A stretch of DNA of 64,000 nucleotides from NCBI GenBank assembly GCA_964607425.1, contig CAZSKQ010000001.1, forward strand, positions 27,784 to 91,783, in the 5' to 3' direction. Positions 1-64,000 of this stretch are shown here, piece by piece. Below the pieces are notes generated by a model. The model saw nothing but the letters and a program-made list of their open reading frames with translations, was not told the origin of the DNA and searched no databases. Every line of letters begins with the position of its first letter. The first letter of the stretch is position 1. The DNA comes from an uncultured Woeseiaceae bacterium. Its GTDB lineage: Bacteria > Pseudomonadota > Gammaproteobacteria > Steroidobacterales > Woeseiaceae. Position numbers and translations under genes: made by a program.

Positions 1-168
1 CTCGAGCGCTCCCTCGATCGTGAGCGACACCGCTTCATTGAACGCGGTGTTCGCCTCCGCGCTCATCATCGCGGACGCAATGACTTCACGCTGCGGCTCG
101 GTGCTCGGTGCAACGCGCGCTATTTCACCGCCCCTGAACGGGTCGAAATCCTCCAGTCCTGCATTCAT
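1..168 (-). CDS. NRPS condensation-domain protein, N-terminal 56 codons only (gene continues past the left window edge)
   Basis: ATG at 168-166, 22 nt after the PKS stop and preceded by GGAAGGA. My translation is MNAGLEDFDPFRGGEIARVAPSTEPQREVIASAMMSAEANTAFNEAVSLTIEGALE. The xPxTxxQRExxxxxxx start is typical of a C domain. The frame is open to position 1. Too short for the ORF track. Confidence 0.55.
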   Translation of the reverse strand, partial: MNAGLEDFDPFRGGEIARVAPSTEPQREVIASAMMSAEANTAFNEAVSLTIEGALE

Positions 169-190
169 TCGCTGTATGTCCTTCCAACGA

Positions 191-3100
191 TCACGACGCG
201 CGTCGGTCGTCTACCTTGATGTACTTGCCCGGCCGTTCCGGGTCGGCCACGAACCAGGCCGGCTTGCCCGAGCGATCCTTGCCCAGCCGGGCACCCGCGA
301 CCGGGGGAGCGCCCGCCCCAGCCTTGCTCAGGCGTTCCACCGCGACCGCATCGCCGTGCAGGAGGCCCTGCAGGACGAGCTCGGAGACGGATGCGATGAA
401 TGCATTCCTGATCGCTTCGATGTCGGCGTCCGAGTGACTGGTCGTCAGGAAGCAGGGCCGAAACTCCCACGCGTGTATACCGCGCTGGCGCAGCAGGTAG
501 AACAGCAATCCGCCATACGGGTCATCCGGCGGCACCGAAATATAGAAGAACGACGAGAAATCCTCGATGGTGACTTTGGCATCGATCTCCTGCAGGAAGC
601 GCCGGAGCTCCTCGACCATGCTGTGCGTGCGAGCGGCAAGGTTCTCCTGCAGCGCAGGGCCCTCCTCCTTCATGCGGGTCAGCACCGCCTTGCATGCGGC
701 CAGCGCCAGCGGGTGGCGGACGAATGTGCCGGCGAAAAAGGTCACACCGACCTCCGGGATCGAGTCGTCGCCATACTGCCACTGGCCGCCGTCCAACGCG
801 TCGAGAAAGCGGGCTTTGCCGCCGACCAGCCCGACCGGATAGCCGCCGCCGACGACCTTGCCGTAGACCGCGATGTCGGCACGGATGCCGAAGTGCGCCT
901 GCGCGCCGCCGGGGTGCACGCGAAACCCGGTAACGACCTCGTCGAAGATAAACGCCGTCTCCGATTGCTCGGTGATCTTGCGCACCTCGCGGAGGAAGTC
1001 CGCCGGTTGCAACCCGGGATGCCGGCTTTGCACCGGCTCCACCATCACCGCGGCCAGTTCCGGCGCCAGCGATCGAATCCGCTCGAGCGTCTCGTCGCTG
1101 CCGTAAGGCAGCACGATGATGTTCGAGGTCATGGCCCGCGGAATTCCCGGCGCGGCGGGCAGGCCGGCGCCTTCGCGGCCCGCCCGCACCACCACTTCAT
1201 CGAAAATGCCGTGATAGGCGCCGTCGAAGATTACGACCTTGTCGCGGCCGGTCACGGTGCGCGCGAGCCTCAGCGCCGCCAGCACGGCCTCCGAACCCGT
1301 GTTGGCGAAAGCGACCCGCTCGTTGCCCGTGAGCTCGCAGAAAAGCTCCGCGACTTCGCCGGCGAGTGGCGATTGCGGCCCGGTCTCGATGCCCTCGGCG
1401 ATCTGGCGCAGCACCGCCTCGGTCACGAAATCGGGCGAATAGCCGAAAAATATCGGGCCGAAGGCATTGGTAATGTCGATGTATTCCCGGCCGTCCAGGT
1501 CGTACAGTTTCGATCCGCGGGAGCGGTTCGTGACGATCGGGTAGACCATCTCTTTCAGGGTGGGATTGAAGCCGGATACCGTGCGCGGATCCGCGAGGTG
1601 ACGGCGGTGCTTGCGCACGAATTCCTTCGAAGCGGCCGTCGCGGCCGTGTAATCCCGGATCAGCTTGTCGATGTACGCCTGCTGGGCGCGCGTGAGCTGT
1701 TGCGCGGAGCCGGTCTTCTGGATGCGCGTGCCGGGCGTGCGCTTCGGCTTCGAGTCCCCGGTGTCCGGCGCCTCGGCCGCGGCTGCAGCCGACGCTACGG
1801 CTGCCACCGGCGGCGCGGCTGCGACGGATGCCGCTGCGGCAGGGGGCGCGGCCGCGGCAGCGGCGGCCGGATTTCCCGCGAGCAGCTGCAACTGGAACTG
1901 CATCAGCTCGAGCTGCCGCTCGATAAGGGCCTTTACGTCGTCGGGGGCCTTCGTGTCGGTAATGTTCGTCATCATCGTACTCGCCGGCGGTGGTGGTGGT
2001 GCGGCGGCGATCGCGGTCTCCGGTTCGCCGCCGGGTGCATCGTCTTGCACCTGCAAGGCCAGGTGCGCCGAAAGCTCCCCCAGCGTCGTGTACTCTTCCA
2101 TCAGCTCGCGGAAGCTCACCGCCACGCCGAACTCCTGCTTCAGCGCCGTGCTGACCTGTGTGAGCAGCAGCGAGTCGAAGCCGAGTTCCGGAAACCCGGC
2201 GTCCGGATCCGCGTCGTCCAGGTCGTATCCTGATGTGTCTTCGAACACCCGGGCAATGCGGGTCCTGAGGCTGTCCAGGCGTGCCGATTCGTTCATGGAT
2301 TTCCGTTCCGTTTGCGTGTTTTCTGGTTTGGGAGACGTCTCCGGCAGCGGGGCGCCGGTGACAGTCGGGACGTTCGCGGCCACCTGGCGCGGTTCCGCCG
2401 GGTCGACCCAGTGACGGGTACGCGCGAACGCGTACGCCGGCAGCGGCGCTTTTCGCGGGCGGCGCTCGCCCCAGTGAGCGCTAAAATCGATGTCCGCGCC
2501 GTTGACCCAGCAGCGTGCGGCGGCTTCCCAGAGCTGGCGCAAAGCCGAGGGGCCGATCCCGGCTTCGGGACTCGCGGCGCACGCCACCGGCGGCTCGGAA
2601 TGCCGGCACTGGCTCGCGAGGGTGGTCAGCGCCTTGCCGGGGCCGACTTCCACCAGCACGCAGGGGCCGCCTGCCGCGGCCGTCTCCACCGCCGCGGCAA
2701 ACCGCACCGGCTCGCGCAGCTGGCGCGCCCAGTACGCGGGGTCGGTCGCGGCGGCGTCGCTCAGCAGCACGCCCGTCGCGGTCGATACGATCGGGATACG
2801 CGGGGCATTCAGCTCCACGCGGGATAAAACCGCGGCCAGTTTCTCGACGGCCGGTTCCATCATCGCGGAGTGAAACGCATGCGACGTCCGCAACGGTTTG
2901 CAGCTCTTCCCGCGTTTCTCGAGCTCCTCCTGCAAACCGTTGATGGCGGCGGTGGGACCGGACAGCACGGTGAGCTCAGGGCCGTTGACCGCGGCGAGCT
3001 CGATCGGGCCGGTAACGAATTCCCGCGCCTCCTCCTCGGAGCAGAACAGCGTAAGCATGCTGCCTTCGGGCTGTGCCTGCATCGCCGCACCGCGAGCCGC

Positions 3101-5041
3101 AACGATGGCGAGCGCATCTTCGAACGTGAACACACCCGCGATCGCGCCCGCGGTAAACTCGCCGATGCTGTGACCGAGCAGCAGCGCCGGCTCGACGCCG
3201 ATGGATGCCAGCGCCTTTGCCAGGCTGAACTCGAACAAAAACAGCGCCGGCTGCGCAACGGCCGTGGCTTCGATACTTTTTTCGCTGGCCCCCGACGCGG
3301 TAAACAGCGCGCTTTCGAGATCGGGTCCGCCGTGATCGCGCAAGCACGCAAGGCCGCGATCGAACCACTCGCGAAACACAGGGGATTGCTCGCGCAGGCC
3401 CGCGCCCATATCGGGCCGCTGGGCTCCCTGCCCCGTGAACATGAACCCGATCCGGCGCCCGGGCATCGCCTTTCCGCGTACGGCGCGGCGCGCGTCATCC
3501 AGCGCCTCGCAGGCGTCGGCCAGCGAATGGGTGATCCAGGCGCTCCGGCACCGCATCCGCTCGCGTCCGAATTGCAGGGTGTGCAGCACGGAGGCGTGGG
3601 AAAGGGCCGGCGCCGCATCCCCGAGCCAGTCGCGCAGGCCGCGCGTGGCCCGCGCCAGCGCGTCATCCTCCCTGGCAGAAAGGCACAGCATGCCGGTTCC
3701 ATCCGCGTATTCGGCGGCGGCGACCCGCGGCGGTTCCTCGACGATCACGTGCGCGTTCGTACCGCCGACGCCAAAAGCGCTGACCCCGGCCCGCCGCGGT
3801 CCCCCCGGGCGCCACTCCAAAAGCTCGGAATTGACGTGAAACGGGCCGCTGTCGAGTTCCAGGCGCGGGTTGGGCTTGCGAAAGTGCAGCGTGGGGGGAA
3901 TCTTGCCGTGGTAGACGGCAAGTACCGCCTTGATGAAGCCGGCGACTCCCGCCGCATGCACCAGGTGGCCGATATTGGATTTCACCGAGCCTAAGAGGCA
4001 GGTCTGCCGCGCCGCCGTATCCTCCACGCCGAAGGCCTGTTTGAGTGCCGCGACCTCGATGGGATCGCCGAGTGGTGTCGCCGTGCCGTGGGTCTCGACG
4101 AAGCCGATCGTGCTGGGGTCCACGTCGGCATGCTCCAGGGCGGAGCGGATGACCCCGGCCTGGCCCGCGACGCTCGGCGCCGTATAGCTGACCTTGTCCG
4201 AGCCGTCGTTGTTGACCGCGAACCCGCGGATCGCCGCGTACACGTGATCGCCCTCGGCGATCGCATCCTCGAGCCGGCGCAGCACCACCACGCCCGCGCC
4301 GTCGTTGAAGGTGGTGCCGCTGGCGTCGGCGTCGAACGGCCGGCAGTGACCGTCGGCCGACAGCATCCCGCCTTCCTGGTAGAGGTAGCCCGCGTGCACC
4401 GGCACCGAGAGCGATGCGCCGCCGGCCAGCGCGATGTCGCACTCATAGTTGAGCAGCGACTGGGCGGCCTGGGCAATGGCCACGAGAGAGGTCGAGCAGG
4501 CCGTGCCGACGGTTACGCTCGGCCCGCGCAAGTTGAGCTTGTAGGAGATACGGGTGGCCAGGAAATCGTACTCGTTGGCAAGCGCTGCATTGAATTCCCC
4601 GATCCTGGCCGTGATGTCGGGGCGGCTCGCGAGAATCTGTGCGCGGTAGCGATTCCAGTTCATGCCAACGAAGACACCGATCAGGCCATCGAAAGCCGAC
4701 GGGCGGTGGCCTGCATGCTCCAGCGCGGACCAGGCGAGCTCCAGCAGGAGCCGCTGCTGCGGATCCATGACCGCCGCTTCCAGCGGCGTAATGCCGAAGA
4801 AGGCCGCGTCGAAGCGATCGTAGTCGGCTATCACGCCCTTGGCGCGGATATAGTCGTCCCGGGCCGCCATGCTTTGCGGTACCAGCGGATCGAGCTCATT
4901 CGGCGCAAAGAACCGGATCCCTTCCCGGCCGGCACAAAGGAGTTCCCAGAACTGCCCCACGTTGTCGGCGCCGGGAAAACGGGCACTCATCCCGACGACC
5001 GCCAGGCTGTTTGCAGGCAACGGCTGGTTTACCTCCTCCAT
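191..5041 (-). CDS. Hybrid type I PKS: KS - AT (malonyl-type) - ACP - class III (GSA-like) aminotransferase
   Basis: Track ORF 191..5308 trimmed to ATG 5041 (MEEVNQPLPANSLAVVGMSARFPGA), 6 nt after the upstream stop. KS about 3734-5008 (TACSTS, HGTATPLGD, NIGH). AT about 2594-3457 (GHSIGE, HAFH). ACP about 2054-2287 (LGFDSLL). Ala/Pro linker. PLP aminotransferase about 374-1696 (NTGSEA, VYGKVVGGG). No KR/DH/ER. Confidence 0.9.
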   Translation of the reverse strand: MEEVNQPLPANSLAVVGMSARFPGADNVGQFWELLCAGREGIRFFAPNELDPLVPQSMAARDDYIRAKGVIADYDRFDAAFFGITPLEAAVMDPQQRLLLELAWSALEHAGHRPSAFDGLIGVFVGMNWNRYRAQILASRPDITARIGEFNAALANEYDFLATRISYKLNLRGPSVTVGTACSTSLVAIAQAAQSLLNYECDIALAGGASLSVPVHAGYLYQEGGMLSADGHCRPFDADASGTTFNDGAGVVVLRRLEDAIAEGDHVYAAIRGFAVNNDGSDKVSYTAPSVAGQAGVIRSALEHADVDPSTIGFVETHGTATPLGDPIEVAALKQAFGVEDTAARQTCLLGSVKSNIGHLVHAAGVAGFIKAVLAVYHGKIPPTLHFRKPNPRLELDSGPFHVNSELLEWRPGGPRRAGVSAFGVGGTNAHVIVEEPPRVAAAEYADGTGMLCLSAREDDALARATRGLRDWLGDAAPALSHASVLHTLQFGRERMRCRSAWITHSLADACEALDDARRAVRGKAMPGRRIGFMFTGQGAQRPDMGAGLREQSPVFREWFDRGLACLRDHGGPDLESALFTASGASEKSIEATAVAQPALFLFEFSLAKALASIGVEPALLLGHSIGEFTAGAIAGVFTFEDALAIVAARGAAMQAQPEGSMLTLFCSEEEAREFVTGPIELAAVNGPELTVLSGPTAAINGLQEELEKRGKSCKPLRTSHAFHSAMMEPAVEKLAAVLSRVELNAPRIPIVSTATGVLLSDAAATDPAYWARQLREPVRFAAAVETAAAGGPCVLVEVGPGKALTTLASQCRHSEPPVACAASPEAGIGPSALRQLWEAAARCWVNGADIDFSAHWGERRPRKAPLPAYAFARTRHWVDPAEPRQVAANVPTVTGAPLPETSPKPENTQTERKSMNESARLDSLRTRIARVFEDTSGYDLDDADPDAGFPELGFDSLLLTQVSTALKQEFGVAVSFRELMEEYTTLGELSAHLALQVQDDAPGGEPETAIAAAPPPPPASTMMTNITDTKAPDDVKALIERQLELMQFQLQLLAGNPAAAAAAAPPAAAASVAAAPPVAAVASAAAAAEAPDTGDSKPKRTPGTRIQKTGSAQQLTRAQQAYIDKLIRDYTAATAASKEFVRKHRRHLADPRTVSGFNPTLKEMVYPIVTNRSRGSKLYDLDGREYIDITNAFGPIFFGYSPDFVTEAVLRQIAEGIETGPQSPLAGEVAELFCELTGNERVAFANTGSEAVLAALRLARTVTGRDKVVIFDGAYHGIFDEVVVRAGREGAGLPAAPGIPRAMTSNIIVLPYGSDETLERIRSLAPELAAVMVEPVQSRHPGLQPADFLREVRKITEQSETAFIFDEVVTGFRVHPGGAQAHFGIRADIAVYGKVVGGGYPVGLVGGKARFLDALDGGQWQYGDDSIPEVGVTFFAGTFVRHPLALAACKAVLTRMKEEGPALQENLAARTHSMVEELRRFLQEIDAKVTIEDFSSFFYISVPPDDPYGGLLFYLLRQRGIHAWEFRPCFLTTSHSDADIEAIRNAFIASVSELVLQGLLHGDAVAVERLSKAGAGAPPVAGARLGKDRSGKPAWFVADPERPGKYIKVDDRRAS

Positions 5042-5046
5042 GACGA

Positions 5047-6879
5047 CTACCGCGCTCGGCTGCGCGCCGCCTGCGCGGCGCGCCGCAGTGCCCCGCGGCC
5101 GGGACCCGCGGTCCGCGCCGCGGGCCCGGCAAGCGCGGCCTGCTGGGTGGCGATGGTCGCGTGCTCGAACACGAAAGTGGACGAGAGCGTCACCGGCGCT
5201 TGCTGCTGCAGCAGCTCGTGCAATTGCATGGCCTCCAGCGAGGTGCCCCCCGCATCGAAAAAGTTGGTATCGGGCGATTCGGGCAGGCGTCCCAGCACCG
5301 CCGACCACGCCTGGCGGACCGCATCATAACCGGGCGCCTCGCCCTGCGGCCCGGCCGCCGCAAACGGATCCGGCAATGCGGACGCGTCGAGCTTGCCGTT
5401 CGCGTTGATCGGCCAGCTGTCGAGGCAGGCGAAATAGTGCGGAATCATGTACGCGGGCAGCCGCTTTGCGAGTTGCCGGCGCAGGTCGGCCACGGACAAG
5501 GTGGACGGCAGCAGGTAGGCCGCCAGGCGCTTCTGCCCGGCCGGGCCCTTCCGCACCAAAACACGGCATTCACGCACGCCGTCGAGCTGCTCGATGGCCG
5601 CGCGGATCTCGCCGGGTTCAATGCGGTGACCGTCGATCTTGACCTGGTCGTCGAAACGTCCGAGAAATTCGTATACGCCATCCTCACGCTGCCGGACCCG
5701 GTCGCCGGTCCGGTAGGCGCGCACGCGCCCGCCGGAACCGGCCGCTACGCTGACGAAGCGCTCGGCCGTCTGCTGCGGGTGATTGAGGTACCCCAGAGCA
5801 ACGCCCGCGCCGAGAGCGAGCAGCTCGCCCTCCTCACCCGGCGTGACCGGCTCCAGGGCCTCGTCGACCACGAGCACCCCGGTGCCGGAAATCGGTTCGC
5901 CGATCGGCACGCTTGCGGCATCGGCAGGAAAGTTTCGCGGGATCGCGTAGCAGGTGGTGAACGTGGTGTTCTCGGTAGGGCCGTAGCCGTTGATCAGGCG
6001 CACTTCCGGAAGCGCGGCGAGCGCGCGCACGACGTGCGGGACCGACAGGGCCTCGCCGCCGGTGAGGAGATAGTCGAGACCGGAGAAAGTCCGCAGGTCC
6101 TGGTCCACGACGTTGTTGAACAGGGAGGCGGTCATCCACAGGCAATTCACCCCCGTCTCCGCGATGACCGCACGAAGACCCGCCGCCGTCGGCAGGCGAT
6201 CGTCGGGATAGAGAACGAGGATGCCGCCGTTCAGGAGCGGCGCCCAGATCTCGAGGGTGGAGGCGTCGAAGCTCTGCGGTGCGAGGTGCAGGAAAACAGT
6301 GCCCGCGTTGAGTTCCATGAAATTCGGCCCGAGCACCAGGCGTGCCACGGCCCCATGGGGAACGACGACCCCCTTGGGAACGCCGGTCGATCCCGAGGTG
6401 AACATGATGTAGGCCGGCGTCCCGGCGGCGAACACGGGCGACAAGGCCGCGGGCGGGGCGGTGGCGGGCAACTGGTCGAGGCGCAGGAGCGCGGCCAGGC
6501 CCTCGAATGCCTCCGCCGGCACGCCGGGCGACACGATGAGCGACAGGCCCGCGTCCCGGCAAAGCCGTGACAGGCGCTCGCGGGGGGAATCGGGGTCCAG
6601 GGGCACGTAGTGCGCGCCTAGCGACAGTACGCCAAGCATAGCGGCAACGGTGTCCGGATGACGCGCGGCGGCCAGGCCGACTGCCTGGCCGGCCTGCACG
6701 CCGGATGCCGCCAGCGCCTGGGCGATGGCACCGGCGCGCGCCGCGAGCTCGGCGTAGCTCCACTCGCGCCAGCCCGCCGCTTGCAAAAAACGCACGGCCG
6801 TCCGGTGTCCCGCGCTTTGCGCGATTACGCGAAAGCGCTCATGGATCAGCAATTGGTCGTTGCCCGGAAGAGCATCCAT
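5047..6879 (-). CDS. Stand-alone NRPS adenylation-PCP didomain (loading module)
   Basis: 610 aa. Motifs: MFTSGSTGVPKGV, FDASTLEIW (Asp of the amino-acid code present), GELLALGAGVALGY, YRTGD, NGKLD, then carrier motif FFDAGGTSLEAMQL. Confidence 0.9.
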   Translation of the reverse strand: MDALPGNDQLLIHERFRVIAQSAGHRTAVRFLQAAGWREWSYAELAARAGAIAQALAASGVQAGQAVGLAAARHPDTVAAMLGVLSLGAHYVPLDPDSPRERLSRLCRDAGLSLIVSPGVPAEAFEGLAALLRLDQLPATAPPAALSPVFAAGTPAYIMFTSGSTGVPKGVVVPHGAVARLVLGPNFMELNAGTVFLHLAPQSFDASTLEIWAPLLNGGILVLYPDDRLPTAAGLRAVIAETGVNCLWMTASLFNNVVDQDLRTFSGLDYLLTGGEALSVPHVVRALAALPEVRLINGYGPTENTTFTTCYAIPRNFPADAASVPIGEPISGTGVLVVDEALEPVTPGEEGELLALGAGVALGYLNHPQQTAERFVSVAAGSGGRVRAYRTGDRVRQREDGVYEFLGRFDDQVKIDGHRIEPGEIRAAIEQLDGVRECRVLVRKGPAGQKRLAAYLLPSTLSVADLRRQLAKRLPAYMIPHYFACLDSWPINANGKLDASALPDPFAAAGPQGEAPGYDAVRQAWSAVLGRLPESPDTNFFDAGGTSLEAMQLHELLQQQAPVTLSSTFVFEHATIATQQAALAGPAARTAGPGRGALRRAAQAARSRAR

Positions 6880-7217
6880 AGCTCAAGAATTCCCTGCTGG
6901 TCTGGCGAGCGTGATCGCGCCGTCAGGGGGCGGCATTCTTATGCAGGCGCAAATTGACCCCCGCCGGCGTGACAATACCGGGAATGGTAGCGTCGCGGCG
7001 GGCCGAAGCGCATTGATTGCCGTCACAGTCGCAAACGTGAAGCAGTCCCCGGCGAAACGCGCCGCCCGGCAGCCTTCCAGGAGCGGCCGGGAACGGTCCG
7101 CTCCGCCGTGGCAGGCGGGGCGCAGCGCCGTGGCTGCCTCCCGCTGCAGGCGCAGAGCGACAGCAGGCCCGCGAAACAGCCCGAAACCCAGGTACCGCAA
7201 TCTCATCGACGCCGCCC

Positions 7218-7245
7218 TTGTTTTCTTGCTTCTACACGGAATAAT
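7218..7245 (+). promoter_or_regulatory. Possible sigma-70 promoter for the heparinase-like gene
   Basis: TTGTTT (7218-7223), 16 nt, AATAAT (7240-7245), in a locally AT-richer patch of the 550-bp divergent intergenic region. Pattern match only. Confidence 0.25.
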
Positions 7246-7433
7246 GCGTCATCGCTGACGCCTGTATTCTACGCCATGCAGGACTTCACCGAGTATAGGG
7301 TAAGCTCCCGTCCGGCGCTCGCCTCCGCGGCAACTGCCGACCCACGGCGCGGCGGTGATACACTGCTGTTCGGCTACAGTGCACCGGTCAACACCGCCTG
7401 GCCGGGACACCCGGCCATCGCTATACGTTTCGC

Positions 7434-9437
7434 ATGCAGAGTCTCTCATGGTACGTCAACCGCCTCATGTCCATGGACACGGCGGAAATACTCTGGCGCG
7501 CCAGGACGGTCGTTCGCGACCGCGTGGACATGCTGCGGGTTCCGCTGGGACGCCTGCCGCGCCTGCCGGACTCCCGCGGGCGCTCACCCGCGCTGTTTAT
7601 CCCGGGTTTTCGTTGCAGCCCCGTGGGGCAGGCTGACTGGCGCGCCCTCGATGCCGGCCTGTCCAGGGCCTGGACAGCACGCTTGCTGGCGAAGGCCGAC
7701 GCAGCACTCGAGAACCGGCTGAGCTATTTCGACCTCGAACGGCAGCACCACGGCGAGCCCTGCAACTGGCATCGCGATTTCTCCGCGGGCAAGGACAGTC
7801 CCCTCCTGCACGTAGCGCGCATCGACTACCGCGATTTTTCGCGTGTCGGCGATTGCAAGCTCGTGTGGGAACCGAACCGCCATCACCAGCTCGTGGTGCT
7901 GGCCCGCGCATGGCGGGTTACCGGGGACCTGCGCTACGCACAGAAGGTTCGCGAGCTGATGCTGTCGTGGATAGAAGCCAATCCATTCGGCTTCGGCATG
8001 AACTGGAAGAGCCCGCTGGAGCTTGCCGTACGGCTGATCAACTGGATCTGGGCTCTCGACCTGACGCGCGACGCCGATGCCTTTACCGAACCCGAATGGC
8101 GAGCCGTGGAAGACCTGTGTTACCTCGCAACCTGGGATGTCCGGCGCAAGCTGTCGCGAGGATCCTCGGCAAACAATCACCTCATCGGCGAGGCCGCCGG
8201 GGTGTATGTCGCAGCCGCCTGGTTTGCCGATTTCCCGCAAGCCGAAGAGTGGCGTGCGCATTGCAAGCAGTTGCTCGAGCAGGAAATCGAGGCGCAAACC
8301 TACGCCGACGGCTGCACCCGCGAGCACGCGTTCGGCTACCAGTTTTTCGTGCTGCAGTTTGCCGTGTTCTCGCTGCTCGCCGGCCGCGGGATCGGCGAGG
8401 AGTTTTCAGCGCGCTTCCTCGATCGCGTGCACAGTATGTTTCGCTTCCTGCACGAGGTCGCGCGCGATACCGGCGCGCCTCCCGCGGTCGGCGACCAGGA
8501 CGACGGCTACGTGCTCGACCTCGGGGAGCTGCCCGCGGACGCCGGGCCGCTGATCGCGGTCGGCGGCGAGCTGTTCGAAGACGACGAGCTGCTCGGGACA
8601 GGCCCGAGCGAAACCTGTTTCTGGATTTCGGGGCGCGTTGCCGGCGGCGGCGCCGCGGGACCGGCCGTCAACGCGGAGTCGGTCCGTTTCGCGGCATCCG
8701 GCTACGCGCTGCTGCGCAGCGGCGCTGCCTCCCCGGCCGGGCGCCTGGCGGTATTCTTCGACTGCGCGGAGCTCGGCTACGGGCCGATCGCCGCACACGG
8801 TCACGCGGATGCCCTGAGCTGCACCGTAGCCGTGGACGGGCGTCCCGTGATCGTCGACCCGGGCACCTACGACTACTTCACCCATCCCGAATGGCGTGCC
8901 TACTTCCGTTCGACACGCGCCCACAACACCGTCGAGCTCGACGGTGTCTCGCAGTCGCAATCGCTGGGGCCGTTCCTGTGGGGCCGCAGAGCCACGGCGC
9001 GCCTGCTGGAGTGGTCCGATACGCCGGCAACGACGATCGCCTGCGGCGAGCACGACGGGTACCGGGGCCTGGCCTCGCCGGTGCTGCACCGGCGCCGGCT
9101 CGCGCTGGATAAGACTGCTTTGCGGCTCTCGATCACGGACACCCTGGAGGGCAGCGGAGCCCACACGGCGCGCTGGCACTTTCACCTGCACCCCGACTGC
9201 AGCCCGCGGCAGGTAGACCCGCACACCGTCGACATCGAAACCGGCAATCACACGCTCCGGCTGCATACGCCGACGTTGGCGCTCTCCGTGGTCCGTGCCG
9301 CGGAAGGCGGACGGCTGGGCTGGATCAGCGCGGGCTATCATCGCCGATCGCCGTCCGCCTGCATCGTGGCGGAATGCCGATTCACGGACGGCTATACCGC
9401 GGCGGCGGAGCTCATCGTCCTCCCGCGTGAGGCGTAA
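7434..9437 (+). CDS. Heparinase II/III-like (alginate-lyase fold) family protein
   Basis: 667 aa. Contains WEPNRHHQL, SSANNHLIGEAAG, a central toroid-like region and C-terminal AAHGHADALS, characteristic of heparinase II/III-like proteins found in polysaccharide loci. Confidence 0.8.
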   Translation: MQSLSWYVNRLMSMDTAEILWRARTVVRDRVDMLRVPLGRLPRLPDSRGRSPALFIPGFRCSPVGQADWRALDAGLSRAWTARLLAKADAALENRLSYFDLERQHHGEPCNWHRDFSAGKDSPLLHVARIDYRDFSRVGDCKLVWEPNRHHQLVVLARAWRVTGDLRYAQKVRELMLSWIEANPFGFGMNWKSPLELAVRLINWIWALDLTRDADAFTEPEWRAVEDLCYLATWDVRRKLSRGSSANNHLIGEAAGVYVAAAWFADFPQAEEWRAHCKQLLEQEIEAQTYADGCTREHAFGYQFFVLQFAVFSLLAGRGIGEEFSARFLDRVHSMFRFLHEVARDTGAPPAVGDQDDGYVLDLGELPADAGPLIAVGGELFEDDELLGTGPSETCFWISGRVAGGGAAGPAVNAESVRFAASGYALLRSGAASPAGRLAVFFDCAELGYGPIAAHGHADALSCTVAVDGRPVIVDPGTYDYFTHPEWRAYFRSTRAHNTVELDGVSQSQSLGPFLWGRRATARLLEWSDTPATTIACGEHDGYRGLASPVLHRRRLALDKTALRLSITDTLEGSGAHTARWHFHLHPDCSPRQVDPHTVDIETGNHTLRLHTPTLALSVVRAAEGGRLGWISAGYHRRSPSACIVAECRFTDGYTAAAELIVLPREA

Positions 9438-10261
9438 GCGGACTCGAATCGCCGCAGCAGCGTGTCGAGCAGCAGCGCCCGATCTTCCTCGAAGATCTGG
9501 ACGTGCTCTATGTACGGCAGGAAATCGACCGCGACATCGCGGGTGTCGAGTTCGGGAAACATGGCGGCGAACTGGCCGGTGCCATGGAACGTGTCAATGC
9601 TGCCGCCGGTATAGACATAATGCACGTGGACTCCGCGGCCGAGCAGGACGCGGAGGATCCGCGTGGCTTCTTCCCGGTCCATGTACTGGTAGTCGATGAG
9701 CGTACCTTCGAATCCTTCGACACTCGAAGAACTCTGGCCGTTTCCAGGCAGGCGGACGACGCCCGCGATCTTCAGCAGCCGGTATATGAGCCGGTTCAAT
9801 GTATAGCGCGTGCAGTAGCTCCGTACGCGCCACCAGGGCGTCTCGTAAGCGTGCGGATCGATCAGGATCACGCCCCGTACGCGCTCATCGCCTTCCGCGT
9901 ACCGCAACGCATCCTCCGCGCCCGAGCACAAACCGCCGACGATGAATTCGCACAGGCCGTACTCTTGCTCGAGGAAAGCCAGCGCTTCCCGGATATCCCG
10001 CTCCGTTCTTGCCGCCAGCGGCAGCCCCGGGGTGTCGACCTGGCTCAGCCCGATACCGCCGAGATCGAAGCGCAGCGTAACGCAGCCGTCGCCTGCCAGC
10101 CTGCGCGCCCACTCCGCGTACAGGCGGTAAGGGCCCGGCTTCGCCGTCAGGCCGGCTGACACCAGGACGCACGCGACCCCCGGGCGCCGGGTCGCGAGCG
10201 GCAAGCTCACGACGCCCTTCAGGCGGCCTCCCGTACCGAACTGGCACGCGATCTCCTTCAC
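9392..10261 (-). CDS. Alpha/beta hydrolase with Cys at the nucleophile elbow (resembles exosortase-A-associated hydrolase 1)
   Basis: 289 aa, GTG start overlapping the upstream stop (GTGA). Fold markers VLVSAGL, RFDLGGIG, elbow GGLCSGA (G-x-C-x-G). Its 3' end overlaps the convergent heparinase-like gene by 46 nt. Confidence 0.7.
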   Translation of the reverse strand: MKEIACQFGTGGRLKGVVSLPLATRRPGVACVLVSAGLTAKPGPYRLYAEWARRLAGDGCVTLRFDLGGIGLSQVDTPGLPLAARTERDIREALAFLEQEYGLCEFIVGGLCSGAEDALRYAEGDERVRGVILIDPHAYETPWWRVRSYCTRYTLNRLIYRLLKIAGVVRLPGNGQSSSSVEGFEGTLIDYQYMDREEATRILRVLLGRGVHVHYVYTGGSIDTFHGTGQFAAMFPELDTRDVAVDFLPYIEHVQIFEEDRALLLDTLLRRFESAYASRGRTMSSAAAV

Positions 10262-13200
10262 CGGCCGCTACCCTGCAGCGCTTCGCCCAGGCGCTCGAGA
10301 ATGTCTTTCGCGGTAATGGCCACCGTTACGCGCGACGCCTGGCTCCAGGTAGCCGCGGTACCGGTGATCGCTTGCGGAAACCCGTCGAACACGTCCAATG
10401 CCTCGCGATATGCTCCGGCGTAATCGGGTGACAGCACCAAGCGGATATCCGCGGCCTCGGGCAGATCGCTCCTGTGCAGCCGCAGTGCCTGGAGATCGGC
10501 AATCGCCGCATCGCTGTAGCGGGTCCCTACCAATTCTTCGCCGCCGGGAATCGGGCGCGGTTTCCGGAGATTGCGTTTCAGCATCAGCTTCCGGGCTTTC
10601 TCCTGCGACATGCGCAGGAGTTCGCGATACCAGGGTGCACCGTCGGTGAGCGGATCCCAGAAAACCCACCTGTCGACCAGGTCCGCCGGCAGCGCCTGCA
10701 ACGCGAGAGCACTCGCAAGGCGCATTGCAAACAGCCGGATGTGCGCTACCCCCGCACGCTGCCTGAGCTCCTCGGCGGCAGCGAGCAGGTCCGTGCGCCA
10801 GCGCGCGGGCCCGCCCTCGAGATCGCTCCCGAGGGAGTCGGCCGAGCCGAAGAAGTCGAAGCGCAGTGACGGTATCCCCGCGTCCGCCAGCCGCTCCATC
10901 AGGTTACGCAGGAGAAAATGACAGCGTGTGTATTCAAACCCCAATGGCGGGCAGATCAGCACCGGTGGCGAAGTGGACTCGGCGCGCGCGGGGCTGTAGA
11001 CGCCATACAAGCTGTCGCCGGACCCGAAGTAAAACGTCGAGACGGGCCAGATCTCGCGCGTCATTGCCGCACCGGCCGCGGGCTCCGCCTTGCCCGCGTG
11101 CTCGTCGATCCTGTGTGCCAGGATCCAGAGGGACTCCCGTAGCACGTCCATGCCGTCCAGGCGATAGCCGAGTTCCCGCTCGACAAGAAAGATCATTTCC
11201 ATCGCAAGCAGCGAATCGCCGCCGAGCAGCATGAAATTGTCATCCAGGCTCACGCGCTCGACCTTCAAAAGGTCGCGCCAGATTCGTGCCACCGCCTTTT
11301 CGGTTTCGTTCACGGGCGGGTTCGCTGTCGCCGGCGCTGCAAAGGAAGGCTGCGGCAACCGGCGCCGGTCGATCTTCAGGTTGTGATTGAGCGGCAGCTC
11401 ATCCAGAGCCACGTAAAAGGCAGGCACCATGTAGTCGGGCAACCTCGACACCATGTGCGCGCGCAGGGTCTCGGGGTTGGCGCGCCCGCTGTCGTCCGGC
11501 ACGTACCAGCCTACGAGCACCGCCTCGCCGCGTTGATGCGCATGCGCGGCCGCCACGGCCTCGCGCACACCGGGAGCCTGGCGCAGGTGGTAATCCACCT
11601 CCGCGAGCTCGATTCGCATGCCTCGCAGCTTGAGCTGGAAATCCCGCCGTCCGAGCAGCTCCAGGTCTCCGCTTTCGGTCAGGCGGCCCCGGTCGCCCAT
11701 GTGATACCACCTGGTGCCATCCTTTTCGACGAAACGTAAGTTGGCTTGCAGCTTACGGTTCACGTAGCCGGCCACGACCCCGGGTCCGCCGAAGCAGACG
11801 TCGCCGGCCACGCCGACCGGCACCCGGTTACCGTCGTCATCGAGCACGAGCAGGTGCACGTTTGCGAACGGCTTGCCGACCAGGGTTCGCTCCACGCGCT
11901 CGCTGGAGCAGTCCCAGGTGCAGCCCATCAGGGCAATCTCGCTGCTGCCGTAGATCACGTACAGCTCGGCCGCGGTGAAGATCTCCCGCAGCTCGCGCAG
12001 CAGCTCCGGCGGGACCATGTCGCCGCCGGAGGAGGCGTGCCGAACGCGCTGAAATTCGCTGTCGGGATCGCTGACGTTTTCACGGATGTACCGTACCAGG
12101 CTCTTCAGCAGCGACGGCCCGATGTGGAACAGCGTGACTTCCCGCAGGGTAGCCGTCATGCGAGCCAGATCGAGCACGTGCTCTCGTTCCAGCACCAGCA
12201 GCGTGCCGCCGACCGACAGCGCAGCCGTGAGCTCGAACAAGCTGATGCTGAACGTGAACGCTGCGACCGCGGGAATCACGTCGTTGGCGTCGATCGCGTA
12301 GCGCAAGCGCGAGACGTTGACGATATGGCTCAGGTTAGCGTGCGTTCCGGCTACGCCCTTCGGCTGCCCGGTGCTTCCCGACGTGTAGTACACGTAGGCA
12401 AGCTGCTCGGGCCGGATGTGAACCCGGGGAGCCACGGCAGGTTCGTTCGTGAACGAGGCCGGAGGATCGTCGAGGTTGATCCGGGCGATATCGAAACCCT
12501 CGACCGCGCGGGCGGAGCGCGTCGACGTGAGGATCAGTTCCGGGCGCGTGTCCTCGACGATGGCGCGCGTCCTGAACTCCGGATGCAGCGGATTCACCGG
12601 CACGTACGCAGCGCCGGCCTTCAGGATTCCGAGCAGCGCCACCGCGATGTGGAAGGACGGCTCGAGGCAGACGATGACGGCTTTACCGTCCGTGACGCCG
12701 CTTCGGTGAAGGTATGACGCCAAGCGATTGGCCCGGCGGTCCAGCTCCGCATAGCTGAGCTCGGCACCGTTGAATCGCACCGCTGCCTTGTGAGGCGTGT
12801 TCCGGGCGTGTGCCGCGACTTCATCGTGCACCCGCGTCGGACGAAAGTGCACGACCGGCCCGCGGCCGTGCCTGGCAAGCCAGGCGAGCTCCGCCGGCGT
12901 ATGCAGCCGCAGCTCCCGAACCGGGGCCGCACCCTCCCCGTCGAGCTGCTCGGCGATCAGGCTGAAATGCTCCAGCAGGCGGGCGGCAGTGCCGGCGGCC
13001 AGCAGGCTTTCGTTGTAAAGGAGGGAAACCGTCAGCGAGTCCCCGACAAACGTGAGTTCCAGCGTCACGTCGGCTTCCCGGCCGATGGTATCCGGAACGT
13101 GCGCCCGGGACCGCTGGCCGAAAGCAACGTCGACCACCAGCGGCGGCACCGCGCCGGTTGCCGGCTTCGCGTTACCAACAGCCGAGTTCGCCCGGCTCAT

Positions 13201-13530
13201 CAGCTCTGCAGCCGTGGTTGCACCGGTCACCGGTATCGTGACCATGCGGCAGGAAGCGTCGCCCATCCCCGCCAGGCGCAACACCAGCGGGATGTCCGCC
13301 TGGCCGGAATAGCGATAGAAGAGCGCCCCCGACGAGGCGACGGCAAGGTTGAGCCGCCGCTCACGCGCATCCGTCTCCGCCCGCCGCAGCAGCTTCACGG
13401 TTCGGTCGGGCGCCACCCGCGCCGGCCGGAACGGCGTATCGGGCGTCTTCAGCCGCTCCCAAGGCAGCTGCAGCGCGACATCGTCATGGGCCGGAACCGA
13501 CTGCGTTTGCGAAGCCAGGGTCGATATCAT
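10258..13530 (-). CDS. NRPS-like fusion: truncated C domain - adenylation - PCP - alpha/beta hydrolase-like domain
   Basis: 1090 aa. The N-terminal about 200 aa resemble the C-terminal half of a condensation domain. A domain: YYTSGSTGQPKGV, FTFSISLFE (no Asp at the amino-acid-code position), YHMGDRG, LKIDRR. PCP: LLGGDSLLAMEM. C-terminal alpha/beta fold: VLICPPLG, RFDFFGSADSLG, elbow FAMRLAS. Confidence 0.85.
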   Translation of the reverse strand: MISTLASQTQSVPAHDDVALQLPWERLKTPDTPFRPARVAPDRTVKLLRRAETDARERRLNLAVASSGALFYRYSGQADIPLVLRLAGMGDASCRMVTIPVTGATTAAELMSRANSAVGNAKPATGAVPPLVVDVAFGQRSRAHVPDTIGREADVTLELTFVGDSLTVSLLYNESLLAAGTAARLLEHFSLIAEQLDGEGAAPVRELRLHTPAELAWLARHGRGPVVHFRPTRVHDEVAAHARNTPHKAAVRFNGAELSYAELDRRANRLASYLHRSGVTDGKAVIVCLEPSFHIAVALLGILKAGAAYVPVNPLHPEFRTRAIVEDTRPELILTSTRSARAVEGFDIARINLDDPPASFTNEPAVAPRVHIRPEQLAYVYYTSGSTGQPKGVAGTHANLSHIVNVSRLRYAIDANDVIPAVAAFTFSISLFELTAALSVGGTLLVLEREHVLDLARMTATLREVTLFHIGPSLLKSLVRYIRENVSDPDSEFQRVRHASSGGDMVPPELLRELREIFTAAELYVIYGSSEIALMGCTWDCSSERVERTLVGKPFANVHLLVLDDDGNRVPVGVAGDVCFGGPGVVAGYVNRKLQANLRFVEKDGTRWYHMGDRGRLTESGDLELLGRRDFQLKLRGMRIELAEVDYHLRQAPGVREAVAAAHAHQRGEAVLVGWYVPDDSGRANPETLRAHMVSRLPDYMVPAFYVALDELPLNHNLKIDRRRLPQPSFAAPATANPPVNETEKAVARIWRDLLKVERVSLDDNFMLLGGDSLLAMEMIFLVERELGYRLDGMDVLRESLWILAHRIDEHAGKAEPAAGAAMTREIWPVSTFYFGSGDSLYGVYSPARAESTSPPVLICPPLGFEYTRCHFLLRNLMERLADAGIPSLRFDFFGSADSLGSDLEGGPARWRTDLLAAAEELRQRAGVAHIRLFAMRLASALALQALPADLVDRWVFWDPLTDGAPWYRELLRMSQEKARKLMLKRNLRKPRPIPGGEELVGTRYSDAAIADLQALRLHRSDLPEAADIRLVLSPDYAGAYREALDVFDGFPQAITGTAATWSQASRVTVAITAKDILERLGEALQGSGR

Positions 13531-14639
13531 CGGGAATCCAGCACCGGTGACGCCGCGGCTCCCCCGGCACGCGGCCGGACGTCGGCCGCCGTGGCAACCG
13601 CACGGACGCCCTGCCGGAACCCGTGGCGGTCGCGCGCGCGCGCCAAAAACAGCAGCAGGAGGGCCGGGTCTTCCGCCGCCGGCATGTGGAGGCGCTTCAG
13701 GGAATAGGGGTCGTCGCCGACGCTGTTGATGCCGACGTCCGTCGTGACGGCCGACCTGTAGCCGGCCTGCGCCACCGCTCTCGCGATCTGCGGATTCCAG
13801 TTACCGTTGGGGTAGCAGAAATGGAGGCAGGGTTCGCCGGTCGTCGCCTCGATATACCTGCGCGAACGGTCGAGCTGCTGCATCCGGGTTTGCTCGTCGA
13901 CGACATCCAGCCGCACATGATCGACGGTATGGCTGCCGATAGTAGCGGAACCGGATGAGCTCAGGAGCCCGAGATCTTCCTTCGACAGCGTGGCACTGCA
14001 GGGGTCGCTATCCTGTATGTCGGCAAGAGCCTTTCCCGCTGCTCTCTCCAGCCGCCCGCTGACACCGTCGACAAAGGCGTAGAACTCACGATCATCGTCG
14101 AAGTGCTTCTTCGCCAGCCGGCGCAGCTCTGCATAGGTAGCGCGAAGCGATTCGCGATCGCCGGGATTGAAAGTCAAAGAACGGGTGCCGATCCTGACCT
14201 GGGTCGGTTGTTTCAGGTTCTGTATTGCATAATCGAGGCGCTCGAACCAGTACGGCGCCCGGCTGTCGAGCATGCCGGTTGCGACATAGAACACCGGCTT
14301 GATCCCGTATTCCTTCAGCACCGGCAGCGCCACCTCCATGTTATTGCGGTAGCCGTCATCGAAAGTGAGTACCACACCGTTGGGGACCATCGGCTTGTTG
14401 CCCGCCAGTATCTCCAGGGCCTCGTCGATGGACAGCCATCGGTAATGGCGGCTGATGACGGCAAGCTGGCGACGCAAGCGGTCGACGGAGAAATGGATCC
14501 TGAGGGGCTGCCAGGGGGCGGTCTTCGGATCGATAACGCTGTGCAGGCAAAGAATGAGCACGCGCCGCCGGTTGGTCCATCGAAGCCACCGGGTTATCCC
14601 GGTCCAGAGAAGAAGCCTGGCTATTGTTTTTTTTATCAT
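13527..14639 (-). CDS. Polysaccharide deacetylase (CE4/NodB family)
   Basis: 370 aa. N-terminal TM, LTFDDGYRNN, IGSHTVDH, FCYPNGNW. ATGA overlap with the downstream gene. Confidence 0.85.
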   Translation of the reverse strand: MIKKTIARLLLWTGITRWLRWTNRRRVLILCLHSVIDPKTAPWQPLRIHFSVDRLRRQLAVISRHYRWLSIDEALEILAGNKPMVPNGVVLTFDDGYRNNMEVALPVLKEYGIKPVFYVATGMLDSRAPYWFERLDYAIQNLKQPTQVRIGTRSLTFNPGDRESLRATYAELRRLAKKHFDDDREFYAFVDGVSGRLERAAGKALADIQDSDPCSATLSKEDLGLLSSSGSATIGSHTVDHVRLDVVDEQTRMQQLDRSRRYIEATTGEPCLHFCYPNGNWNPQIARAVAQAGYRSAVTTDVGINSVGDDPYSLKRLHMPAAEDPALLLLFLARARDRHGFRQGVRAVATAADVRPRAGGAAASPVLDSR

Positions 14640-14779
14640 GCCTCACCATTCGGCCGCACAGGCGGCTCTCTCGTCATGGCGATAGGGCAAGGGTGGCTCC
14701 CTCTCCACCGCCTCGCCGATGCGCGCACTCCGCGCGATCCTGTCCGCCCCGTCATGATATCAGTAAAATGCGATGCATA

Positions 14780-15982
14780 TCAGGTACATGGCGCCAGAAT
14801 CCCGTCCCATTGCGCGGCGACGTTCGAAGTGGCCAGGCGCATGGCATCGCGGCGTGCCCGGGCACCGAGCGTTCGGCGAAGCGCTGCATCCTCGCAAAGA
14901 AGCGAGAGCTTTTCCGCGAAAGCGTCGACGCTCGAGGGTGTGACGAGATACCCGTTGATGCCATCCTGGACCAGGTCGCCAAGATCGCCCACGTCGCTGA
15001 CGACAACGGGTAGCGCGCACAGCATCGCCTGCACCATGGCCTGCGACAGGCCTTCGGACTCGGAAGTCAGCACGAAAACGCGGCTGCGCTTGAGCCATGC
15101 ATGCACGTCACTCTGCCAGCCGACGAAGTCCACGCGGTCCGCAACCCCATGCGCTTCCGCGAATTCCATGAGCTCACCGCGGAGGGGACCATCGCCGACG
15201 ATCGCCGCCCGCACGGCGCCGCCAAGGCGCGCTATGGCTTCGATCAGCACGTCGACCCTCTTCACTCGCGAGAGCCGCCCCACCAGCACGAGGTCGTAGT
15301 CCGGTGCCGCCTCCGCCGGCGCGAACAAGTCGGCATCGAAGCCTCCCGGCACGACGACGACCTGCCCGGATGCGCCCGCCCGTTCGAAGAACCGGCGCAC
15401 GCTCTGACCCATCGTGACGATGTAGTCGAACCGGCCGGCCGCTGCGAGCAGCTTCCTTTCGACATAAGGGCTCGGACCCTGCAGGCGGCGAAAGATCTGG
15501 TTTTCGGTTGCATAACCGCCGCCGTCGACTTCCCGTGCACCGCCGCCGCAGATGTACAGGGAGCGCGCCCCGATCGCACGCGCCACCAGGAGAGCAATGA
15601 GCCCGTTGACCAGCAGGTGGAAACCGCCGACGACGTCGGCCCGGCTGCGCACGGCCACGCGCACGAAGGTCGCCAGCCTCGCGGAGGTCCTGCCGCAGAG
15701 GCGCACCAGCCAGCGGGCGGGGTATACGGCCTCGACGCCGGGGATCTCCGGAACCGGCGATGCCGCAACCATGGTGATCCGCCGGATGGAACGCGAACGG
15801 GCCATCGGACGCAGGTGTGTCTCCAGCCAGTTGTCGGTGTAAAAGGTACCGGTCAGCACCACGTGCGCGCCCGCGGCCGGGAGCGGCCGCTGCTTCGGGC
15901 CCAGCCGCTCCGCGAGCCGGATGGCGCCTGACAGCAAAGTGATGAACGCCGCGATGGCAGCGCGCAGGATGGCGCGTTTCAC
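14780..15982 (-). CDS. Glycosyltransferase family 4
   Basis: 400 aa. C-terminal GT-B motif SESEGLSQAMVQAMLCALPVVVSDVGDLGDLVQDGINGYL. Confidence 0.85.
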   Translation of the reverse strand: MKRAILRAAIAAFITLLSGAIRLAERLGPKQRPLPAAGAHVVLTGTFYTDNWLETHLRPMARSRSIRRITMVAASPVPEIPGVEAVYPARWLVRLCGRTSARLATFVRVAVRSRADVVGGFHLLVNGLIALLVARAIGARSLYICGGGAREVDGGGYATENQIFRRLQGPSPYVERKLLAAAGRFDYIVTMGQSVRRFFERAGASGQVVVVPGGFDADLFAPAEAAPDYDLVLVGRLSRVKRVDVLIEAIARLGGAVRAAIVGDGPLRGELMEFAEAHGVADRVDFVGWQSDVHAWLKRSRVFVLTSESEGLSQAMVQAMLCALPVVVSDVGDLGDLVQDGINGYLVTPSSVDAFAEKLSLLCEDAALRRTLGARARRDAMRLATSNVAAQWDGILAPCT

Positions 15983-17094
15983 AGCGTTTCCTCGAACAGC
16001 CGCTCGAAGCGGCTCATCGCGACGTCAATGGCATGATGTCGTTCGAACCATGCGCGCGCGCGCACGCCGACGGCTGCGCGCTCTCCGGATTCCTGTACGA
16101 GGCGGCTGATCTCGCGGCAGAACGCATCACTGTCCGCCGCCACCGCCCCGAGGCCCTCGCGCGCGATCAGCCCGTCGGGATCCACCGTCGACACGACGGG
16201 CAGGCCCGCGCTCCACGCCTCGATGAAGGTATTCGGGAAACCTTCATAGTGCGACGTGCAACAGAGGGCGGTGGCGCCACGATATAGTTCGGCCAGCTGC
16301 TGCTTGCCGGCCGCACCGAAAAACTCGAGGTTCGGCACCGTGCGTGCGGCCTCCTGCACCTCGGGGACATAGGGGTCGGACGGATCGCCCGGCCCGACGA
16401 CGACGAAACGGAAATCCGGCAGCCGTTGCGCGACTTCCACGAACAGCGCGATGTTCTTCTCCGGGGCGATGCGGCCGACCAGAAGCAGCATCGGCGGCTT
16501 GCCGGGCGTCCCTTCGGGCGCGCCCCAACCCGGTCCGTAATCGTGACCCGGCATCGGCAGAATGGTGGCGGGCCGCCCGGTCGCCTGCTCCAGCCGCCGC
16601 CCCTGGTCGCCGGTCTGCACGATGATCCTGTTCGCCGCGCCAAGCCCGTAGCGGTAGAGCATGCCCTCGCGCAGCGAGGTGCCCCCATGCAGCCATTCGT
16701 TGCAATCGATATCGCTCGCGACCGAGAACACGAACTTGCGCCGGTGCCGGCGACACCAGAGCGCCACCTGGCCTGTCACTTCCTCTGCGCCGTTCTGGTA
16801 ATAGAGCTCGGCGTCGGCGGCGCCGAGCGCGGTATTCAGGGAACTCCAGCGGGGTATGAAGAAGCGTACGAACGGAACGCCTGCCGCACGTGCGCAGGTC
16901 TTGATTACCCGCACGTTATCGAAAGTTTCGGTCGGCGGCCCACCCTCATCCCAGGTGATCAGCGAAACCTGGTGCCCCCGGCCCGCCAGCCAGCGGGCCA
17001 GCATCGAGGTCTGGCGCTCCACCCCGCCAATGTGGCCGGTGCGCCGGCCGCTGATCATGCCGTAGGCGTTGTGGGCTACGATCGCTATTCGCAT
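15979..17094 (-). CDS. Glycosyltransferase family 4
   Basis: 371 aa. MRIAIVAHNAYG..GG.E, SHYEGFPNTFIEAWSAGLPVVST. 4-nt overlap with the next gene. Confidence 0.85.
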   Translation of the reverse strand: MRIAIVAHNAYGMISGRRTGHIGGVERQTSMLARWLAGRGHQVSLITWDEGGPPTETFDNVRVIKTCARAAGVPFVRFFIPRWSSLNTALGAADAELYYQNGAEEVTGQVALWCRRHRRKFVFSVASDIDCNEWLHGGTSLREGMLYRYGLGAANRIIVQTGDQGRRLEQATGRPATILPMPGHDYGPGWGAPEGTPGKPPMLLLVGRIAPEKNIALFVEVAQRLPDFRFVVVGPGDPSDPYVPEVQEAARTVPNLEFFGAAGKQQLAELYRGATALCCTSHYEGFPNTFIEAWSAGLPVVSTVDPDGLIAREGLGAVAADSDAFCREISRLVQESGERAAVGVRARAWFERHHAIDVAMSRFERLFEETL

Positions 17095-17353
17095 TCTCGT
17101 TCAGAATCCATCGCCGCCCGCGGGCGCAGTCTTGCTACCGATTTATATTCGTTCGGCCGCCCCCATGCGAAGCCCGGCGGCGCACCTGCACAAGGCCGGC
17201 GCGGGCGGTTTCGGTCCGGTGCATGTTCCGGGTTGCGCGTCCGCCAACCTTGTAACCTGCTTCGCGTATCGGCTCAAGGGATCAGTTCGCAATTTAATCG
17301 TGCATGAGAACGGGCGGCGGCTGCGAGCCCGGCGAGCGTGACAGGCCGCCGGG

Positions 17354-18412
17354 TCAATCCTGCACGGTACCGGTGACGGCGCCCTGCACCTGGACGCGTA
17401 CCGGTGCCTTGATCGTGTTACCCGTGACCGTGATGTCCCTCGTGTGGCGCAGCTGGATGCCGACTTCGCGGGCCGTGATGTCGTTACCCTCGATCACATG
17501 GCCTGACACCCCGCTCGATACGATGCCAAGGCTGGTGTCCAGGATGACATTGTCGAGAATCGCCGCATCAAACGCGTCGTCGTGGATGACCACAGCGGCG
17601 CCGGAGCTGGACTGAGTGGGCCTGAATCCCTCCATCCGCACGCCCGACACCACCACGTTGCGGGAATCCTTGATGTCGACCGCGTTTTCACGGTTGTGGT
17701 GGAAATAGCCGCCGCCGATATAGACTCGCTCGGCGCTGCCGCGGCTGGCGTCCCCGACCTGGACGGAATCGCCCGAGACGTCGTAGATTTCCGCATTGAG
17801 CACCCACTGGTCCGGGCCGAACAGCTTCATACCGTGGAAATCCTGCTCGTCCGCGTGCTGGCGGTTGTCACCGAAACCGTGGATGGATCCCCGGATCCAC
17901 ACGTTGCCTTGCCCAAGGCCCACCGCCGATGAGTAGCCCGAGGCCGTCCCCGGCCCCGCCACCTCGAGGTCGCGAATGACGCAGAAACTGCAGCCGCGGG
18001 AGCTGAACCAGTCACCGCGGCCGGAGCCCGCGTTGACCAGCCCACCGTCCAGGACCACGAAGGTACCGGACAGGCTCAGGTTCGTGAAACTCGCGCCGGA
18101 GGCATCGATCACGCAGGGGGCTTTGGCGCTGCCGTTACAGGAGAGCGTGTCCTTGCCGCGATCACCTGTGACCGTCCGGTCGGCCGGGTAGTCGGCCCAG
18201 ACGTCGAAGCCCAGCAGGTCGGAGGGGTCGGGGATACCGCGAAACGTTGAAGAATTCGACGGGGCGTTTACGCTGCTGCCCGCGGGACCGGGGGCAGCCT
18301 CCGGTGGCCCGGGCCGCTGGGAGGCAACGCTCGTCGCTGCCGGCGAACAGCCGGCGAGGCACGACCCGCTAGTGAGTATCGCAAGCAGCAGGCGGCCGAA
18401 CACGTGGTCCAT
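17354..18412 (-). CDS. Right-handed beta-helix lipoprotein, paralogue of the C-terminal module of the 809-aa lyase-like protein
   Basis: 352 aa. Lipobox LAGC. From about residue 53 it aligns without gaps with residues about 508-809 of the upstream gene (FRGIP.PSD.LGFDVWADY, NVWIRGSIHGFGDNRQ, GGGYFHHNRENAVDIKDSR). Confidence 0.75.
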   Translation of the reverse strand: MDHVFGRLLLAILTSGSCLAGCSPAATSVASQRPGPPEAAPGPAGSSVNAPSNSSTFRGIPDPSDLLGFDVWADYPADRTVTGDRGKDTLSCNGSAKAPCVIDASGASFTNLSLSGTFVVLDGGLVNAGSGRGDWFSSRGCSFCVIRDLEVAGPGTASGYSSAVGLGQGNVWIRGSIHGFGDNRQHADEQDFHGMKLFGPDQWVLNAEIYDVSGDSVQVGDASRGSAERVYIGGGYFHHNRENAVDIKDSRNVVVSGVRMEGFRPTQSSSGAAVVIHDDAFDAAILDNVILDTSLGIVSSGVSGHVIEGNDITAREVGIQLRHTRDITVTGNTIKAPVRVQVQGAVTGTVQD

Positions 18413-18572
18413 TGGAATCGTCGGTTCCTCGAGGGCAAACCTGCGCGATTACGAAAGCGGCCGGAGCGGTTTCACCGTCCCGGCCGCCGAACCATACTAT
18501 ATTCTCCGCCTCGCGATCACGCGCGCATTGACAAATCGCGCGCGCGACCGCGGATGGCACGGACCCGGGCGA

Positions 18573-21002
18573 TCAATTACACCCGGTCTGGATATCGCCG
18601 CTCGCGCCACCCTGGATGTTCATGCACGTCGGCGCGGAGATCTTGTTGTCGCGCACGGTAAGATCGCTCGTGGCGCGCAGCTCGATGCCCGTACTGAGGG
18701 CGACGATGTCGTTGCTTTCAATGGTATGTCCGCGCATCCCCGAGGACACGATGCCGATGCGGGCGTCCCGAATCACGTTGTCGTAGATTCGCGCATTGAA
18801 GGCGTCGTCGTGGATCACGACGGCCTCACCGGGGCTGGACGCGGTAGGCTTAAAGCCTTCCATCAGCACGCCGGACACGACCACGTCGCGCGAATCCTTG
18901 ATGTCGACCGCGTTCTCCCGGTTGTGATGGAAGTAACCGCCGCCGATATAGACGCGCTCACAGCTACCCCGTGAAGCATCGCCACACTGGACCGAGTCGC
19001 CGGACACGTCATAAATCTCGGCGTTCAGTATCCATTTGTCGGATCCCATGGCCTTGATCCCGTGGAAGTCCTGCTCCCGTGCATCCTGGCGGTTGTCGCC
19101 GAAACCGTGGATGCTGCCGCGAATCCAGACGTTGAAGGTACCAAGGCCCGCCGCCGACGAATGGCCCGCGTCGGTACCGGGACCGGCCAGCTCCAGGTCG
19201 CGAATCACGCAGAAGTTGCAGTTGCTGGAGTTGAAGAACGGCCCGTTGCCGGAACCGGCATTGATCAGGCCGCCCTGCAGGATCACGTAGGTGCCGGAGA
19301 GCGAGAGCTTGGTGAAGCTCGCTCCCGACGCGTCGATCAGGCACGGATCGGCCTCGGTGCCGTTGCACGACAGGGAGTCGCTGCCGCGCTTGCCGGTGAT
19401 CGTCTGGTCGGCCGTGTAATCGGCCCATACGTCGAAGCCCAGCACGTCGGAGGGCTCCGGGATGCCCCGAAAAGCGGACTGTCCCGGCGGTATGCTGCCG
19501 CCACCGCTCGACGGCGGCGGATCGTCGTCCGGCGGCGGCTCATCCCCGCCGCCCGCGGCCGCTTCCGCGTACGCCTCATCGATCGTTGCGAGCAAGGCGG
19601 ATTCGGTGCCCGTCTTGTGGTGCGTGCCGGCTTTCCTGATGTCGGCCGGGATGCGAGGTGCCACGTAGTCGATACCGTCGTGCACCATGCTGATGCGCGC
19701 CGAGTTTCCGGAGGTGCCGCCGGCATCGGTCTCACCGGCCGGCCAGATATTGCCGTCGAAGAACCAGCTGCCGCCGGTGCCCTGGACGATGAAGGCGTCG
19801 TTCGGCCCGCCGCTCAGGCCGGAAACGTACAAGTAGGCATTCTGCTCCACGTTCGCCGACGGAGAACCGGTTCCAGGCGCCAGGTTCATGCCGGCGGCGC
19901 CGCCCTCGAACCAGCCCCAGCCGTAGATCACGTTCCCTACGAAGTCCACCTGGCGGGTATTGTAGCGAATGCGCGGCTGCCGCTCGTTCAGGCGAGCGTA
20001 CACGTTGCCGTAGATCGTCAGGCGCTCGCGCAGCCCGCTTTCCTGCGAGAAGTGCTGCCCCTGCACCGAGTCCATGATGAGGCTGTTGGACAACGTGACA
20101 TCGCTGACGTCGCCGTAGATATCGACGTTGCCGTCGCCGGACCCGATCATCGTCAGGTGGTCCAGCACTACCCGGGAAACGGGCGCGCCGCTGGAGCCGT
20201 CGAGCTCCCAGAGGTCGTTGCCCTCGACGGAGCCACCCTCCCCGATCGCGCGGATGTTGTTCACGATGATGTCGTGCACCGGCTTGCTGCTCCTGGCCTC
20301 GAGCACCAGCCGGCCTACGTTGGTCAGCGTAATGCCCGGCGCCGGCGCGGTCGCGCCGTCGATTGTCAGGTAGCTGGTACTGATCTGCAGGTCGCCGATG
20401 GGAATATTGCCCGCGACATCGAACACGATGTGGCGGCAGTCCTGGCTCACCGCATCGCGCAGCGTGCCGGCTCCCCCGCTGCCGGAAAGCGATGTGACCC
20501 TGTAAGTGGTCATGCCCGTGGGGCAGCTCATCGCTCCCTTCGTTACCGAGCCGAAGCCGAGGTAATCTGCCGCCGGCGCCGCGCCCTGGTCGGCGACGTC
20601 GATGGCGAATGCGTCAAGGGAATCCTCCGCGGCGCCGTCGCTGACCGAGATCACGATGTCCTCGTAGACGCCTTCGTCGCCGCTCCCCGGAACGCCTGAG
20701 AGCTTTCCCGAAGCCGCGTCGAATTCGGCCCACTCGGGCTTGTTTTGGACTGTAAAGGTGAGCGTATCCCCGTCCGCGTCGGAAGCGGCGGGAGCAAACA
20801 GGTACGCTTCGCCGATCGTGGCTTCGCCCGCCGGCGAGCCCGAAATCACCGGCGCTTCGTTGTCGTTGCCGCCCGGTATGCCCGGTGTGGGAGCCTGTGC
20901 TTCGTCGCTGTCGGGAGTAGTTCCTGACTTGCAGCCGCCGAGCAGGGCGGCGATGGCAATGATCGAAAGAGGCAGGCTGACGCGCGGTCGGGTCGTGGTC
21001 AT
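18573..21002 (-). CDS. Bimodular secreted lipoprotein: Ig/cadherin-like domain - PL1 pectate-lyase-like beta-helix - Pro-rich linker - second beta-helix module
   Basis: 809 aa. Lipobox LLGGC (Cys24). PVISGSP..DADGDTLTF..LSGVP Ig-like repeat. PL1-like region about residues 165-420 (GTLRDAV, IVFDV.G, LTIDG, RQPRIRYN). Linker GGGDEPPPDDDPPPSSGGG. C-terminal about 300 aa paralogous to 17354-18412. Confidence 0.8.
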   Translation of the reverse strand: MTTTRPRVSLPLSIIAIAALLGGCKSGTTPDSDEAQAPTPGIPGGNDNEAPVISGSPAGEATIGEAYLFAPAASDADGDTLTFTVQNKPEWAEFDAASGKLSGVPGSGDEGVYEDIVISVSDGAAEDSLDAFAIDVADQGAAPAADYLGFGSVTKGAMSCPTGMTTYRVTSLSGSGGAGTLRDAVSQDCRHIVFDVAGNIPIGDLQISTSYLTIDGATAPAPGITLTNVGRLVLEARSSKPVHDIIVNNIRAIGEGGSVEGNDLWELDGSSGAPVSRVVLDHLTMIGSGDGNVDIYGDVSDVTLSNSLIMDSVQGQHFSQESGLRERLTIYGNVYARLNERQPRIRYNTRQVDFVGNVIYGWGWFEGGAAGMNLAPGTGSPSANVEQNAYLYVSGLSGGPNDAFIVQGTGGSWFFDGNIWPAGETDAGGTSGNSARISMVHDGIDYVAPRIPADIRKAGTHHKTGTESALLATIDEAYAEAAAGGGDEPPPDDDPPPSSGGGSIPPGQSAFRGIPEPSDVLGFDVWADYTADQTITGKRGSDSLSCNGTEADPCLIDASGASFTKLSLSGTYVILQGGLINAGSGNGPFFNSSNCNFCVIRDLELAGPGTDAGHSSAAGLGTFNVWIRGSIHGFGDNRQDAREQDFHGIKAMGSDKWILNAEIYDVSGDSVQCGDASRGSCERVYIGGGYFHHNRENAVDIKDSRDVVVSGVLMEGFKPTASSPGEAVVIHDDAFNARIYDNVIRDARIGIVSSGMRGHTIESNDIVALSTGIELRATSDLTVRDNKISAPTCMNIQGGASGDIQTGCN

Positions 21003-21010
21003 CGTGAACT

Positions 21011-21052
21011 CCTCAAAGTCAGCGAAATGACATTCAAAGTCAGCGAAGTGAC
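21011..21052 (-). repeat. Tandem 21-bp direct repeat in the 5' leader, ending in the Shine-Dalgarno of the 809-aa gene
   Basis: Minus strand reads GTCACTTCGCTGACTTTGAAT then GTCATTTCGCTGACTTTGAGG (18/21 identical), then AGTTCACG-ATG. Confidence 0.8.
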
Positions 21053-21129
21053 GTTTTCGCCAGCGGGCCAGGAGGGATTACAGGAATGCCCAGCAACGCG
21101 AGGCCGGCGCGTGCGCGCCAGCCGAGGAG

Positions 21130-21222
21130 TTCTTGGCAACCCCGCTATCGTAGGTAATACGATTACCCGTAGACCGGAAGCTTTGCGTCCTCGCTTTTCA
21201 ACGAGTTTGCCTTTGTCAGGTG
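21130..21222 (-). promoter_or_regulatory. c-di-GMP-I (GEMM-I) riboswitch aptamer in the leader of the lyase-like lipoprotein operon
   Basis: Minus strand reads ACAAAGGCAAACUCGUUGAAAAGCGAGGACGCAAAGCUUCCGGUCUACGGGUAAUCGUAUUACCUACGAUAGCGGGGUUGCCAAG. It carries the GEMM-I blocks GGCAAAC, a 6-bp hairpin capped by GAAA, GACGCAAAGC, CCGG, a second hairpin (GGGUAAU/AUUACCU) and AGCGGGGUUnCC, in the same order and spacing as the Vibrio Vc2 aptamer. Confidence 0.8.
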
Positions 21223-21373
21223 TGTTCATTATTTTTTATTGTCCCCCTTATAGCAAGGCAGTAATGGCGTTTCTGCCGAACCAAAACACAATTCTGTGAA
21301 GTGGTTCATGCCGCCGTTTTAGTTAGCCGCCACGCGCGCCCTGGGGCACGGTGGCAGGCATTAGCGCGTCTTC

Positions 21374-21389
21374 TGCAACTTACGTGCCA
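21374..21389 (-). promoter_or_regulatory. Sigma-54 (-24/-12) promoter directed leftward
   Basis: Minus strand reads TGGCAC-GTAAG-TTGCA, an exact match to TGGCAC-N5-TTGCA with correct GG/GC spacing. It lies about 370 nt upstream of the ATG at 21002 and upstream of the riboswitch. Confidence 0.7.
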
Positions 21390-21520
21390 GGTCATTACGG
21401 GGACCTATAAGGGGCTGTTTTTCTTGCTTTTACTTTAGACCGCGCTGGCCTTATGTCAACCGCGCGCGTTCGCGGGGCGTCTGCGTTCGGCGACAGGTTG
21501 TTCCCGGCGCACTTCATACT

Positions 21521-21540
21521 TTTCATGCAACTTCATGAAA
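21521..21540. promoter_or_regulatory. Inverted repeat, candidate enhancer (UAS) for a sigma-54 activator
   Basis: TTTCATG-caactt-CATGAAA (7-6-7), centred about 145 bp upstream of the -24 element. Flanked by further ACTTCAT copies. Confidence 0.3.
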
Positions 21541-21839
21541 GCAACGCAGTTTGAGGCATGTCGCCAAACCGGCACAACGCAGGCACGGTCTCGACCTGCC
21601 GCGGCGGGAAAAGATCCACCTGCGCAAGCTGCGGGCGTGAAGTGTTGCACCTTTATTGCCGGCTGAAATGTGTATCATTCGTTGCGGCTGCCGCGTGGCG
21701 GTCTGGCGACAACGACAACAGGAACGAGCGAACTGCACGGACGGCCGACAAGCGATCTCCACGGCGACGCCGCATCAAGGCTAAGGCACCGCCGCCCTGT
21801 CGCCGTCGGCACCGGCTACTGACCCCCTGACGATTTTCA

Positions 21840-23696
21840 ATGTGCGGAATTGCCGGCAAGTGCCTCCCCGATGCCTCCGCGCCCGTCGACCGCGGCCTGC
21901 TCGAGCGCATGACACGCGCGCTCGCCCATCGCGGTCCTGACGGCGAAAGCCTGCACTTCGACGCCGGCGTGGGCCTCGGGCACCGCCGGCTCAGCATCAT
22001 CGACCTCGAAGGCGGAACGCAGCCGATCTTCGGTGCCGGCGGCGCGTTGGCCGTGATCTTCAACGGCGAGATTTACAATTACAAGGAACTCCGCGACGAG
22101 CTCATCGCGGACGGTTACCGTTTCAGCACGCAGTCGGACACCGAGGTCATCGTTCACCTGTACGATCGGATGGGCGCTGAATGCGTGCACCGGTTGAACG
22201 GAATGTTCGCCTTCGCGATCTGGGACAACCGGTCCAGAACCCTGTTCGCCGCGCGTGACCGGCTGGGTGAGAAGCCTTTCTATTACCATCACGCGCCGAA
22301 TGGCGCGCTCCTGTTCGCGAGCGAGATCAAATCCCTGCTCGAGAGTGACGCGATCGACCGCGCACTCGACCTCGGCGCCGTCGATGATTATTTCGCCTAC
22401 GGCTACGTACCCGGTTCGAAATCGATTTACCGCCAGATCCGCAAGCTCCCCGCGGCACACACGCTGACCTGGCGCGAGGGCAGGCTGTCGATTCAGCGTT
22501 TCTGGTCGCATACCGAAGCGGCGGCCGATGCGCCAAAAACCCCGTCGGGTGCGCTCGAAGCAGTCGATACACTGCTCCGCGACTCCATTCGCCTGCGGCT
22601 GCGCAGCGACGTGCCCGTGGGTGCATTCCTGAGCGGCGGTATAGATTCCAGCCTCATCGTCGCACTTGCCAGCGAGCTTTCGGCAGCCCCGCTCTCCACA
22701 TACTCGATCGGGTTCCGGGAAACGGAGTTCGATGAAAGCAGCTTCGCGCGTGCGATCGCCGAACGGCACGGCACCGTACATCGCCAGATCACTGTCGGCG
22801 AACTCAACCTCGACCGTTTCCCCGACCTGGTGCGCCAGTTCGACGAACCGTTCGCCGACCCCTCAGCCGTTCCGACCTACTACGTCACGCAGGCAGCCTC
22901 GCGCGACCTCAAGGTGTGCCTCTCCGGCGATGCCGGCGATGAGCTTTTCGCCGGTTACCCACAGTACGTGCTGGAGCCGGGCGAGGCGTGGGTGGACCGG
23001 CTTCCGGCCTGGCTGAGGCAGCTCGCCTTCGGCATCCCGGCGCGGCTCATTCCCGATCACGTACGAGGGAAGGGCTGGCTGAGGCGGCTCGCGGTGGACG
23101 GCGCGGTGCGTTACCAGCGCATCATCGGTGTCTTCGACAATGTCGAGCGGGAACGCCTGTTCCGGCGCGACGCGGGCATCCGCGTCGATCCCGGCGCAAG
23201 CTTGCTCACGCCGTGGTTCAAGCACGATCGTTCACCGATCCGGGCGCGCCAGCTCGCGGACCAGGCCACCTTTCTCACCGACGACATACTCGTCAAGGTC
23301 GACCGCAATTCGATGATGAACAGCCTCGAGGTGCGGGTGCCATTTCTCGACCATCGCCTGGTGGAGCTCGCGAACGCCCTGCCGGTCTCGTTGCACATAA
23401 AAGGCGGCCGGCAGAAATGGATACTCAAGGAGCTGCTCGAGGAGAAGGCGCCCGCGGGCATCACCCGCCGCGGCAAGCAGGGATTCAATATGCCCATACG
23501 CGACTGGCTGCGTGGCAGCTATCGTGAGTACGCGCGGGACCTGCTCCTCTGCCCGGGCAATCGCTCGCTCGATTTCCTGGATGCTGCCGCCGTGCGCCGG
23601 CTGTTCGATGCGCACCAGCACGGCCAGAGGGATCTCAGCGCCCGCCTCTGGACCCTCATGTGGTTCGAGCAATGGTGCCGGCATTTCAGGGCATGA
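21840..23696 (+). CDS. asnB: Asparagine synthase (glutamine-hydrolysing) family amidotransferase
   Basis: 618 aa. Starts MCGIAG (Ntn Cys2), HRGPDG. PP-loop FLSGGIDSS. Resembles the amidotransferase found in exosortase-A type EPS loci. Confidence 0.9.
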   Translation: MCGIAGKCLPDASAPVDRGLLERMTRALAHRGPDGESLHFDAGVGLGHRRLSIIDLEGGTQPIFGAGGALAVIFNGEIYNYKELRDELIADGYRFSTQSDTEVIVHLYDRMGAECVHRLNGMFAFAIWDNRSRTLFAARDRLGEKPFYYHHAPNGALLFASEIKSLLESDAIDRALDLGAVDDYFAYGYVPGSKSIYRQIRKLPAAHTLTWREGRLSIQRFWSHTEAAADAPKTPSGALEAVDTLLRDSIRLRLRSDVPVGAFLSGGIDSSLIVALASELSAAPLSTYSIGFRETEFDESSFARAIAERHGTVHRQITVGELNLDRFPDLVRQFDEPFADPSAVPTYYVTQAASRDLKVCLSGDAGDELFAGYPQYVLEPGEAWVDRLPAWLRQLAFGIPARLIPDHVRGKGWLRRLAVDGAVRYQRIIGVFDNVERERLFRRDAGIRVDPGASLLTPWFKHDRSPIRARQLADQATFLTDDILVKVDRNSMMNSLEVRVPFLDHRLVELANALPVSLHIKGGRQKWILKELLEEKAPAGITRRGKQGFNMPIRDWLRGSYREYARDLLLCPGNRSLDFLDAAAVRRLFDAHQHGQRDLSARLWTLMWFEQWCRHFRA

Positions 23697-23712
23697 GAGC
23701 AGTGCGGCACGC

Positions 23713-24891
23713 ATGAAGATCACGGTAGTCATTGTCGTCAGCAATCTCGAGTACGGCGGCGCGCAACGCCAGATCGTCGAGCTCGCGAACCGGATCGATC
23801 GCGAGCACTTCGACTTGCACGTGTGCTCCCTGTCCGGTTACGTGCCATTGGCCGCGGATCTCGAAGCAGCGGATACGCGCCTGCATATCATCCGCAAGCG
23901 TTACAAGTTCGACGCCTCTGTCGTGCCGCGCCTGGCTCGCCTGCTCCGGCGCCTGCGCGCCGATATCGTGCACGGCTATCTTTTCGACGCGGAGATTGCC
24001 GCGCGGCTCGCGGGGGCGCTCGCGCGGACCCCGGCGGTCGGGAACAGCGAACGCAACACCGACTACCGGTTCAAGCGGATCCAGCTCTTCGCACATGCGC
24101 TCACGCGCCCCTGCGTCGACTTCTACATCGCCAACTCGAATGCCGGCGCCACGTTCAGCCAGCGAATGTTGAAGAATCCGCACCGCTGGTACTACACCGT
24201 GCACAACGGCGTCGACACCTCGAGGTTTCGTCCCGGCGATCGCGCGGCGGCGCGCCTGAAACTCGGGCTCGAAGATGACGAGTTCGTAATCGGGATGTTC
24301 GGCAGCTTCAAGGAACAGAAGAATTACCCGCTGCTGTTCGAAACCGTGCGCCGGGTACTCGATCGGCACGCGCGCACGCGCCTGCTGCTGGTGGGCGATG
24401 AGCTGGCGGGCGGCCTGCACGGCTCCAGCAGCTACAAGCAACGCATGCTGGAGCTGGCCGAGCGCCTCGACCTGCTTCGCCACGCCGTCTTCACGGGCAA
24501 TCGCGGCGACGTGGAAAACCTGTATCCTGCTTGCGACGTCACGGCGCTGCCGTCGCTGTTCGAGGGCACGCCGAACGTTGCCCTGGAATCGATGGCCTGC
24601 GGCGTGCCGGTCGTGGCAACCGCGGTCTCGGATAACGCGTACATCGTCCGGGACGGCGAGACCGGCTATCTCGTGCCGCTGGGGGACCCCGGCCAATACA
24701 GTGAGCGCCTGCTTGCCGTCGCGCGCGACCCCGCACTGCGGGCGAGACTCGGGGCCGCGGCCCGCTGCTGGGTCGAGACGGAATTCTCCGGTGCGCGCCT
24801 GGCGGCCAAAACGGAAGCGGTCTACCGCGACGTGCTCAAAAGACCTTCGCCGGAGGCCGAAACCCTGCGGAGCTTCCGCCCCCCGCTGTAG
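23713..24891 (+). CDS. Glycosyltransferase family 4
   Basis: Track ORF trimmed to ATG 23713 (MKITVVIVVSNLEYGGAQRQ). C-terminal PSLFEGTPNVALESMACGVPVVAT. The stop TAG lies inside a REP element. Confidence 0.85.
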   Translation: MKITVVIVVSNLEYGGAQRQIVELANRIDREHFDLHVCSLSGYVPLAADLEAADTRLHIIRKRYKFDASVVPRLARLLRRLRADIVHGYLFDAEIAARLAGALARTPAVGNSERNTDYRFKRIQLFAHALTRPCVDFYIANSNAGATFSQRMLKNPHRWYYTVHNGVDTSRFRPGDRAAARLKLGLEDDEFVIGMFGSFKEQKNYPLLFETVRRVLDRHARTRLLLVGDELAGGLHGSSSYKQRMLELAERLDLLRHAVFTGNRGDVENLYPACDVTALPSLFEGTPNVALESMACGVPVVATAVSDNAYIVRDGETGYLVPLGDPGQYSERLLAVARDPALRARLGAAARCWVETEFSGARLAAKTEAVYRDVLKRPSPEAETLRSFRPPL

Positions 24892-24910
24892 GAGCGCGCC
24901 ATGCGCGCGA
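24888..24910 (+). repeat. REP-like palindromic element, forward copy
   Basis: GTAGGAGCGCGCCATGCGCGCGA. Contains the stop codon of the GT4 gene. Confidence 0.85.
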
Positions 24911-24932
24911 CAAAACACCCGCCACCCGTGGC

Positions 24933-24986
24933 ATCGCGCGCATGGCGCGCTCCTACAATGGCATCGCGCGCATGGCGCGCTCCTAC
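24933..24986 (-). repeat. Two tandem REP-like elements (30-bp period), inverted relative to 24888-24910
   Basis: ATCGCGCGCATGGCGCGCTCCTAC at 24933-24956 and 24963-24986. The second contains the stop codon of the 499-aa minus-strand gene. Confidence 0.85.
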
Positions 24987-26482
24987 AGGGGAGGGGGTGG
25001 TGGTGTTTCGGGGTGCTCGAAGCTGCCCAGGTCGGGGGCGGCTCCCTGCCAGGCCGGGTGGACGCCGGCACCGCGCCGCCAGCTCGCCGGGCGGCCCAGG
25101 GTCAGCGTGCCGCTTGCGTAATCGACGTGGACGATACTAACCGGTGACGGCTGCCCTTCGATGGCGATCAGGTCGCCGGATTCGCCGGGGATGCCAAAGC
25201 CGTCGTAGAACCAGTTCGCATCGTCGACGATGAGCTCGACGCCCTCGCCGTCCGAGCGTGCGTGCGCGGCGAAAGCACCGGTATCGACAAGTCTGCTGCC
25301 TGCCCGCGGCCTGAAGTCGCCGGCCGCCGCGTCGCGGAACCCCGGGTCTTCCTCGAATTCCCCGTTCTCCAGCAGGATGACCTGCCGGCCGTCCTCGATG
25401 TCCGTCTGACGCCCGATCCTGCCGCGGCAGTCCGCATTGCGGAAGAACGCGTTGTTCAGCACCCGGTTGTCGTAGAACCGCCGCGACGATCCGCTCTGGC
25501 CGATCACGGCATAACAATGGTTGGCGTAAAAAGTGTTGTTGTAGAGCCGATTGCCGTGGACAAACAGCGACTCCTCCGGATAGTACTGGTAGTTGACGCC
25601 GCCGCCGAGGTTACCCGTGAACAGGTTGTAGCGCACGATGGTGTCCTGGCCGCCGTGCTGAATCGCGTTGTAGCGATAGTTGCTCCCCGCCGCCGCCGTC
25701 CCCGCGAAATGATTATGCTCCAGGAGATTGCGGCGGCTGTCGTCCAGCCGCACCGGGGCATCGCTGACACCCTCGCAATCGTATATCTCCGCGGCCTTCT
25801 GCTCGGGATTGGCGAACCGGTTTTTGCGAAGCACGTTGTAGCTGGAACAGCGGATGCTGAGAAGGCTGTGCGAGGCGCCGTGAAAGCGGTTGCCCGCGAT
25901 GACGTTGCGATCGGACTTGTCCTGCAGCAGCAGGAGGTCGCTGCCGTCCTCGAACGAGCTGTTCACGATCCGGTTGCCGGCGCTCCTGACGAGCTTGAGT
26001 GCCCCCGTCGTGCCGCTTGCGCGCGCGCCCTCGAAGCGCAGGTTGTCGATAACGATCCCGGTCGAGTTCTCCAGCCGGCCGAACCCCTGTACCCCGCTGA
26101 CGGCGAGGTCGGCGATACGGAGATGTGAGCGGTCGACCAGCCAGAGCCCGACCTCGGGCGAGGTAACGGTGACCGTTTCACCCGGCGCGCCGCGGATCAC
26201 GATCGGCTGCGCGGGAGTGCCGGAGACCGGCGGAGCAAGCTGCCCGTAGGTGCCGCCGCGCAGCCAGAGCACGTCGCCCGGTGCGAGCCGCGCCAGCGCT
26301 GCGTCCAGGGACGGGAACGCCTGCTGCTCCCCGACGGTGCAGCGGCGCATGGCGGGATCGTAGCTCCCGCAGGGCTCGGGCAGCGCCGGATCGACGTAAA
26401 GCTCCGTGCCGCCAACAGGGCCCGGACCTGCCACGGCAACAAGCAGCAACGCGGCGGCGATCGGGTTGGCTTCAATCCGCAT
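24983..26482 (-). CDS. Secreted right-handed parallel beta-helix repeat protein
   Basis: 499 aa. Signal-like N-terminus (AAALLLVAVAGPG). Repeated N-x-hydrophobic rungs (IVIDNLRFEG, NRIVNSSFE, NVIAGNRFHG, NLLEHNHFAG, VRYNLFTGN, NRLYNNTFY). Last gene of the 13.5-kb operon. Confidence 0.7.
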   Translation of the reverse strand: MRIEANPIAAALLLVAVAGPGPVGGTELYVDPALPEPCGSYDPAMRRCTVGEQQAFPSLDAALARLAPGDVLWLRGGTYGQLAPPVSGTPAQPIVIRGAPGETVTVTSPEVGLWLVDRSHLRIADLAVSGVQGFGRLENSTGIVIDNLRFEGARASGTTGALKLVRSAGNRIVNSSFEDGSDLLLLQDKSDRNVIAGNRFHGASHSLLSIRCSSYNVLRKNRFANPEQKAAEIYDCEGVSDAPVRLDDSRRNLLEHNHFAGTAAAGSNYRYNAIQHGGQDTIVRYNLFTGNLGGGVNYQYYPEESLFVHGNRLYNNTFYANHCYAVIGQSGSSRRFYDNRVLNNAFFRNADCRGRIGRQTDIEDGRQVILLENGEFEEDPGFRDAAAGDFRPRAGSRLVDTGAFAAHARSDGEGVELIVDDANWFYDGFGIPGESGDLIAIEGQPSPVSIVHVDYASGTLTLGRPASWRRGAGVHPAWQGAAPDLGSFEHPETPPPPPL

Positions 26483-27698
26483 AGTTCAGCTTCCGCCAGG
26501 GCAGGTAAACGACCGCACGGCGGCCGGCCGGATCGTCGTAGCGCCGGGCCTGGACTTCGCGCCCGCGGCAAAAAAGCCGGACATCGCGTTCCCGGGGCAC
26601 CTGGAAACTCAGGCCGTCGAGCGGCAGGTCCCCGACGCTGTCGTCGAGCAGAATGTCCAGTACCTCACCGCTGTCCTGCGTGGTGAAGGACAATGTTTGC
26701 GACAGGCGCGAAAAATCCAGTACGCGCCGCGTTGTCGCGACCAGGATTTCCTCCTGGTGCGTGCGCTCCTTCAGTTTCTCGAGCGCCGCGCGTGTAGCCG
26801 GCGGGAATCCGGTGCGCGAATCGATCCGCTTGCCGAGATGCGTATAGACGATCGCCTTCGCCCGGCGCGCGACGAGCCGGTCCAGGAAAGCATCCGAGAG
26901 CGCCGCGGCGAGGCCCTCCGCGTTGTCACCCGCCGACACGCCGAGAGGATGCGGGTTGCTTCGCAGGAACTCCGTTGCGTGCCGCCCGTCCCGCAGCGTT
27001 ACGTCCCGCAGCAGCCTGTTACGGCCATGCATCACGTACCTGCCGGCGCCAAAGGCGGCGAGCGCGCGCTTGGCGGTCTCCTTGCCGAGTGTCACCAGGC
27101 TGCCCCCAGGCTGCTCCGGCCGCCAGATGCCTCCGGTACTCGGTGGAGCATCCTGCCCGTGCATGCTGCTGACGCGTCCGCGCCAGACGTAGCGCACGCC
27201 GTAGTCAAAAGTCAGATCCGCGTGGTAGGCGGGGCTGCCGGGCAGATCGCCCTCCCCCTGCATGATATCGGCGCCGAAATTGGTTACCGCCACCGCATGA
27301 TCGATCCAGACCCGAAGGCGGCAATCGAATGCGTCCAGGTGTTCGAGCGTTTCCTGCACCTGTTCGCGGCGGCTCGCCGTATCCCCGAAAGAATGGATGC
27401 AGTCGATGTGCCCGGAGCCGATCAGGTTGCGCACCGCTTCGCGCACGGCATCCGTGGTGTTCCAATAGGAAAACTGCGGTGCGTCCATGTAAAAGTAGAT
27501 CGTGTTGCCGACTTCTAGATTGACGCCGGTGCCGAACGATGTACGGCTGTTCGTATTCAGGTAGCGGCTGGTGGCGAGGTAGGTTTCGGCGCCGGGTGTT
27601 TCGTCGAGGTCGCTGCACACGGCGAGCATCGCGCGGTACGGCCAAGGGAGGTCCCGCACCTCGACGGCAGCGGTTCGATGTTTGCCGGCCGCGTCCAC
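26472..27698 (-). CDS. Hypothetical protein (no family recognised)
   Basis: 408 aa ORF, co-oriented with and overlapping the next gene by 11 nt. Coding-like composition. Motifs AVCSDLDETP and HIDCIHSFGD hint at a metal-dependent hydrolase/deacetylase-like fold, but I cannot assign it. Confidence 0.55.
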   Translation of the reverse strand: MDAAGKHRTAAVEVRDLPWPYRAMLAVCSDLDETPGAETYLATSRYLNTNSRTSFGTGVNLEVGNTIYFYMDAPQFSYWNTTDAVREAVRNLIGSGHIDCIHSFGDTASRREQVQETLEHLDAFDCRLRVWIDHAVAVTNFGADIMQGEGDLPGSPAYHADLTFDYGVRYVWRGRVSSMHGQDAPPSTGGIWRPEQPGGSLVTLGKETAKRALAAFGAGRYVMHGRNRLLRDVTLRDGRHATEFLRSNPHPLGVSAGDNAEGLAAALSDAFLDRLVARRAKAIVYTHLGKRIDSRTGFPPATRAALEKLKERTHQEEILVATTRRVLDFSRLSQTLSFTTQDSGEVLDILLDDSVGDLPLDGLSFQVPRERDVRLFCRGREVQARRYDDPAGRRAVVYLPWRKLNYAD

Positions 27699-27704
27699 CG
27701 CGAA

Positions 27705-29207
27705 TCAGGCACGCACGGCCACGAGAACACGGGCCACATCCCGGCGCTGCAGGATGAGGGTCAATACGCCGGTGATCGCGGCGCCGGCACCCAGCGTGAT
27801 GAGCGGCCCGTAAGGTGAGGCGAACCGCAGCGCGGCAAGCGCGCCGCCGATCGCCGTCAGCAGGCGTACCGCCGGCCACAGCACCCTGGGCAGGTAGTCA
27901 GCCCCGAGATTCATATACCGGACACCCTCGATGATTACCGTGAGGCCCAAGCTGAGCGTGCTCGTGGTGGCGATCAGCATGGCGGCCCGAGGCAGCGTCC
28001 AGCCGAAAACGTACAGCGACGTGATGCCGACGCCGAGCACCGCGGCCGCGCGGAAGATTGCCTTCTTCGCGATAATGCCATGCCCGTCCAGCCCGATCAT
28101 GATACGCAGCAGCGCGTGCTGCGAGGTCGACAACAGCGCCCCGGCGGACAGCACGGCGCAAACAAGCCAGTTTGCATAGTCCGGCCCCATCCAGATGCCG
28201 ATTACGAGGTCACCGAGAACGAACATGAACGTGAGCGGCGGGATAGCCATGATCCAGCCGACGCGGGCGCTCTCCAGGGCGAATTCCCGTAGCTCTGTCT
28301 TTTTCTGCTGACTTTGCAGCGAGCCGGCCGTCGGCGTCAGCACGTAACCGAATTTGGAGGTCAGCGTCGTGATGTGGCGTACGAGAGCCATCGGCCGTGC
28401 CATCACGGCCAATGCTGCCGGGCCAAGGTGGGCGACGATGAACACGTTGACGGTCTGGAACGTTATGATCGCCGGCAGCCCGAGCATAATGGTTTTTACG
28501 CCAAACTTGACGACCATTTCCGCATCTTCCCTGTTGGACCAGGCGAAGCGGACGCGTAGCTCAGGGCATACCCGCCGCGCGATCACGTAACGCAGTATTT
28601 CAATGCCTGCCGTCGCGCAGAGATAGACGAGCGCCATCTCGCGCAGCCCGCCTCCCAGGGTCAGTGCGAGAATCATAAGAGCCGAGCTGACCGCGTGTCC
28701 GCCGGCGTTGATGGCGTTGTAATAGTCCCAGCGATGGCAGCCGCTGATAACGCCCCGCCAGGCGTCAAATGCCATCTCGATGGCCAGGGCACCTCCCAGG
28801 CACGCGATGATCCATCGCGCCGTGCCCGCGTAATCGCCGAGGCGGTGTTCGAGGAGGTTCGGGATAAGCCACGCGAGGATGAGGGCCGCCGCCGCAACCA
28901 GCGCCGCGATTCCGAGCTGGACCACGATGACGGTCGAAATCATCCGGTTGAGCGAGTTGACGTCACCGGTCGCGCGGTAGGTTGCCACGAAACGGTTGAC
29001 CGAAGAGCCGATGCCCAGCATCGCCAGGCTGAGGTAACTGACGAACGCCCATCCGAAGTCCCACACACCCAGCGCCGCCTGCCCGATGTACCCATCGATG
29101 AGGCGCGGCATGATGAAGCCGAACGCGACGAACACGAAATGGCTGGCGTAGCTGGCACCGACATTGCGTACCAGCCTGGAGCGCCCGGTCAGGTCTTCGG
29201 CGCTCAA
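27705..29207 (-). CDS. Polysaccharide flippase (Wzx/MOP superfamily)
   Basis: 500 aa, about 12-14 hydrophobic segments. N-terminal RNVGASYASHFVFVAFGFIMPRL, typical of polysaccharide biosynthesis (PST) transporters. Confidence 0.8.
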   Translation of the reverse strand: MSAEDLTGRSRLVRNVGASYASHFVFVAFGFIMPRLIDGYIGQAALGVWDFGWAFVSYLSLAMLGIGSSVNRFVATYRATGDVNSLNRMISTVIVVQLGIAALVAAAALILAWLIPNLLEHRLGDYAGTARWIIACLGGALAIEMAFDAWRGVISGCHRWDYYNAINAGGHAVSSALMILALTLGGGLREMALVYLCATAGIEILRYVIARRVCPELRVRFAWSNREDAEMVVKFGVKTIMLGLPAIITFQTVNVFIVAHLGPAALAVMARPMALVRHITTLTSKFGYVLTPTAGSLQSQQKKTELREFALESARVGWIMAIPPLTFMFVLGDLVIGIWMGPDYANWLVCAVLSAGALLSTSQHALLRIMIGLDGHGIIAKKAIFRAAAVLGVGITSLYVFGWTLPRAAMLIATTSTLSLGLTVIIEGVRYMNLGADYLPRVLWPAVRLLTAIGGALAALRFASPYGPLITLGAGAAITGVLTLILQRRDVARVLVAVRA

Positions 29208-29226
29208 TGCAGGGAGTCCAAGGCGC

Positions 29227-30198
29227 TCATGCGTAGCCGAAGCTCCGGTTCAGCCTGCCGGCCACGCGATCGAACTCGCGCAACTCGGGTGCGGTCAGCG
29301 TTTGCCGCCAGCGATCGTCGAGCCGGATCTCGCTGGTATCGTCGAGCCGCATCCCGTTGCCCACGACGTGGTGCTCGGCCGATTTGAAGTCCCTGAACGC
29401 ATCGCTTTCCTCGAGGCCGAGAAACCGGTAGACCGCGTTCATGGTTCCGGACGGATCCGCGCAAAGATCCTCGTACCGGATCCGGGTTTTATCGTTCTCG
29501 CCAAATTCCTTCAGGACCTCGCACGCTTCTTCATTGCTGCGCCGCCACTCGAGCGCCGCCTCGCCCATGCCGAGACGGCTGTGCCGTTGCGTCCCGCTGC
29601 CCCCGCCGCGCAATGCAGGATTGGTGGCATCCGCGAAGTTGGACGGATCCATGTAGGTGAGCGCCACCGCCCTGCCATCGCGCACGAGGTGAATGACCTT
29701 GATGCGCAGGCGCGTGCTCCGGCGAAGGTATTTGAGGCGAATGGCAATCTTCGACGAGTCTGCCACCATCTTCGCGCCGGCGACGCCGGCAATCGATTCC
29801 ACCAGCGCCTGGTTGCGGGCGCCCCATGCCGGCAGCCAGTGCCGCCAACCGGGCGAGAACCACAGCGCCGCATCCCGGACCCGCTCCAGCACCGGGGAAC
29901 GATGCAGGGGCCGCAACAAACGTGCGGCAAACCCCGGCGCGTCGCGCAGGCTCGTCCGCGCGTCACGCACGTCGTATTCCAGTCCCGCCGACTGCATGGC
30001 GGCGGCTATCTGCTGCCAAAACGGGCAATCGCCGATCAGGCTCCGGCAGGAGCAGCGATAGCCGGAGATTTTTCCGAGCCCTGACGCCTTCAACTCGCCC
30101 GCCGTGCAGATCTCCGGGTGGGCGTTGAGCAGCATGGCCGTAAGCGTCGATCCAGAGTGGCTTGCCGCCAGGATATAGACAAGCACCGGCTCATCCAT
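29227..30198 (-). CDS. Sulfotransferase family protein
   Basis: 323 aa. 5'-PSB-like ILAASHSGSTL and 3'-PB-like VIHLVRDGRAVALT. No TM segments. Confidence 0.7.
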   Translation of the reverse strand: MDEPVLVYILAASHSGSTLTAMLLNAHPEICTAGELKASGLGKISGYRCSCRSLIGDCPFWQQIAAAMQSAGLEYDVRDARTSLRDAPGFAARLLRPLHRSPVLERVRDAALWFSPGWRHWLPAWGARNQALVESIAGVAGAKMVADSSKIAIRLKYLRRSTRLRIKVIHLVRDGRAVALTYMDPSNFADATNPALRGGGSGTQRHSRLGMGEAALEWRRSNEEACEVLKEFGENDKTRIRYEDLCADPSGTMNAVYRFLGLEESDAFRDFKSAEHHVVGNGMRLDDTSEIRLDDRWRQTLTAPELREFDRVAGRLNRSFGYA

Positions 30199-31705
30199 AG
30201 CGGTAACGGTGGAAAGGCATGCGATTGTCCCTGAGTTTCCAGTAGTCCATGGCCATTACCGGCGCGTCCGGACTGCGGGCACCCGTACGGCCTTTGACCT
30301 CTTTTGCCGCTTCACGCAGCGCATATTGCTTTTGCACGTACACGCGCAACGCGAGTCCGATTGCACACCACATGCCGACGGCTCCTTCCCGCGGGTAGAA
30401 CGTCTGGCTGCCCATGGAGGCGACCAGCAGTGCAAGTACGAGCGACAGGGTTACCCCGCCGATCGCCACCGCAAACTTGTCGCTTTCATCCCTGAACAGC
30501 CGCAGAGACATGCGCACAACGAAGAAATAAAACAGGAATACGGGAATGAACCCGATGATCCCGTTGTCGAAAATCCATTGCAGGTACGCGTTGTGCGGAT
30601 GCGGGAACGACTCACCGTATTCGAGGAACAGGAACGTGGAGAGTCCGGTGCGCTTCATGGCTTCCATGCCATAGCCCAGGAGAGGCGCTTCGTAAATTTT
30701 CTCCAGCACGAATGTCCAGGCGAAGGTGCGACCGGCCGTGACGGTGTACATGTGCGGTCCGTCCTCATCGGCGTATTGCAGCGATTCGATGTTGACGTTG
30801 GTATCGATCGAATTTTCGGTAAAGCCCTGCAGCATGCGTTCCTTGACGGCCGGCACGAAAGCGATGATGAGCGCCATTGCAATGGGCGCAAGCACGATGA
30901 CCTTCTTCCATTTGAAGAACCCGAAGAACATGGCTATCGCGACCCAGGTGGCAAAGCCCATGCGGCCGCCGGTAAGCGCCATGCCGAAGAACACGACGCC
31001 GGCAAAGAAGATCGCCATGTTGAACAGGAACCGCGATTCCGGCAACCCGCGAGCGCAGAAAATCGCCCAGCTTGCCCCGGCGAGGAGCATCGACATGTTC
31101 ACGCGGTGATAACCGATCTCGTTCACGAGAATCTTCAGCGCCCGGTCTCCCAGGTCACTGCCGCTCGCCAGCGCCGACAGCGGCATCCACCGGATGACCT
31201 GTATGGCCAGCAGCACGTAGACCGCAAGCACGCAGTAGACGCCCAGCCGAAATCGCTGCTCGGAGCGGCAGCCGTCGAACAGCAGCAGGCCCGGAACGAC
31301 CCACTTCATCGAGTTGATTATGTGCTCGCTGACATATTCCAGCACCGAAGGTTCCGGGGTATTGAATATCCGCGCCTCTTCATACAGCGGGCCCATGTCG
31401 AATACCAACCGGAGAAAGGAAATGCCTATGATCAGGAAGTACACGATGAGCAGGTTCCGGACGTTCTTCGGCATGTCCCATTTGAGACCTTCGCGGCCGC
31501 GGGTCGCCGCCCAGGCGAGCACGATAACCAGCAGGAGGATGTTCCAGGGATTCAGGCCCTGCACTCCCATGACCGACTTCGGGAAATCGGGGTGCTCTAC
31601 TACCGCCATCAGGAGGATCAGGCCGCACAGCGCCTTGTACCAGTCCCGCCAGGAGTAAACCGCCAGGAAGGCTATGAGCATCCAGAGAAGGGTTGTTCGG
31701 ATCAT
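30191..31705 (-). CDS. O-antigen ligase/polymerase-like membrane protein (Wzy_C type; resembles exosortase-A-associated O-glycosylation ligase)
   Basis: 504 aa, about 10-12 TM segments, large periplasmic loop, conserved HPHNAYLQ motif. Confidence 0.75.
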   Translation of the reverse strand: MIRTTLLWMLIAFLAVYSWRDWYKALCGLILLMAVVEHPDFPKSVMGVQGLNPWNILLLVIVLAWAATRGREGLKWDMPKNVRNLLIVYFLIIGISFLRLVFDMGPLYEEARIFNTPEPSVLEYVSEHIINSMKWVVPGLLLFDGCRSEQRFRLGVYCVLAVYVLLAIQVIRWMPLSALASGSDLGDRALKILVNEIGYHRVNMSMLLAGASWAIFCARGLPESRFLFNMAIFFAGVVFFGMALTGGRMGFATWVAIAMFFGFFKWKKVIVLAPIAMALIIAFVPAVKERMLQGFTENSIDTNVNIESLQYADEDGPHMYTVTAGRTFAWTFVLEKIYEAPLLGYGMEAMKRTGLSTFLFLEYGESFPHPHNAYLQWIFDNGIIGFIPVFLFYFFVVRMSLRLFRDESDKFAVAIGGVTLSLVLALLVASMGSQTFYPREGAVGMWCAIGLALRVYVQKQYALREAAKEVKGRTGARSPDAPVMAMDYWKLRDNRMPFHRYRYG

Positions 31706-31727
31706 TGCGACCTGTCCCGGTGCACGA

Positions 31728-32534
31728 TCATGCTTGCGGGGCGCGCTTGAGTTTTTCCGATAGCACCATCCTGAGGAAAATCGAGTTCGTGACGAGGTAG
31801 CGCTTCCACAGCCGTCGCGGTTCCTGCTTGACCCGGTACAGCCACTCGAGTCCCAGCCGCTGCCAGGCGACCGGCGCCCGCGTCACTACACCCGCCACCA
31901 CGTCGAAGGACCCACCCACACCGTGTACGACCGGCACGTCCATGGTATCGGCCCAGCGGGCCATGAAGCGCTCCTTCTTGGGCGACGTCATCGCAACAAA
32001 CAAGACGTCGGCGCGGGCGTCCCTGATCCTCTCCGCAACCGCATGCTCCTCGTGCTCGCTGAAGTATCCGTGCTGGCTTCCGGCGATGACGACGCCCGGG
32101 TAGCATGCCGCGAATATCCCGCAGACCTTGTCCAGTACTTCCTGCGTCGCACCGAGGCAATACACGCGGTAGTGCTCCTCGCGCCCCTGCTCGAGGATGG
32201 CGGTCATCAGGTCGATGCCGGCAACCCGCTCCGGCAGCGGCCGCTTCAGGATCCGGCTCGCCCACACCACCGACATGCCGTCCGCATAAATAACGTCGGA
32301 CTCCGTGACCGCCGCACCCAGCTCCGGGTCGCGCCGCATGTTCACGATCTTGGCTGCATTGACTACGCCAATGTGGAGGTGCCGACGGCGGCGGATCGCG
32401 TCATGCACGCGCGCGAGGGCCTGGCTCATCGTTTCCGCGCAGATATCGACGCCGAAGAGCCGCTGAACTGCCGGCGGTGCCGGCGCGGCGCCCCGGGGCG
32501 GAAGATCCTTCTCGAGCGGAGTGGCAGCGGACAT
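31728..32534 (-). CDS. WecB/TagA/CpsF family glycosyltransferase (GT26)
   Basis: Track ORF trimmed to ATG 32534 (MSAATPLEK), which overlaps the upstream TGA by 1 nt. Motifs VVNAAKIV, YADGMSVVWASR, RVAGIDL, FVAMTSPKKE, GVGGSFD. Confidence 0.85.
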   Translation of the reverse strand: MSAATPLEKDLPPRGAAPAPPAVQRLFGVDICAETMSQALARVHDAIRRRRHLHIGVVNAAKIVNMRRDPELGAAVTESDVIYADGMSVVWASRILKRPLPERVAGIDLMTAILEQGREEHYRVYCLGATQEVLDKVCGIFAACYPGVVIAGSQHGYFSEHEEHAVAERIRDARADVLFVAMTSPKKERFMARWADTMDVPVVHGVGGSFDVVAGVVTRAPVAWQRLGLEWLYRVKQEPRRLWKRYLVTNSIFLRMVLSEKLKRAPQA

Positions 32535-33946
32535 CAGACGGCACCGCTCCCTTTGAGGACGGACGGTATGGTCCAGAAAAGGATCTTGAGGTCGAGCCAG
32601 AAGGAGGAGTTGTCGATGTAATCCAGGTCGAGCTTCAGCCATTGATCGAAATCGAGATTGCTGCGACCGGAAACCTGCCAGATGCATGTCAAACCCGGGC
32701 GCACGCTGAAGCGCTTGCGCTGGATGCCGCGATCGAAGCGCGAGACGTCCCTGACGGACATGGGTCGGGGTCCGACAAGACTCATGTGGCCGCACAGGAC
32801 GTTGATGAGCTGCGGGAGCTCATCGAGGCTGGAGCGGCGGAGAAACCGGCCGATGCGGGTAATCCGCGGATCGTTCCGGATCTTGAAGTTCGGCCCCTGC
32901 ACTTCGTTGAGGTGCTCGACTTCCTCCATGCGCTCTTCAGCATCCGCCGTCATGCTCCGGAACTTGAACATCCTGAAGCGCCGCTTCTGCAGCCCCACTC
33001 GCTCCTGCGTGAAGAACACCGGCCCGGGCGAGTCGAGCTTGATCGCGAGGGCGATCGCGGCAAACAGCGGGGCCATCAAGGGAACAAATGCGAGTACCAC
33101 CAGGATATCGAAGATTCGCTTGGCGATCATCGCGTTCTCCGATCGCGCGATCGGCTCGAAGGTAAGAAGCGGAATGCCCTTCACCAGCGTGTAATAAATC
33201 CTGCCGGCATCGAAATCGTACAGGTCGGCCATGAATCGCAGCTTCACGCCCTCTTCGCGGCATGCATCGACAATTGCCTGCACGTCGCCAACCATCGCCC
33301 GCGGGACCGCGACGATTACCTCATCCACGACGTTCTGCTCGAGGACGCGCGATATTTCGCTCACGTCACCGAGGATCCTGTCGTCTTTCCGCCGCCCGGC
33401 GCAACGCCCTTCGGGATCCAGGAAGCCGACGATCGAAACGCCCCATTCGAGCTCTTCCTGCAGGCGCGCCGCCATCATACGCGCTCGTCGGCCGGAACCC
33501 ACCACGAGGACCCGCACGAAGTTGTGCAGCTTCTCCTTTCGCCGGTCGAAGTACCACCAGATGATGAACGCCCGAGCCGAAACGAGGATCGCCGAGTTGG
33601 CGAGAAAATAGCCGACGGTCACGAAACGGCTGACGAAAGTGAGCTTCAGGACGAAGATCAGGCTCATCAGTATTATGAGCAGAAGCGTCTGCTCGCGCAA
33701 CAGCATCCAGATTTGCTGACCCGGCGAGAGCAGATTCAGCGACGGCTTCTGGTTGGACCACAGCCGCAGTACCGAGAAGATAGCGAGGATGAGCGGCAGG
33801 CAACGCAGGTGGGCGCCATGATCGCTGTCATGCCCCGGAATCAGGGAATTGTGCAACTCCAGGACAATGAGGAACGACAACGTGCTGATAAGGAAATCCA
33901 GCACGAATAACAGCCGAGTAAAGTAATCTGATTTTTCGTGAAACAC
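32534..33946 (-). CDS. Priming polyprenyl-phosphate sugar-phosphate transferase (bacterial sugar transferase family)
   Basis: 470 aa. 4-5 N-terminal TM segments, then AKRIFDILV, VGLQKRRFRMFKFRSM, DELPQLINVLCGHMSLVGPRP. Confidence 0.9.
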   Translation of the reverse strand: MFHEKSDYFTRLLFVLDFLISTLSFLIVLELHNSLIPGHDSDHGAHLRCLPLILAIFSVLRLWSNQKPSLNLLSPGQQIWMLLREQTLLLIILMSLIFVLKLTFVSRFVTVGYFLANSAILVSARAFIIWWYFDRRKEKLHNFVRVLVVGSGRRARMMAARLQEELEWGVSIVGFLDPEGRCAGRRKDDRILGDVSEISRVLEQNVVDEVIVAVPRAMVGDVQAIVDACREEGVKLRFMADLYDFDAGRIYYTLVKGIPLLTFEPIARSENAMIAKRIFDILVVLAFVPLMAPLFAAIALAIKLDSPGPVFFTQERVGLQKRRFRMFKFRSMTADAEERMEEVEHLNEVQGPNFKIRNDPRITRIGRFLRRSSLDELPQLINVLCGHMSLVGPRPMSVRDVSRFDRGIQRKRFSVRPGLTCIWQVSGRSNLDFDQWLKLDLDYIDNSSFWLDLKILFWTIPSVLKGSGAV

Positions 33947-34010
33947 CGGTTGTACCTTTTGCCCGGCAGGCGGCCGGGCGATGCCGTTCTTTACTATCGA
34001 TCAGCCGACA

Positions 34011-35321
34011 TCATCTTGCCCACGCAGGGGTGTACGTGAGCGTCAAATCGCCCCGATTCTCATCGAACTCGTTGAGCGTGTCATTCGAATCGCGGGACGT
34101 GTTCGTGTAGTAGAGTGCCAGCGACATCGATGGCGTCAGCCGCAGCCCAACCCCGGCCGTTACCTGCACCGTATCGTCATCGCGGTTCAAGTTGGCGAAC
34201 TCTCGCCGGTACAGCCGCAGCTCTCCGGTGACAAAGAGGCTGCGTGTCAGGTCACGCTGGCCGTAAAGGTCGACAAACATGTCTTCCCGATCCAGCTCGC
34301 GCTGCAGCTCGTACTCCTGCTCACTTGCACCGACCCTGAAGACGAGCGTCGTCCGGTCGCCGGTAAAGTTATAGCCGACGTCGACGTTGCGCAGAAGGAA
34401 CGGCGAGCCGTTCTCCGTAAAATCGCCGATGGAATCGATGTCGCGCGTAATATCCTGCTGGTACCGGAACACACTGCCCTGGTCGGCGAACTGCCGCCCG
34501 ACGTTCAATGTGAATTGCGAGCGAACCGAAAGCTGCCGAATCCAGGACACGTTGAAACGCACGCCGTCGGCGGTCTCGGACAGGATCTCCTGTTCCGTGT
34601 ATCCCGACTCCACGGAGAAGGTATTACGGCCCGCTTCCGCTTCATAAAGAAGATAGGCGCTCCGGCGTTCGTACTCCGGTGTGATCCCGTTGTCGAATTC
34701 GATTTTTTCGACTTCCAGGTTGAGTGACAGCATGTGATCACGGCGAACCTCGCGGCCGAGCCAGAAACGCGCGCCGCGCCGATCGTTGTCGAACGGCCTC
34801 GTTTCATAATCCATTTGCGAGTATCGAAGTGCTATGCCGGACTCGTTGCGGCCCAGCCGCAGCAGCGAGATATCCGGCCCGGTCGTAAAGAAGTTCAGGT
34901 TCTCCCAGTTCTCCGGCCGCGCCGGCAGGAACGGATCGAACAAGGCGCGACCGTAATTTTCCTGGACGAACCAGGTAAGCCGGTCCTCGATGAGATTGAC
35001 GTTCACCAGCGCATCCACCGCCGCGACGAGCTCGCCGTCGTAGGTATTGTCGAGGTATTCGTAATAATCGAGCGTCCCGCGTACGTCGGCCGCGAGCCTT
35101 CGTGTGTTTTCGGTCAGCGCCAGGAATATACCGGTGTGCGCGATCGTCTCGTCCACGGCGCCTTCCGGTACGCGATTGATGTTATCGCTGTAGCCGACCC
35201 CCAGTGAATAGGCTGCTTCCGTTTCCACCGCCGCGGCCGTTGCACCGAACAGGAGGGTTGCGGGCAACCAGCCGCACAGCAGCAAAGCCTTCCACGCATT
35301 GTTCGGAGTGAGGCGTTTCAT
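34011..35321 (-). CDS. Outer-membrane beta-barrel protein (resembles the uncharacterised PEP-CTERM-locus OM protein family)
   Basis: Start taken at MKRLTPNNAWKALLLCGWLPATLLFGATAAAVE (signal peptide). Alternating beta-strand pattern throughout, YSDNINR motif, C-terminal LTLTYTPAWAR aromatic end. Confidence 0.6.
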   Translation of the reverse strand: MKRLTPNNAWKALLLCGWLPATLLFGATAAAVETEAAYSLGVGYSDNINRVPEGAVDETIAHTGIFLALTENTRRLAADVRGTLDYYEYLDNTYDGELVAAVDALVNVNLIEDRLTWFVQENYGRALFDPFLPARPENWENLNFFTTGPDISLLRLGRNESGIALRYSQMDYETRPFDNDRRGARFWLGREVRRDHMLSLNLEVEKIEFDNGITPEYERRSAYLLYEAEAGRNTFSVESGYTEQEILSETADGVRFNVSWIRQLSVRSQFTLNVGRQFADQGSVFRYQQDITRDIDSIGDFTENGSPFLLRNVDVGYNFTGDRTTLVFRVGASEQEYELQRELDREDMFVDLYGQRDLTRSLFVTGELRLYRREFANLNRDDDTVQVTAGVGLRLTPSMSLALYYTNTSRDSNDTLNEFDENRGDLTLTYTPAWAR

Positions 35322-35369
35322 GATTTCGCTTCTCCCCTGCCGGCCGCCGCTTCGCGCCACCGCTCGGCA

Positions 35370-36260
35370 TCAATACTGAAAATCGCCATAGGGACTGGCA
35401 CTGCCGTAACGCGGCACTATGGCGTCGCTGGTCGATTTGTTCAGCACGAGATTGACCGGCTTCTCCTCTCCCAGCGTGATAACGGCCTCCGCAACGGCCG
35501 CTTTCGGCGTCTTTTCGGCGCCCACGACGAACACGATCTGCCCGGCAATCTCGGCCAGCACCTTCGATTCGCTGGTCTGGATCAGCGGGGGCGAGTCGAA
35601 CAGGACGATGCGATTGGGGTCCGCGGTCCCGAGCTGTTTCATCAGGCGGTCCATACGCGAGCTGGCGAACAGCTCCGTTGCATTCGCCCGCGGCTCTCCG
35701 GCGGGGAGAATGGACAGGCCCGGCAAATCGGTATCGAAGATGACCGAGTTGAGTCCCAGGCCGTCATGCTCCAGCAGGTCGAGCAGTCCCGGTTCGTCCT
35801 TCAGGCCGAACATCTCGCTGGTGTGCGGTTTGGCGACGTCCGCATCCACCAGGAGCACGGTGTGGTCGCGCTCCTGCGCCATGCTGCGGGCGAGGTTGCA
35901 GGCAATGAATGTCTTGCCCTCGCCGGAGATGGCACTTGTCACGACGATCAGGTTGCCGGCCGCCACGGCCCCGGCACGCCTGCCGAAGGCCTGCGCTACC
36001 AAAGGGCGCTTGATATCGCGGATCTGGCGCGCGATCAGTTGGTCATCGCTGACCGGCGCCAGCAAACCGCCGTCCCGCAGCGCCTGCCAGTCGATCTCCA
36101 GCCGGCGCCGGATCGATCGCACATCGGTAGCGCCGCCGTGGGTGGAAGAATGCGGGCCGAGCACGGTATTTGGCGTGGTAGCGGCCAGCGACTCCGCCGA
36201 ACCCAGTTGTTCGTCCCTTGCCGCCTTCGCTTTGCGCAATGCTTCCTGGATGAGGCTCAT
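35370..36260 (-). CDS. Exopolysaccharide BY-kinase type P-loop ATPase (MinD/ParA fold)
   Basis: Trimmed to MSLIQEALRKAK. Walker A SAISGEGKT, Walker A' LLVDADV, Walker B VLFDSPP. Tyr-containing tail YGSASPYGDFQY. Confidence 0.8.
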   Translation of the reverse strand: MSLIQEALRKAKAARDEQLGSAESLAATTPNTVLGPHSSTHGGATDVRSIRRRLEIDWQALRDGGLLAPVSDDQLIARQIRDIKRPLVAQAFGRRAGAVAAGNLIVVTSAISGEGKTFIACNLARSMAQERDHTVLLVDADVAKPHTSEMFGLKDEPGLLDLLEHDGLGLNSVIFDTDLPGLSILPAGEPRANATELFASSRMDRLMKQLGTADPNRIVLFDSPPLIQTSESKVLAEIAGQIVFVVGAEKTPKAAVAEAVITLGEEKPVNLVLNKSTSDAIVPRYGSASPYGDFQY

Positions 36261-36279
36261 GCGATTACCAAAGCTCCTG

Positions 36280-37872
36280 TCATGCGCCGGCCTGCCCGAG
36301 CAGGTCGCGGAGCAAACGCACACCCGGCTCCTGCAGCAGCAGGACGCCGGCAAAAAGCATGATCAATGCACCCGTCGCGGCCGCGAACGACAGCAGGTCG
36401 GCATGACGCGCGCGGCGCCGCTCGCCCAGCAGCGTCATAGTGACCTGGCCCAGCACCGGCCTGCCGAGGAACTGGCGCAGGGTCTCGACGTCGTGGAAAA
36501 CCGGCTGCGCCCGGTTCAGCACGACCGCGAGCCCGCCGGCGCTGCCGAGGCCGAATATCAGGACACCGAACAGCAACAGGGTGCGCTTCGGGCCGACCGG
36601 CTCGGCGCTCACGGTGGGAGGGGCCGTCACGTTGAAAATGACCACGTCGCTCTCTTCGTCGACCTTGCCCATGCGTTCCCGCTCCTTCTGGAGCAGGATC
36701 TCGCTGTACAGCGCGCGGTACTGGTCGTAGTCGCGATTGAGCGCGGCGAGCTGCGCCTCGACCTCCGGGATAGTGTTGATCTGCTCGCGCAGCCGTTCCA
36801 CCGCGGCCCTGTGCTGCTGGATCTGGCTCTCCAGCGTGACGATCTTCACGCTGGATTCGTTCAATGCGATCTGTGCCGTCTGGTAGACGGGATTGGTCGA
36901 GTTCGCTACGCCTTCCATCCCGCCGCTGATTTGCGCCATTGCCGCCAGCTGCGCCTGCTGCTGGGCATAGAGCTGCTCGAGCTGCTCTGTGACGGCGACG
37001 ACGTCCGGATGCTGCTCGGTAAACGTCAGCAGCAGGTTCGCGCGCTGGTTCTCGAGTTCCTTGATGCGGGCGGCCGTCGTGTTGCCGGGCACCACGGGAC
37101 CGGCCGCACCGTCCTCGGCCTGCGGCAGGTACGGTTTTTCCGACTGCAGCTGACGGCGCAACTCGCTGCGGCGATCGATCTCGATCTGCAGGTCACTTTC
37201 GACCTGGTTCAGCTTCCCCAGCTCGGCCTGCAGCCGCTCGAACACACCGCCGCTCTCGCCGGGCAGCAGGCCCACGTTCTTCTTCTTGAAGTCCGCGAGG
37301 CGGCGCTCGGCCGTTGCGAGCTGGTTCTCATAGTAGGAAAGCTGGTGCTCGAGGTAATTGTCCACCTGCTCCGTACCGCGCTCCTTCAGCTTGAGGACGT
37401 CCTCCACGAACGAATTGAGCAGCGTTTTGACGACGGCAAGCGCCATCTGCGGATCGTGGTCCTCGAAGGTGATCGTGTAGAGATTGCTCGACTGGCTCGA
37501 CCGGCCACTGTCGATCTGGATTTTTTCCCTGAGCGCGGTATACAGCGCGGCCGATTCCTCGGGGTTCTGCGCCCGCTTATCCAGCCCGGTTTCCTCTGCC
37601 ACGCGCTGCAGCTGCGGCAAGGCGAGCATGGCCTGGCGCACGACGAAGACGCGGGCACCGACACCCGGCGATACCCCGACCTGCCCCATCACCTCGGCAA
37701 GCCGTGACTGCGCATCCACGTAGACCTGCGCGTGGGCCTCGTAGATGTTCGGCATCGAGTACACCACCAGCCAGCCGACGGCGCATATGCCCCAGGCCAC
37801 TGCCAACGCCAGCCAGCGGAAGCGCCAGGCGCCTTTTATTTCGTTGCGCAGGATGTGCAGTAGTTCATGCAT
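36280..37872 (-). CDS. Polysaccharide chain-length determinant (GumC/Wzc N-terminal type)
   Basis: 530 aa. TM1 near the N-terminus (RWLALAVAWGICAVGWLVVY), long coiled-coil periplasmic region, TM2 near the C-terminus. Confidence 0.8.
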   Translation of the reverse strand: MHELLHILRNEIKGAWRFRWLALAVAWGICAVGWLVVYSMPNIYEAHAQVYVDAQSRLAEVMGQVGVSPGVGARVFVVRQAMLALPQLQRVAEETGLDKRAQNPEESAALYTALREKIQIDSGRSSQSSNLYTITFEDHDPQMALAVVKTLLNSFVEDVLKLKERGTEQVDNYLEHQLSYYENQLATAERRLADFKKKNVGLLPGESGGVFERLQAELGKLNQVESDLQIEIDRRSELRRQLQSEKPYLPQAEDGAAGPVVPGNTTAARIKELENQRANLLLTFTEQHPDVVAVTEQLEQLYAQQQAQLAAMAQISGGMEGVANSTNPVYQTAQIALNESSVKIVTLESQIQQHRAAVERLREQINTIPEVEAQLAALNRDYDQYRALYSEILLQKERERMGKVDEESDVVIFNVTAPPTVSAEPVGPKRTLLLFGVLIFGLGSAGGLAVVLNRAQPVFHDVETLRQFLGRPVLGQVTMTLLGERRRARHADLLSFAAATGALIMLFAGVLLLQEPGVRLLRDLLGQAGA

Positions 37873-38501
37873 CAGAATCGGGTCTCCGGCACCACCAGCA
37901 CGTCGCCGGCGTACATATTGATGTTTTGGGAGACATCCCCCTGCAGGAGATCGGCCACGTGCACACGGCAGCGGACCTGCTGCCCGTTCACCGTCCGCAC
38001 CAGATCCGTGCGATTGCCGGCTGCGAACTCGGTCAACCCGCCGACGGTGACGATGACGTCGAGCACGTTAAGCCCATAGCGGTACGAAATGGATTGCGCA
38101 TTCACGACTTCGCCGATGACCTGGATCTGGTTTGCCGCTCCCTGTCCGGTCACGATGACGCTGACTTCGGGCGTGCGCAGGTACTCTCCCAGCACCTTCT
38201 CCATGTCGTCGGCGAGCTGGGTCGGGGTCTTTCCCGAGGCCTGCATGTCGTCGATGAGCGGAGTGGAGATCCTGCCGTCCGGCCGGACGGGAATGGAGGT
38301 CGACAGCTCCGCGTTCCGCCAAACGACGATTTGCAGCGTATCGCCCGCACCGATGACGTAGTCGGATTCTGCTGTCGGGGGCTCGGGGCAGTCGGTCGCC
38401 CGTACGGTATCGCCACTGCTGGCGCATCCTGCTGCGCCAAGCACCGGCAGCAGCAGCAGCGCTCTCCAATGTTTACCCAAAGCTGATCCCATCCCCTGCA
38501 C
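37872..38501 (-). CDS. Outer-membrane polysaccharide export lipoprotein (Wza/OPX family)
   Basis: 209 aa. Lipobox LGAAGC. PES motif region YVIGAGDTLQIVVW, SLBB-like GDVLVVP. GTG 38501, or alternative ATG 38492. Confidence 0.85.
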   Translation of the reverse strand: MQGMGSALGKHWRALLLLPVLGAAGCASSGDTVRATDCPEPPTAESDYVIGAGDTLQIVVWRNAELSTSIPVRPDGRISTPLIDDMQASGKTPTQLADDMEKVLGEYLRTPEVSVIVTGQGAANQIQVIGEVVNAQSISYRYGLNVLDVIVTVGGLTEFAAGNRTDLVRTVNGQQVRCRVHVADLLQGDVSQNINMYAGDVLVVPETRF

Positions 38502-38759
38502 GATCCCTCACGCAACGAAGCCTTTCAATGGTTGAATTGCCGGCGCGCATAACCGCCTGTCGCGGACCGCCGGGGCAGTGCATCCTGCTCTCATAGCCTG
38601 CGACCGCGCTTGCCGATTGCACGGCGTTCTTTCTTGGCGAGCTGTATTCTAGTCGGAAAATGAGCACTTTGCCCGGAACTGATCGACAACCTGGAACTGT
38701 GATGCAGCGCAAACTCCAACACGTGATAAGCCTCCTTCCCGGCGGCGGTCGCGGGGACC

Positions 38760-39899
38760 TCAGCCCAGATCCCCGGCGCGAATGAGCCGCGCGGCCGACG
38801 CGATACTCTCGAATCGCCCGAGGCCCCGGCTCTCGACCATATTTTCCAGCACTGACAACGACTTCATCGACAGGTTCTTCGGATGCCCCATGACGTGGCA
38901 CAGGCGCATGGGCGGGTCGCGGCGAGGCAGGCGTGCGAGCCCGGCCGCTTTTGGATGGTCGACCGACAGCTCCGCGACCCGGCTCGCACCGAGCAGCCGG
39001 CGCAAAATTTCCGGTTTGCCGATGCGCTTGCCGGCACCGTCGCCGAAGACCCCGTCCTGCCGGCCGGTGAGCCGGTCGCGGACCCGGTCCCAGTAGTAGC
39101 CCAAGGGCAGTTTCTGCGGCGTCACCGGGATTTCCAGGAACCGGCCGGTGTCGTTCGGCGCCAGGGGCGAATCTTCGAAACGCCACCATTCCCGGCGCGG
39201 GGCTCGCCGGAAGTCGAAGCCTTTCTCGTCGTCCCTCAACGAAGCGCCCGGCACCACGCTGCTGTCGACGTCGATACCGCATTGCAGCAACGGGCCGGCA
39301 ATGGATGAAAACGGCTCGACACAGAAACCGCCCGCCCGGTATGACGTGGGCGCCGTACCGCAGGTCTCACCGAGGAGCCCGGCGTAGCGCCGCACGATGT
39401 CGGCCGCCTCGTCCGCGGTGAACTGCTCGAGGCGGTAGCGCGTGTCCGCGAACCTCCATCGGCCTTCCACGACCTCTGTATCCTCCCAGTGCGGGTGGAT
39501 GTGCAGGCCGATGTCGTGGCCCGCGTCCGCGATCCCGCGAATATGGCGGCGGACGCGATCGAGATCGGCGGACAGCCGCGGGCAGGTCGGCGCGAGCTGC
39601 CGCATCCGCCAGAGCATGCCGGCATCGATGTAGAACGTTATGCGATAGCCGTGCCGCCGGGCGCTCCTGAGCAATGCCTCGCAGGGCTCGAACAGGCACC
39701 TTTCGAGCGTTCCGCTCTTGTGAAAGAAAACCTCGTAGTCCTGGCTGAGGATCAGGATCGTATCGCTTGAGATCACCGGTTCATCCCGCGCTGCCTGTCG
39801 CCCGCGGCTGCAGGAGCAGCCAGCGGCGTGGGGCGTCAATGCTAACGCAATCGCGGCCGGATTCCCGAGGTGCCCGTCACGGATGGGGGTGTGAGGCAT
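38760..39899 (-). CDS. Polysaccharide deacetylase-like protein (CE4 superfamily, divergent)
   Basis: Track ORF 38760..40136 overlaps the kinase gene. Trimmed to ATG 39899 (GTG 39776 also possible). ILILSQDYEVFF, ITFYIDAGML, GHDIGLHIHPHWED suggest a NodB-like metal site. Confidence 0.5.
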   Translation of the reverse strand: MPHTPIRDGHLGNPAAIALALTPHAAGCSCSRGRQAARDEPVISSDTILILSQDYEVFFHKSGTLERCLFEPCEALLRSARRHGYRITFYIDAGMLWRMRQLAPTCPRLSADLDRVRRHIRGIADAGHDIGLHIHPHWEDTEVVEGRWRFADTRYRLEQFTADEAADIVRRYAGLLGETCGTAPTSYRAGGFCVEPFSSIAGPLLQCGIDVDSSVVPGASLRDDEKGFDFRRAPRREWWRFEDSPLAPNDTGRFLEIPVTPQKLPLGYYWDRVRDRLTGRQDGVFGDGAGKRIGKPEILRRLLGASRVAELSVDHPKAAGLARLPRRDPPMRLCHVMGHPKNLSMKSLSVLENMVESRGLGRFESIASAARLIRAGDLG

Positions 39900-39918
39900 A
39901 CCGGCCCTGCCGTGGGTA

Positions 39919-39943
39919 TTCGCGCGCGCTGCGCGCTCCTGCA
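39919..39943 (-). repeat. REP-like element, single copy
   Basis: TTCGCGCGCGCTGCGCGCTCCTGCA, between the kinase stop and the deacetylase-like gene. Confidence 0.75.
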
Positions 39944-39969
39944 ACCGGGGGCGGGGCTTCTCGCCCGAG

Positions 39970-42015
39970 TCAGCGCTCGATGGGAAGCCGTATCGAAAAG
40001 GTCGTGCCGACGCCCGGCTCCGAACCGATCTCGAGCTGCCCGCCCAGGGTGCGGACGTATTCGCGGGCCTGGTAGGCGCCGATGCCCATGGCTTCGGATC
40101 CCTTGGTGCTGTCAAAGGGGCGGAACAGGCGCTCACGGATGAATTCCGCGCTCATCCCGCAGCCGGTGTCGGCGATCGTCACGTGCGCGACGCCGTCCTC
40201 GGGCTCCAGCGCCACCGTTATCCTGCCGCCGCTGCCGGTCGCATCCTGGGCGTTGCGCACGAGATGCTCGAAAACGTTGGTAAGCCGGTCCGGGTCGGCG
40301 CTCACCGTTATCGAGCCGTCCGCGACCCGCAGTTCCGGCACCGGTTGCCGCTGGTTGCTGCGTTCGACCGCCTGCCGCAGCGCCTCCCCGAGGTCCACCG
40401 GTTCCCGCACCGGCTCCTTGGAGCGGCTTGCGAGCTGCTCCATCAGGCGCTTCATGCGGGTAACCGAGTGCGCGATAGTCGAGATCGCGTCGTCGACGAA
40501 CTTCGGATTCTGGCGGAAGCGCTCCGCGTTCCTCACCACCAGCGACTGCTGTGCGACCAGGTTGCTGAGGTCGTGCATCAAAAAAGCCGTCAGCCGGTTA
40601 TAGGTGCCGAATTGCCGGGTTTCCGCCAATCGCCGATCGGCCTCCGCCTGGCTGATGTGCGTGGCCACATGCCGGCCGACGGTCCGCAGCAGGTCGTGGT
40701 CTTCGAAGTTGAGCGCCGGCACGACGGCAGGCTTACGCAGCAGGATGAAGCCGGACAGCGTGTCCCCGAGCAAAAGCGGCACGATCAGCCACCAGTCGCG
40801 GGCCGCCGCCAGCCACGGCTCGAGCTGCAACCCGTCGTAGCGCATGGGCTCGCGCGCCATCTCCTCGATGTCGATCGTCCATTGCCGATCCTGCAGGAAG
40901 CTCACCAGGCTCGAGTTCTCGTCGATCGGCGACACCGTCGGGACCTCGCTGCGCCATGAGGCGACCGGCAGGTACGGCTCACCGTCGCCCTCTCGTACCC
41001 ACACGATACCCCCGGGGCTGTTGACGATCTGCGCGACCGCCCGGATCGAGGTCGCCGGCACGTTATCGAGCCCGGACTCGGTCAGCGTACTGATGAAACG
41101 CAGCCATTCCCGCCGGTAGTCGTACTTGTACTGGAAGAACGTTTTCATCAGGAACACGCGCACCCGCGCGCGCGTCGACGCCGACACGGTCAGGACCGAC
41201 ACCAGCGCAACCGCCGCCACGATGAAAACGACGCCCGCGACCTCGCTCCACGAACCGCCGTACGTGGTGACGTAGTAATGCCCCATCACCGTCAGCACGA
41301 CGTAGATGCCGATGGCGGCGAGCGCAAAGGAATAGAACACGATCCGGCGCGGAAACTGCACCTCGAAGGACAGGTGGAAGGTGCGCCAGATACCGACCGC
41401 GAGCGGAGCCACGAACATGCCGTTCACGAAGCCGCGCGCTGCCCAGTACTCGCGTTCGCTGGTAGCGCCCGCGATCACGAGAACAAAGGGGATGAGGTCG
41501 AAAACGAACATTCCGGCGACCGCTACGCAGAAATAGCCGATCCCCGAGCGCGCATCGACGGGCGAGTTGCGCCAGATCTGCTCGACGGCGGAGAGAATCA
41601 GGATGCAGAGCAGGAAGCCGCAGCCGACCATGGCAACCAGCGGCATCGGATCGTCCGAGCGCACGACGTACCAGCCGAACGGCAGTGCGGCGCAGGCCAG
41701 GACGATAATGCCGTAGCGCGAGGCGACGCGTTCGGCGAGCCGGGAAGGATCGATCGCGCGCAGGGTGGCGAGGAGCGCGATGAGCCAGGCAATGTAGCGC
41801 AGGATCTCGACCAGCACCGTGGTGAGGGTCGCGCCGATATAACCGAGGCTCTGCAACGCAAGCACCGCTCCCCAAAGAACGGCCGCACCCGACGCGATCG
41901 CGATCAGTGGCGACTGGGGGCTGTTCTTCCAGCGGCTGAGCAGCAACGCCGTCAGGATCGCGAAGAGGATCATCGCGATCGCGTAGCCGATGGCGGCTAT
42001 TTCGTTCGTTTGCAT
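39970..42015 (-). CDS. prsK: PrsK-like (PEP-CTERM system type) sensor histidine kinase
   Basis: 681 aa. About 8 N-terminal TM segments, GAF-like middle, H-box FLMHDLSNLVAQQS, N/G boxes HLVRNAQDA, DTGCGM, GIGAYQAR, GGQLEIGSEPGVGTTFSIRLP. Confidence 0.75.
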   Translation of the reverse strand: MQTNEIAAIGYAIAMILFAILTALLLSRWKNSPQSPLIAIASGAAVLWGAVLALQSLGYIGATLTTVLVEILRYIAWLIALLATLRAIDPSRLAERVASRYGIIVLACAALPFGWYVVRSDDPMPLVAMVGCGFLLCILILSAVEQIWRNSPVDARSGIGYFCVAVAGMFVFDLIPFVLVIAGATSEREYWAARGFVNGMFVAPLAVGIWRTFHLSFEVQFPRRIVFYSFALAAIGIYVVLTVMGHYYVTTYGGSWSEVAGVVFIVAAVALVSVLTVSASTRARVRVFLMKTFFQYKYDYRREWLRFISTLTESGLDNVPATSIRAVAQIVNSPGGIVWVREGDGEPYLPVASWRSEVPTVSPIDENSSLVSFLQDRQWTIDIEEMAREPMRYDGLQLEPWLAAARDWWLIVPLLLGDTLSGFILLRKPAVVPALNFEDHDLLRTVGRHVATHISQAEADRRLAETRQFGTYNRLTAFLMHDLSNLVAQQSLVVRNAERFRQNPKFVDDAISTIAHSVTRMKRLMEQLASRSKEPVREPVDLGEALRQAVERSNQRQPVPELRVADGSITVSADPDRLTNVFEHLVRNAQDATGSGGRITVALEPEDGVAHVTIADTGCGMSAEFIRERLFRPFDSTKGSEAMGIGAYQAREYVRTLGGQLEIGSEPGVGTTFSIRLPIER

Positions 42016-42035
42016 AACCGGTCAGCGCAAGCCCT

Positions 42036-42059
42036 GCAGGAGCGCGCATCGCGCGCGAT
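42036..42059 (+). repeat. REP-like element, forward
   Basis: GCAGGAGCGCGCATCGCGCGCGAT. Confidence 0.8.
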
Positions 42060-42114
42060 GCCACGGCGGTAGCGGGTACTCCAGCGGCCTGTGTGCTACC
42101 GCGACCGCCGTGGT

Positions 42115-42138
42115 ATCGCGCGCGGTGCGCGCTCCTAC
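42115..42138 (-). repeat. REP-like element, inverted partner
   Basis: ATCGCGCGCGGTGCGCGCTCCTAC. Contains the manB stop codon (TAG on the minus strand). Confidence 0.8.
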
Positions 42139-43631
42139 GGGGCCATCTCGTCCAGCAGCGCCAGGATCTCCCGCACTTTTTCCTGCATCAGTTCCTTGTT
42201 GCCGCGGCTTTCGACATTCAGCCGAATCACGGGCTCGGTGTTCGAGGCGCGCAGGTTGAAGCGCCACTCGTCGAATTCGAGGCTCACGCCGTCGGTCTCG
42301 TCGATGGAATTCGCGTCCGGCGCGTAGCGGTCGCGGATCGTCCGGATGGCGTGCTCCGAATCCGCCACCTTGCGGTTGATCTCGCCGCTCGCCGGGAACT
42401 TCTCCATCCGGTCGTCCACCAGCTCCGAAAGCTTGGCGCCGCGCGTCGAGACGAGCTGCGCGACCAGCAGCCACGGCAGCATGCCGCTGTCGGCGTAATA
42501 GAAATCGCGGAAGTAATGATGCGCGCTCATCTCGCCGCCGTAGAGCGCATCCTCGCGGCGCATGACTTCCTTCATGAACGAGTGACCCGATTTGCTCTGC
42601 ACGGGCCGACCACCGAACTCCTCCGCGATCTCGATCGTGTTCCAGGTGAGCCGCGGGTCGTACACGATCGCCGGCCGCCCGTCACTGGTCGCCTGCTGCC
42701 CGCCCCCGGCCGCCGGCTGCCCGTCGCTTGTCGTCGGCTGCCGGTCGCCGTAGGAGCGCGCATTACGCGCGATGCCACCATTGCCAACCGCAGCATCGCG
42801 CGCCATGCGCGCTCCTGCGGCTTCGAGCTGCGATTGCGCGAGCAGGCCGACGATGTAATAGCCCTCGATGAAGCGGCCATTTTCGTCGAAGAAAAAGCAG
42901 CGATCGAAATCCCCGTCCCACGCAATCCCGAAATCGGCTTTGCTTTCCGCAATCGCGTCGATCGTCGGCTTGCGATTCCCGGCCAGCATCGGATTCGGCA
43001 CGCCGTTCGGGAAATGCCCGTCGGGCGCGTGGTACACCTTGACGAATTCGAACGGCAGGTGCGGCTCCAGCCTGTCGAGTGTCAGGCCGGCGCCGCCGTT
43101 GCCGGCATTCGCGACGATCCTGAGCTTCGACAGGCTCGGGACGTCGATGAAAGACAAAAGCCGGTCGATGTAGCGGTCATTGATATCGATCGTCTTGCGC
43201 TCACCGGCCACCGCCGCCGCCCGCCGCCGGTCGCCCTGCGCCAGCTCGCGGATCTCCTTCAAGCCCGTGTCGCCGCTGATCGGCCGCGCCTCCCGGCGCA
43301 CGAGCTTGAGGCCGTTGTAGTCGGCGGGGTTGTGGCTGGCGGTCACCATGATGCCGCCGTCGGCCTGCAGCTCACCGGTGGCGAAGTACACCATCTCGGT
43401 GCCGCCGAGCCCGATGTCGAGCACGTCGGCGCCCGCTTCGCGCACCCCGGCGGACACCGCGTCCGCGAACTCCGTGCTGGTCAGGCGGATATCGCGCCCA
43501 AGGACGATCGTCTTGGCGTCCAGGTATTCAGCCGCCGCATTGCCGATGCGATAGGCAATATCGACGTTGAGCTCGTTCGGAATCTGCCCACGGATGTCGT
43601 AGGCCTTGAAACATTCAATATTCACTGGCAT
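42135..43631 (-). CDS. manB: Phosphomannomutase/phosphoglucomutase (CpsG/ManB type) carrying an about 42-codon REP-derived in-frame insertion
   Basis: 498 aa. CFKAYDIRG, TASHNPADYNGLK, FDGDFDRC, GEMSAHHYFRDF, TEPVIRLNVE. Colinear with E. coli CpsG as I recall it (about 456 aa), except for extra residues between GLLAQS and IVYDPRL. Confidence 0.9.
   Translation of the reverse strand: MPVNIECFKAYDIRGQIPNELNVDIAYRIGNAAAEYLDAKTIVLGRDIRLTSTEFADAVSAGVREAGADVLDIGLGGTEMVYFATGELQADGGIMVTASHNPADYNGLKLVRREARPISGDTGLKEIRELAQGDRRRAAAVAGERKTIDINDRYIDRLLSFIDVPSLSKLRIVANAGNGGAGLTLDRLEPHLPFEFVKVYHAPDGHFPNGVPNPMLAGNRKPTIDAIAESKADFGIAWDGDFDRCFFFDENGRFIEGYYIVGLLAQSQLEAAGARMARDAAVGNGGIARNARSYGDRQPTTSDGQPAAGGGQQATSDGRPAIVYDPRLTWNTIEIAEEFGGRPVQSKSGHSFMKEVMRREDALYGGEMSAHHYFRDFYYADSGMLPWLLVAQLVSTRGAKLSELVDDRMEKFPASGEINRKVADSEHAIRTIRDRYAPDANSIDETDGVSLEFDEWRFNLRASNTEPVIRLNVESRGNKELMQEKVREILALLDEMAP
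42750..42818. repeat. Inverted REP doublet inside the manB coding sequence
   Basis: GTAGGAGCGCGCATTACGCGCGAT (42750-42773) and ATCGCGCGCCATGCGCGCTCCTGC (42795-42818). Read through in frame as ...AAGARMARDAAVGNGGIARNARSYGD... Confidence 0.85.
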
Positions 43632-43697
43632 GGGCGGAACGGTCCTGGATCGCGCAAGCTGAAACCGATGCCCCGGGATTATGGCAGAAACAGCCCT

Positions 43698-43721
43698 GCA
43701 GGAGCGCGCACAGCGCGCGAA
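43698..43721 (+). repeat. REP-like element, forward
   Basis: GCAGGAGCGCGCACAGCGCGCGAA. Confidence 0.8.
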
Positions 43722-43761
43722 GCCCCGGCCACGGGCGAAGCGATGGCCGATGTTGGTGAGT

Positions 43762-43786
43762 ACCGCGCGCGATACGCCCTCCTAAG
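43762..43786 (-). repeat. Degenerate REP-like element, inverted partner
   Basis: ACCGCGCGCGATACGCCCTCCTAAG. Contains the manC stop codon. Confidence 0.55.
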
Positions 43787-45224
43787 TACTCGTTCCCTGC
43801 CGCCCGTACTTGTCCTCGAGCCGCACGATGTCGTCCTCGCCGAGGTAGTCGCCGCACTGGACCTCGATGATGTGCACGGGTTCCTCGAAGGGATTCGCGA
43901 TACGGTGGACCGTGCCGACCGGGATGTAGGTCGCTTCGTTCACGCCGAGGTCGAACTCCTCGTCGTCCCGCGTGATGCGTGCCTTGCCGCGCACGACCAC
44001 CCAATGCTCGGCGCGGTGCGCGTGCTTCTGCAGCGAAAGCACGGCTCCCGGGTTCACGATCAGGCGCTTCACCTGGAAACCCTCGGCACTGTCGATGGAA
44101 TCGTAGCTACCCCACGGCCGGAACACCTGGCGGTGCAGCTTCGCTTCTTCGCGGCCCTGGCGCTTCAGCTCGTCGACGAGCTGCTTCACGTCCTGGGCGT
44201 GATCCTTGCTCACGACCAGCACAGCGTCCTTGTCTTCGACTACCACCACGTTTTCCAGCCCGACGGCCGCGACAAGCCTGCTCCGGCCGCGAAGATAGCT
44301 CTCCCGGCAATCGTGCAGGATGACGTCGCCGATCACGCTGTTGCCGTCCGCGTCCCGCGGGCTGACGTCATGCAGCGCACTCCAGGACCCGACGTCGCTC
44401 CAGCCGGCCGTGAGCGGCACCATAGCCGCACGCCCGGTTTTCTCCATGACGGCGTAGTCGATCGAGTCGGCGGGGCTGGAACGGAACGCGTCCGGATCGG
44501 GTCGCAGGAAATCGTCGCCGGCGGCGGCGCCTTCGATGCTTTTCCGGCAGGCTTCGACGATCGCCGGTGCAAACGCAGCGAGCTCATCCAGGTAGGTGTC
44601 GGCCCGGAAGAGGAAGATACCGCTGTTCCAGAAGAAGCGATTGGTTTCGAGCAGCCTGGCCGCCGTCTGCTCGTCCGGCTTTTCCACGAAGGATGCGATC
44701 GGCGCCGCCTTCCCCTCCTGCACGTCGGCTTCGATGTAGCCGTAGCCGGTGTGCGCGCAGGTCGGCACGATGCCGAAGGTGACGAGCCGCCCGGCCGCGG
44801 CGGCAGCCTCGCCGGCCGCCAGGGCGGCGACAAAGGCGTCATTGTCCTCGATGACGTGGTCGGCCGGCATGATGAGTAACAGCGGTGACTCCGGGCCGTC
44901 GTTGCCCCGAGCCCCCTGCTCCGCGACCAGGGCCGCGAGCGCGGCCGCCGGAGCGGTATTCCGGCCTTCCGGCTCGAGCACGATCGTCGCCGGCACCCCT
45001 ATCTCCCGGAGCTGCCCGGCGACCAGGAAACGGTGCGCTTCGTTGCAGACCACGAGCGTGCCGGCGGTTACGTTCGCCTTGCCGGCGAGCCTCTGCGCGG
45101 TTTCCTGCAGCATTGTCCGCTCGCCGGTGAGCGGCAGGAGCTGCTTCGGGTACATCGATCGGGACGCGGGCCAGAGACGGGTGCCGGAACCGCCCGAAAG
45201 AATCACAGGTTGGATCGCCGTCAT
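43782..45224 (-). CDS. manC: Mannose-1-phosphate guanylyltransferase / mannose-6-phosphate isomerase (bifunctional type II PMI-GMP)
   Basis: Trimmed to MTAIQPVILSGGSGTRLWP (ATG 45224). C-terminal cupin HRAEHWVVV.G.A. 480 aa. Confidence 0.9.
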   Translation of the reverse strand: MTAIQPVILSGGSGTRLWPASRSMYPKQLLPLTGERTMLQETAQRLAGKANVTAGTLVVCNEAHRFLVAGQLREIGVPATIVLEPEGRNTAPAAALAALVAEQGARGNDGPESPLLLIMPADHVIEDNDAFVAALAAGEAAAAAGRLVTFGIVPTCAHTGYGYIEADVQEGKAAPIASFVEKPDEQTAARLLETNRFFWNSGIFLFRADTYLDELAAFAPAIVEACRKSIEGAAAGDDFLRPDPDAFRSSPADSIDYAVMEKTGRAAMVPLTAGWSDVGSWSALHDVSPRDADGNSVIGDVILHDCRESYLRGRSRLVAAVGLENVVVVEDKDAVLVVSKDHAQDVKQLVDELKRQGREEAKLHRQVFRPWGSYDSIDSAEGFQVKRLIVNPGAVLSLQKHAHRAEHWVVVRGKARITRDDEEFDLGVNEATYIPVGTVHRIANPFEEPVHIIEVQCGDYLGEDDIVRLEDKYGRQGTST

Positions 45225-45314
45225 AGCTTTGGACTCTAGACCAAGTGGCAGGCTTGAACAATCGAACGGCCCGGGGAGCACCCCGGGGGCTATCCTATCG
45301 GCTTGCCGCTTACC

Positions 45315-45406
45315 GGTCGCCCGCATGGCGGGCTCCTACGGCGTAGCGGTCGCCCGCATGGCGGGCTCCTACGGCGTAGCGGTCGCCCGCATGGCGGGCT
45401 CCTACG
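45315..45406 (-). repeat. Three tandem copies (33-bp period) of a REP variant with GCCCGC/GCGGGC stem
   Basis: GGTCGCCCGCATGGCGGGCTCCTACGGCGTAGC x3 (third copy truncated), between the manC start and the ugd stop. Confidence 0.85.
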
Positions 45407-45454
45407 CAGGGGCGGCGTCGCGCGTGATAGCGGGGGCGCGGTAGGTCTTCCGGG

Positions 45455-46798
45455 TTACAGGGGCCGCTGCACCGACCTGCCGCGGCCTACGCCGTAGTAC
45501 GCGATCCCCAGGGACTCGATCAGCCGCGGGTCGTAGAGATTCCGGCCGTCGAAGATCACTCCGTCCAGCAACTGCTCCTTCAGCGCCTGGAAATCCGGGC
45601 TGCGGAATTCCTGCCACTCGGTGACGATCACCAGCGAATGCGCGCCGGTGACCGCCTGCAGGGCGGTCTCGCAGAGCGTGAGCCCGTTGCCGTCGGGATA
45701 AAGCCGCCGCGTCTCGTCCATCGCTTCCGGATCGTAGGCACGCACGGAGGCACCGGCTTTCCAGAGGGCTTCCATGAGGTTCCGGCTGGGCGCGTCGCGC
45801 ATATCGTCGGTCTTGGGCTTGAAGGAAAGCCCCCACAGCGCGATGGTCTTGCCCTCCAGCGAGCCGTTGTAGTGCGCGTGAATACGCTGGAACAGCCGCT
45901 CCTTCTGGCGGTTGTTCACGGCCTCGACCGAGTTCAGCAGCTCCGCCTCGTAGCCGTTGGCGAACGCGGACCGGCACAGTGCGCGCACGTCCTTCGGGAA
46001 GCAGGATCCGCCGTAGCCGACGCCCGGGTAAATGAAGTGATAGCCGATGCGCGGGTCGGCGCCGATGCCGACGCGCACGTGCTCGATATCGGCGCCGCAG
46101 CGCTCCGCAATGTTCGCAAGCTCGTTCATGAAGCTGATCTTGGTCGCGAGCATTGCGTTCGCCGCGTACTTGGTAAGCTCCGCCGAGCGTACGTCCATGC
46201 TGATGAAGCGATCGTGGCTGCGGTTGAACGGCTCGTAGAGCGCGCGCAAGAGCTCCGTGGTGCGCGGGTTGTCGGTGCCGACGATGATGCGATCGGGCTT
46301 CATGAAGTCGCCGATTGCGGCGCCTTCTTTCAGAAATTCGGGATTGGAAACCACGTCGAACTCGTGCGGCACCCCCCGCTCCGCGAGCACGGACTGCACC
46401 ATGGCGCGTACCTGGTCGGCGGTGCCGACGGGCACCGTCGACTTGTCGACGATGATGCGGTAGTCCTCCATGTGCTGCCCGATCGAGCGGGCGACAGCGA
46501 GAACGTGCTGGAGGTCGGCGGACCCGTCCTCGTCGGGCGGGGTACCGACGGCAATGAACTGGAAAAGACCGTGGCCGACCCCCTTGGCGGCATCGGTGGT
46601 GAACTCGAGCCGGCCGGCTTCGCGATTCCGGCGGAGGTAAGCATCGAGACCGGGCTCGTAGATCGGTACCTCGCCCGCGTTGAGGCGGTTGATACGCTCC
46701 TCGTTGATATCGACGCATACGACGTGGTTGCCCATCTCGGCCATGCAAGCGCCGGTCACGAGGCCCACGTAGCCGGAGCCAAAGATCGTCAAACGCAT
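45455..46798 (-). CDS. ugd: UDP-glucose 6-dehydrogenase
   Basis: 447 aa. [39 protein letters not shown]. Confidence 0.95.
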
Positions 46799-46926
46799 AT
46801 TTTGCTTCCCGGGAATTCGTTCTTGGGTGGGCTGGCACGCCGATTATACAGATTGTGCGCGCGTTCTGGATTCCCCCCGGGGATGCCTGTAATCTCCCGC
46901 GCCGTGCCCCGTAGGCAGAAGCAAAC

Positions 46927-48021
46927 ATGAGCAAAACGACCGTACACCTCATCGCCGCCGCCCGGCCGAATTTCATGAAGGTCGCGCCGCTCTACCATGC
47001 GTTGCGCGCGACCGACTGGTGCGAACCCATGATCGTCCATACGGGCCAGCACTACGACGCCAACATGTCGGACGATTTTTTCCGCGACCTCGGCCTGCCT
47101 GCCCCCGCGCACCACCTGGGCATCGGCAGCGGCTCGCACGCGGAGCAGACAGGCGGCGTCATGATCGCTTACGAAAAGGTGTGCGTCGCCGCCCGTCCCG
47201 ACTGGATCGTGGTCGTGGGAGACGTGAACTCGACGGCCGCATGCGCGATGGTCGGTACGAAGCTCTGGATCCCGGTCGTGCACCTGGAAGCCGGACTCCG
47301 CAGCGGCGACCGGCGAATGCCGGAAGAGATCAATCGCCTGGTCACGGACGCTATCGCGGACGTGCTGTGGACGCCCTCGCCCGACGCGAACGAGAACCTG
47401 CTGCGGGAGGGTGTCGCGGAAGCCAAGGTCGAGCTGATCGGCAACATCATGATCGATTCGTTCGAGCTGTTGCGGAAAAAGATCGAGGCGTCGGATTCCC
47501 GCGAGCGCCTGGGGTTGGACGGCGGGGAGTATGCACTGCTCACCCTCCACCGGCCGTCAAACGTGGATCGCGCGGAGACGCTGGCGGCTATCGTCGACGC
47601 ACTGGAAAAGATCGCGGGCGATCTCAGGCTCGTTTTTGTTTCGCATCCGCGTACGATGAAGAACCTGAAGCGCTTCGGCTTGTCCGACCGGCTGGCGACG
47701 CTCGCCAACGTGGATTTGCTGGAGCCTTTGCCCTACATCGACTTCATGAACGTTATGACAGGCGCGAAGCTCGCGATTACGGATTCTGGCGGCCTGCAGG
47801 AAGAAACCACCTACCTCGGCATTCCGTGCCTGACGATGCGCGAGAACACGGAGCGGCCCGTGACGGTGACGCAAGGCACCAACGAGCTGGTAGGCGCCGG
47901 CGAGCTGGCGGAGAGCGTCGCCCGGGTACTGAGCGGCGACTGGAAAAAAGGCTCCGTTCCCGCCCTCTGGGACGGCCACACCGCCGAGCGGGCCGTCCAA
48001 TCCCTGAAATCCCGCCTGTAG
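46927..48021 (+). CDS. wecB: UDP-N-acetylglucosamine 2-epimerase (non-hydrolysing)
   Basis: 364 aa. ARPNFMKVAPL, HTGQHYD, VVGDVNST, HLEAGLRS, PEEINR, DSGGLQEE. Stop TAG inside a REP. Confidence 0.9.
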   Translation: MSKTTVHLIAAARPNFMKVAPLYHALRATDWCEPMIVHTGQHYDANMSDDFFRDLGLPAPAHHLGIGSGSHAEQTGGVMIAYEKVCVAARPDWIVVVGDVNSTAACAMVGTKLWIPVVHLEAGLRSGDRRMPEEINRLVTDAIADVLWTPSPDANENLLREGVAEAKVELIGNIMIDSFELLRKKIEASDSRERLGLDGGEYALLTLHRPSNVDRAETLAAIVDALEKIAGDLRLVFVSHPRTMKNLKRFGLSDRLATLANVDLLEPLPYIDFMNVMTGAKLAITDSGGLQEETTYLGIPCLTMRENTERPVTVTQGTNELVGAGELAESVARVLSGDWKKGSVPALWDGHTAERAVQSLKSRL

Positions 48022-48039
48022 GCGCGCATTGCGCGCGAT
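48018..48039 (+). repeat. REP-like element, forward (2-nt shorter variant)
   Basis: GTAGGCGCGCATTGCGCGCGAT. Confidence 0.7.
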
Positions 48040-48096
48040 CCCCCGCCTGGCGGGCGCGGCCGTCGCGTCCAGTGTGTGACTTTCCTGGTCGTGTAG

Positions 48097-48120
48097 CTCG
48101 CGCGCAGTGCGCGCTCCTAC
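48097..48120 (-). repeat. REP-like element, inverted partner
   Basis: CTCGCGCGCAGTGCGCGCTCCTAC. Contains the stop of the CapD-like gene. Confidence 0.8.
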
Positions 48121-50090
48121 CCCCGCCGCACGGTGATATCGATGACCTTGTCGTCGCCCGCGTCGTGACCTTGCCCGTGCACCCTCGCCCAGACAAGGTC
48201 GTCGATGCCGTTCAGCGGCTCGTACCCGCCCACCGCACGCTTCAATACCTCCCGCGCCTGGTACCGGTCGAGATGCGTGGACGAAATGCGCAGTTCCTCG
48301 ATCAACGGCAGCAGCTCGTCATAGGGCATGTAATCCTCGTTCGCGCGCATGATCCGCGGATGGCTGGTGCCGGAGACGTCGGTGCCGATCAGCAATTCCT
48401 CGAACAGCTTTTCGGCCGGCCGTAACCCCGTGTATTTGATGGCGATGTCGCCGTCCGGGTTGGTCTCGTCGCGAACGGTAAGGCCCATCAGGTTGATCAT
48501 CCGGCGCGCCAGGTCGCGGATACGAACGGGCTGGCCCATGTCGAGCACGAACACGTCGCCGCCCTCGGCCATGGCGCCGGCCTGGATGACGAGCTGTGCG
48601 GCCTCGGGAATCGTCATGAAGTAGCGGATGATCTCGCGGTGCGTGACGGTAACGGGCCCACCCTTGCGGATCTGCTCCCGGAACAGCGGCACGACCGACC
48701 CGGAGGACGCCAGCACGTTACCGAACCGCACCATGCTGAACCTGACCGACGGATGCTCGTCCTGCAGCCCCTGCAGGATGAGCTCCGCGAAGCGCTTCGT
48801 CGCGCCCATGACGCTGGTGGGGCTGACGGCCTTGTCCGTGGAGATGAGAACGAAAGTATCGACCCCCGCCTCGATCGCGGCCTTGGCCATGTGCAGCGTG
48901 CCGAACACGTTGTTGTGCACGCCTTCGAGCAGGTTGTGTTCCACGAGGGGTACATGCTTGTAGGCAGCCGCGTGGTAGACGGTGTTGATCTGGTACACCT
49001 CGAGCACTTCGCGGGCCCGGTCGATGTGGTGCACCGAGCCGATGAGCGCGATGATCTCGCAGTCGATTTCGAGTGACTCGGTGAGCCCGCGCAGCTCCTT
49101 GTCGATGTTGTAGAGCGCGATTTCCGAGAGCTCGTAGAGAACCAGGGTTTTCGGATGGAGCTGGACGATCTGGCGGCAGAGCTCCGAGCCGATGGAACCG
49201 CCGGCGCCGGTGACCATCACCGTCTTGCCGGAGATCGAGGCACGCAGGAGCTTTGGATCGGGCGGTACCGAATCGCGGCCGAGAAGGTCTTCGACGTCAA
49301 CGTCGCGAATATCGTCGACCCGCGCTTTACCCGTTACGAGATCGCTGATCTCGGGGATTGTCTGCACGTGCACGGGGAAATCCGACAGGCGTTCGAGGAT
49401 CATGCGGCGCGTGCGCCGGGAAGCACTGGGCATCGCGAGCAGCACCCGCGTGGCGCCCGTGCTCTCGATCAGCTTCTCGATGTGCATGGGCGAATACACT
49501 TCGATGCCGTTGACACGCTTGCCATGCAGCAGGAGGTTATCGTCGACGATCGCCACGGGGAGGAAATCGGCACCGCCCCTGAGCGAACCGGCGAGGCGCG
49601 CCCCACCCTCGCCCGCGCCGTAGATGATGACGGGTTCGCGATCGAGGTTTCGCCGGTTCAAAAACACCCGGGCGGAAAAGCGGCAACCGACCAGGCAGAT
49701 GAGCGCGAGCGCGCAGAAGATGATCGACCAGCGAAACGGTGCCGCCACGAGCTCCCCCGCGTAGACAAGGAAGCCCACGAGAAGCGTAATGGCAAGCGTG
49801 GTCTTGGTGCCGGCGACGAAGAGGTCGGCACCCATGTAGCGGATAATGGAGCGGTACAAACCTTCGTGCCAGGCAATGGGGATCGTCACCACGACAGTGA
49901 CCACGGTCAGGAGGATCATGTCCGTCGCCGCCAGTGCAGCGGTACCGGTCGCCAGCCAGGCGGCTCCCCAGACACAGGTGCAGACGCCGACGATATCTGA
50001 CAGGATCATCGCGCTTTGCTTGTGGACCCGCGGCAGGTTCAGGACAAGATCTCGAAACTCCTGAATGCGATTTGGCCGTACCTGTGCCAT
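48117..50090 (-). CDS. Membrane-anchored nucleotide-sugar 4,6-dehydratase/epimerase (CapD/WbpM/PglF family)
   Basis: 657 aa. 4 N-terminal TM segments, then VMVTGAGGSIGSEL, YHAAAYKHVP, STDKAV.P.SVMGATKR. Confidence 0.9.
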   Translation of the reverse strand: MAQVRPNRIQEFRDLVLNLPRVHKQSAMILSDIVGVCTCVWGAAWLATGTAALAATDMILLTVVTVVVTIPIAWHEGLYRSIIRYMGADLFVAGTKTTLAITLLVGFLVYAGELVAAPFRWSIIFCALALICLVGCRFSARVFLNRRNLDREPVIIYGAGEGGARLAGSLRGGADFLPVAIVDDNLLLHGKRVNGIEVYSPMHIEKLIESTGATRVLLAMPSASRRTRRMILERLSDFPVHVQTIPEISDLVTGKARVDDIRDVDVEDLLGRDSVPPDPKLLRASISGKTVMVTGAGGSIGSELCRQIVQLHPKTLVLYELSEIALYNIDKELRGLTESLEIDCEIIALIGSVHHIDRAREVLEVYQINTVYHAAAYKHVPLVEHNLLEGVHNNVFGTLHMAKAAIEAGVDTFVLISTDKAVSPTSVMGATKRFAELILQGLQDEHPSVRFSMVRFGNVLASSGSVVPLFREQIRKGGPVTVTHREIIRYFMTIPEAAQLVIQAGAMAEGGDVFVLDMGQPVRIRDLARRMINLMGLTVRDETNPDGDIAIKYTGLRPAEKLFEELLIGTDVSGTSHPRIMRANEDYMPYDELLPLIEELRISSTHLDRYQAREVLKRAVGGYEPLNGIDDLVWARVHGQGHDAGDDKVIDITVRRG

Positions 50091-50204
50091 TCAAACTCCC
50101 TTAACTGATGCCAAATTGATTATAGTTTCTGCCAGGGCGCGACGTTCCACATGGTGCGCCTTCTGGGGGCCGGGCGGAATTTACCATATTCTGAATGGCC
50201 TGCG

Positions 50205-51254
50205 TCAACTTTTGCTGAAATTTCCGGGCCTTGGTCGGTCACCGTGGAAATCACGTGAACCGGATTTGTACTTCCAGGCCAGCCAAAGCAGCGGTCCGTA
50301 ACCGATGGCCAATCCCAGCTGCCACTGTAAAACGGACAATGCAACCAGCACCGCGACAGGCAATAGCCACAGCATATTCACCGCTCCAACGGCCATGCTC
50401 ACGCGGGCGTGACTGCGATGAATGCGAGCCGCATGTTGATAGGCATGGCTGCAATGAGCCTCGTGCAAGCGCTCCCCCCGCAGCAGCCTGTGCGCGAGCG
50501 TGACCCCGGAATCGGTGATGAAGACGCCGAGCAGTATCATCCATGCCCAGAAGGCATGGGCACCCAGTAAGGCCGCCTCGAAGCAGAAGATCGCGACGAC
50601 GAAACCCAAAAAGCCGCTGCCGGAATCGCCCATGAAGATTCGTGCGGGCGGGTAATTCCAGCAAAGAAAACCGGCGACTGATGCGGCCAGCAGCATGGCG
50701 GACATCCAGAGGTGGCCGGAAGGCTCGGCTATGTAGAACACCAGCGCGCCGCCGACACTGACGGTAATCGCTTCAATGCTTGCGATACCGTCAATGCCAT
50801 CCATGAAGTTGTAGAGATTGATCAGCCAGACCACGGACAGGACCGCGACAATCAGCAATCCCCATTGTGTTCCGGCCACCCCGGCAGACTCACTCGCCGG
50901 TACGTAGAGCAGCGCCACGGCAGACGCTGCTGCCAGGAAATGGACCAGCAGGCGAAGTGACGCCGCTACATGCCGATGATCATCGACAAAGCCTACCAGG
51001 GCCACCAGGCCTCCGCCTCCGCAGATCGCCCATAACAATGGCGGCCGCACGCCGCCGAGCAGGCTCAATGCCGCCACCATACTGATGAACGTCAGCACTA
51101 TCGCGAATCCGCCGCCGCGGGGAGTAGCGAAGTCGTGCGAACTCCGTTCGTTCGGCACGTCGACAACCTGGCGTGCCAGCGCATACCGTCTCATAAGCCA
51201 CGTAAAGCCGAAAGAAACGAAAATCGCCGTCGCGACGAGCCAGGGGAAGCTCAT
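50205..51254 (-). CDS. Polyprenyl-phosphate N-acetylhexosamine-1-phosphate transferase (WecA/WbpL, MraY-like family)
   Basis: 349 aa, about 10 TM segments. NLYNFMDGIDG, FMGDSGSGFLG. Confidence 0.85.
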   Translation of the reverse strand: MSFPWLVATAIFVSFGFTWLMRRYALARQVVDVPNERSSHDFATPRGGGFAIVLTFISMVAALSLLGGVRPPLLWAICGGGGLVALVGFVDDHRHVAASLRLLVHFLAAASAVALLYVPASESAGVAGTQWGLLIVAVLSVVWLINLYNFMDGIDGIASIEAITVSVGGALVFYIAEPSGHLWMSAMLLAASVAGFLCWNYPPARIFMGDSGSGFLGFVVAIFCFEAALLGAHAFWAWMILLGVFITDSGVTLAHRLLRGERLHEAHCSHAYQHAARIHRSHARVSMAVGAVNMLWLLPVAVLVALSVLQWQLGLAIGYGPLLWLAWKYKSGSRDFHGDRPRPGNFSKS

Positions 51255-52207
51255 CAGCGCATGGCTTCCATGAAATGCCGGGCTGTCTTGTTCAGTGCCG
51301 TTTGCATGTCAGTCACTGGCGACCATCCGAGGACACGACCCGTCTTGCTGATGTCTACCTGGAGGGAACTCACCAGGGGCTCCACCGCACGGTGCTTACC
51401 CAATAATGCGGCGCCGGCACGCATGAGCGCACCCGGAACCGGCGCGATCTTCGCCGGCTTGTGTAACGCGACGCCAATACGGCGCACCAGTTCGCTGGTG
51501 GATACATCATCGTCGTCGGACACTGTAAAGACCTCATTCGCGGCCGCGGGATTTACGGCGCAAGTAGCGATCAAGTCGATCAGGTTGTCGATGGCGACCA
51601 GGCTGCGCCTGTTTTTTGCAGAACCGAGCGGGACAGGCCAACCATTATAAATCCAGCGCATCAGCGCAAGAAAGTTGGCCTTTACACCGGGTCCGTAAAC
51701 AAGCGGCGGGCGAATCACGACCCATGCCATGTCGCTGTCTTGCGACAGCTCCTTCAGCCCGATCTCCGCCTCATGTTTCGATCTGCCGTATGCATCGGCG
51801 GGGGCCGGCACGTCGTCGGGCAAAAAGGGCCTTCCGGGTGCCGTAGACTCGCCGTTTACCTTGATCGAGCTCAGGAAAAGAAAACGTTTGACGCCGGCGC
51901 CCAGTGCCTGCCGGGCCAGGTTGAGCGTACCCCCGACATTGACTGCCTGAAACCTGGCCTCGGCATCTTCCTTGCCCCTCACATGTACGTGTGCAGCCGT
52001 GTGAATAACCAGCTCGATGCCGTTTAACGTCTCCGCCCAGGCGGTCGCCTGGTCGATGTCACCGGTTTCGACATACGTCACCCCGGCAACAGGATTCTCC
52101 TGCTTCCGTCGGCTAGCCGCGACCACCTGGTATCGTTCATCGTGGCCAAAGCGTTCAACGGCCGCCCGTCCGATAAATCCCGAGGCACCGGTGATGAGAA
52201 TCTTCAT
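51254..52207 (-). CDS. NAD-dependent nucleotide-sugar epimerase/dehydratase (SDR)
   Basis: 317 aa. MKILITGASGFIGR, YGRSK catalytic pair. Stop overlaps the next start by 1 nt (TGATG). Confidence 0.85.
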   Translation of the reverse strand: MKILITGASGFIGRAAVERFGHDERYQVVAASRRKQENPVAGVTYVETGDIDQATAWAETLNGIELVIHTAAHVHVRGKEDAEARFQAVNVGGTLNLARQALGAGVKRFLFLSSIKVNGESTAPGRPFLPDDVPAPADAYGRSKHEAEIGLKELSQDSDMAWVVIRPPLVYGPGVKANFLALMRWIYNGWPVPLGSAKNRRSLVAIDNLIDLIATCAVNPAAANEVFTVSDDDDVSTSELVRRIGVALHKPAKIAPVPGALMRAGAALLGKHRAVEPLVSSLQVDISKTGRVLGWSPVTDMQTALNKTARHFMEAMR

Positions 52208-52253
52208 TACGTTTTACTTGGCCGAGACGAAATGGGACGCGCAGGTGTGCCGG

Positions 52254-52529
52254 CTATCGACGGCAGCTATCGCCAGTCAGTCGTACTGGCGGCCTGGCGT
52301 TCCCGGCTGGACAGGCAGATCTCCAGTCCGGGACGTAGTTCAGCAAGCAGGCCGATTGCACCTCGCGTTTACGTCGCTTTCTCATTACCTGCAGCGCTTT
52401 TTCTTCTCCGTCACTGACATGGCAGTGCTCTCCTGGCTTTATCTGCGCCGCAGGGATCTGCCCTGACCGCACAATCGCCCGGGAGTATGTCACACGCCGC
52501 CAGTGCTGCGCCAGATTCAGCCCGTTCAC
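52254..52529 (-). pseudogene. Possible excisionase/AlpA-type HTH small ORF or its remnant
   Basis: In the about 600-bp gap, the minus-strand frame reads VNGLNLAQHWRRVTYSRAIVRSGQIPAAQIKPGEHCHVSDGEEKALQ. This resembles the HTH_17 pattern ...vsrstiYRlirsGelPavkiG.rwri...dleafl. GTG start, low-complexity tail. Confidence 0.3.
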
Positions 52530-52807
52530 GCCTGCTGCCTTGCAACAGGCGTGCGCCCACGCGAGTCGACGATTTTTCCCGTTATTTTGCTTCCGGCTCC
52601 CCTGCACCGCTGAAGCTCGCTCCGGCAACCCACGCCGCGGACTTTCTGCTGTCCTGAAATGGAAGAGAGCTTTGTGCTCCATGCCCGGCAAACCGTGCAT
52701 GTGGACACGTCTCACGGCCCGATGCAGAATGTCTTCGCTGTAACAGCTTACCAATCGAAAGCGGCCGATTTCGTGCTGCTCCCCGTGCCTGACCAATAGG
52801 ATCGTCG

Positions 52808-53656
52808 ATGGCCTTCTCTGTCTTATTGTCCGTGTACGCCAAGGAACGGCCTGGCAACCTGGCACGCTGCCTGCAGAGTCTCTGCGACCAAAGCTTGCCT
52901 GCAGACGAAGTCGTCCTCGTGGAAGATGGCCGGATCACCGACGCCTTGCGTGACACTATCGAGTCGTTCCGCACCCGGATTCCGCTCAAATCTGTAAGGC
53001 TGGGTTCGAACGTCGGCCTGGCTGCGGCCCTGAACGCCGGACTTGACGCCAGCAGCAACGAGCTGATAGCCAGAATGGATACCGACGACGAGGCGTTGCC
53101 GCACCGTTTCGAGAAGCAGATTGACTATCTGACCCAGCACCGGGAAACGTCGATCGTTGGATCGTGGGCTGTTGACGTCGATGAAGAGTATCAACCTCTT
53201 TGGGAACGGCGTGTTCCGATACAGCATGAAGATATTCTTCGGCTTATATGGACATGCCCGTTCATTCATCCGAGCGTAATGTATCGGCGGAACCGGATCC
53301 TGCAGCTGGGCGGTTACGACAGGACGCTTTTTCGCTCGGAAGATTATGATCTCTGGCTGCGTGCCGCCCTGGCCGGACTGCGGTTTCACAACATTCCGGA
53401 GCCGCTGATCCACTATATGTACCGCGCACAGCGCAGCTGGCGTGATTCCATTCGACAAGGGATCTGCCGAACGACAACCGGCTGGAGGGGCTGCCGTAAA
53501 CTCAATCTGGGCACGAAGGCGCTGCTCGGGACCACCGGCTACTTCATCAATGGCCTGGTGCCTCCGGCGTTTCAACGGACATCCAAGTTGTTGTTTCGAC
53601 GCCTGGATCCGCGGTTGAGGCTCTACCGACGGAACAGGCCGGGTTCTCCCGCGTAG
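52808..53656 (+). CDS. Glycosyltransferase family 2
   Basis: 282 aa. FSVLLSVY, EVVLVEDG, ARMDTDDEALPHRF (DxD). The only plus-strand gene in this cluster. Confidence 0.85.
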   Translation: MAFSVLLSVYAKERPGNLARCLQSLCDQSLPADEVVLVEDGRITDALRDTIESFRTRIPLKSVRLGSNVGLAAALNAGLDASSNELIARMDTDDEALPHRFEKQIDYLTQHRETSIVGSWAVDVDEEYQPLWERRVPIQHEDILRLIWTCPFIHPSVMYRRNRILQLGGYDRTLFRSEDYDLWLRAALAGLRFHNIPEPLIHYMYRAQRSWRDSIRQGICRTTTGWRGCRKLNLGTKALLGTTGYFINGLVPPAFQRTSKLLFRRLDPRLRLYRRNRPGSPA

Positions 53657-53731
53657 GCGGCTGGCTTGACCTGGGCTGGTTACGGTCTCCAGGAGCAGCG
53701 GTAGACTGCAATCCGGGGCGAGGCATACAAC

Positions 53732-54451
53732 TTACAGGCAAGCAATATTCCTGGTAGCCGCACCCTCAAAATCAAATCCGAAATATTCAATATCGGCGCG
53801 GAACATTTCTGCCACCACCCCGGCTGTCTCGTCGGTATACATGCTCCTGTAGTCATATTGCTTCACGTTATTCCTCTTTTTGACTGAAACGCGCCTGCCG
53901 AAGTAGTCGGAGATGTCACGCTCGATCGATTCAAATCGCAGGCAATCGCACACGACCGTCCCGGCCGAATCGGTAAGCCACTCCAGCTGATCGAACCATG
54001 ATGTCATCGGCCCCATCCACGGCTGCCCCGGATGGTCCGGAATTTCGAAGACTCGGTGATCCCTGACGTAATCGGAAAAGCTGACTGCCTGGATGTAACT
54101 ACGGCGCGGATCCTTACTCGACCAGGTTACCGAGTTTCTCCTGGCATACAGGTATCTTGATGCAGTCCGACTCCACGGATTCCGCACGATTGAGAAGAAG
54201 ATCAGGGTATTCGGTAATTTGTCCGCAATGTCGCGATAGCGAAAGTGGTAGTACGGACTGCTGATGGAAACAAAGGAACCTACGGCATGCCTTGCCGCTG
54301 AACCGCCATTCCGGGGTATATGTATAAAGTGATGTGTTGGGCGGATCCGGCTCTTTTTCCGCCCTTGAATCAACTCTCTCGCTCTGGCGCGACTGCGGCC
54401 CAAAACGCCGGTTACTACGCGGAGGGTATTCCTTCCATTTCGTCCTGGCAT
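53732..54451 (-). CDS. Sulfotransferase family 2-like protein
   Basis: Trimmed to MPGRNGRN (ATG 54451, downstream of the previous stop). FIHIPRNGGSA and VRNPWSRTASRYLY match the PAPS-binding motifs of Sulfotransfer_2 proteins. Confidence 0.6.
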   Translation of the reverse strand: MPGRNGRNTLRVVTGVLGRSRARARELIQGRKKSRIRPTHHFIHIPRNGGSAARHAVGSFVSISSPYYHFRYRDIADKLPNTLIFFSIVRNPWSRTASRYLYARRNSVTWSSKDPRRSYIQAVSFSDYVRDHRVFEIPDHPGQPWMGPMTSWFDQLEWLTDSAGTVVCDCLRFESIERDISDYFGRRVSVKKRNNVKQYDYRSMYTDETAGVVAEMFRADIEYFGFDFEGAATRNIACL

Positions 54452-54482
54452 AAGCCGTTCCTCATCTATATAAACCGAGCTA

Positions 54483-55568
54483 CTACATAAACAGAACGCT
54501 CCGGTACGGCCCGAGGTCTGCGGAGAAGGCAATGAAAAGCACTGTGCAATAGACCAACACGGCTGAATAGGCGAGCACCCTCTCTTCCCGCGGAGGAAAC
54601 AGTAACAGCACCGACGGAAGAATCACCGCCGCTGCCGAAATGCAGAATAGCTCGCGTATTCGGCTGTTTACCGTCGTATAGTCGATAAAAGCGATCATCG
54701 CAGCGCTTCCATAAACATACATCGGTATCAAATACCTGTTGTAGGGATTAACGGCGACCAGCCTGCGCTGCATAATGATGAGGAAGGACGACATCGCCAG
54801 GTGGAGCATCATCGTCCCGCCAAACAAGGCAATACCTTCCCCGAACCTGTCATCGAGGTACTTGACGAGCCGTGCCGTATCCCCCAGCCCGAGCAGCGAC
54901 GCTACGCTCGTCGCAACCAACGTACCGATCCCTCCAAGCGTGGCCAGTACCGTCGCTACGGACAAGGCTATAGTCATCAACAAACGGCTCGATACGTACC
55001 CGACCCAATACAGCGGCAATGCAGCAATGGCCGCTGTGTGGAATAGTGCGGCAAACACAATACCGACTACGAATTTGACCAGGTTTCGTTGTGCCACGAA
55101 TAATACACAGTACAGGACGATTCCTGACGCCAGCGCGTTCCGCGCCTGCGATAATTCCTTGAAAAAGTACTCGTTGGCAACATAGATGAGAAGCGAAAGA
55201 ACGGCGTACGGCGAAAGTTTCCGGAAGGCAGCGAACTTGATGCTGAGCGAAAGCAAGGCAACAGCAAAGACAAAGAACGGAAATGACCCAACGAGATTCT
55301 TCTCTGCAATGACAAGGAGCGCAAAGCCTGACTCGACCGGGGTAGCGGCTGAAATGCTATAGGTAAATAATCCGAGCTGAGACAGATTGTCGATATCGTT
55401 GTAGATTCGCAAATAGCTGAAATAGTCGGTCGAGGCGTATCGCAGTCCGACGACGCATACGAACATCAGGAACAGGACGGTATAGACCGCCCCGGCTGGC
55501 GCGCCCTTTTGCAAAGTAGCCAGCGACAGTAACGCCACCACGCCAAAAACCAGCCAGTACTCTATCAC
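54483..55568 (-). CDS. EpsG-family membrane protein (putative Wzy-type polymerase)
   Basis: 361 aa, about 10 TM segments. N-terminal DYFSYLRIYNDI motif typical of EpsG-like polymerases. GTG start overlapping the upstream stop. Confidence 0.65.
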   Translation of the reverse strand: MIEYWLVFGVVALLSLATLQKGAPAGAVYTVLFLMFVCVVGLRYASTDYFSYLRIYNDIDNLSQLGLFTYSISAATPVESGFALLVIAEKNLVGSFPFFVFAVALLSLSIKFAAFRKLSPYAVLSLLIYVANEYFFKELSQARNALASGIVLYCVLFVAQRNLVKFVVGIVFAALFHTAAIAALPLYWVGYVSSRLLMTIALSVATVLATLGGIGTLVATSVASLLGLGDTARLVKYLDDRFGEGIALFGGTMMLHLAMSSFLIIMQRRLVAVNPYNRYLIPMYVYGSAAMIAFIDYTTVNSRIRELFCISAAAVILPSVLLLFPPREERVLAYSAVLVYCTVLFIAFSADLGPYRSVLFM

Positions 55569-56641
55569 TGGAAAAGAACCTGTTCGTACCTGCGAATGAT
55601 GTCATCGGAGTTGAAGCGCCGGGATGTCTGCCTTATTTCCTCTTCATTCCAGTCTCGCGCCAAGGAATGCAGGATCATCGATTCCAGGTGTGCTTCATCG
55701 GGATACCGCGCGAGATAACCATTGATCCCTTCCTGGATGATCTCCGCGGGCCCGCTCTGGCAGTCAAAAGCAACTACGGGGGTGCCCAACGCAATTGATT
55801 CCAGCAACACGTTGGGGAAGCCCTCGAAGTGTGAAGTGAGCAGTGTCAGGCGCGCCCCAAGGAAATACCTTGCTACCTCCTGGCGAGCACCTTTGAAATC
55901 CACCCGGTCGGCAATGGAAAGATCAGCCGCCAGTTGCTGCAGCTCCGACCTCAGGACGCCTTCTCCCACGATCGTGAGCCTGAGGCCCGGCACCTTCGCC
56001 GAGATTCGCTGGAAAACCCGGATCGCCGTTGAAAAGTTCTTCTGCTGCTCCAGTTTCCCTATGCATAAAATATAATTTTCCCTGGGATAACGCGAGCGAC
56101 ACGCTTGCTCCGCATGTTTTTCGATGCGTTCACTTACCGGATTCGGTATCGTCGTGATCCGGCCAGGAGTTACCTTCAGGTACGCACCAAGATCCTCTGC
56201 CATCGCCTGTGACTGCGCGATGAATACATCCGACAACGGATAGAACCACCTGATCAGGTGCTTTGCAGCGAAACCGTGCCACACACCGCGTTTGCTCTTC
56301 TCCGCCTGCGACAGGAATATGATGTTGCGCGAGACGATTTTATATTTCATCCGTGTCAGCAGTCTTATGACTACCAGCACAACAGAGATCTGGCGGTTAA
56401 AGGACAGAATCAAGTCCGGCCTGCTCTTACCGATATACCGGAACAGCGCCCAGAAGGCATTTCGTGCATGCTCGCACCGCAGGTCACGCACAAGAATGCC
56501 CGGCTCCAGGCGGCCCCTGAGATCGTCGGCCGACGTCTTGAGTAATAATAGCTCAATGTTCTTGCCCTTCCGCGCCAGACCGTTTGCAAGAGTCACGCAC
56601 ACATTTTCCGCACCTCCCGTCCGAAGGGTATTTATGACCAT
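55565..56641 (-). CDS. Glycosyltransferase family 4
   Basis: Trimmed to MVINTLRTGGAENV (ATG 56641). C-terminal SHFEGFPNVLLESIALGTPVVAFD. Confidence 0.8.
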   Translation of the reverse strand: MVINTLRTGGAENVCVTLANGLARKGKNIELLLLKTSADDLRGRLEPGILVRDLRCEHARNAFWALFRYIGKSRPDLILSFNRQISVVLVVIRLLTRMKYKIVSRNIIFLSQAEKSKRGVWHGFAAKHLIRWFYPLSDVFIAQSQAMAEDLGAYLKVTPGRITTIPNPVSERIEKHAEQACRSRYPRENYILCIGKLEQQKNFSTAIRVFQRISAKVPGLRLTIVGEGVLRSELQQLAADLSIADRVDFKGARQEVARYFLGARLTLLTSHFEGFPNVLLESIALGTPVVAFDCQSGPAEIIQEGINGYLARYPDEAHLESMILHSLARDWNEEEIRQTSRRFNSDDIIRRYEQVLFQ

Positions 56642-56652
56642 CACGAGGTCCG

Positions 56653-58158
56653 TCACGCTCCGCGCTCCGACCAGCGTTGATAGGCCATGCCGTGCACCCA
56701 GGCCCCGTACTCGGCCACCGTATCCATCCAGGAACGCTTTCCGGCGGGTTCGGCCGCGGCAATTCGATGGATATCTATGCAATGTGAGAGCGACGCAAGC
56801 CATGCAATCTTCTCATCAATGCGAGTAGCTCTTTCCAGCGAGCTTCTGCTCCACCATCTCTTCCACATGTCCAGCGCACGGTCGTTGAACACCGCCATCT
56901 CGTGCAGGGAGCCACTATCGATCAGTTCGATGATGATGGAGCGGCAATCCTGCCTCAGCCAACGTCCATATTGATGGTTTAGCGAGGGATAGCTGTCTTC
57001 CGGGCTGACGTTCGCAGTATTGAAAGGTCTTCCTGTTCGTGCCCATGGCACAGTGAGCAAGTCTCCAGGCAACGATTGCAGAACAGCCCCGTATATTTCG
57101 TCGGTTCTGCCTGCAGGGGCGAGTCGCCACATCTCCCGGACGACTGGATACGCCGTAAACATCTGATATACGGGTATTTCGTCATCCAGCATATCGAAAC
57201 AGGCATTGAGCTGCCGACGCATGTAGTGCATTTGCAGCTCCTGCTCGCGGTACGCCATTTCCGTGGATCGTGGGTAAAGCCGCCGCGCCTTCAGCAGATC
57301 AGCCCGAATGCATCGGTGGGCTTCGCGCTGGACATCACGAAGCAGGAACGAAAAGTGATTGTGGTGCGTAGACAATAGCCGCCGCTGCCTGGAAACGGGA
57401 GCTCCCGAGTATTCTCCCCGGCCGATACTGTCCCCGTAGCTTCCCGCAAGCACACCGGATATGCCCTCCAACGAGGCTATATCCGGAATAGCATGAAGGT
57501 GAATCGGGGAAAACTCGGCGCCCAACTTTCCTGCCATGTAAATGTTGCGAGCCAACGTTTCAGCGTTGACCGGAAAATGAACGAAGTCCCATTTCAATCT
57601 CGCTGCTATCGTTCTCGCGTACCTTACGTCACGGCTCTCACCGATACCCCAGGACAAGGCGACGACATCGCCATCGAAGTCTCCCCGCAATTGCGCAAGG
57701 CGCACGACTCCGGCGACTATTCTGCTGTCCATCCCCCCGCTCAGGAGAACGCCTATCGTTGACTTCCCGGAAATGAACTCCAGAGCCTCTGCGTAAAGCA
57801 ATTCGAGCAGCCGCTCGGCCACCCGCGATACGGCCGGAACGCTTTCCATCCCATGCCCCGGCACAGGAGCGTACTCCCAGCCGTCGTCCTGGCCAGGCCG
57901 AGCCATCCATGGTGTCCGCTTTACCGCCGCAATCATGGTTCGATCGGCGATCGGGTAGCTCTTCATCAACACGCCCAGTACCGCCGCGGGATCCAGGCGC
58001 CGCTCCACGTCCGGTCGCGCACCCAGAGCAGCCGACAAGCTGCGAAAACATCGATTCGACTGCCCCTTCACGCAGAAGTACGCCCGTCCCCCGATGTGGT
58101 TCCAGTACCGAAACAGGTTCTCGTCCTTCCCGGTCGTTCTATGTTCCATCGCGTGCAA
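56653..58158 (-). CDS. Asparagine synthase-like ATP pyrophosphatase lacking the N-terminal catalytic Cys
   Basis: 501 aa. PP-loop IGVLLSGGMDSRIV. The N-terminus is MHAMEHRTTG rather than MCG. Confidence 0.7.
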   Translation of the reverse strand: MHAMEHRTTGKDENLFRYWNHIGGRAYFCVKGQSNRCFRSLSAALGARPDVERRLDPAAVLGVLMKSYPIADRTMIAAVKRTPWMARPGQDDGWEYAPVPGHGMESVPAVSRVAERLLELLYAEALEFISGKSTIGVLLSGGMDSRIVAGVVRLAQLRGDFDGDVVALSWGIGESRDVRYARTIAARLKWDFVHFPVNAETLARNIYMAGKLGAEFSPIHLHAIPDIASLEGISGVLAGSYGDSIGRGEYSGAPVSRQRRLLSTHHNHFSFLLRDVQREAHRCIRADLLKARRLYPRSTEMAYREQELQMHYMRRQLNACFDMLDDEIPVYQMFTAYPVVREMWRLAPAGRTDEIYGAVLQSLPGDLLTVPWARTGRPFNTANVSPEDSYPSLNHQYGRWLRQDCRSIIIELIDSGSLHEMAVFNDRALDMWKRWWSRSSLERATRIDEKIAWLASLSHCIDIHRIAAAEPAGKRSWMDTVAEYGAWVHGMAYQRWSERGA

Positions 58159-58161
58159 GTT

Positions 58162-59208
58162 CTAACCCGCGGTCTCCGGCAAGCCCAAGGCGCGCAGGAA
58201 ATCCTCTACCATGAAATACTCCGGTATGAACTGCTGCGAATGCCAGGCAAGGCTGCTGTCCCAATAGCCCGGGCATGGGCGGTACGCCTTCGAATCGAAA
58301 GAATAACTGAGCTCGACAATCAGCGGGCGATCGTTTTCGAGCACGAAATCGAAGGCGATGCATTGCGTACCGAGCTTCTTCGCCCACTCGAACGCGGTCC
58401 TGACGCATGACTCCGGTATCTCTTCCGGGTCATAAACAATTATGCCGCTTCCCGACGCCCGGAAGTCGTCCCTCCGTACCATTCTCTTTATTGCGAATGC
58501 CCGCTCTCCGATCACGATTACACGGATATCGCAATTGTTGTTCGGGATGAAATCCTGGAAATAGATATAGCCCTTTTCCCGTTGTCCATGCCGTTCTGTA
58601 GCCGTGGGAACTACCAGGCGTGCAATGCCTTTTCCAACGCCCAGCGCACCTCCCCCGATGCCGTCCCTTCTGAACCTCCAGAGATGCTCTTTGAAGATTG
58701 CGTATCGCGATGTTGGCGAAAATCCCCGGCCGAAAGCCGTATCGATGAGCTTTTGCGCGTGATCGGCATCCCTGACCAACCGCACGTTCTGCGATCCGGC
58801 ACCGACCCGGGTCTTGAAGACTTTTGGAAACTCGGTCTGTTGCACCCAATGACGCGCCCTGTCGCGATCATAAAAGACATGCGACTGCACAACGGGTGCA
58901 CCCAAGGCCTCCAGAAGATATTTCTGCCCGACTTTGTCGTCGTAATGCCAGCTCGTCCTGCTGTCGGGGAAAACAAGGGTCCTGGCGCACTCTAGCGATA
59001 GAATCAGTTGCCTGGCGAAGAGTTTCGCCCGATGATCGTAGTGTGCCCAATGCCACATTAACCCACGGCTTCCCTCGACCTGGTCCATGATATTGGAGGC
59101 ATAGCAGTCCACCTTCCTGACCTGCACGTTCCGCTCGTCGCAGAAGCGAAGCCACGCGTCGCTGAAACTGCCCGCCCTGACATGGATGGCAAGCAATGGC
59201 TTTGCCAC
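58162..59208 (-). CDS. ATP-grasp domain protein
   Basis: 348 aa. KTRVGAGSQNVRLV, YIYFQDFIPNNNCDIRVIVIG, AFDFV. RimK/carboxylate-amine ligase pattern. GTG start overlapping the upstream TAG by 1 nt. Confidence 0.65.
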   Translation of the reverse strand: MAKPLLAIHVRAGSFSDAWLRFCDERNVQVRKVDCYASNIMDQVEGSRGLMWHWAHYDHRAKLFARQLILSLECARTLVFPDSRTSWHYDDKVGQKYLLEALGAPVVQSHVFYDRDRARHWVQQTEFPKVFKTRVGAGSQNVRLVRDADHAQKLIDTAFGRGFSPTSRYAIFKEHLWRFRRDGIGGGALGVGKGIARLVVPTATERHGQREKGYIYFQDFIPNNNCDIRVIVIGERAFAIKRMVRRDDFRASGSGIIVYDPEEIPESCVRTAFEWAKKLGTQCIAFDFVLENDRPLIVELSYSFDSKAYRPCPGYWDSSLAWHSQQFIPEYFMVEDFLRALGLPETAG

Positions 59209-60401
59209 TATCGATTTCCTCCTTGAGCCAGCGTTTCGTACAGCAGCTGGTAGTCGTTCGCCATTCGTTCCGCACTCAGGTGCTCCACAGCAATCCTCCG
59301 GGAAGCCTCGCTCCTCGTCTTGCGAGTCGACTCCTGCATCGCATCCAAGCCCCGCAGAAAATCGTTACAATCGCCGGACTTGAACAGAACCCCGGCACGC
59401 GTATCGAACTCCAGTATCTCCCGGTGTGGGGGAATATCGGAAAGAACGACGGGAAGACCGCAGGCCATGCCCTCGAGGACCGCATTCGGAAGTCCTTCCG
59501 ACTTGGAGGCCGATACGAAATAGTCGCTGGCTTTGAGATATGCTGCTACGTCGTTGACATGACCAGTCAACTTCAGGTTGACACACCCCATTGCCTCTTC
59601 CTTACAACGCTCGAACAGTGGTCCCGCACCCGCGAAGACCAACACGTGCGCCGAGTTCCCTGGCCTTTGCAAGAACTTCTTGAACGACTCTATTATAAAC
59701 AGGGAGTTCTTGTTGGCATTCAAATGCCCGGTGACAATCCATACCACCGACTCACCCGCAATTCCCAGTTGGGTACGCAACTGCGCCTTCTGCCGTTCAT
59801 CGACGGGCGCGAACCTCTCGGCATCCACGCCGTTGTGGACAATCGAAACGTTGCCGACTGCAAGCTCGCTCCTCAGGTTGGCGGCGACGGCCTGCGAAAC
59901 AGCAACGCACAGGTCAAGCCGCCTGAAGGCGGCCTTGTGCAGGGTATACAGGAGCTTTCCGGGACCGGCACCGAAGGTGGCTGGATAGTCAACCTGCGGA
60001 AAGTTTCGTACTGTACATAGTCTTGTCGCCGGGCTTTTGATCTGTGAGTTGAGCTTGTCGGCCCTGAAGCCCTGTGAATGGATAACGTTTGGCTGTAGAT
60101 CGTCAACAAGCTTTTGCAGGCGCTGGACACCAAGGAACATGCTGGCCACCCGCGAGAGCTTCATTGATTGCATGCGAATCTTGAGCGTCTTGAAGCTCTC
60201 CCAGAGACTGTCATTCGACTCTGGAGAAAGGGAGACCAGGTGAACGATGACCGATTTCCGATCGAGGTGTCTTATCAGGTTGTACAGTTGGACTGTTGGT
60301 CCGGTCCGACGCAATGAAGTGACGACGTAGAGCACCGTCACCTCATGCGTTAACGGCAGGTCACGCCGACCCGAGTCGTCCGCAAGGGCGCGTTCGTTCA
60401 T
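59208..60401 (-). CDS. Glycosyltransferase family 4
   Basis: Trimmed to MNERAL (ATG 60401, ATGA overlap with the Wzx stop). SKSEGLPNAVLEGMACGLPVVLSD. Confidence 0.8.
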   Translation of the reverse strand: MNERALADDSGRRDLPLTHEVTVLYVVTSLRRTGPTVQLYNLIRHLDRKSVIVHLVSLSPESNDSLWESFKTLKIRMQSMKLSRVASMFLGVQRLQKLVDDLQPNVIHSQGFRADKLNSQIKSPATRLCTVRNFPQVDYPATFGAGPGKLLYTLHKAAFRRLDLCVAVSQAVAANLRSELAVGNVSIVHNGVDAERFAPVDERQKAQLRTQLGIAGESVVWIVTGHLNANKNSLFIIESFKKFLQRPGNSAHVLVFAGAGPLFERCKEEAMGCVNLKLTGHVNDVAAYLKASDYFVSASKSEGLPNAVLEGMACGLPVVLSDIPPHREILEFDTRAGVLFKSGDCNDFLRGLDAMQESTRKTRSEASRRIAVEHLSAERMANDYQLLYETLAQGGNR

Positions 60402-61753
60402 GTTCCTGGCGATCCGTCGTTGATTTTCCCCGGACCGGATTTGAGCAGCACATAAGCTATCAATGCGAGGTTCAAAACAGCTCCCGCACCCGAGAAGACG
60501 GCAATCACGCTTACCGGATCCTTCAATATTGCAAAACCTGCCATCAATGTACCTAATTTCAGAACTGCACTGCCCACTTCGTAAACCAGGAATCCTGCAT
60601 TCAGATTCAGTACGGCCACCGCACTGACGCTGGGTCGATTCAGGAAGGCGAAGAAATACCAGATTGCAACCCAGCGGGCATAGTGGCCGGCGGTGGACCA
60701 TTCCGAACCGAATACCAGGTCAAACAGGAACGGACCGAAAACGACGACAACTGAAAAAGGCAGGATACCAACTGCGGCCAACGCCACCGTGGTACGAACC
60801 AGGTATTTTCTCAGGTCCGCTTTCTCCCGGGCCGCCTGCACGAAGCGCGGGTAAAACGCGTCGGTCAAGGCCCTGCCAATCAGTTGCAGCGGCGCCCCCA
60901 GGGCCGTCTTTGCGATAGCGTAGAACGCCGCGGCCGAGGCACCGAAATACGATCCGAGCAGAATGACGGGAATCCCCTGCGACAAAGCGTTCAACAAAGC
61001 TTGCGGGGCGCGATAGACCGGAAACTCACTGTAGTCGGCCGCCAGCCGGCGAACCCTGTTCATCTCCAGAGGTTTCGATCCATGTTCCGCCCGCAGGCCC
61101 CGGAAGTCCCCGCGGGCGGCAAACCGCATCATCGAACCGTGCAGAATCGTGCCCAGGAAGGTGATAAAAATCAGCACCGCGCCTATTGGATACCACCAGC
61201 CCGTGACTACCTTGGCGCTATTGACCGCCAGTGACTGCAGTACCGCAATCCTCGCGGTAATGCGGAACATCGACTTCCGAATCATCCAGTACTGCAGTGC
61301 CTGCAACCAGGCCGCCGGCGGTATCAGCAGCGGCAACAGGTACAGGTAGGTATTCGACAAGCCGGGAATCAGGTTGGAAGAAGCCGTCTGTTCGACGATC
61401 AGGATTGCCAGGGCGAGCAAAACACTCGTGGTGACAGCCACCCCGACAGCCAGCTTGCCGATGCCCCTGGCATCAGCATCGGACGACGGCAGGACCATCG
61501 CCAGCGGATAGGACAGGCCGGCAACCGGAATCAGAACCTGCGCGATCGCCATGAAAGTTGAATAGATACCGAACTGTTCGGGATCGTATATCCGGGTAAT
61601 CACTGGCGAGAAGGCCAGCGCTATTGCCTGGGCGATTGCGGACCCCGTGACCAGCGTCGCGACGTCCCGAGCGAACCGGCTGTCGACGGCTCGTCGAAGC
61701 TGTCTTTTCAGCGGATGCCCGACTTTCGCTGCCACGCTTCGCAAGCTGATCAC
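60398..61753 (-). CDS. Polysaccharide flippase (Wzx/MOP superfamily)
   Basis: 451 aa, about 12 TM segments. N-terminal FARDVATLVTGSAIAQAIALAFSPVITRIY. Confidence 0.8.
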   Translation of the reverse strand: MISLRSVAAKVGHPLKRQLRRAVDSRFARDVATLVTGSAIAQAIALAFSPVITRIYDPEQFGIYSTFMAIAQVLIPVAGLSYPLAMVLPSSDADARGIGKLAVGVAVTTSVLLALAILIVEQTASSNLIPGLSNTYLYLLPLLIPPAAWLQALQYWMIRKSMFRITARIAVLQSLAVNSAKVVTGWWYPIGAVLIFITFLGTILHGSMMRFAARGDFRGLRAEHGSKPLEMNRVRRLAADYSEFPVYRAPQALLNALSQGIPVILLGSYFGASAAAFYAIAKTALGAPLQLIGRALTDAFYPRFVQAAREKADLRKYLVRTTVALAAVGILPFSVVVVFGPFLFDLVFGSEWSTAGHYARWVAIWYFFAFLNRPSVSAVAVLNLNAGFLVYEVGSAVLKLGTLMAGFAILKDPVSVIAVFSGAGAVLNLALIAYVLLKSGPGKINDGSPGT

Positions 61754-61931
61754 ATCCGACTACCGCTACTCGCCCGCGAGTGTGTCATGGCGGCTAACGC
61801 GGCAACAGTACCGCGGGAATCGGACTTTGATGTAAGCCGAATCATCGATTTTCCTTCGACGAGCATACCGGCTTGCGTGCTCCGTTCGAAGTCACCGACG
61901 TTTCTGACCGGCGCGGCGGCAACCTGGGTGT

Positions 61932-62831
61932 TCAGTGTTTGGCGGGCACGAGCGTAGACCTGGCCTCGGGCCGGCTTCTGCGAAGTGTCTCGCGGAACAG
62001 CGCTGCCAGGACACCCACCGCTCCGCCAACAACAACCGCAATAATCACAATCAAAGTCCGGCGCGGCCGCTGCCGCTCTACAGGCACCTGTGCCTGGTCA
62101 ATGACGCGAAATACGAACTCCTCGTTACCTCGCGCCAGCATCAGCTTCTGCAGTTCACCCTCCAGCAATCGGCTGATGGATTGCTGGATGGAGAGGACAT
62201 TGGCTTGAGTCAGCTCCTCACGCAAGAACGCGACATTGGCCTGAGCTTCCGCCAGCGCCCGGGATCGCATGTGATTATTCAGCCGGGTCGCCAGCAAGTT
62301 TGCCCATTCCGCGGCAAGCTCCGGTTGAATCCAGTCGATTGTCAAGGTAACCAGGCCAGTCGCGTCATCCTGTTCCACCCGTTGAACATTCTCCCTGAAG
62401 TACTTCACTGCTTCGCGAATATCCGGTCTCTCAGCCGCCGGATCCGCCGCCCTGGCCGCTTCGCCCCAGTCATCCGGAAACAAAGTGCTCATCAGTTGTT
62501 CTTCCTCAATGAACGACCGTATAAAGTCCCGTGACTGGAGGATCGCGATCGCCTCCGCGGTCTGGTCGTTTTGCGGGAGGGCGACTCCGGCGAGAGTTGC
62601 GAGGCTACCAAGCTGACCGGCAAGCGACTGTCCTGCCCCGTCCATAGCCGGCGACAGCAAGGTGTCGGACCGGTACCATTCGGTTGCGGTGAGCGCGTAC
62701 GCTATCGACCCCACCGCGAACACCAATGTGACAGAAATAACAATCCACTTGTTCGTCCATAGCGAACGAAAAATCTCTACAAGGTCGATCTCATGATCGG
62801 GCGTTGCCGCGGGATCGCGAATCATGGGCAT
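61932..62831 (-). CDS. Wzz-type chain-length determinant (PCP-1-like, no kinase domain)
   Basis: 299 aa. IDLVEIFRSLW..KW.I, TM1, coiled periplasmic region, C-terminal TM RRTLIVIIAVVVGGAVGVLAALF. Confidence 0.8.
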   Translation of the reverse strand: MPMIRDPAATPDHEIDLVEIFRSLWTNKWIVISVTLVFAVGSIAYALTATEWYRSDTLLSPAMDGAGQSLAGQLGSLATLAGVALPQNDQTAEAIAILQSRDFIRSFIEEEQLMSTLFPDDWGEAARAADPAAERPDIREAVKYFRENVQRVEQDDATGLVTLTIDWIQPELAAEWANLLATRLNNHMRSRALAEAQANVAFLREELTQANVLSIQQSISRLLEGELQKLMLARGNEEFVFRVIDQAQVPVERQRPRRTLIVIIAVVVGGAVGVLAALFRETLRRSRPEARSTLVPAKH

Positions 62832-62993
62832 AGCACCCGGGCCGGAATGGACGACGCAACGTCACAAAAGTAGTGCACACCCTTGCAAGGGTCGAGATCG
62901 ACCTCTGGAAGCAAGTAGACCCGCCTCCAGGATCCTTCAGGATTGTGAAGTGTCACAGTCAACATGGCCCAGGCTGATTCTTCGCACGAACTC

Positions 62994-64000
62994 CTAGTTG
63001 TTGAAGGTTCGAATTGCAGCCACAGCTATGGCGGTCTGGTAGAAGATCTGCGACACATTCGTCCAGAACGTCAGCGGCCGCACTCGATCGGTTTCCAGGG
63101 GCACGACGATGGTATCGCCCGGACGAATCTCGATACCGTCGCCGCGGTGGAACCAACTGGAGCGATTGCCGGACACCACGGACCCGCTTGCCCGAACGAC
63201 ATAGATAAGGTCTTCATCGGCTCTGCGCGTCAGTCCGCCGCTGCGAGCAATGTAGTCATCGCGCTGCAGTTCGGGAAGATACAGATGCGATGCGGGATAC
63301 TGCGCCTCTCCGAGGACCGTTACGCTTTGCGACCGCCCCGGAACCAGCAGCCGATCGCCATTTTTGAGTTCCAGGTCACTGGCGTTACGCTCGGCCGCGC
63401 TGCCGCCCAACAATCGCTCCAGGTCGATTACCAGTCGGCCGACCGGTTCGGTCGCGCGAAGCTGCTGCAGGAAAGACTGACCGATGCTCATTGCTTCCGA
63501 GCCGGTGGTGTCCAGGTTCTGGAGCGACATTGACACGAGGTCCGCTTCCAGCCTGTTCGCCAGCACTTCGATTTGTTCCTGCTCCCGCTGCTTCAAATCT
63601 TCGCGGAGGAAGATAGCTCCCTCCGAGAACGCCTCTTTCGTCAGGCCACCGGCGCGCTCCATCAAGTGGCTGAGCGTTTCACCGCGCAGGATCTGATACT
63701 CGCCCGGGAACCGCACCTCGCCTTCGATGGTTACCGACCAATCCGAATTCCAGTCCGGAATCGGGCTGATATTCAGGTGATCGTAGGGTTCCAGGAGCAG
63801 GTCGGCTTCGGGATCCCCTTCCAATACGGCCTGCAGATCCACCAGGATGACGCGCTTGTTGCGGTTTTGCCCGTCCATGACCGTCAGGCGTGTCAGCTCG
63901 GCCTCTTGCGTATACGCGCCTTCCGCGAGCTTGCCCCCCGCGCGCAGCAGGTCGCTGATCCTCATGCCTTCGTCCAGCGGATAAGAGCCGGGAGCTCGAA
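62994..64000 (-). CDS. Polysaccharide export protein with repeated SLBB domains (Wza/KpsD-like), 5' end outside the window
   Basis: The frame stays open upstream of the track Met (…RAPGSYPLDEGMRISDLL). Repeated GD.I.VP / AGGLT SLBB signatures. C-terminal amphipathic tail. Confidence 0.8.
   Translation of the reverse strand, partial: RAPGSYPLDEGMRISDLLRAGGKLAEGAYTQEAELTRLTVMDGQNRNKRVILVDLQAVLEGDPEADLLLEPYDHLNISPIPDWNSDWSVTIEGEVRFPGEYQILRGETLSHLMERAGGLTKEAFSEGAIFLREDLKQREQEQIEVLANRLEADLVSMSLQNLDTTGSEAMSIGQSFLQQLRATEPVGRLVIDLERLLGGSAAERNASDLELKNGDRLLVPGRSQSVTVLGEAQYPASHLYLPELQRDDYIARSGGLTRRADEDLIYVVRASGSVVSGNRSSWFHRGDGIEIRPGDTIVVPLETDRVRPLTFWTNVSQIFYQTAIAVAAIRTFNN

Follow-up and report, generated by a model that had tools for sequence, protein, structure and literature searches.

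An amino-acid-primed NRPS-PKS-NRPS line without a TE is encoded at the left end of the window (the whole stretch of 64,000 nucleotides that was analysed), and the likeliest reading, put at a little short of an even chance, is that it serves the XrtA/PEP-CTERM EPS system as an accessory pathway. This reading rests on the homology of the line's two hydrolases to those of exosortase A loci, on a second unit coupled to glycosyltransferase and deacetylase genes within the EPS operon, and on the repeated travelling of the cassette with XrtA genes in distant lineages. For the same reasons the question left open by the initial annotation, a tie to the EPS or an unrelated neighbour, now leans towards a real tie.

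Organisation and predicted chemistry of the line

The three head genes all lie on the minus strand, at 5047-6879 (A-PCP), 191-5041 (KS-AT-ACP-aminotransferase) and 168-1, the last with only 56 codons in the window. Sequence further to the left had been called for to recover the remaining modules, and the metagenome contig SRR11843830_2297 (L007), which shares 15,041 bp with the window at 99.95 % identity (8 mismatches), completes the operon with C-A-PCP-C*, two alpha/beta-hydrolases, a methyltransferase and a Cupin_8 protein. The order of the seven genes is A-PCP, KS-AT-ACP-AMT, C-A-PCP-C*, hydrolase-2-like, hydrolase-1-like, methyltransferase and Cupin_8, with tight intergenic gaps of 5, 22, 19, −19, 12 and 43 nt. 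The line was first taken to border the EPS locus but is in fact nested within it, since beyond its far side L007 carries further polysaccharide-type genes (a TIGR04325 methyltransferase, a sulfotransferase and a GINT1_N protein). On the near side a lyase gene on the opposite strand parts the NRPS operon from the GT operon.

Table 1. Features of the window discussed in the text
Feature	Position	Strand	Basis
First 56 codons of C-A-PCP-C*, cut by window	1..168	-	identical to N-terminus of L007 14874-19370
MycA-type PLP aminotransferase domain (aa ~1128-1548)	398..1660	-	Aminotran_3 2.8e-47
ACP (aa 928-994)	2060..2260	-	PP-binding 6.5e-15
AT domain, malonyl-type (aa 533-815)	2597..3445	-	Acyl_transf_1 3.2e-48
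KS domain (aa 12-387)	3881..5008	-	ketoacyl-synt 1.6e-70, Ketoacyl-synt_C 2.3e-42
Loading protein A-PCP, 610 aa, Val-type adenylation domain	5047..6879	-	Pfam AMP-binding 2.7e-74, PP-binding 7.8e-13
Presumed NRPS-PKS operon promoter, 554-bp divergent intergenic region	6880..7433		gene coordinates
Hydrolase-1-like alpha/beta-hydrolase, Cys nucleophile, 289 aa, partner of 1090-aa protein	9392..10261	-	TIGR03100
1090-aa [C-domain remnant]-A-PCP-[hydrolase-2-like] protein	10258..13530	-	AMP-binding 7.9e-75, PP-binding
Polysaccharide deacetylase and two GT4 glycosyltransferases, co-operonic with second unit	13527..17094	-	Polysacc_deac_1, PgaB-like matches
Perfect sigma-54 −24/−12 consensus TGGCACGTAAGTTGCA upstream of minus-strand EPS operon	21374..21389	-	exact match
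XrtA/PEP-CTERM-type amidotransferase (AsnB family)	21840..23696	+	TIGR03108 4.1e-191, 637 bits, below cutoff 817
XrtA/PEP-CTERM system EPS export protein	37872..38501	-	TIGR03027 203.7 bits, cutoff 180
PrsK, XrtA/PEP-CTERM system histidine kinase	39970..42015	-	TIGR02916 603 bits, cutoff 300

Every domain-level claim of the initial annotation held, and chance is excluded as the source of the domain matches by their E-values. Loading of an amino acid is borne out by a TIGR01733 (amino-acid adenylation domain) score of 384 bits (cutoff 317) and by the Stachelhaus code DALWLGGTFK, which is Val-like; the control extraction on GrsA gave DAWTIAAICK. SFDAS and NGKLD can be seen in the sequence, with Asp235 and Lys517 kept. 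In the Marinobacter and Desulforhopalus orthologues the A-PCP is fused to the KS-AT-ACP-AMT as one protein of about 2200 aa, in keeping with colinearity. The PKS protein has 1616 aa and starts at the Met at 5041; a GTG at 5308 was rejected as its start. Across 22 homologues the residues C182, H318 and H359 of the KS, S625 and H721-H724 of the AT, S957 of the ACP (in GFDSL) and K1395 of the aminotransferase are invariant. The AT shows GHSIGE and HAFH, as befits the malonyl type proposed, and no Pfam KR, DH or ER match was found in the protein, again as proposed. Neither the AT-ACP linker nor the Ala/Pro-rich ACP-aminotransferase linker has a domain match. The PLP aminotransferase called behind the ACP is specifically MycA-like, its top PDB match being the aminotransferase domain of MycA (6KFM, E 1.5e-123, 416 bits, whole domain), where YGKIIGGG aligns with its own YGKVVGGG.

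The 56 codons of the third gene that lie in the window match no Pfam or NCBIfam model by themselves, and it is L007 that confirms the C domain predicted at the start of the gene. The full protein of 1498 aa has two Condensation domains, AMP-binding and PP-binding. C1 is canonical (HHVICDG) and the A2 code, DILACCLIWK, is Gly-like although at only 7/10. The terminal C* reads PHQLVFDG and so has lost the catalytic His, and the AmbE C* domain is among its PDB matches. Like the glycopeptide X domain and AmbE C*, it is a terminal Condensation fold that lacks the catalytic His of HHxxxDG within a conserved surrounding motif, though the motif here is HQxxxDG (NQ in L013) and a recruitment role is suggested by position only.

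By sequence the line comprises a Val-type A with PCP, a condensation-competent KS, a malonyl-type AT with ACP, a MycA-type aminotransferase, a canonical C and a Gly-like A with PCP. Val-S-PCP and malonate would give 4-amino-5-methyl-3-oxohexanoyl-ACP, transamination of the 3-keto group would yield a vicinal 3,4-diamino-acyl thioester, and C1 would join this to the Gly-like residue, the predicted product being a 3,4-diamino-acyl-Gly-type unit from valine, malonate and a glycine-like residue. In biotin synthesis BioF and BioA take an amino acid and an acyl unit to an alpha-aminoketone and on to a vicinal diamine by a class III PLP aminotransferase. By analogy the line would follow the same logic of condensation and then amination, its transamination matching the step from KAPA to DAPA, although here the chemistry would run on carrier-protein thioesters within a megasynthase. 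The free gamma-amine could lactamise with early release of the chain. The terminal C-like domain probably docks partners, with the hydrolase-2-like protein as an adaptor, and the hydrolase-1-like enzyme would receive the chain as a thioester and then release it, either by hydrolysis or, with greater likelihood, by transfer to an acceptor. The amino donor, product and acceptor are all putative.

The hydrolase pair and the second unit in the EPS locus

In every lineage tested the first hydrolase has TIGR03101 as its best NCBIfam match (73-108 bits) and the second TIGR03100 (46-68 bits), and these are nearly the only such matches. As the scores are far below the curated cutoffs (203 for TIGR03101 and 168 for TIGR03100) the proteins fall outside both families, and judged from sequence each is a diverged homologue of an exosortase A-associated protein, the first of hydrolase 2 and the second of hydrolase 1. 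Invariant throughout the hydrolase-1-like family are the Cys of GxCSG, an Asp and a His, a putative Cys-Asp-His triad, and the hydrolase-2-like family has GxRxG, with an Arg at the nucleophile elbow and no nucleophile. L046, L051 and the 1090-aa protein of the window carry the hydrolase-2-like domain as a fusion immediately behind the PCP, where a TE would be expected.

To our knowledge the exosortase A-associated hydrolases 1 and 2 always occur with exosortase A and are of unexplained function, and the link to an assembly line suggests a testable role for these long puzzling genes. Common to the exosortase A module (TIGR03100, TIGR03101 and the acyl-CoA ligase TIGR03098) and to the line described here are an adjacent pair of paralogous hydrolases, an adenylating enzyme with a carrier protein ahead of the pair, and a place within XrtA/PEP-CTERM EPS loci. 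Adenylation falls to an NRPS or NRPS-PKS here and to a stand-alone ligase there, and no TIGR03099-type decarboxylase was seen with the present cassettes. On the EPS reading the line would be an elaborated version of the ligase-ACP-hydrolase1/2 module, and the polysaccharide or another acceptor in the envelope would receive from it a small acyl substituent rich in amines.

A second unit of this kind lies within the EPS operon. Residues 814-1090 of its 1090-aa protein match the same places as the hydrolase-2-like protein of other loci, the C-terminal half of a C domain can be recognised by alignment in residues 12-230, and the A code is SIFHSGILMK, with Asp235 missing. The 289-aa partner matches TIGR03100 at 3.9e-16 (59 bits, below the cutoff of 168) and its AF2 model (pLDDT 81.7) has an alpha/beta-hydrolase fold. 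All 22 homologues compared retain C112, D135 and H253, and the Cys aligns with the nucleophile Ser of a solved hydrolase. With overlaps of 4 nt at GT4/GT4 and at deacetylase/1090-aa gene, the unit is, by its gene arrangement, translationally coupled to the deacetylase and to two stp2-like GT4s. A single exact match to the sigma-54 consensus was found where 0.04 would be expected. It sits 372 bp upstream from the start at 21002, and the 6880..7433 intergenic region contains no such consensus. PrsK, the export protein and the amidotransferase mark the window as an XrtA/PEP-CTERM EPS locus by gene content. A TIGR03016-like OMP and a priming GT are also encoded, and the window itself encodes no exosortase, PrsR, PrsT or PEP-CTERM protein.

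According to PMC11072679, which cites Craig et al. [quoted passage not shown] These are likewise genes for small amino-acid-derived metabolites tied to exosortase/EPS loci and set a precedent for the EPS reading, although such a synthase is a single GNAT-like acyltransferase and shares no homology with the thiotemplate NRPS-PKS.

The cassette in other genomes and competing explanations

In Marinobacter salarius the cassette adjoins exosortase A (230 bits, cutoff 208), PrsK/R/T-type genes and a FemAB-like gene, and in L094 an XrtA chain-length determinant (410 bits, cutoff 279), a tyrosine kinase and an export protein; soil relatives too have it next to XrtA-system genes. Ligase_PEP_1-like, ACP and AsnB-like genes lie beside it in Desulforhopalus and a betaproteobacterial MAG, and a ligase_PEP_1-like gene with an ACP is likewise present in the cassettes L011 and L095. 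In L098 the gene set is shuffled yet together, with the 1090-aa unit directly after Cupin_8. That the cassette keeps adjoining XrtA-specific genes across Beta- and Gammaproteobacteria and Desulfobacterota, even where gene order has been rearranged, speaks against the operon being an independent secondary-metabolite cluster, making a small diffusible diamino-peptide such as a metal chelator or signal. Here the hydrolase pair would merely hydrolyse the thioester and the EPS position would reflect genome-island clustering or shared regulation. Such a cluster is an unlikely though serious alternative, as the operon comes with a separate, divergent promoter region and with tailoring genes of its own, a vicinal diamine with a carboxylate would be a plausible chelator, and 12 more distant hydrolase-pair cassettes from a GTDB scan show no XrtA markers within 10 kb by tblastn. 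Around the L013 cassette, moreover, lie TonB_C, TPR and porin genes, and nothing within 10 kb of it is recognisable as a polysaccharide-biosynthesis gene. Counted against the EPS reading are the 12 distant cassettes and L013, the separate promoter region and the intervening lyase gene, the lack of an exosortase, PrsR, PrsT or PEP-CTERM protein in the window, the low hydrolase scores, the 7/10 match of the A2 code and the possible lactamisation. The homology of the pair to exosortase A hydrolases and the sister unit inside the GT/deacetylase operon nevertheless run counter to independence, as does the lack of an exporter or receptor gene within the operon on L007. Nor is it the stand-alone lipopeptide cluster with TE and transporter that the initial annotation had named as the contrary outcome: the seven-gene operon (L007 and window) has no TE domain, fatty-acyl ligase or transporter.

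Alpha-aminoketones are the substrate class of GSA aminomutase, and the predicted substrate of the aminotransferase, unlike that of MycA, would be one. The domain sits in the GSA-aminomutase-like branch of class III (HemL models 253 bits, solved GSA aminomutases in the PDB 178-196 bits), so that it could act as an aminomutase, shifting the amino group from C4 to C3 via a bound diamine to leave a 3-amino-4-oxo acyl chain. This is improbable, because MycA's aminotransferase, which is a genuine beta-keto transaminase, is by a wide margin the nearer relative (416 against 196 bits).

The beta-amination logic of MycA and McyE put forward at the outset stands as regards the MycA-like aminotransferase (6KFM) and is modified as regards the primer. 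MycA, PuwE of puwainaphycin and McyE of microcystin share the KS-AT-ACP-aminotransferase core without reductive domains and then a C, and MycA-type lines also have an adenylating enzyme and carrier protein upstream. An iturin/mycosubtilin- or microginin-like lipopeptide line, loading a fatty acid first and making a beta-amino fatty acyl peptide, would fit the A-CP-KS-AT-ACP-AMT-C-A-PCP order of MycA, the most similar aminotransferase and the FAAL with which known AMT-bearing lines begin (PMC4219810), but is very improbable given the TIGR01733 score, retained Asp235 and Lys517 and Val-type code of A1, and a recovered contig with only two A domains and no starter C, TE or further modules. With a Val-type starter code and a MycA-like aminotransferase the line would work like MycA but be primed by an amino acid, and the aminated product would therefore be a vicinal diamine. 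It differs from MycA-type lines also in having only two amino-acid modules and, in place of a TE, a terminus of His-less C-like domain and two free-standing hydrolases. In the 15 hydrolase-pair cassettes that were analysed, most of the A1 codes that can be read are of Val or Pro type, and the A2 code is nearly always DIL[AQ]xGM[VI]WK.

The aminating line and its continuation

The three co-directional genes that the initial annotation placed at the left end of the window are borne out by the ORF listing, translation and Pfam, and the motifs it quoted (FDAS, NGKLD, GHSIGE and HAFH) are all found in the translations. The true start of gene 2 is the Met codon at 5041, five bases past the stop of gene 1. 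The 56 window codons of gene 3 by themselves match no Pfam or NCBIfam family, and the C domain claimed for this cut gene is established by a metagenome contig (SRR11843830_2297, here L007) and not by the window alone. Metagenome contigs with the same genes were located by exact-protein look-up; L007 overlaps the window by 15,041 bp with 8 mismatches, and this near-identity makes it usable as the window's continuation. On L007 gene 3 is complete and encodes a 1498-aa C-A-PCP-C protein, and so the leftward recovery of the remaining modules, as had been proposed, yields this protein with a hydrolase pair, a methyltransferase and a Cupin_8 protein. The intergenic distances from the A-PCP gene to the Cupin_8 gene are 5, 22, 19, -19, 12 and 43 nt, and such short or overlapping gaps point to one operon. 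Among named genomes, MAGs of Burkholderiales and Betaproteobacteria come closest.

Features of the window, of its continuation L007 and of related loci
Feature	Location	Strand	Evidence or remark
Gene 1, A-PCP protein	5047-6879	-	AMP-binding 2.7e-74, PP-binding 7.8e-13
Gene 2, KS, KS-C, AT, ACP, class III aminotransferase	191-5041	-	Pfam
Gene 3, first 56 codons	1-168	-	ORF listing, translation
C-like terminal domain of gene 3 (C*)	L007 18021-19367		
alpha/beta-Hydrolase, 251 aa	L007, after gene 3		
alpha/beta-Hydrolase, 278 aa	L007, next after the 251-aa hydrolase		
Methyltransferase, 270 aa	L007, after the hydrolase pair		TIGR04325, 197 bits, cutoff 80
Cupin_8 protein	L007, after the methyltransferase		
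Sulfotransferase	L007 22775-23683, past Cupin_8	-	On the opposite strand
GINT1_N protein	L007, after the sulfotransferase		
Second unit, [C-domain remnant]-A-PCP-[hydrolase-2-like] (1090 aa) and Cys hydrolase-1-like protein (289 aa)	9392-13530	-	
Sigma-54 -24/-12 consensus	21374-21389	-	TGGCACGTAAGTTGCA
Sulfotransferase	29227-30198	-	
ORF, 762 aa	35419-37707	+	
ORF, 458 aa	38760-40136	-	
WecA/MraY-family transferase	50205-51254		
SDR	51254-52207		
GT4	55565-56803		
AsnB-like gene	56653-58158		Weak
CocE/NonD hydrolase	L012 22800-24614; L094 6162-7961; L095 21242-23083; L011 23721-; L037		TIGR00976, 342 bits in Marinobacter

The KS is of the condensing type, with C182, H318 and H359 invariant in an alignment of 22 sequences, and GHSIGE together with HAFH marks the AT as malonyl-specific; the AT Ser and HAFH, the GFDSL serine of the ACP and the PLP Lys of the aminotransferase (AMT), which aligns within YGKVVGGG to the AMT of MycA, are likewise invariant in 22 homologues. 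Pfam finds no KR, DH or ER in gene 2, the inter-domain stretches being free of any domain match, and so the beta-keto group should reach the AMT. Among solved structures the AMT comes closest to the aminotransferase domain of MycA (6KFM, E 1.5e-123, 416 bits over the full length), whereas GSA aminomutases reach at most 196 bits, which upholds the beta-amination logic first proposed by comparison with MycA. An aminomutase-like action of the AMT, considered because its predicted substrate is an alpha-aminoketone, is a minor alternative.

The first A domain (A1) passes the amino-acid adenylation model TIGR01733 (384 bits, cutoff 317), with Asp235 and Lys517 present. Stachelhaus codes were read from a GrsA-anchored alignment, the control giving the textbook DAWTIAAICK, and the code of A1 is the Val-type DALWLGGTFK, identical at eight of ten positions to the Val code of the Stachelhaus table; the code prediction suggested initially thus agrees with the amino-acid loading then expected of A1. 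The code of the second A domain (A2), DILACCLIWK, is a variant of that for Gly (DILQLGLIWK). In related cassettes (the NRPS-PKS genes with the hydrolase pair) the readable A1 codes are mostly Val-type or the Pro-type DVQFIAHVVK, and the A2 code is almost always DIL[AQ]xGM[VI]WK. Many orthologues have the A-PCP fused to KS-AT-ACP-AMT in a single protein of about 2200 aa, which supports the A-PCP as primer of the KS. The first C domain of gene 3 (C1) carries the motif HHVICDG.

Read from these domains, Val-S-PCP and malonyl-ACP would give a 4-amino-3-oxoacyl-ACP, transamination at C3 would convert this to a 3,4-diaminoacyl thioester, and C1 would join a Gly-like residue to it, for a predicted product of the 3,4-diamino-5-methylhexanoyl-Gly type. 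The line would so follow MycA logic (PMC4219810) with an amino acid in the place of the fatty acid. The likeness to a MycA-type module lies in the KS, malonyl AT, ACP, in-line MycA-homologous AMT and lack of reductive domains, but the starter there is a fatty acyl group supplied by a FAAL or acyl ligase and here it would be the amino acid of A1. To our knowledge, fatty-acid starters are the only ones known for MycA-type aminating PKS modules. An amino-acid-primed version would be a thiotemplate route to beta,gamma-diamino acids, which are rare as building blocks.

The terminus and the hydrolase pair

The last megasynthase has no Thioesterase or NAD_binding_4 match and ends, unlike TE-terminated lines, in a C-like domain (C*); nor does the operon from A-PCP to Cupin_8 hold a thioesterase or reductase domain, fatty-acyl ligase, starter C domain or transporter. 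The C* motif is PHQLVFDG in the window line, in a soil relative (L094), in Marinobacter (L012) and in Desulforhopalus (L095), and PNQFAFDG in a further relative, L013. The form HQxxxDG, and not HHxxxDG, is thus kept from Betaproteobacteria to Desulfobacterota (with NQ in L013), and so the catalytic second His is missing although the surrounding motif is conserved. Identity across C* is 25-31 %, as against 43-53 % for C1 and A2.

Of the two hydrolases after gene 3, the first (hydrolase-2-like) has as its best NCBIfam match TIGR03101, 'hydrolase 2, exosortase A system-associated' (73-108 bits, cutoff 203), and the second (hydrolase-1-like) TIGR03100, 'hydrolase 1' (46-68 bits, cutoff 168), these being nearly their sole NCBIfam matches in every lineage tested; by sequence, they are homologous to TIGR03100 and TIGR03101 yet outside both families. 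Their genes are adjacent with a 19-nt overlap, and the order 2 then 1 is kept in at least 15 loci. As in canonical hydrolase 1/2 loci of the exosortase A (XrtA) system two paralogues lie side by side, but the TIGR03098 ligase and TIGR03099 decarboxylase are absent from the window and L007, where NRPS A-PCP units are found instead; ligase-like genes accompany the cassette only in L095 and a further related locus, L011.

In alignments the hydrolase-1-like family has an invariant G-x-C-S-G elbow, Asp and His, the Cys aligning to the Ser that serves as nucleophile in a solved hydrolase, and the hydrolase-2-like family has the elbow G-x-R-x-G with no nucleophile. An AF2 model of the hydrolase-1-like protein (pLDDT 81.7) shows an ordinary alpha/beta-hydrolase fold, and its only matches in a fold search were esterases and lipases of a generic kind and a single trans-acting TE (DcsB), with no specific functional analogue. 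The hydrolase-2-like domain is fused straight after a PCP, in the TE position, in two related loci (L046 and L051) and in the 1090-aa protein of the window. The hydrolase-2-like protein might serve as an adaptor, and the hydrolase-1-like protein would accept the chain as a Cys thioester. A CocE/NonD-family hydrolase (Peptidase_S15/PepX_C) also lies with the cassette in five relatives, and is found in neither the window nor L007.

The A domain of the second unit has the code SIFHSGILMK, in which Ser replaces Asp235; lacking this Asp, the domain is not expected to load an alpha-amino acid, and its substrate is probably of another kind. The 1090-aa gene overlaps a polysaccharide deacetylase gene by 4 nt, which in turn comes after two GT4 genes mutually overlapping by 4 nt; the second unit is translationally coupled to the deacetylase and GT4 genes.

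Setting within the EPS locus

The window is an EPS locus of the XrtA/PEP-CTERM type, with a PrsK kinase (TIGR02916, 603 bits, cutoff 300), an XrtA-system export protein (TIGR03027, 204 bits, cutoff 180) and an XrtA-type amidotransferase (TIGR03108, 637 bits, below the cutoff of 817). To these are added a TIGR03016-like outer-membrane protein, a priming glycosyltransferase, stp2-like GT4s, a Wzy-like protein, a MatE-like flippase, a sulfotransferase, ManB, ManC, UGDH and WecB. A tblastn search with Marinobacter proteins found no XrtA, PrsR, PrsT or FemAB in the 64-kb window, and a regex search of the window for PEP-CTERM tails gave no substrate protein. Two long ORFs of 762 and 458 aa, with a coding-like GC3 of 0.75-0.80, have no Pfam or NCBIfam match; the shorter overlaps the end of prsK, the position expected of the PrsR response regulator, and no PrsR is there.

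The line had been placed at the edge of this locus and is instead nested inside it, since the sulfotransferase on L007 shows that polysaccharide-type genes extend past the window's left end. Sulfotransferase genes flank the NRPS-PKS operon on its two sides, and the pair suggests that the polysaccharide is sulfated. The initial reading as a whole is supported once corrected in three respects, the line being nested, primed by an amino acid and without a TE.

The sigma-54 consensus is matched perfectly at one place, where 0.04 matches are expected. This site lies in a divergent intergenic region upstream of the minus-strand EPS (GT) operon, 372 bp from its start at 21002, and fits PrsK/PrsR-type, RpoN-dependent control. 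This is the sole perfect site, none being found upstream of the NRPS-PKS operon. From 50000 to 64000 the G+C content falls from about 65 % to 54-59 % and the genes resemble a second, O-antigen-like glycan set; this segment may have been horizontally acquired.

Relatives and possible roles of the cassette

The cassette of Marinobacter salarius (CP136535.1) comes after PrsK/R/T-type genes and a FemAB-like gene, at a distance of 4 kb from exosortase A (TIGR03109, 230 bits, cutoff 208). In L094 (74 % identical) it stands directly after a run of genes for the chain-length determinant of the XrtA system (410 bits, cutoff 279), the tyrosine kinase, the export protein and the OMP. Another relative, L098 (72 % identical), has the same GT4, beta-helix and lyase-like flanking genes in a different order, with the 1090-aa unit coming after Cupin_8 and read in the same direction. 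In Desulforhopalus and in a betaproteobacterial MAG the cassette has as neighbours a ligase_PEP_1-like gene (376 and 518 bits, against a cutoff of 592), a small ACP and an AsnB homologue of the XrtA type. The minimal two-gene unit likewise occurs next to a PEP-CTERM protein and an acyltransferase in a MAG of the Gammaproteobacteria, and amid genes for sugar modification in one of the Cyclobacteriaceae.

On the best-supported reading, which is tentative, the cassette serves the XrtA EPS system as an accessory pathway. It would make a small amine-rich acyl unit, which the Cys hydrolase would transfer to an acceptor, the polysaccharide being the most plausible one; for the sister unit, the adjacent deacetylase could expose a sugar amine, which would resemble NodB/NodA logic. 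We know of no function proposed for the XrtA accessory genes (ligase, ACP, hydrolase 1 and hydrolase 2) since their definition. That relatives of the two hydrolases occupy the NRPS TE position, one with a Cys nucleophile and the other without, suggests that the XrtA hydrolases transfer acyl groups from their carriers to an acceptor of the EPS or exosortase pathway. The exosortase A hydrolase genes would so gain a testable function, open to genetic test in those carriers that are in culture, Marinobacter salarius among them. [quoted passage not shown]

A scan of GTDB genomes with the PKS alignment gave at least 80 loci; among the matches listed, about 50 combine the KS-AT-ACP-AMT core with NRPS modules on its flanks, and the genome of the window itself does not appear. 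Among the matches listed, none of 12 hydrolase-pair loci has XrtA markers within 10 kb (tblastn), and 3 of 17 hydrolase-pair loci have a priming GT close by, vs 7 of 31 pair-less ones; across 29 loci of the scan tblastn for XrtA markers gave almost nothing except priming GTs. With the markers absent from distant loci, the association of cassette and XrtA, which is judged on flanks of +/-10 kb and not on whole genomes, is shown for the closer clade only. The main rival, which we regard as unlikely though of real weight, has the cluster making an independent diffusible metabolite and merely residing among the EPS genes. The operon completed from L007 has neither the TE nor the transporter of a stand-alone lipopeptide cluster.

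In a bolder form of the accessory-pathway reading, which strikes us as improbable, the amine handle, loaded by the Cys hydrolase on the polysaccharide or its lipid carrier, would be the nucleophile that resolves the XrtA acyl-enzyme, and PEP-CTERM proteins would so be covalently anchored to the EPS, by analogy with sortase and the lipid II cross-bridge; this would extend to the ligase-ACP-hydrolase1/2 module of exosortase A loci. A lipopeptide line is rejected, with A1 of the amino-acid type and no FAAL, starter C or TE.

Nostoc/Aulosira loci (L014-L017 and L024) have the Val-type A-PCP and KS-AT-ACP-AMT in common, some with Cupin_8. They are without the hydrolase pair, carry an extra A domain with the odd code DTENMGALTQ and no Lys517, and probably represent a different, uncharacterised product family.

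Follow-up and report, generated by a model that had tools for sequence, protein, structure and literature searches.

In the analysed window, a 64,000-nucleotide stretch of DNA from an uncultured Woeseiaceae bacterium, we observed a unit of three genes on the minus strand. The first encodes a NodB-type polysaccharide deacetylase of 370 aa (13527..14639; Pfam PF01522, 82.5 bits) with the motifs TFDDGY and HTVDH. It is followed by an ORF of 1090 aa (10258..13530), in which the remnant of a condensation domain, an adenylation (A) domain, a carrier (PCP) and an alpha/beta domain, here called AB2, form one chain (C*-A-PCP-AB2). The third is a stand-alone gene with a GTG start, which encodes an alpha/beta hydrolase of 289 aa, here called AB1 (9392..10261).

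The three genes are translationally coupled, with overlapping stop and start codons at both junctions. The deacetylase stop overlaps the start of the large ORF in ATGA, while the TGA stop of the large ORF and the GTG start of AB1 share GTGA (10258-10261). The initial annotation had described the latter two ORFs with the same coordinates, sizes and overlap, and had read the large protein as truncated C-A-PCP-alpha/beta in a single chain; all of this was confirmed, with HMM matches for each domain. The strong HMM support for all domains and the presence of conserved orthologues indicate that the architecture is not a chance pattern. Transmembrane-type hydrophobic segments are absent from all three proteins (the maximal KD19 value of the deacetylase is 0.98), which is consistent with a cytoplasmic location.

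The N-terminal 228 residues of the large protein (12847..13530) weakly match only the last 60 or so positions of the Pfam Condensation model (391-451 of 456, E 0.0058) and, also weakly, the pre-A region of the NRPS structure 8xjz (residues 933-1011, E 0.007). Neither the HHxxxD active-site motif nor a full-length two-lobed domain was found in this remnant. Homologues of the large protein give similarly faint Condensation matches, and those from Polyangiaceae do without the region.

The A domain (residues 229-735; 11326..12846) passes the amino-acid adenylation model TIGR01733 with 341.8 bits (cut-off 317.4; residues 259-660), and the Pfam matches in the large protein are AMP-binding, AMP-binding_C and PP-binding. 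The core motifs A3, A7 and A8 are all there (YTSGSTGQPKG, YHMGDRG and GRRDFQLKLRGMRIEL), and the A10 lysine, Lys719 (the Lys517 equivalent), is invariant among homologues. The carrier domain occupies about residues 745-812 (11095..11298; PP-binding, 40.7 bits over residues 746-797), and its phosphopantetheine site, Ser773 in LGGDSL (codon 11212-11214), is likewise invariant in the homologue alignment. At the level of sequence, the intact adenylation motifs and carrier serine establish the large protein as a one-module NRPS-like loader.

The best PDB match of the A domain is the glycine module of LgrA (238 bits), in which S428 falls on Asp235. The pocket code, whose codons were checked, consists of S428, I429, F432, H469, S500, G502, I526, L534, M535 and K719, that is, SIFHSGILMK. 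All 45 of the 45 single-module homologues carry SIFHSGI(L/C)MK, with Ser at the Asp235 position, and the nearest relatives of the window code are glycine A domains. As far as its residues can tell, the code is glycine-like but without the Asp. It had been claimed earlier that there is no Asp for an alpha-amino group, which holds, and that FTFS stands in place of FDxS, which does not: the true equivalent is F427-S428-I429-S430, and when HMMER aligns the domain with both A domains of LgrA, the replacement of Asp235 falls to Ser428, not Thr426.

AB2 covers residues 826-1090 and the stop codon (10258..11055), and the best family for the C-terminal 280 aa is TIGR03101, hydr2_PEP (60 bits, E 2.4e-16). 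In its AlphaFold model (pLDDT 88.1), whose fold matches are alpha/beta hydrolases, the Arg of the FAMRLAS elbow lies between strand 121-126 and helix 128-136, in line with the Arg elbow proposed in the initial annotation. This residue, Arg937 (codon 10720-10722), occupies the nucleophile position, and Trp1062 is conserved at that of the His loop; there is no Ser or Cys at the elbow and no His past the last strand. AB2 is an alpha/beta-hydrolase fold in which Arg has replaced the nucleophile and Trp the histidine.

The elbow Arg was found in 82 of 86 loci and in 146 of 148 representatives of a family that comprises at least 4,691 clusters at 50% identity. Among the same representatives, Cys860 (140/148), Glu866 (145/148), His871 (129/148) and Trp958 (145/148) are conserved as well, His871, on helix A, being the sole conserved His. 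These conserved residues exceed the needs of a passive scaffold. The earlier suggestion of a non-catalytic docking domain is unproven because Cys860, Glu866, His871 and Arg937 are kept, and this cluster suggests that AB2 may itself be catalytic.

The partner has kept a nucleophile. The best family for AB1 is TIGR03100, hydr1_PEP (E 3.9e-16), and in a PDB profile search its GGLCSGAED segment aligns with GLSMGG, the serine elbow in hydrolases of known structure. In the AlphaFold model (pLDDT 81.7), the elbow Cys112 (GGLCSGA, codon 9926-9928) sits where a strand gives way to a helix, and His253 (codon 9503-9505) comes after strand 8. In AB1, Cys and His fill the canonical active-site positions, and the Cys elbow noted earlier for the stand-alone hydrolase stands on motif, alignment to Ser nucleophiles and modelled geometry alike. 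The Cys is present in 89 of 89 loci and in 118 of 120 more distant relatives, the His in 75 of 75 aligned sequences and the candidate acid, Asp135 (codon 9857-9859), in 88 of 89 loci. The identity of the triad acid is uncertain since Asn takes its place in most of the proteins in which AB2 and AB1 form a single chain.

In 88 of the 89 loci, spread over about ten phyla or classes, AB2 lies directly upstream of AB1. We observed three arrangements of the two: a PCP-AB2 fusion followed by an AB1 gene (about 45 loci), AB2 and AB1 as two genes behind large NRPSs (in Variovorax and in L063, L089, L090, L093, L099 and L100), and single-chain AB2-AB1 fusions, which make up 29 of the best 148 family representatives. 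The fusions, seen in Azospirillum, Mycetohabitans, Burkholderia and Roseateles, keep GxRxG in most cases and GxCxG in all. These data show an evolutionarily obligate pairing of AB2 with AB1, uncharacterised and recurrent across bacteria, and bear out the earlier view that the two alpha/beta proteins act together. As a stand-alone hydrolase gene beside a carrier-containing synthetase, AB1 resembles a type II thioesterase, which would proofread by clearing mis-loaded carriers. We regard this role as very improbable given its near-constant and sometimes fused companion, a nucleophile that is Cys rather than Ser, the absence of PF00975 (Thioesterase) from the Pfam matches listed for it, and the presence of a separate PF00975 thioesterase in L099.

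The locus had been presented as a fusion of the four-gene exosortase-A set within an XrtA/PEP-CTERM system. The context was confirmed, as PrsK (603 bits, cut-off 300), the chain-length determinant (409, cut-off 278.85) and the export protein (203.7, cut-off 180) pass their models. The fusion was not. The hydrolase 1 and 2 models are indeed the best families for AB1 and AB2, but all three models of the set miss their curated cut-offs widely: TIGR03098, the acyl-CoA ligase, reaches 204.4 of 592.35 bits, TIGR03101 on AB2 60 of 202.75 (profile positions 4-148 of 266) and TIGR03100 on AB1 59.2 of 168.45 (positions 11-158 of 274). The ligase is instead an NRPS adenylation domain, and the NRPS model passes.

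It could still be argued that the unit is a fused orthologue of the exosortase-A ligase, ACP, hydrolase 2 and hydrolase 1 with the same role, given the top NCBIfam matches of AB2 and AB1 and the XrtA-system genes in the window. We consider this improbable. In addition to the failed cut-offs, none of the about 45 window ORFs scanned with exosortase models is an exosortase (the gene may lie beyond the window), all 38 further relatives of AB1 or AB2 that were scored stay below the exosortase-A cut-offs, and the AB2-AB1 cassette is widespread in loci without a PEP-CTERM context. In sequence terms, the window genes are best described as a relative of the exosortase-A set and not as its fusion.

A link to polysaccharides was nevertheless seen elsewhere. 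Of about 43 loci, 7 have a homologous deacetylase next to the cassette, in three phyla and three orientations; AB2-AB1 pairs lie in three other polysaccharide loci (L092, L094, L097), and in one locus (L004) the pair adjoins an Acyl_transf_3 gene. In one canonical XrtA locus, a deacetylase is paired with a FemAB-type aminoacyl transferase; no match to an XrtA-specific deacetylase model was among those listed for the window deacetylase. The two-gene cassette also occurs outside polysaccharide loci and frequently stands alone amid housekeeping genes (for example in L007 and L008), and no universally conserved third neighbour was found in the loci compared. This means that a polysaccharide acceptor is not general.

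The carrier directly upstream is usually glycine-loaded, judging by the A-domain code. The canonical code DILQLG(L/M)(I/V)WK precedes the pair in eight loci (L046, L049, L062, L063, L090, L093, L099 and L100), and in two others (L091 and L098) the loading enzyme is an 'amino acid--[acyl-carrier-protein] ligase', a class reported to load Gly, Ala or Ser and to have an unknown role (PMC9437257).

Many pairs close multi-module NRPS or PKS lines, which resembles product release more than sugar decoration. AB2 and AB1 could be a split thioesterase or cyclase that frees a small molecule, with the window unit a mini secondary-metabolite synthetase and its polysaccharide locus incidental. Cys112 would then take an acyl or peptidyl chain and release it by hydrolysis or intramolecular attack. 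AB2 does sit where a terminal thioesterase would, behind the last carrier, and pairs end multi-module NRPS or NRPS-PKS lines in Variovorax (L065-L088), L063, L089 (where the pair lies beside a TonB receptor) and L099/L100; cassettes also occur outside polysaccharide loci. However, hydrolytic release by a one-module enzyme amounts to a futile ATP-consuming cycle, and the truncated C domain has no capacity for condensation. PF00975 is absent from the listed matches of both domains, including those of AB2 up to E 10 and those of the large protein, and release does not explain why polysaccharide contexts recur or why the unit is coupled to the deacetylase. We therefore hold a split thioesterase to be possible but rather unlikely in either form.

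The reading that we prefer, with a probability of about 0.5, is that the three-gene unit carries out carrier-dependent acyl transfer from carrier to Cys and, at this locus, probably onto an amino sugar. The transfer to Cys is suggested by the motifs, the elbow geometry, the obligate pairing and the links to carriers and polysaccharides. The A domain would adenylate a glycine-sized carboxylic acid without a protonated alpha-amine, such as a glycolate-, glyoxylate- or malonate-like acid, and load it on Ser773. The carrier-tethered AB2 would bind AB1 as a heterodimer and present the thioester, the acyl group would move to Cys112 as a thioester intermediate, and it would be handed from there to a nucleophile other than water. 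In general terms, the probable role of the AB2-AB1 pair is to transfer a small acyl group onto an acceptor. In its most speculative step, the acceptor here would be the free amine of an amino sugar, made on a polysaccharide precursor by the cytoplasmic deacetylase just upstream, so that deacetylation would be followed by re-acylation from a carrier protein, as in the logic of NodB and NodA.

Two conserved thiols could also be put to a different use. In a condensing or oligomerising enzyme, Cys860 and Cys112 would each hold a carrier-delivered unit, and the units would be joined repeatedly. The product could be a dimer, open or cyclic, or else a polyester or polyamide of short length. Polyhydroxyalkanoate synthases of the GxCxG type, whose lipase box we take to resemble the GxCxG box of AB1, provide the model. 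The conserved AB2 Cys next to the elbow Arg, accompanied by Glu866 and His871, would fit such a scheme, as would a self-contained cassette with no conserved neighbour to supply an acceptor. On the other hand, polyhydroxyalkanoate synthase is absent from the top 50 fold matches of the AB1 and AB2 models, the solvent exposure and reactivity of Cys860 are assumed, and pairs behind multi-module NRPSs need no iteration, so we find this scheme improbable.

The window unit, with its proposed carrier-to-Cys acyl transfer, can be compared with several known systems. The exosortase-A set follows the same principle, combining an adenylating enzyme and a carrier with two dissimilar alpha/beta hydrolases encoded side by side, here in genes overlapping by 4 nt. 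No named family scores higher than TIGR03100 for AB1 or than TIGR03101 for AB2 (both E about 1e-16). The window unit differs in using an NRPS A domain, in joining three of the four parts in one chain and in not being restricted to XrtA systems. We found no paper on the exosortase-A hydrolase 1/2, ligase and ACP set, which is uncharacterised as well.

In Nod-factor synthesis, NodB removes an N-acetyl group and NodA then N-acylates the product from an acyl carrier protein. A similar order is suggested here by a NodB-type deacetylase gene directly upstream of, and coupled to, a carrier-dependent acyl donor system. This likeness is one of gene neighbourhood only, in the 7 of about 43 loci mentioned above; moreover, NodA is not an alpha/beta hydrolase, and the window unit would transfer a small acyl group, not a fatty acid.

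In SyrC and CmaE, the active site works with a Cys and the acceptor is another carrier, whereas the acceptor of CouN7 is a deoxysugar. Unlike AB1, these enzymes have no obligate pseudo-hydrolase partner. As in our proposal, CmaE, SyrC and CouN7 are trans-acting alpha/beta-fold transferases that detach an (amino)acyl group from its carrier thioester and hand it to another nucleophile, a functional likeness to CmaE and SyrC drawn from their description in the literature (PMC8748450). A precedent for the inactive hydrolase is the pacidamycin protein PacP, a tridomain A-T-TE0 enzyme with the same layout of A domain, carrier and dead hydrolase (PMC8748450). Its TE0 is regarded as plainly inactive, whereas the AB2 family is large, conserves a GxRxG elbow and always comes with a Cys-type partner.

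Finally, single-chain AB2-AB1 fusions close operons of amino acid:carrier-protein ligases in Azospirillum and Mycetohabitans. These ligases, which charge carriers with Gly, Ala or Ser, are homologues of atypical seryl-tRNA synthetases. Loading thus relies on a class II aaRS fold in those operons and on an NRPS A domain without the amine-binding Asp in the window, while a small aminoacyl-carrier is the likely substrate in both the ligase operons and the AB2-AB1 systems.

The ORF listing contained both genes of the cassette, namely the large protein (10258–13530, minus strand, 1090 aa) and the small alpha/beta hydrolase AB1 (9392–10261, minus strand, 289 aa). As the initial annotation had stated, they overlap by GTGA, with the GTG start of AB1 sharing nucleotides with the TGA stop of the large protein. 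Directly upstream lies a polysaccharide deacetylase gene (13527–14639, minus strand), whose stop overlaps the ATG of the large protein (junction ATGA). Stop/start overlaps at both junctions indicate that the deacetylase, the large protein and AB1 form one translationally coupled unit. The N-terminus of the large protein, MKEIACQFG, agrees with its homologues, so its start codon was called correctly. A heparinase II/III-like gene (7434–9437, plus strand) is convergent with AB1, and the two share 46 nt at the 3′ end of AB1.

Pfam and NCBIfam matches bore out the proposed order of a truncated condensation (C) domain, an adenylation (A) domain, a carrier (PCP) and an alpha/beta fold in one chain. 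Pfam recognized AMP-binding, AMP-binding_C and PP-binding, and the protein passed the cut-off of the NRPS adenylation model TIGR01733 (341.8 versus 317.4 bits). The carrier serine is Ser773, within LGGDSL. Residues 1–228 matched only the extreme C-terminal part of condensation domains; no HHxxxD motif was found in them, and a comparison of this domain with the PDB gave marginal matches only. On the basis of its sequence, we regard this segment as a condensation-domain remnant.

The cassette had also been proposed to be a fusion of the exosortase-A ligase, acyl carrier protein (ACP) and hydrolase set. The HMM check did not support this, as all three models stayed under their cut-offs. The large protein reached 204 of the 592 bits of the exosortase-A-associated ligase model, TIGR03098. 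For its last 280 residues the best NCBIfam family was hydrolase 2, TIGR03101 (60 bits, E 2.4e-16, cut-off 202.75), and for AB1 it was hydrolase 1, TIGR03100 (59 bits, E 3.9e-16, cut-off 168.45). The C-terminal alpha/beta-fold domain of the large protein (AB2, residues 826–1090) and AB1 are thus related to these hydrolase families but fall outside them by curated cut-offs. Against the exosortase-A hydrolase models, ten AB2 homologues scored 50–106 bits, ten AB2-family representatives at most 141.8 bits, and ten relatives of the nearest AB1 half at most 109 bits. We sought true TIGR03100 and TIGR03101 members for a comparison of elbows and found none; a tblastn search of plasmids returned only proteins named 'alpha/beta (fold) hydrolase', and a literature search found no paper devoted to these hydrolases. 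An orthologous fusion of the exosortase-A set, favored by the best-family assignments and opposed by the cut-offs, is improbable. The observation in the initial annotation is correct, and its interpretation is partly supported.

For the active site of AB1, a profile built from 29 homologues was compared with the sequences in the PDB. GGLCSGAED of AB1 fell on GLSMGG, the serine elbow of hydrolases with known structures. The AlphaFold model (pLDDT 81.7) has Cys112 between strand 105–111 and helix 113–124, Asp135 after strand 128–134 and His253 after strand 243–248. The Cys is present in 89 of 89 loci, the Asp in 88 of them and the His in all 75 aligned sequences; the Cys elbow is also kept in 118 of 120 more distant relatives. 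Profile alignment, model geometry and conservation agree with the previous assignment of Cys to the AB1 elbow (GGLCSGA).

AB2 had been assigned an Arg at this position (FAMRLAS), and both the model and the family conservation are in line with it. The AlphaFold model (pLDDT 88.1) puts Arg937 between strand 121–126 and helix 128–136 (domain numbering), at the nucleophile elbow. Arg occupies the elbow in 82 of 86 loci and in 146 of 148 representatives of the wider family, the other two having Lys. The loop after the last strand, the usual site of His, carries a conserved Trp1062 instead. The possibility had been raised that the elbow was wrong and a canonical Ser-His-Asp triad lay elsewhere; no such hidden triad appeared in the conserved columns or the model of AB2. 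Cys860, directly after strand 3 in the usual position of an oxyanion-hole residue, is conserved in 140 of 148 representatives, alongside Glu866 (145/148), His871 (129/148) and Trp958-x-Pro960. AB2 has thus lost the classical triad and retained a conserved pocket. Cys860 of AB2 and Cys112 of AB1 could together make a two-thiol condensing enzyme, a reading that their conservation would fit and that we consider unlikely.

To describe the distribution of the pair, we took 80 genome loci fetched with the AB1 profile and about 20 from metagenomes and plasmids (designated by L numbers) and searched all six frames with HMMs of the domains of the window. In 88 of 89 loci, AB2 directly precedes AB1. The sole exception, L087 from Variovorax (5395–10921), has AB1 straight after an NRPS, with no AB2. 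L044 (8313–10771) encodes one protein with C-remnant, PCP and AB2 and without an adenylation domain.

Four arrangements were observed. About 45 loci share the one in the window, [C-remnant]-A-PCP-AB2 followed by AB1; they come from Woeseiaceae, other Gammaproteobacteria, Burkholderiales, Polyangiaceae, Kofleriaceae, Cyclobacteriaceae, Elusimicrobiota, Gemmatimonas, Verrucomicrobiaceae, Bdellovibrionota and the cultured Aliikangiella coralliicola. In L046, L049 and L062, a multi-module NRPS ends in PCP-AB2 and AB1 follows. In about 24 Variovorax genomes, as in L063, L089, L090, L093, L099 and L100, AB2 and AB1 are two genes of their own behind a large NRPS or NRPS-PKS. Finally, AB2 and AB1 share one chain of about 590 aa in 29 of the 148 best family representatives, with elbows GYRMG / GLCAG in Azospirillum oryzae, GLRAGA / GICSGA in Mycetohabitans rhizoxinica, GVRAGA / GICSGA in Burkholderia cenocepacia and GHGIG / GRCSG in Roseateles. 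Some lineages have AB2 fused to the carrier and others have it fused to AB1, a classical gene-fusion argument for a physical partnership of carrier, AB2 and AB1; the three independent fusion topologies likewise argue for an interaction.

In an HMMER scan of 1.84 billion representatives with AB2, 26,284 proteins reached E <= 1e-3, and 4,691 clusters reached the stricter E <= 1e-30; homologues of AB1 number in the hundreds. This full scan corrected the impression that AB2 is rare, which came from a word-index search whose 12 matches were a sensitivity artefact. Public sources name the AB2 family only 'alpha/beta hydrolase', and a literature search found no paper on it. In L099 (1–12234) and L100 (1–12174), an NRPS-PKS-NRPS line leads to AB2 and AB1, and these to a MOP-family flippase and a phosphopantetheinyl transferase. 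The index places the L099 AB1 protein in 94 blocks of the collection, which makes this type of cluster a common one.

HMMER alignments to both LgrA modules placed the FDxS equivalent of the window's A domain at F427-S428-I429-S430. The register proposed before (FTFS) was two residues off, but the lack of Asp was confirmed. Ten pocket residues per A domain were then read by alignment to the window's A domain, anchored on FDxS, GGE, YGPTE and the A10 Lys and cross-checked on the LgrA alignments. All 45 single-module proteins carry the code S-I-(F/Y/L)-H-S-G-I-(L/C)-M-K, and this invariance across phyla points to one substrate. In ordinary NRPS lines, the last A domain before AB2/AB1 has a textbook glycine code: DILQLGLIWK in L099 and L100, DILQLG(L/M)VWK in L046, L049, L063 and L090, and, with one unaligned position, DILQ-GMVWK in L062 and L093. 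The Variovorax domain has a related code, DMPQWGGVYK, and that of L089 is serine-like.

The window's A domain scores best with glycine-type domains, both in the PDB (LgrA module 2) and among the loci. Of the glycine pocket, its code retains Ile236, Gly301 and the small hydrophobic floor; it differs by Asp235->Ser, Gln278->His, Leu299->Ser and Trp331->Met. We infer from these residues that the substrate is probably a glycine-sized acid without a protonated alpha-amine, e.g., of the glycolate, glyoxylate or malonate type. Glycine itself is conceivable and was not adopted, since all members of the single-module family show the Asp235Ser change, and relatives with a glycine code have retained the Asp.

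A further link comes from a conserved operon shared by an Azospirillum oryzae plasmid (L091, 2288–9939) and Mycetohabitans rhizoxinica pBRH01 (L098, 1388–10788). It encodes an ACP, an acyl-CoA dehydrogenase-like protein, a loader annotated 'amino acid--[acyl-carrier-protein] ligase', DUF1839, a GH2 glycosidase and the single-chain AB2-AB1 fusion. According to a review, ligases of this class charge carrier proteins with Gly, Ala or Ser, and their biological role 'remains unknown' (PMC9437257). The operon ties the AB2/AB1 pair to a ligase class of reportedly unknown role.

Among the window's XrtA (exosortase A)/PEP-CTERM genes, PrsK, the chain-length determinant and the export protein scored above cut-off, and the tyrosine autokinase and amidotransferase fell slightly under it. 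Of the window ORFs that were scanned, none matched exosortase A, PrsR, a FemAB protein or an XrtA-type deacetylase; the ORF adjoining PrsK, at the expected PrsR site (38760–40151, minus strand), has no family match. The upstream deacetylase is of a generic NodB type; its metal-binding motifs are intact, and it has no hydrophobic segment. Of about 43 loci, 7 have a homologue next to the cassette, and these span three phyla and three orientations; among recurrent neighbors, it alone has an obvious chemical meaning. Two clustering runs gave lineage-specific neighbors and no universal third gene, several clusters being alternate-frame artefacts of high-GC DNA; some cassettes lie among housekeeping genes.

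AB2/AB1 pairs also occur in other polysaccharide loci (L092, L094, L097) and, in L004, beside an Acyl_transf_3 gene. In L097 from Burkholderia cenocepacia (8953–10740), the fusion lies between a Poly_export gene and a GT1 and flippase. In the Bep cluster of this species, Bcam1334, possibly the L097 gene, is listed as a TIGR03100 match and was guessed to be a polysaccharide quality-control hydrolase (PMC3584217).

Members of the FemAB family act as aminoacyl transferases that depend on aminoacyl-tRNA. In the canonical XrtA locus of Vibrio alfacsensis pYa108 (L096, 5176–7087), an 'XrtA system polysaccharide deacetylase' is directly followed by a 'FemAB family XrtA/PEP-CTERM system-associated protein'; hydrolase 1/2 genes were not found in that locus. 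This parallels the deacetylase and cassette of the window, which by analogy may likewise 'deacetylate, then re-acylate', though by other machinery.

The heparinase-like gene, a sulfotransferase (29227–30255, minus strand), and a UDP-glucose dehydrogenase and UDP-GlcNAc 2-epimerase (45455–48021) hint at a sulfated, glycosaminoglycan-like polymer. L001, the closest relative locus, likewise carries heparinase and sulfotransferase genes. It also has a phosphopantetheinyl transferase after the cassette (8580–9245) and, farther on (12398–18297), an Asn-synthase, ACP, AMP-ligase, NAD-synthase-like and ATP-grasp set; both are absent from the window. An Asn-synthase, ACP, ligase and NadE set lies beside the Roseateles fusion (L092) as well. 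The window's polysaccharide locus contains a second adenylation-carrier protein (5047–6882, minus strand) with a valine-like code, DALWLGGTFK, followed by a 1711-aa polyketide synthase, KS-AT-ACP plus class III aminotransferase, without a thioesterase (region 191–6882, minus strand). L089 has an aminotransferase-C-A-PCP line with AB2 and AB1 at its end, which suggests that this set and the cassette might cooperate. From 50000 to 64000, G+C falls from ~0.66 to 0.54–0.59, and a second polysaccharide gene set is found: a WecA/MraY-like transferase (50205–51308), SDR (51254–52213), GT2 (52793–53656), flippase (60398–61759) and an export-protein fragment at the window end. This block may have been acquired separately.

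The established features of the cassette are its architecture, intact loading motifs, the Cys-His site of AB1, the Ser/His loss of AB2 and obligate pairing. In the mechanism that we favor, with about even odds, the acyl group on Ser773 would pass to Cys112 of AB1, held at the carrier by AB2. The acyl-enzyme would be resolved by an acceptor nucleophile and not by water, as hydrolysis would be a futile cycle for a one-module enzyme. Speculatively, the acceptor in the window could be the amine of an amino sugar produced by the deacetylase.

Fold searches with both models returned generic alpha/beta hydrolases (TM 0.55–0.68), among them TTL lipase, feruloyl esterases, monoglyceride lipases, LuxD and DcsB, a result common to the transferase, thioesterase and polymerase readings. 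AB2/AB1 as a split thioesterase or cyclase that releases a small molecule shares this fold and the position behind NRPS lines, has the futile cycle of hydrolysis against it, and is a doubtful though serious candidate. AB1 as a proofreading enzyme, compatible with a hydrolase fold and set against an obligate pairing with AB2, is very improbable. The boldest reading, to which we give a probability of roughly 0.3, is a widespread, undescribed two-subunit (amino)acyl transferase for glycine-sized carrier-bound units, one subunit having a canonical Cys nucleophile and the other an active site rebuilt around Arg, Cys and His; this figure covers the enzyme and the following roles as one joint reading. 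If it is true, the pair would be the missing downstream enzyme of the exosortase-A ligase/ACP/hydrolase set, of the amino acid:carrier-protein ligase operons, which have been without a known role since 2010, and of a class of glycine-terminated NRPS lines, and it would add small N- or O-acyl decorations after de-N-acetylation in polysaccharide loci like the window's.

Such a transferase would explain how small acyl or aminoacyl groups reach some exopolysaccharides, give roles to the exosortase-A hydrolase 1/2 genes and the amino acid:carrier-protein ligases, and offer a new offloading mechanism for NRPS engineering. A vague annotation becomes a concrete testable unit, an obligate Arg-elbow/Cys-elbow pair behind glycine-loaded carriers, present in cultured, tractable hosts (Burkholderia cenocepacia, Variovorax paradoxus, Azospirillum, Mycetohabitans and Aliikangiella coralliicola).

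Carrier-dependent acyl transfer and offloading by alpha/beta-fold enzymes are known, and the cassette belongs to a large family that is apparently unstudied. In its proposed working it resembles CmaE, SyrC and CouN7, trans-acting enzymes that take acyl groups off carriers, a functional likeness drawn from the literature, and the large protein looks like the A-T-TE0 layout of PacP (PMC8748450). As judged from sequence, the AB2/AB1 family is characterized by an unusual Arg/Cys division of labor and a consistent link to glycine-sized carrier-bound units.

Follow-up and report, generated by a model that had tools for sequence, protein, structure and literature searches.

A conserved c-di-GMP-I aptamer in the leader of a polysaccharide-lyase-like lipoprotein gene within an exopolysaccharide locus of a probable Woeseiaceae bacterium

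The 64-kb stretch of DNA that we analyzed (here called the window) carries a c-di-GMP-I aptamer on its minus strand, at 21131-21220, in the 5' leader of a gene for an 809-aa lipoprotein with similarity to polysaccharide lyases, and the pairing of this RNA with this gene recurs in metagenomic relatives. A promoter-like site adjoins the aptamer upstream, and downstream of it a second fold that excludes the aptamer fold is itself conserved. Taken as a whole, the explanation that fits best, and which we hold with moderate confidence, is a canonical riboswitch that would act as a translational OFF switch on a lyase-like target encoded in a locus for an acidic exopolysaccharide (EPS).

When the window was scanned against all 4227 Rfam families, the element at 21131-21220 (minus strand, E = 1.3e-14) was the sole match, which agrees with the GEMM-I identity that a sequence-only reading had given to 21130-21222. 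The clan filter of the full scan shows only the top-ranked model and hides lower-ranked members of the same clan, in this case one further c-di-GMP-I clan member above its own cutoff; removing 8 nt from the 5' end was a way to make the filter show RF01051, which then scored 72.5 bits (at 21132-21212). The sequence-only reading had named the RF01051 gathering cutoff, 35 bits, as the check on its claim, and the score lies well above it. The RF01051 alignment of the 5'-trimmed RNA flagged zero non-canonical pairs. The aptamer and its parts are as follows.

21131-21220, minus strand: c-di-GMP-I aptamer; RF03167 70.3 bits (cutoff 59), RF01051 72.5 bits (cutoff 35) on the 5'-trimmed stretch, and covariation
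21211-21205, minus strand: GGCAAAC block, read in the sequence
21190-21205, minus strand: P1a hairpin CUCGUU-GAAA-AGCGAG, 6 bp, with its tetraloop at 21196-21199 (sequence and RF01051 alignment)
21189-21180, minus strand: GACGCAAAGC block, read in the sequence
about 21168-21152, minus strand: distal P1b hairpin GGGUAAU-CGU-AUUACCU, 7 bp, appearing as insertions at the same spot in both model alignments
ending at 21135, minus strand: UAGCGGGGUUGCC block, read in the sequence

The RNA thus consists of a short P1, a P1a hairpin with a GAAA tetraloop and a P1b with an extended distal stem. Read from 21222 to 21130 on the minus strand, its blocks are AAAGGCAAAC, the GAAA hairpin, GGACGCAAAGC, UUCCGGUC, the 7-bp hairpin with the CGU loop and GAUAGCGGGGUUGCC, and every block listed by the sequence-only reading (GGCAAAC, the hairpins, UCCGG and the others) was found on the minus strand where that reading had put it. 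Its further claim, that the architecture is that of the Vibrio cholerae Vc2 aptamer, also held: the window RNA shares with Vc2 and RF01051 the two hairpins, the P1a tetraloop GAAA and, in P1b, a motif resembling a receptor, as well as the equivalents of G20, A47 and C92 and of C44-G83. It differs from them in a longer distal P1b (7 bp plus the CGU loop), a stem that exceeds the RF01051 consensus and varies in length between orthologs; in the receptor half that would face the GAAA loop, which in the RF01051 alignment reads CUACG...CUACGA against a consensus of CUAAG...CUAuGA; and in having another expression platform and another regulated gene.

Full-length relatives of the 809-aa protein in metagenomes have 57-71% amino acid identity to it, save one (P0028) at 49%. 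Among the 11 distinct metagenomic loci examined, the aptamer lies upstream of the orthologous gene, on the same strand and 75-122 nt before the start codon, in 10; the exception is a locus from a 42%-GC organism (L020), in which neither the aptamer nor any of its hallmark sequences was found. RF01051 is the best model for five of the ten ortholog aptamers (71-83 bits) and RF03167 for the other five (68-74 bits), with orthologous leaders reaching 80.7-83.1 bits on RF01051. We aligned 11 aptamer sequences, namely that of the window, nine orthologous leaders and the aptamer of a Steroidobacter MAG (L008). In this alignment pairing is kept in 94.9% of the cells of the aptamer helices, compared with 35-50% for slid controls, and six pairs, in P1, P1a and the distal P1b, show compensatory changes; the sequences being few and related, a shuffle control overstates significance here and it is the slid controls and the compensatory pairs that carry meaning. 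In P1a, compensatory changes are seen at three of the six pairs across the 10 aligned relatives.

Some c-di-GMP riboswitch copies in C. difficile have been reported as non-functional (PMC6366702), and with such copies on record the window element might be a decayed or non-functional relic, or else a chance match. An E value of about 1e-14, a position that has been kept while the proteins diverged to 57-71% identity, compensatory changes in the helices and a conserved expression platform all speak against this, and we consider it the least probable of the alternatives discussed here, and extremely so. That the element is a genuine c-di-GMP-I aptamer is, in our judgment, nearly certain.

The positions that would contact the ligand can be read from the alignments.

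21211, minus strand: G, the equivalent of Vc2 G20 (RF01051 alignment; invariant in 11 of 11 sequences)
21184, minus strand: A, the equivalent of Vc2 A47 (GACGCAAAG in the window; A in 11 of 11 sequences)
21136, minus strand: C, the equivalent of Vc2 C92 (RF01051 alignment; invariant in 11 of 11 sequences)

We take A47 to have a stacking role at the ligand, from the Vc2 crystal structures, and count 21184 as a contact position. With these letters in place, the aptamer should bind c-di-GMP through the standard pocket of the G20/A47/C92 type. In Vc2 the two guanines of the ligand are recognised separately, one by a Watson-Crick pair with C92 and the other by contact with G20 (PMC11705072). The covariance-model score, the conservation at orthologs, the covariation and the three contact letters together support the assignment of the RNA to canonical class I (GEMM-I).

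The best-ranked Rfam model for the window, however, is RF03167 (c-di-GMP-I-GGC), with 70.3 bits against a cutoff of 59, and the same model ranks best for the orthologs L017, L022, L023 and L024 and for L008. Read at face value, this ranking would make the RNA an RF03167 variant with an altered pocket and possibly another ligand. The consensus lines of the two families, GACGCGAAg in RF03167 and GACGCAAAg in RF01051, have this G/A as their only strongly conserved core difference, and from their comparison we infer that “GGC” stands for positions 20, 47 and 92. The G that would mark RF03167 at the A47 position (GACGCGAA) is absent from the window and from all 10 aligned relatives, which have GCGCAAA or GACGCAAA instead. 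Further, the same RNA scores 72.5 bits on RF01051, and two loci that precede the same protein go to different models according to their 5' ends, the full-length copy (L017) to RF03167 with 73.7 bits and the 5'-truncated copy (L018) to RF01051 with 71.1 bits. Trimming the 5' end of the window RNA likewise removes the P1 that RF03167 models, and the RNA is then reported under RF01051. RF03167 outranks RF01051 here because it scores the short P1 and leaves the distal P1b unmodelled, which suits a long distal stem; a short modelled P1 and an open distal P1b are what the window RNA has in common with that family, whereas the distinguishing G of the family is A in the window and all orthologs, so that the pocket is of the canonical kind. 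The top rank of RF03167 is a scoring artefact and not the sign of a real variant; we reject membership in the GGC family and consider an altered pocket very unlikely. Clan competition in Rfam thus tags the window RNA and half of its orthologs as “GGC variant” despite a canonical pocket, and automated annotation would mislead.

A second question of ligand concerns 3'3'-cGAMP, the specificity of GEMM-Ib type. The fold is identical, and an Rfam score alone cannot separate cGAMP-sensing from c-di-GMP-sensing members. Members selective for cGAMP, such as those of Geobacter (GEMM-Ib), have A at the G20 position, whereas the G20-equivalent G is invariant here, and we rate cGAMP as the true ligand just as low as the altered pocket.

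The genes that follow the aptamer on the same strand are these.

18573-21002, minus strand: predicted regulated gene, 809-aa lipoprotein in which a He_PIG Ig domain and a PL1-like beta-helix are joined by a Pro-rich linker to a second beta-helix
17354-18412, minus strand: 352-aa lipoprotein with its own lipobox, a stand-alone paralog of the second beta-helix (72% identity)
14780-17094, minus strand: two downstream genes for GT4 glycosyltransferases (conserved gene order; domain scan)

The 809-aa product begins with a lipoprotein signal and lipobox (...AALLGGC), followed by the He_PIG Ig-like domain (residues 51-136), the PL1-like beta-helix (residues ~134-420) and, after the Pro-rich linker, the second beta-helix (residues 505-805). 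Its match to PF00544 reaches 27 bits against a cutoff of 24; NCBIfam PelZ matches it with an E of 1e-18 but stays far below the equivalog cutoff, and there are weak sequence matches to PelA in the PDB. The protein contains VVLDH and RQPRIRY, both nearly invariant among 21 homologs, which we take to be the vWiDH and RxPxxR motifs of PL1. Its AlphaFold model has a mean pLDDT of 78.6 and a low pTM, the latter because the domains are loosely connected. Foldseek relates it to the PL1 pectate lyases PelA, PelC, Jun a 1 and PelB (target-normalised TM 0.43-0.59), and its overall layout resembles that of the PL6 alginate lyases with two beta-helices. Similarity in sequence, fold and motifs to PL1 thus supports a first beta-helix that is lyase-like, by similarity. 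The sequence-only reading had proposed a pair of PL1-like/beta-helix lipoproteins at this place, and the lipobox, PF00544, PelZ, motif and Foldseek results, together with the 72%-identical paralog in the next gene, are in keeping with it.

The same reading had placed the riboswitch inside an EPS locus, and the genes around it fit that setting. Export and assembly are represented by Poly_export, a BBP2_2 porin, a Bac_transf priming transferase and Wzy_C; glycosyl transfer and modification by several GT4 proteins, a sulfotransferase and a polysaccharide deacetylase; and sugar-nucleotide supply by a UDP-sugar dehydrogenase, a UDP-GlcNAc 2-epimerase, GMP/PMI and PMM. The UDP-sugar dehydrogenase implies uronic acids, which a lyase needs in its substrate. 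The locus also encodes an amidotransferase of the asparagine-synthase type, a heparinase II/III-like protein, a GAF histidine kinase, an NRPS-like A-PCP protein and a PKS-aminotransferase hybrid. We rejected a strict XrtA/PEP-CTERM locus, which this one only resembles, since the marker scores stay under the NCBIfam cutoffs: the best match of the amidotransferase, TIGR03108, has 637 bits against a cutoff of 817, and the matches of the GT4 proteins and the ligase to XrtA/PEP-CTERM markers fall far below theirs. No exosortase gene was present among the 30 ORFs scanned (to about 52 kb of the window). Those homologs of the 2-epimerase that carry an organism name come from Woeseiaceae or Woeseia MAGs, with 79-85% identity, which makes a Woeseiaceae-like gammaproteobacterium the probable source of the window.

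The two GT4 genes may be co-transcribed with the lyase-like gene. At L015, L016, L019, L022 and L024 the genes again stand in the order lyase-like gene, optional beta-helix gene, GT4, GT4, and the two downstream intergenic gaps of the window contain no terminator-like or promoter-like site on the minus strand. If the GT4 genes were co-regulated, an OFF switch would have c-di-GMP repress EPS genes, contrary to the usual paradigm, which favors ON.

The aptamer core occurs at other genes as well. The exact 18-nt core pattern CGCAAAGCTTCCGGTCTA was found in at least 120 metagenome contigs, and Pfam was scanned with the longest downstream ORF (a crude gene call) in 75 of 80 stored loci. The domains that followed the pattern were He_PIG (12 of the 75 loci), FAD_binding_4 (9/75), fn3 (8/75), PilM and AhpC/Redoxin (7/75 each) and Big_9 (6/75), and one of the ORFs encodes a GGDEF-EAL protein. 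These partners form a typical regulon of surface, pilus and signalling genes in which He_PIG surface proteins are the most frequent; the aptamer of the Steroidobacter MAG also precedes a He_PIG protein. A scan of genome contigs with the 809-aa protein returned only partial relatives, and in the Thiodiazotropha and Sedimenticolaceae MAGs, where the C-terminal domain was matched, there was no riboswitch nearby.

How the aptamer might act on the lyase-like gene depends on the leader, whose elements are listed here (SD, Shine-Dalgarno).

21228-21256, minus strand: promoter-like TTGCTA-17 nt-AATAAT, 9 of 12 matches in a consensus scan
21135-21144, minus strand: strand A, CGGGGUUGCC, the P1b 3' strand and C92 region, which pairs inside the aptamer or with downstream segments
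21124-21132, minus strand: anti-SD1, GAACUCCUC, a perfect 9-nt complement of the SD region
21102-21123, minus strand: hairpin H1, GGCUGGCGC-GCAC-GCGCCGGCC, with no U-run after it
21081-21090, minus strand: segment B, GGCAUUCCUG, complementary to strand A, forming the anti-aptamer helix
21070-21076, minus strand: putative second anti-SD-like segment, CCCUCCU, pyrimidine-rich (from the sequence only)
21009-21050, minus strand: tandem 21-nt direct repeat, CACUUCGCUGACUUUGAAUGU / CAUUUCGCUGACUUUGAGGAG, the second copy carrying the SD
21009-21014, minus strand: SD GAGGAG, 6 nt (21008-21003) before the ATG at 21002-21000
21014-21006, minus strand: SD region, GAGGAGUUC, the complement of anti-SD1

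The promoter-like site ends about 7 nt before the aptamer, which puts the predicted transcription start near 21221, where the aptamer has its 5' edge; equally far from their aptamers, L014, L016, L019 and L022 have a CTTGC...AAATAATGA arrangement. The gene starts 128 nt downstream of the aptamer, behind an SD of which GAGG is invariant in the ortholog alignment, the tandem repeat being an insertion specific to the window relative to 6 orthologs. In ensemble folding, anti-SD1 takes the SD as its partner with a probability of 0.95-0.99, and we estimate that a specific 9-mer would be expected by chance some 5e-4 times in a leader of about 129 nt. The AACUCC of anti-SD1 also pairs locally with GGGGUU of strand A (in the MFE structures at 100, 125, 200 and 216 nt).

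Segment B aligns with a sequence conserved in the orthologs, GUCAGGCA(A/G)UYCC, and its helix with strand A (A:B) is part of the MFE structure of the window's 145-160-nt transcripts. In 9 of 10 leaders, strand A is engaged with downstream partners for 54-100% of the free ensemble. Seven leaders, those of the window and of six orthologs with a homologous platform, could be aligned through this region, and there the alternative structure (P1b-5':CCGGAAG, A:B and H1) has 90.2% of its cells paired, against 27-47% in slid controls. H1 has compensatory changes at four of its nine pairs; A:B is 94% paired with one compensatory change (CUGCC:GGCAG in L016), and the P1b-5':CCGGAAG helix is degraded in the window to six of nine pairs. 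An intrinsic-terminator platform was rejected: the scan gave no terminator-like site on the minus strand from the aptamer to the ATG, and H1 is not followed by a U-run. With no terminator, a conserved competing helix and anti-SD segments, control is most likely translational, which we regard as fairly probable.

The mechanism that we propose would run as follows. Transcription would start at about 21221, at a conserved sigma-70-like promoter, so that the aptamer would come first in the RNA. Strand A, its G-rich 3' strand, could then pair either inside the aptamer or with pyrimidine-rich segments downstream, which in the window would be the AACUCC of anti-SD1 and segment B and in the orthologs GGCAAUYCC and CCGGAAGUC. 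The same segments would complement the SD region, as anti-SD1 does in the window. Because the 3' strand of the aptamer is SD-like, its alternative partners are pyrimidine-rich and would be able to mask the real SD once they are freed. In the absence of ligand, the aptamer strand would hold the anti-SD segments and leave the ribosome-binding site more accessible; with c-di-GMP bound, the strand would be locked away, the anti-SD segments released and the SD masked, so that translation would be OFF. High c-di-GMP, as in the sessile state, would in this way hold down an enzyme that cuts or trims the matrix.

Folding of 10 leaders, in which the free ensemble was compared with one where the aptamer was enforced and the junction, P1 and GCC nucleotides were blocked, leads us to lean toward the OFF direction. 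Locking the aptamer lowers the mean unpaired probability of the SD in seven of the ten leaders (L014, L015, L016, L017, L019, L022 and L024), in models that treat secondary-structure thermodynamics and ignore tertiary structure, co-transcriptional kinetics and competition by the ribosome. From free to locked it falls from 0.37 to 0.01 in L016, from 0.35 to 0.06 in L019, from 0.40 to 0.04 in L022 and from 0.82 to 0.34 in L015, and slightly, from 0.43 to 0.36, in L017; in L021 it does not change, and in L023, whose SD is unclear, it rises from 0.11 to 0.26. For the window's own leader, the equilibrium models mask the SD whether or not the aptamer is locked (0.11 vs 0.10), for which reason equilibrium folding does not separate ON from OFF for this copy and the OFF call for it rests on kinetic reasoning.

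The opposite sign deserves to be weighed against these results. If c-di-GMP exposed the ribosome-binding site or prevented Rho-dependent termination, it would turn on the lyase-like, beta-helix and GT4 genes together for EPS production. The rise in L023 agrees with such an ON switch, and a reading of the leader as four elements (A:B, B:C, C:SD) would invert the sign. The order lyase-like gene, GT4, GT4, which is conserved in six loci, would fit ON better if these genes are co-regulated, and the intergenic gaps showed no terminator or promoter. In many EPS operons, moreover, synthesis requires a lyase or hydrolase that the operon itself encodes, AlgL, PelA, PslG and BcsZ among them. Against the ON direction stand the lower accessibility of the SD in seven of the ten modelled leaders and the nature of the segments that ligand binding would free, which are pyrimidine-rich and SD-complementary. 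Further, L014, L021 and L023 have their next gene on the opposite strand, and in L017 and L020 that gene is MatE-like or Wzy_C and not GT4; from these varied neighbors it follows that the RNA travels with the lyase-like gene and not with the glycosyltransferase genes. An ON switch thus seems to us possible but rather unlikely, and the translational OFF switch remains our preferred reading.

The closest parallel among known systems is found in C. difficile, where zmpI is under a class I OFF riboswitch and the ZmpI protease releases adhesins that are induced by c-di-GMP (PMC6366702). As in zmpI (PPEP-1), a class I riboswitch stands here before the gene of a secreted enzyme that cuts, or would cut, the surface or matrix, and the negative control by c-di-GMP matches our OFF model. 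The zmpI system, however, involves a protease that acts on adhesins, transcription termination and a Firmicute, whereas the present one involves a lyase-like lipoprotein of a Gram-negative, probably controlled in translation and with a direction that is a prediction only. The locus also recalls those of AlgL, PelA, PslG and BcsZ, in that the gene of a polymer-cutting enzyme sits beside EPS glycosyltransferase genes. In those systems c-di-GMP is sensed by the protein receptors Alg44, PelD, FleQ and BcsA; here, by contrast, a riboswitch is placed on the enzyme's own mRNA. A full-text search of the literature, within the library covered, found no paper that links a c-di-GMP riboswitch to a polysaccharide-lyase-like gene in an EPS locus, in line with the sequence-only reading, which knew of no characterised coupling of this kind. 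The RNA class itself has been thoroughly studied, and any Rfam-based annotation would find the window copy; the interest lies in the gene partner and the environmental lineage, not in the RNA.

The control of exopolysaccharides by c-di-GMP is usually described through protein receptors, whereas here a riboswitch lies on the mRNA of a lyase-like protein, a pairing conserved across at least ten environmental lineages that are probably related to the Woeseiaceae, a family abundant in marine sediments. An OFF switch would provide a simple mechanism for turnover of the matrix or for dispersal. We suggest, tentatively and as a possibility that we would not bet on, that in Woeseiaceae-like sediment bacteria this riboswitch turns OFF the translation of a lipid-anchored polysaccharide lyase whose substrate is the acidic EPS of the cell itself. 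If that is true, falling c-di-GMP would directly license matrix degradation and dispersal at the level of RNA, without a protein receptor, and the ZmpI/adhesin circuit of C. difficile would have its first counterpart for a polysaccharide matrix.

Under Rfam clan competition, the window aptamer (21131-21220) falls to the c-di-GMP-I-GGC variant model (RF03167), together with half its orthologs: four metagenomic orthologous loci (L017, L022, L023, L024) and a Steroidobacter locus (L008). In every one of these RNAs the position that distinguishes the variant is the canonical A, and automated annotation would wrongly name them variants. The receptor-like element of the window aptamer reads:

21162-21166 and 21148-21152, minus strand: tetraloop-receptor-like motif CUACG...CUACGA

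Where the window has CUACG, either CUAAG or CUAAA is found in nine of the 10 others in the alignment. In the presumed A-A platform, C takes the place of the second A; the sole other departure is that of L008 (CUUACGG).

Two further elements lie on either side of the aptamer:

21009-21050, minus strand: tandem 21-nt direct repeat, CACUUCGCUGACUUUGAAUGU / CAUUUCGCUGACUUUGAGGAG, immediately upstream of the start codon
21432-21459, minus strand: second promoter-like site, TTGACA-16-TAAAGT (10/12 matches)

By comparison with six orthologs, the repeat is an insertion specific to the window. Its second copy contains the Shine-Dalgarno sequence, whereas in the first AAUGU replaces AGGAG, and a 4-codon mini-ORF (AUG UCA UUU CGC UGA) begins there. 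The promoter-like site, stronger than the aptamer-adjacent one, lies ~200 nt upstream of the aptamer, within the 840 nt between the 809-aa gene and the divergently oriented amidotransferase gene; transcription from it would give a longer leader.

The second beta-helix of the 809-aa protein also occurs outside it, both in the adjoining gene and in other genomes:

17354-18412, minus strand: stand-alone lipoprotein paralog of the second beta-helix (72% identity)

MAGs of Thiodiazotropha, Sedimenticolaceae and Chromatiales (L001-L006) contain the domain at 61-65% identity, with no riboswitch detected near these genes. The domain looks modular and widely shared.

The EPS locus encodes further enzymes, namely a KS-AT-ACP-aminotransferase hybrid (1705 aa), an NRPS-like adenylation-PCP protein (1090 aa), a sulfotransferase and a heparinase II/III-like protein:

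191-5308, 10258-13530 and 29227-30198, minus strand, and 7434-9437, plus strand: EPS-locus enzyme ORFs
About 50200-64000: stretch of lower third-position GC, based on called ORFs

Together these four enzymes suggest an acidic, sulfated, acylated or aminoacylated polysaccharide, as well as a second lyase in the locus. Four sizeable minus-strand ORFs of the locus (23686-25071, 26472-27698, 27705-29207 and 36280-37872) matched nothing in Pfam or NCBIfam at the thresholds applied; the first of them overlaps the beta-helix gene at 24983-26482 and may be spurious. Third-position GC drops from ~0.76-0.87 in called ORFs before 50 kb to ~0.65-0.74 after 50.2 kb, suggesting a compositional boundary at the EPS-locus edge.

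Among the stored metagenome loci with the exact aptamer core (L025-L104), taking the longest ORF as a crude call of the downstream gene, this aptamer sub-type precedes He_PIG, fn3 and PilM genes. By the same crude calls, FAD_binding_4/ALO oxidoreductase-like genes follow it in 9 of 75 loci and AhpC-TSA/Redoxin genes in 7 of 75; both are unusual partners for c-di-GMP control.
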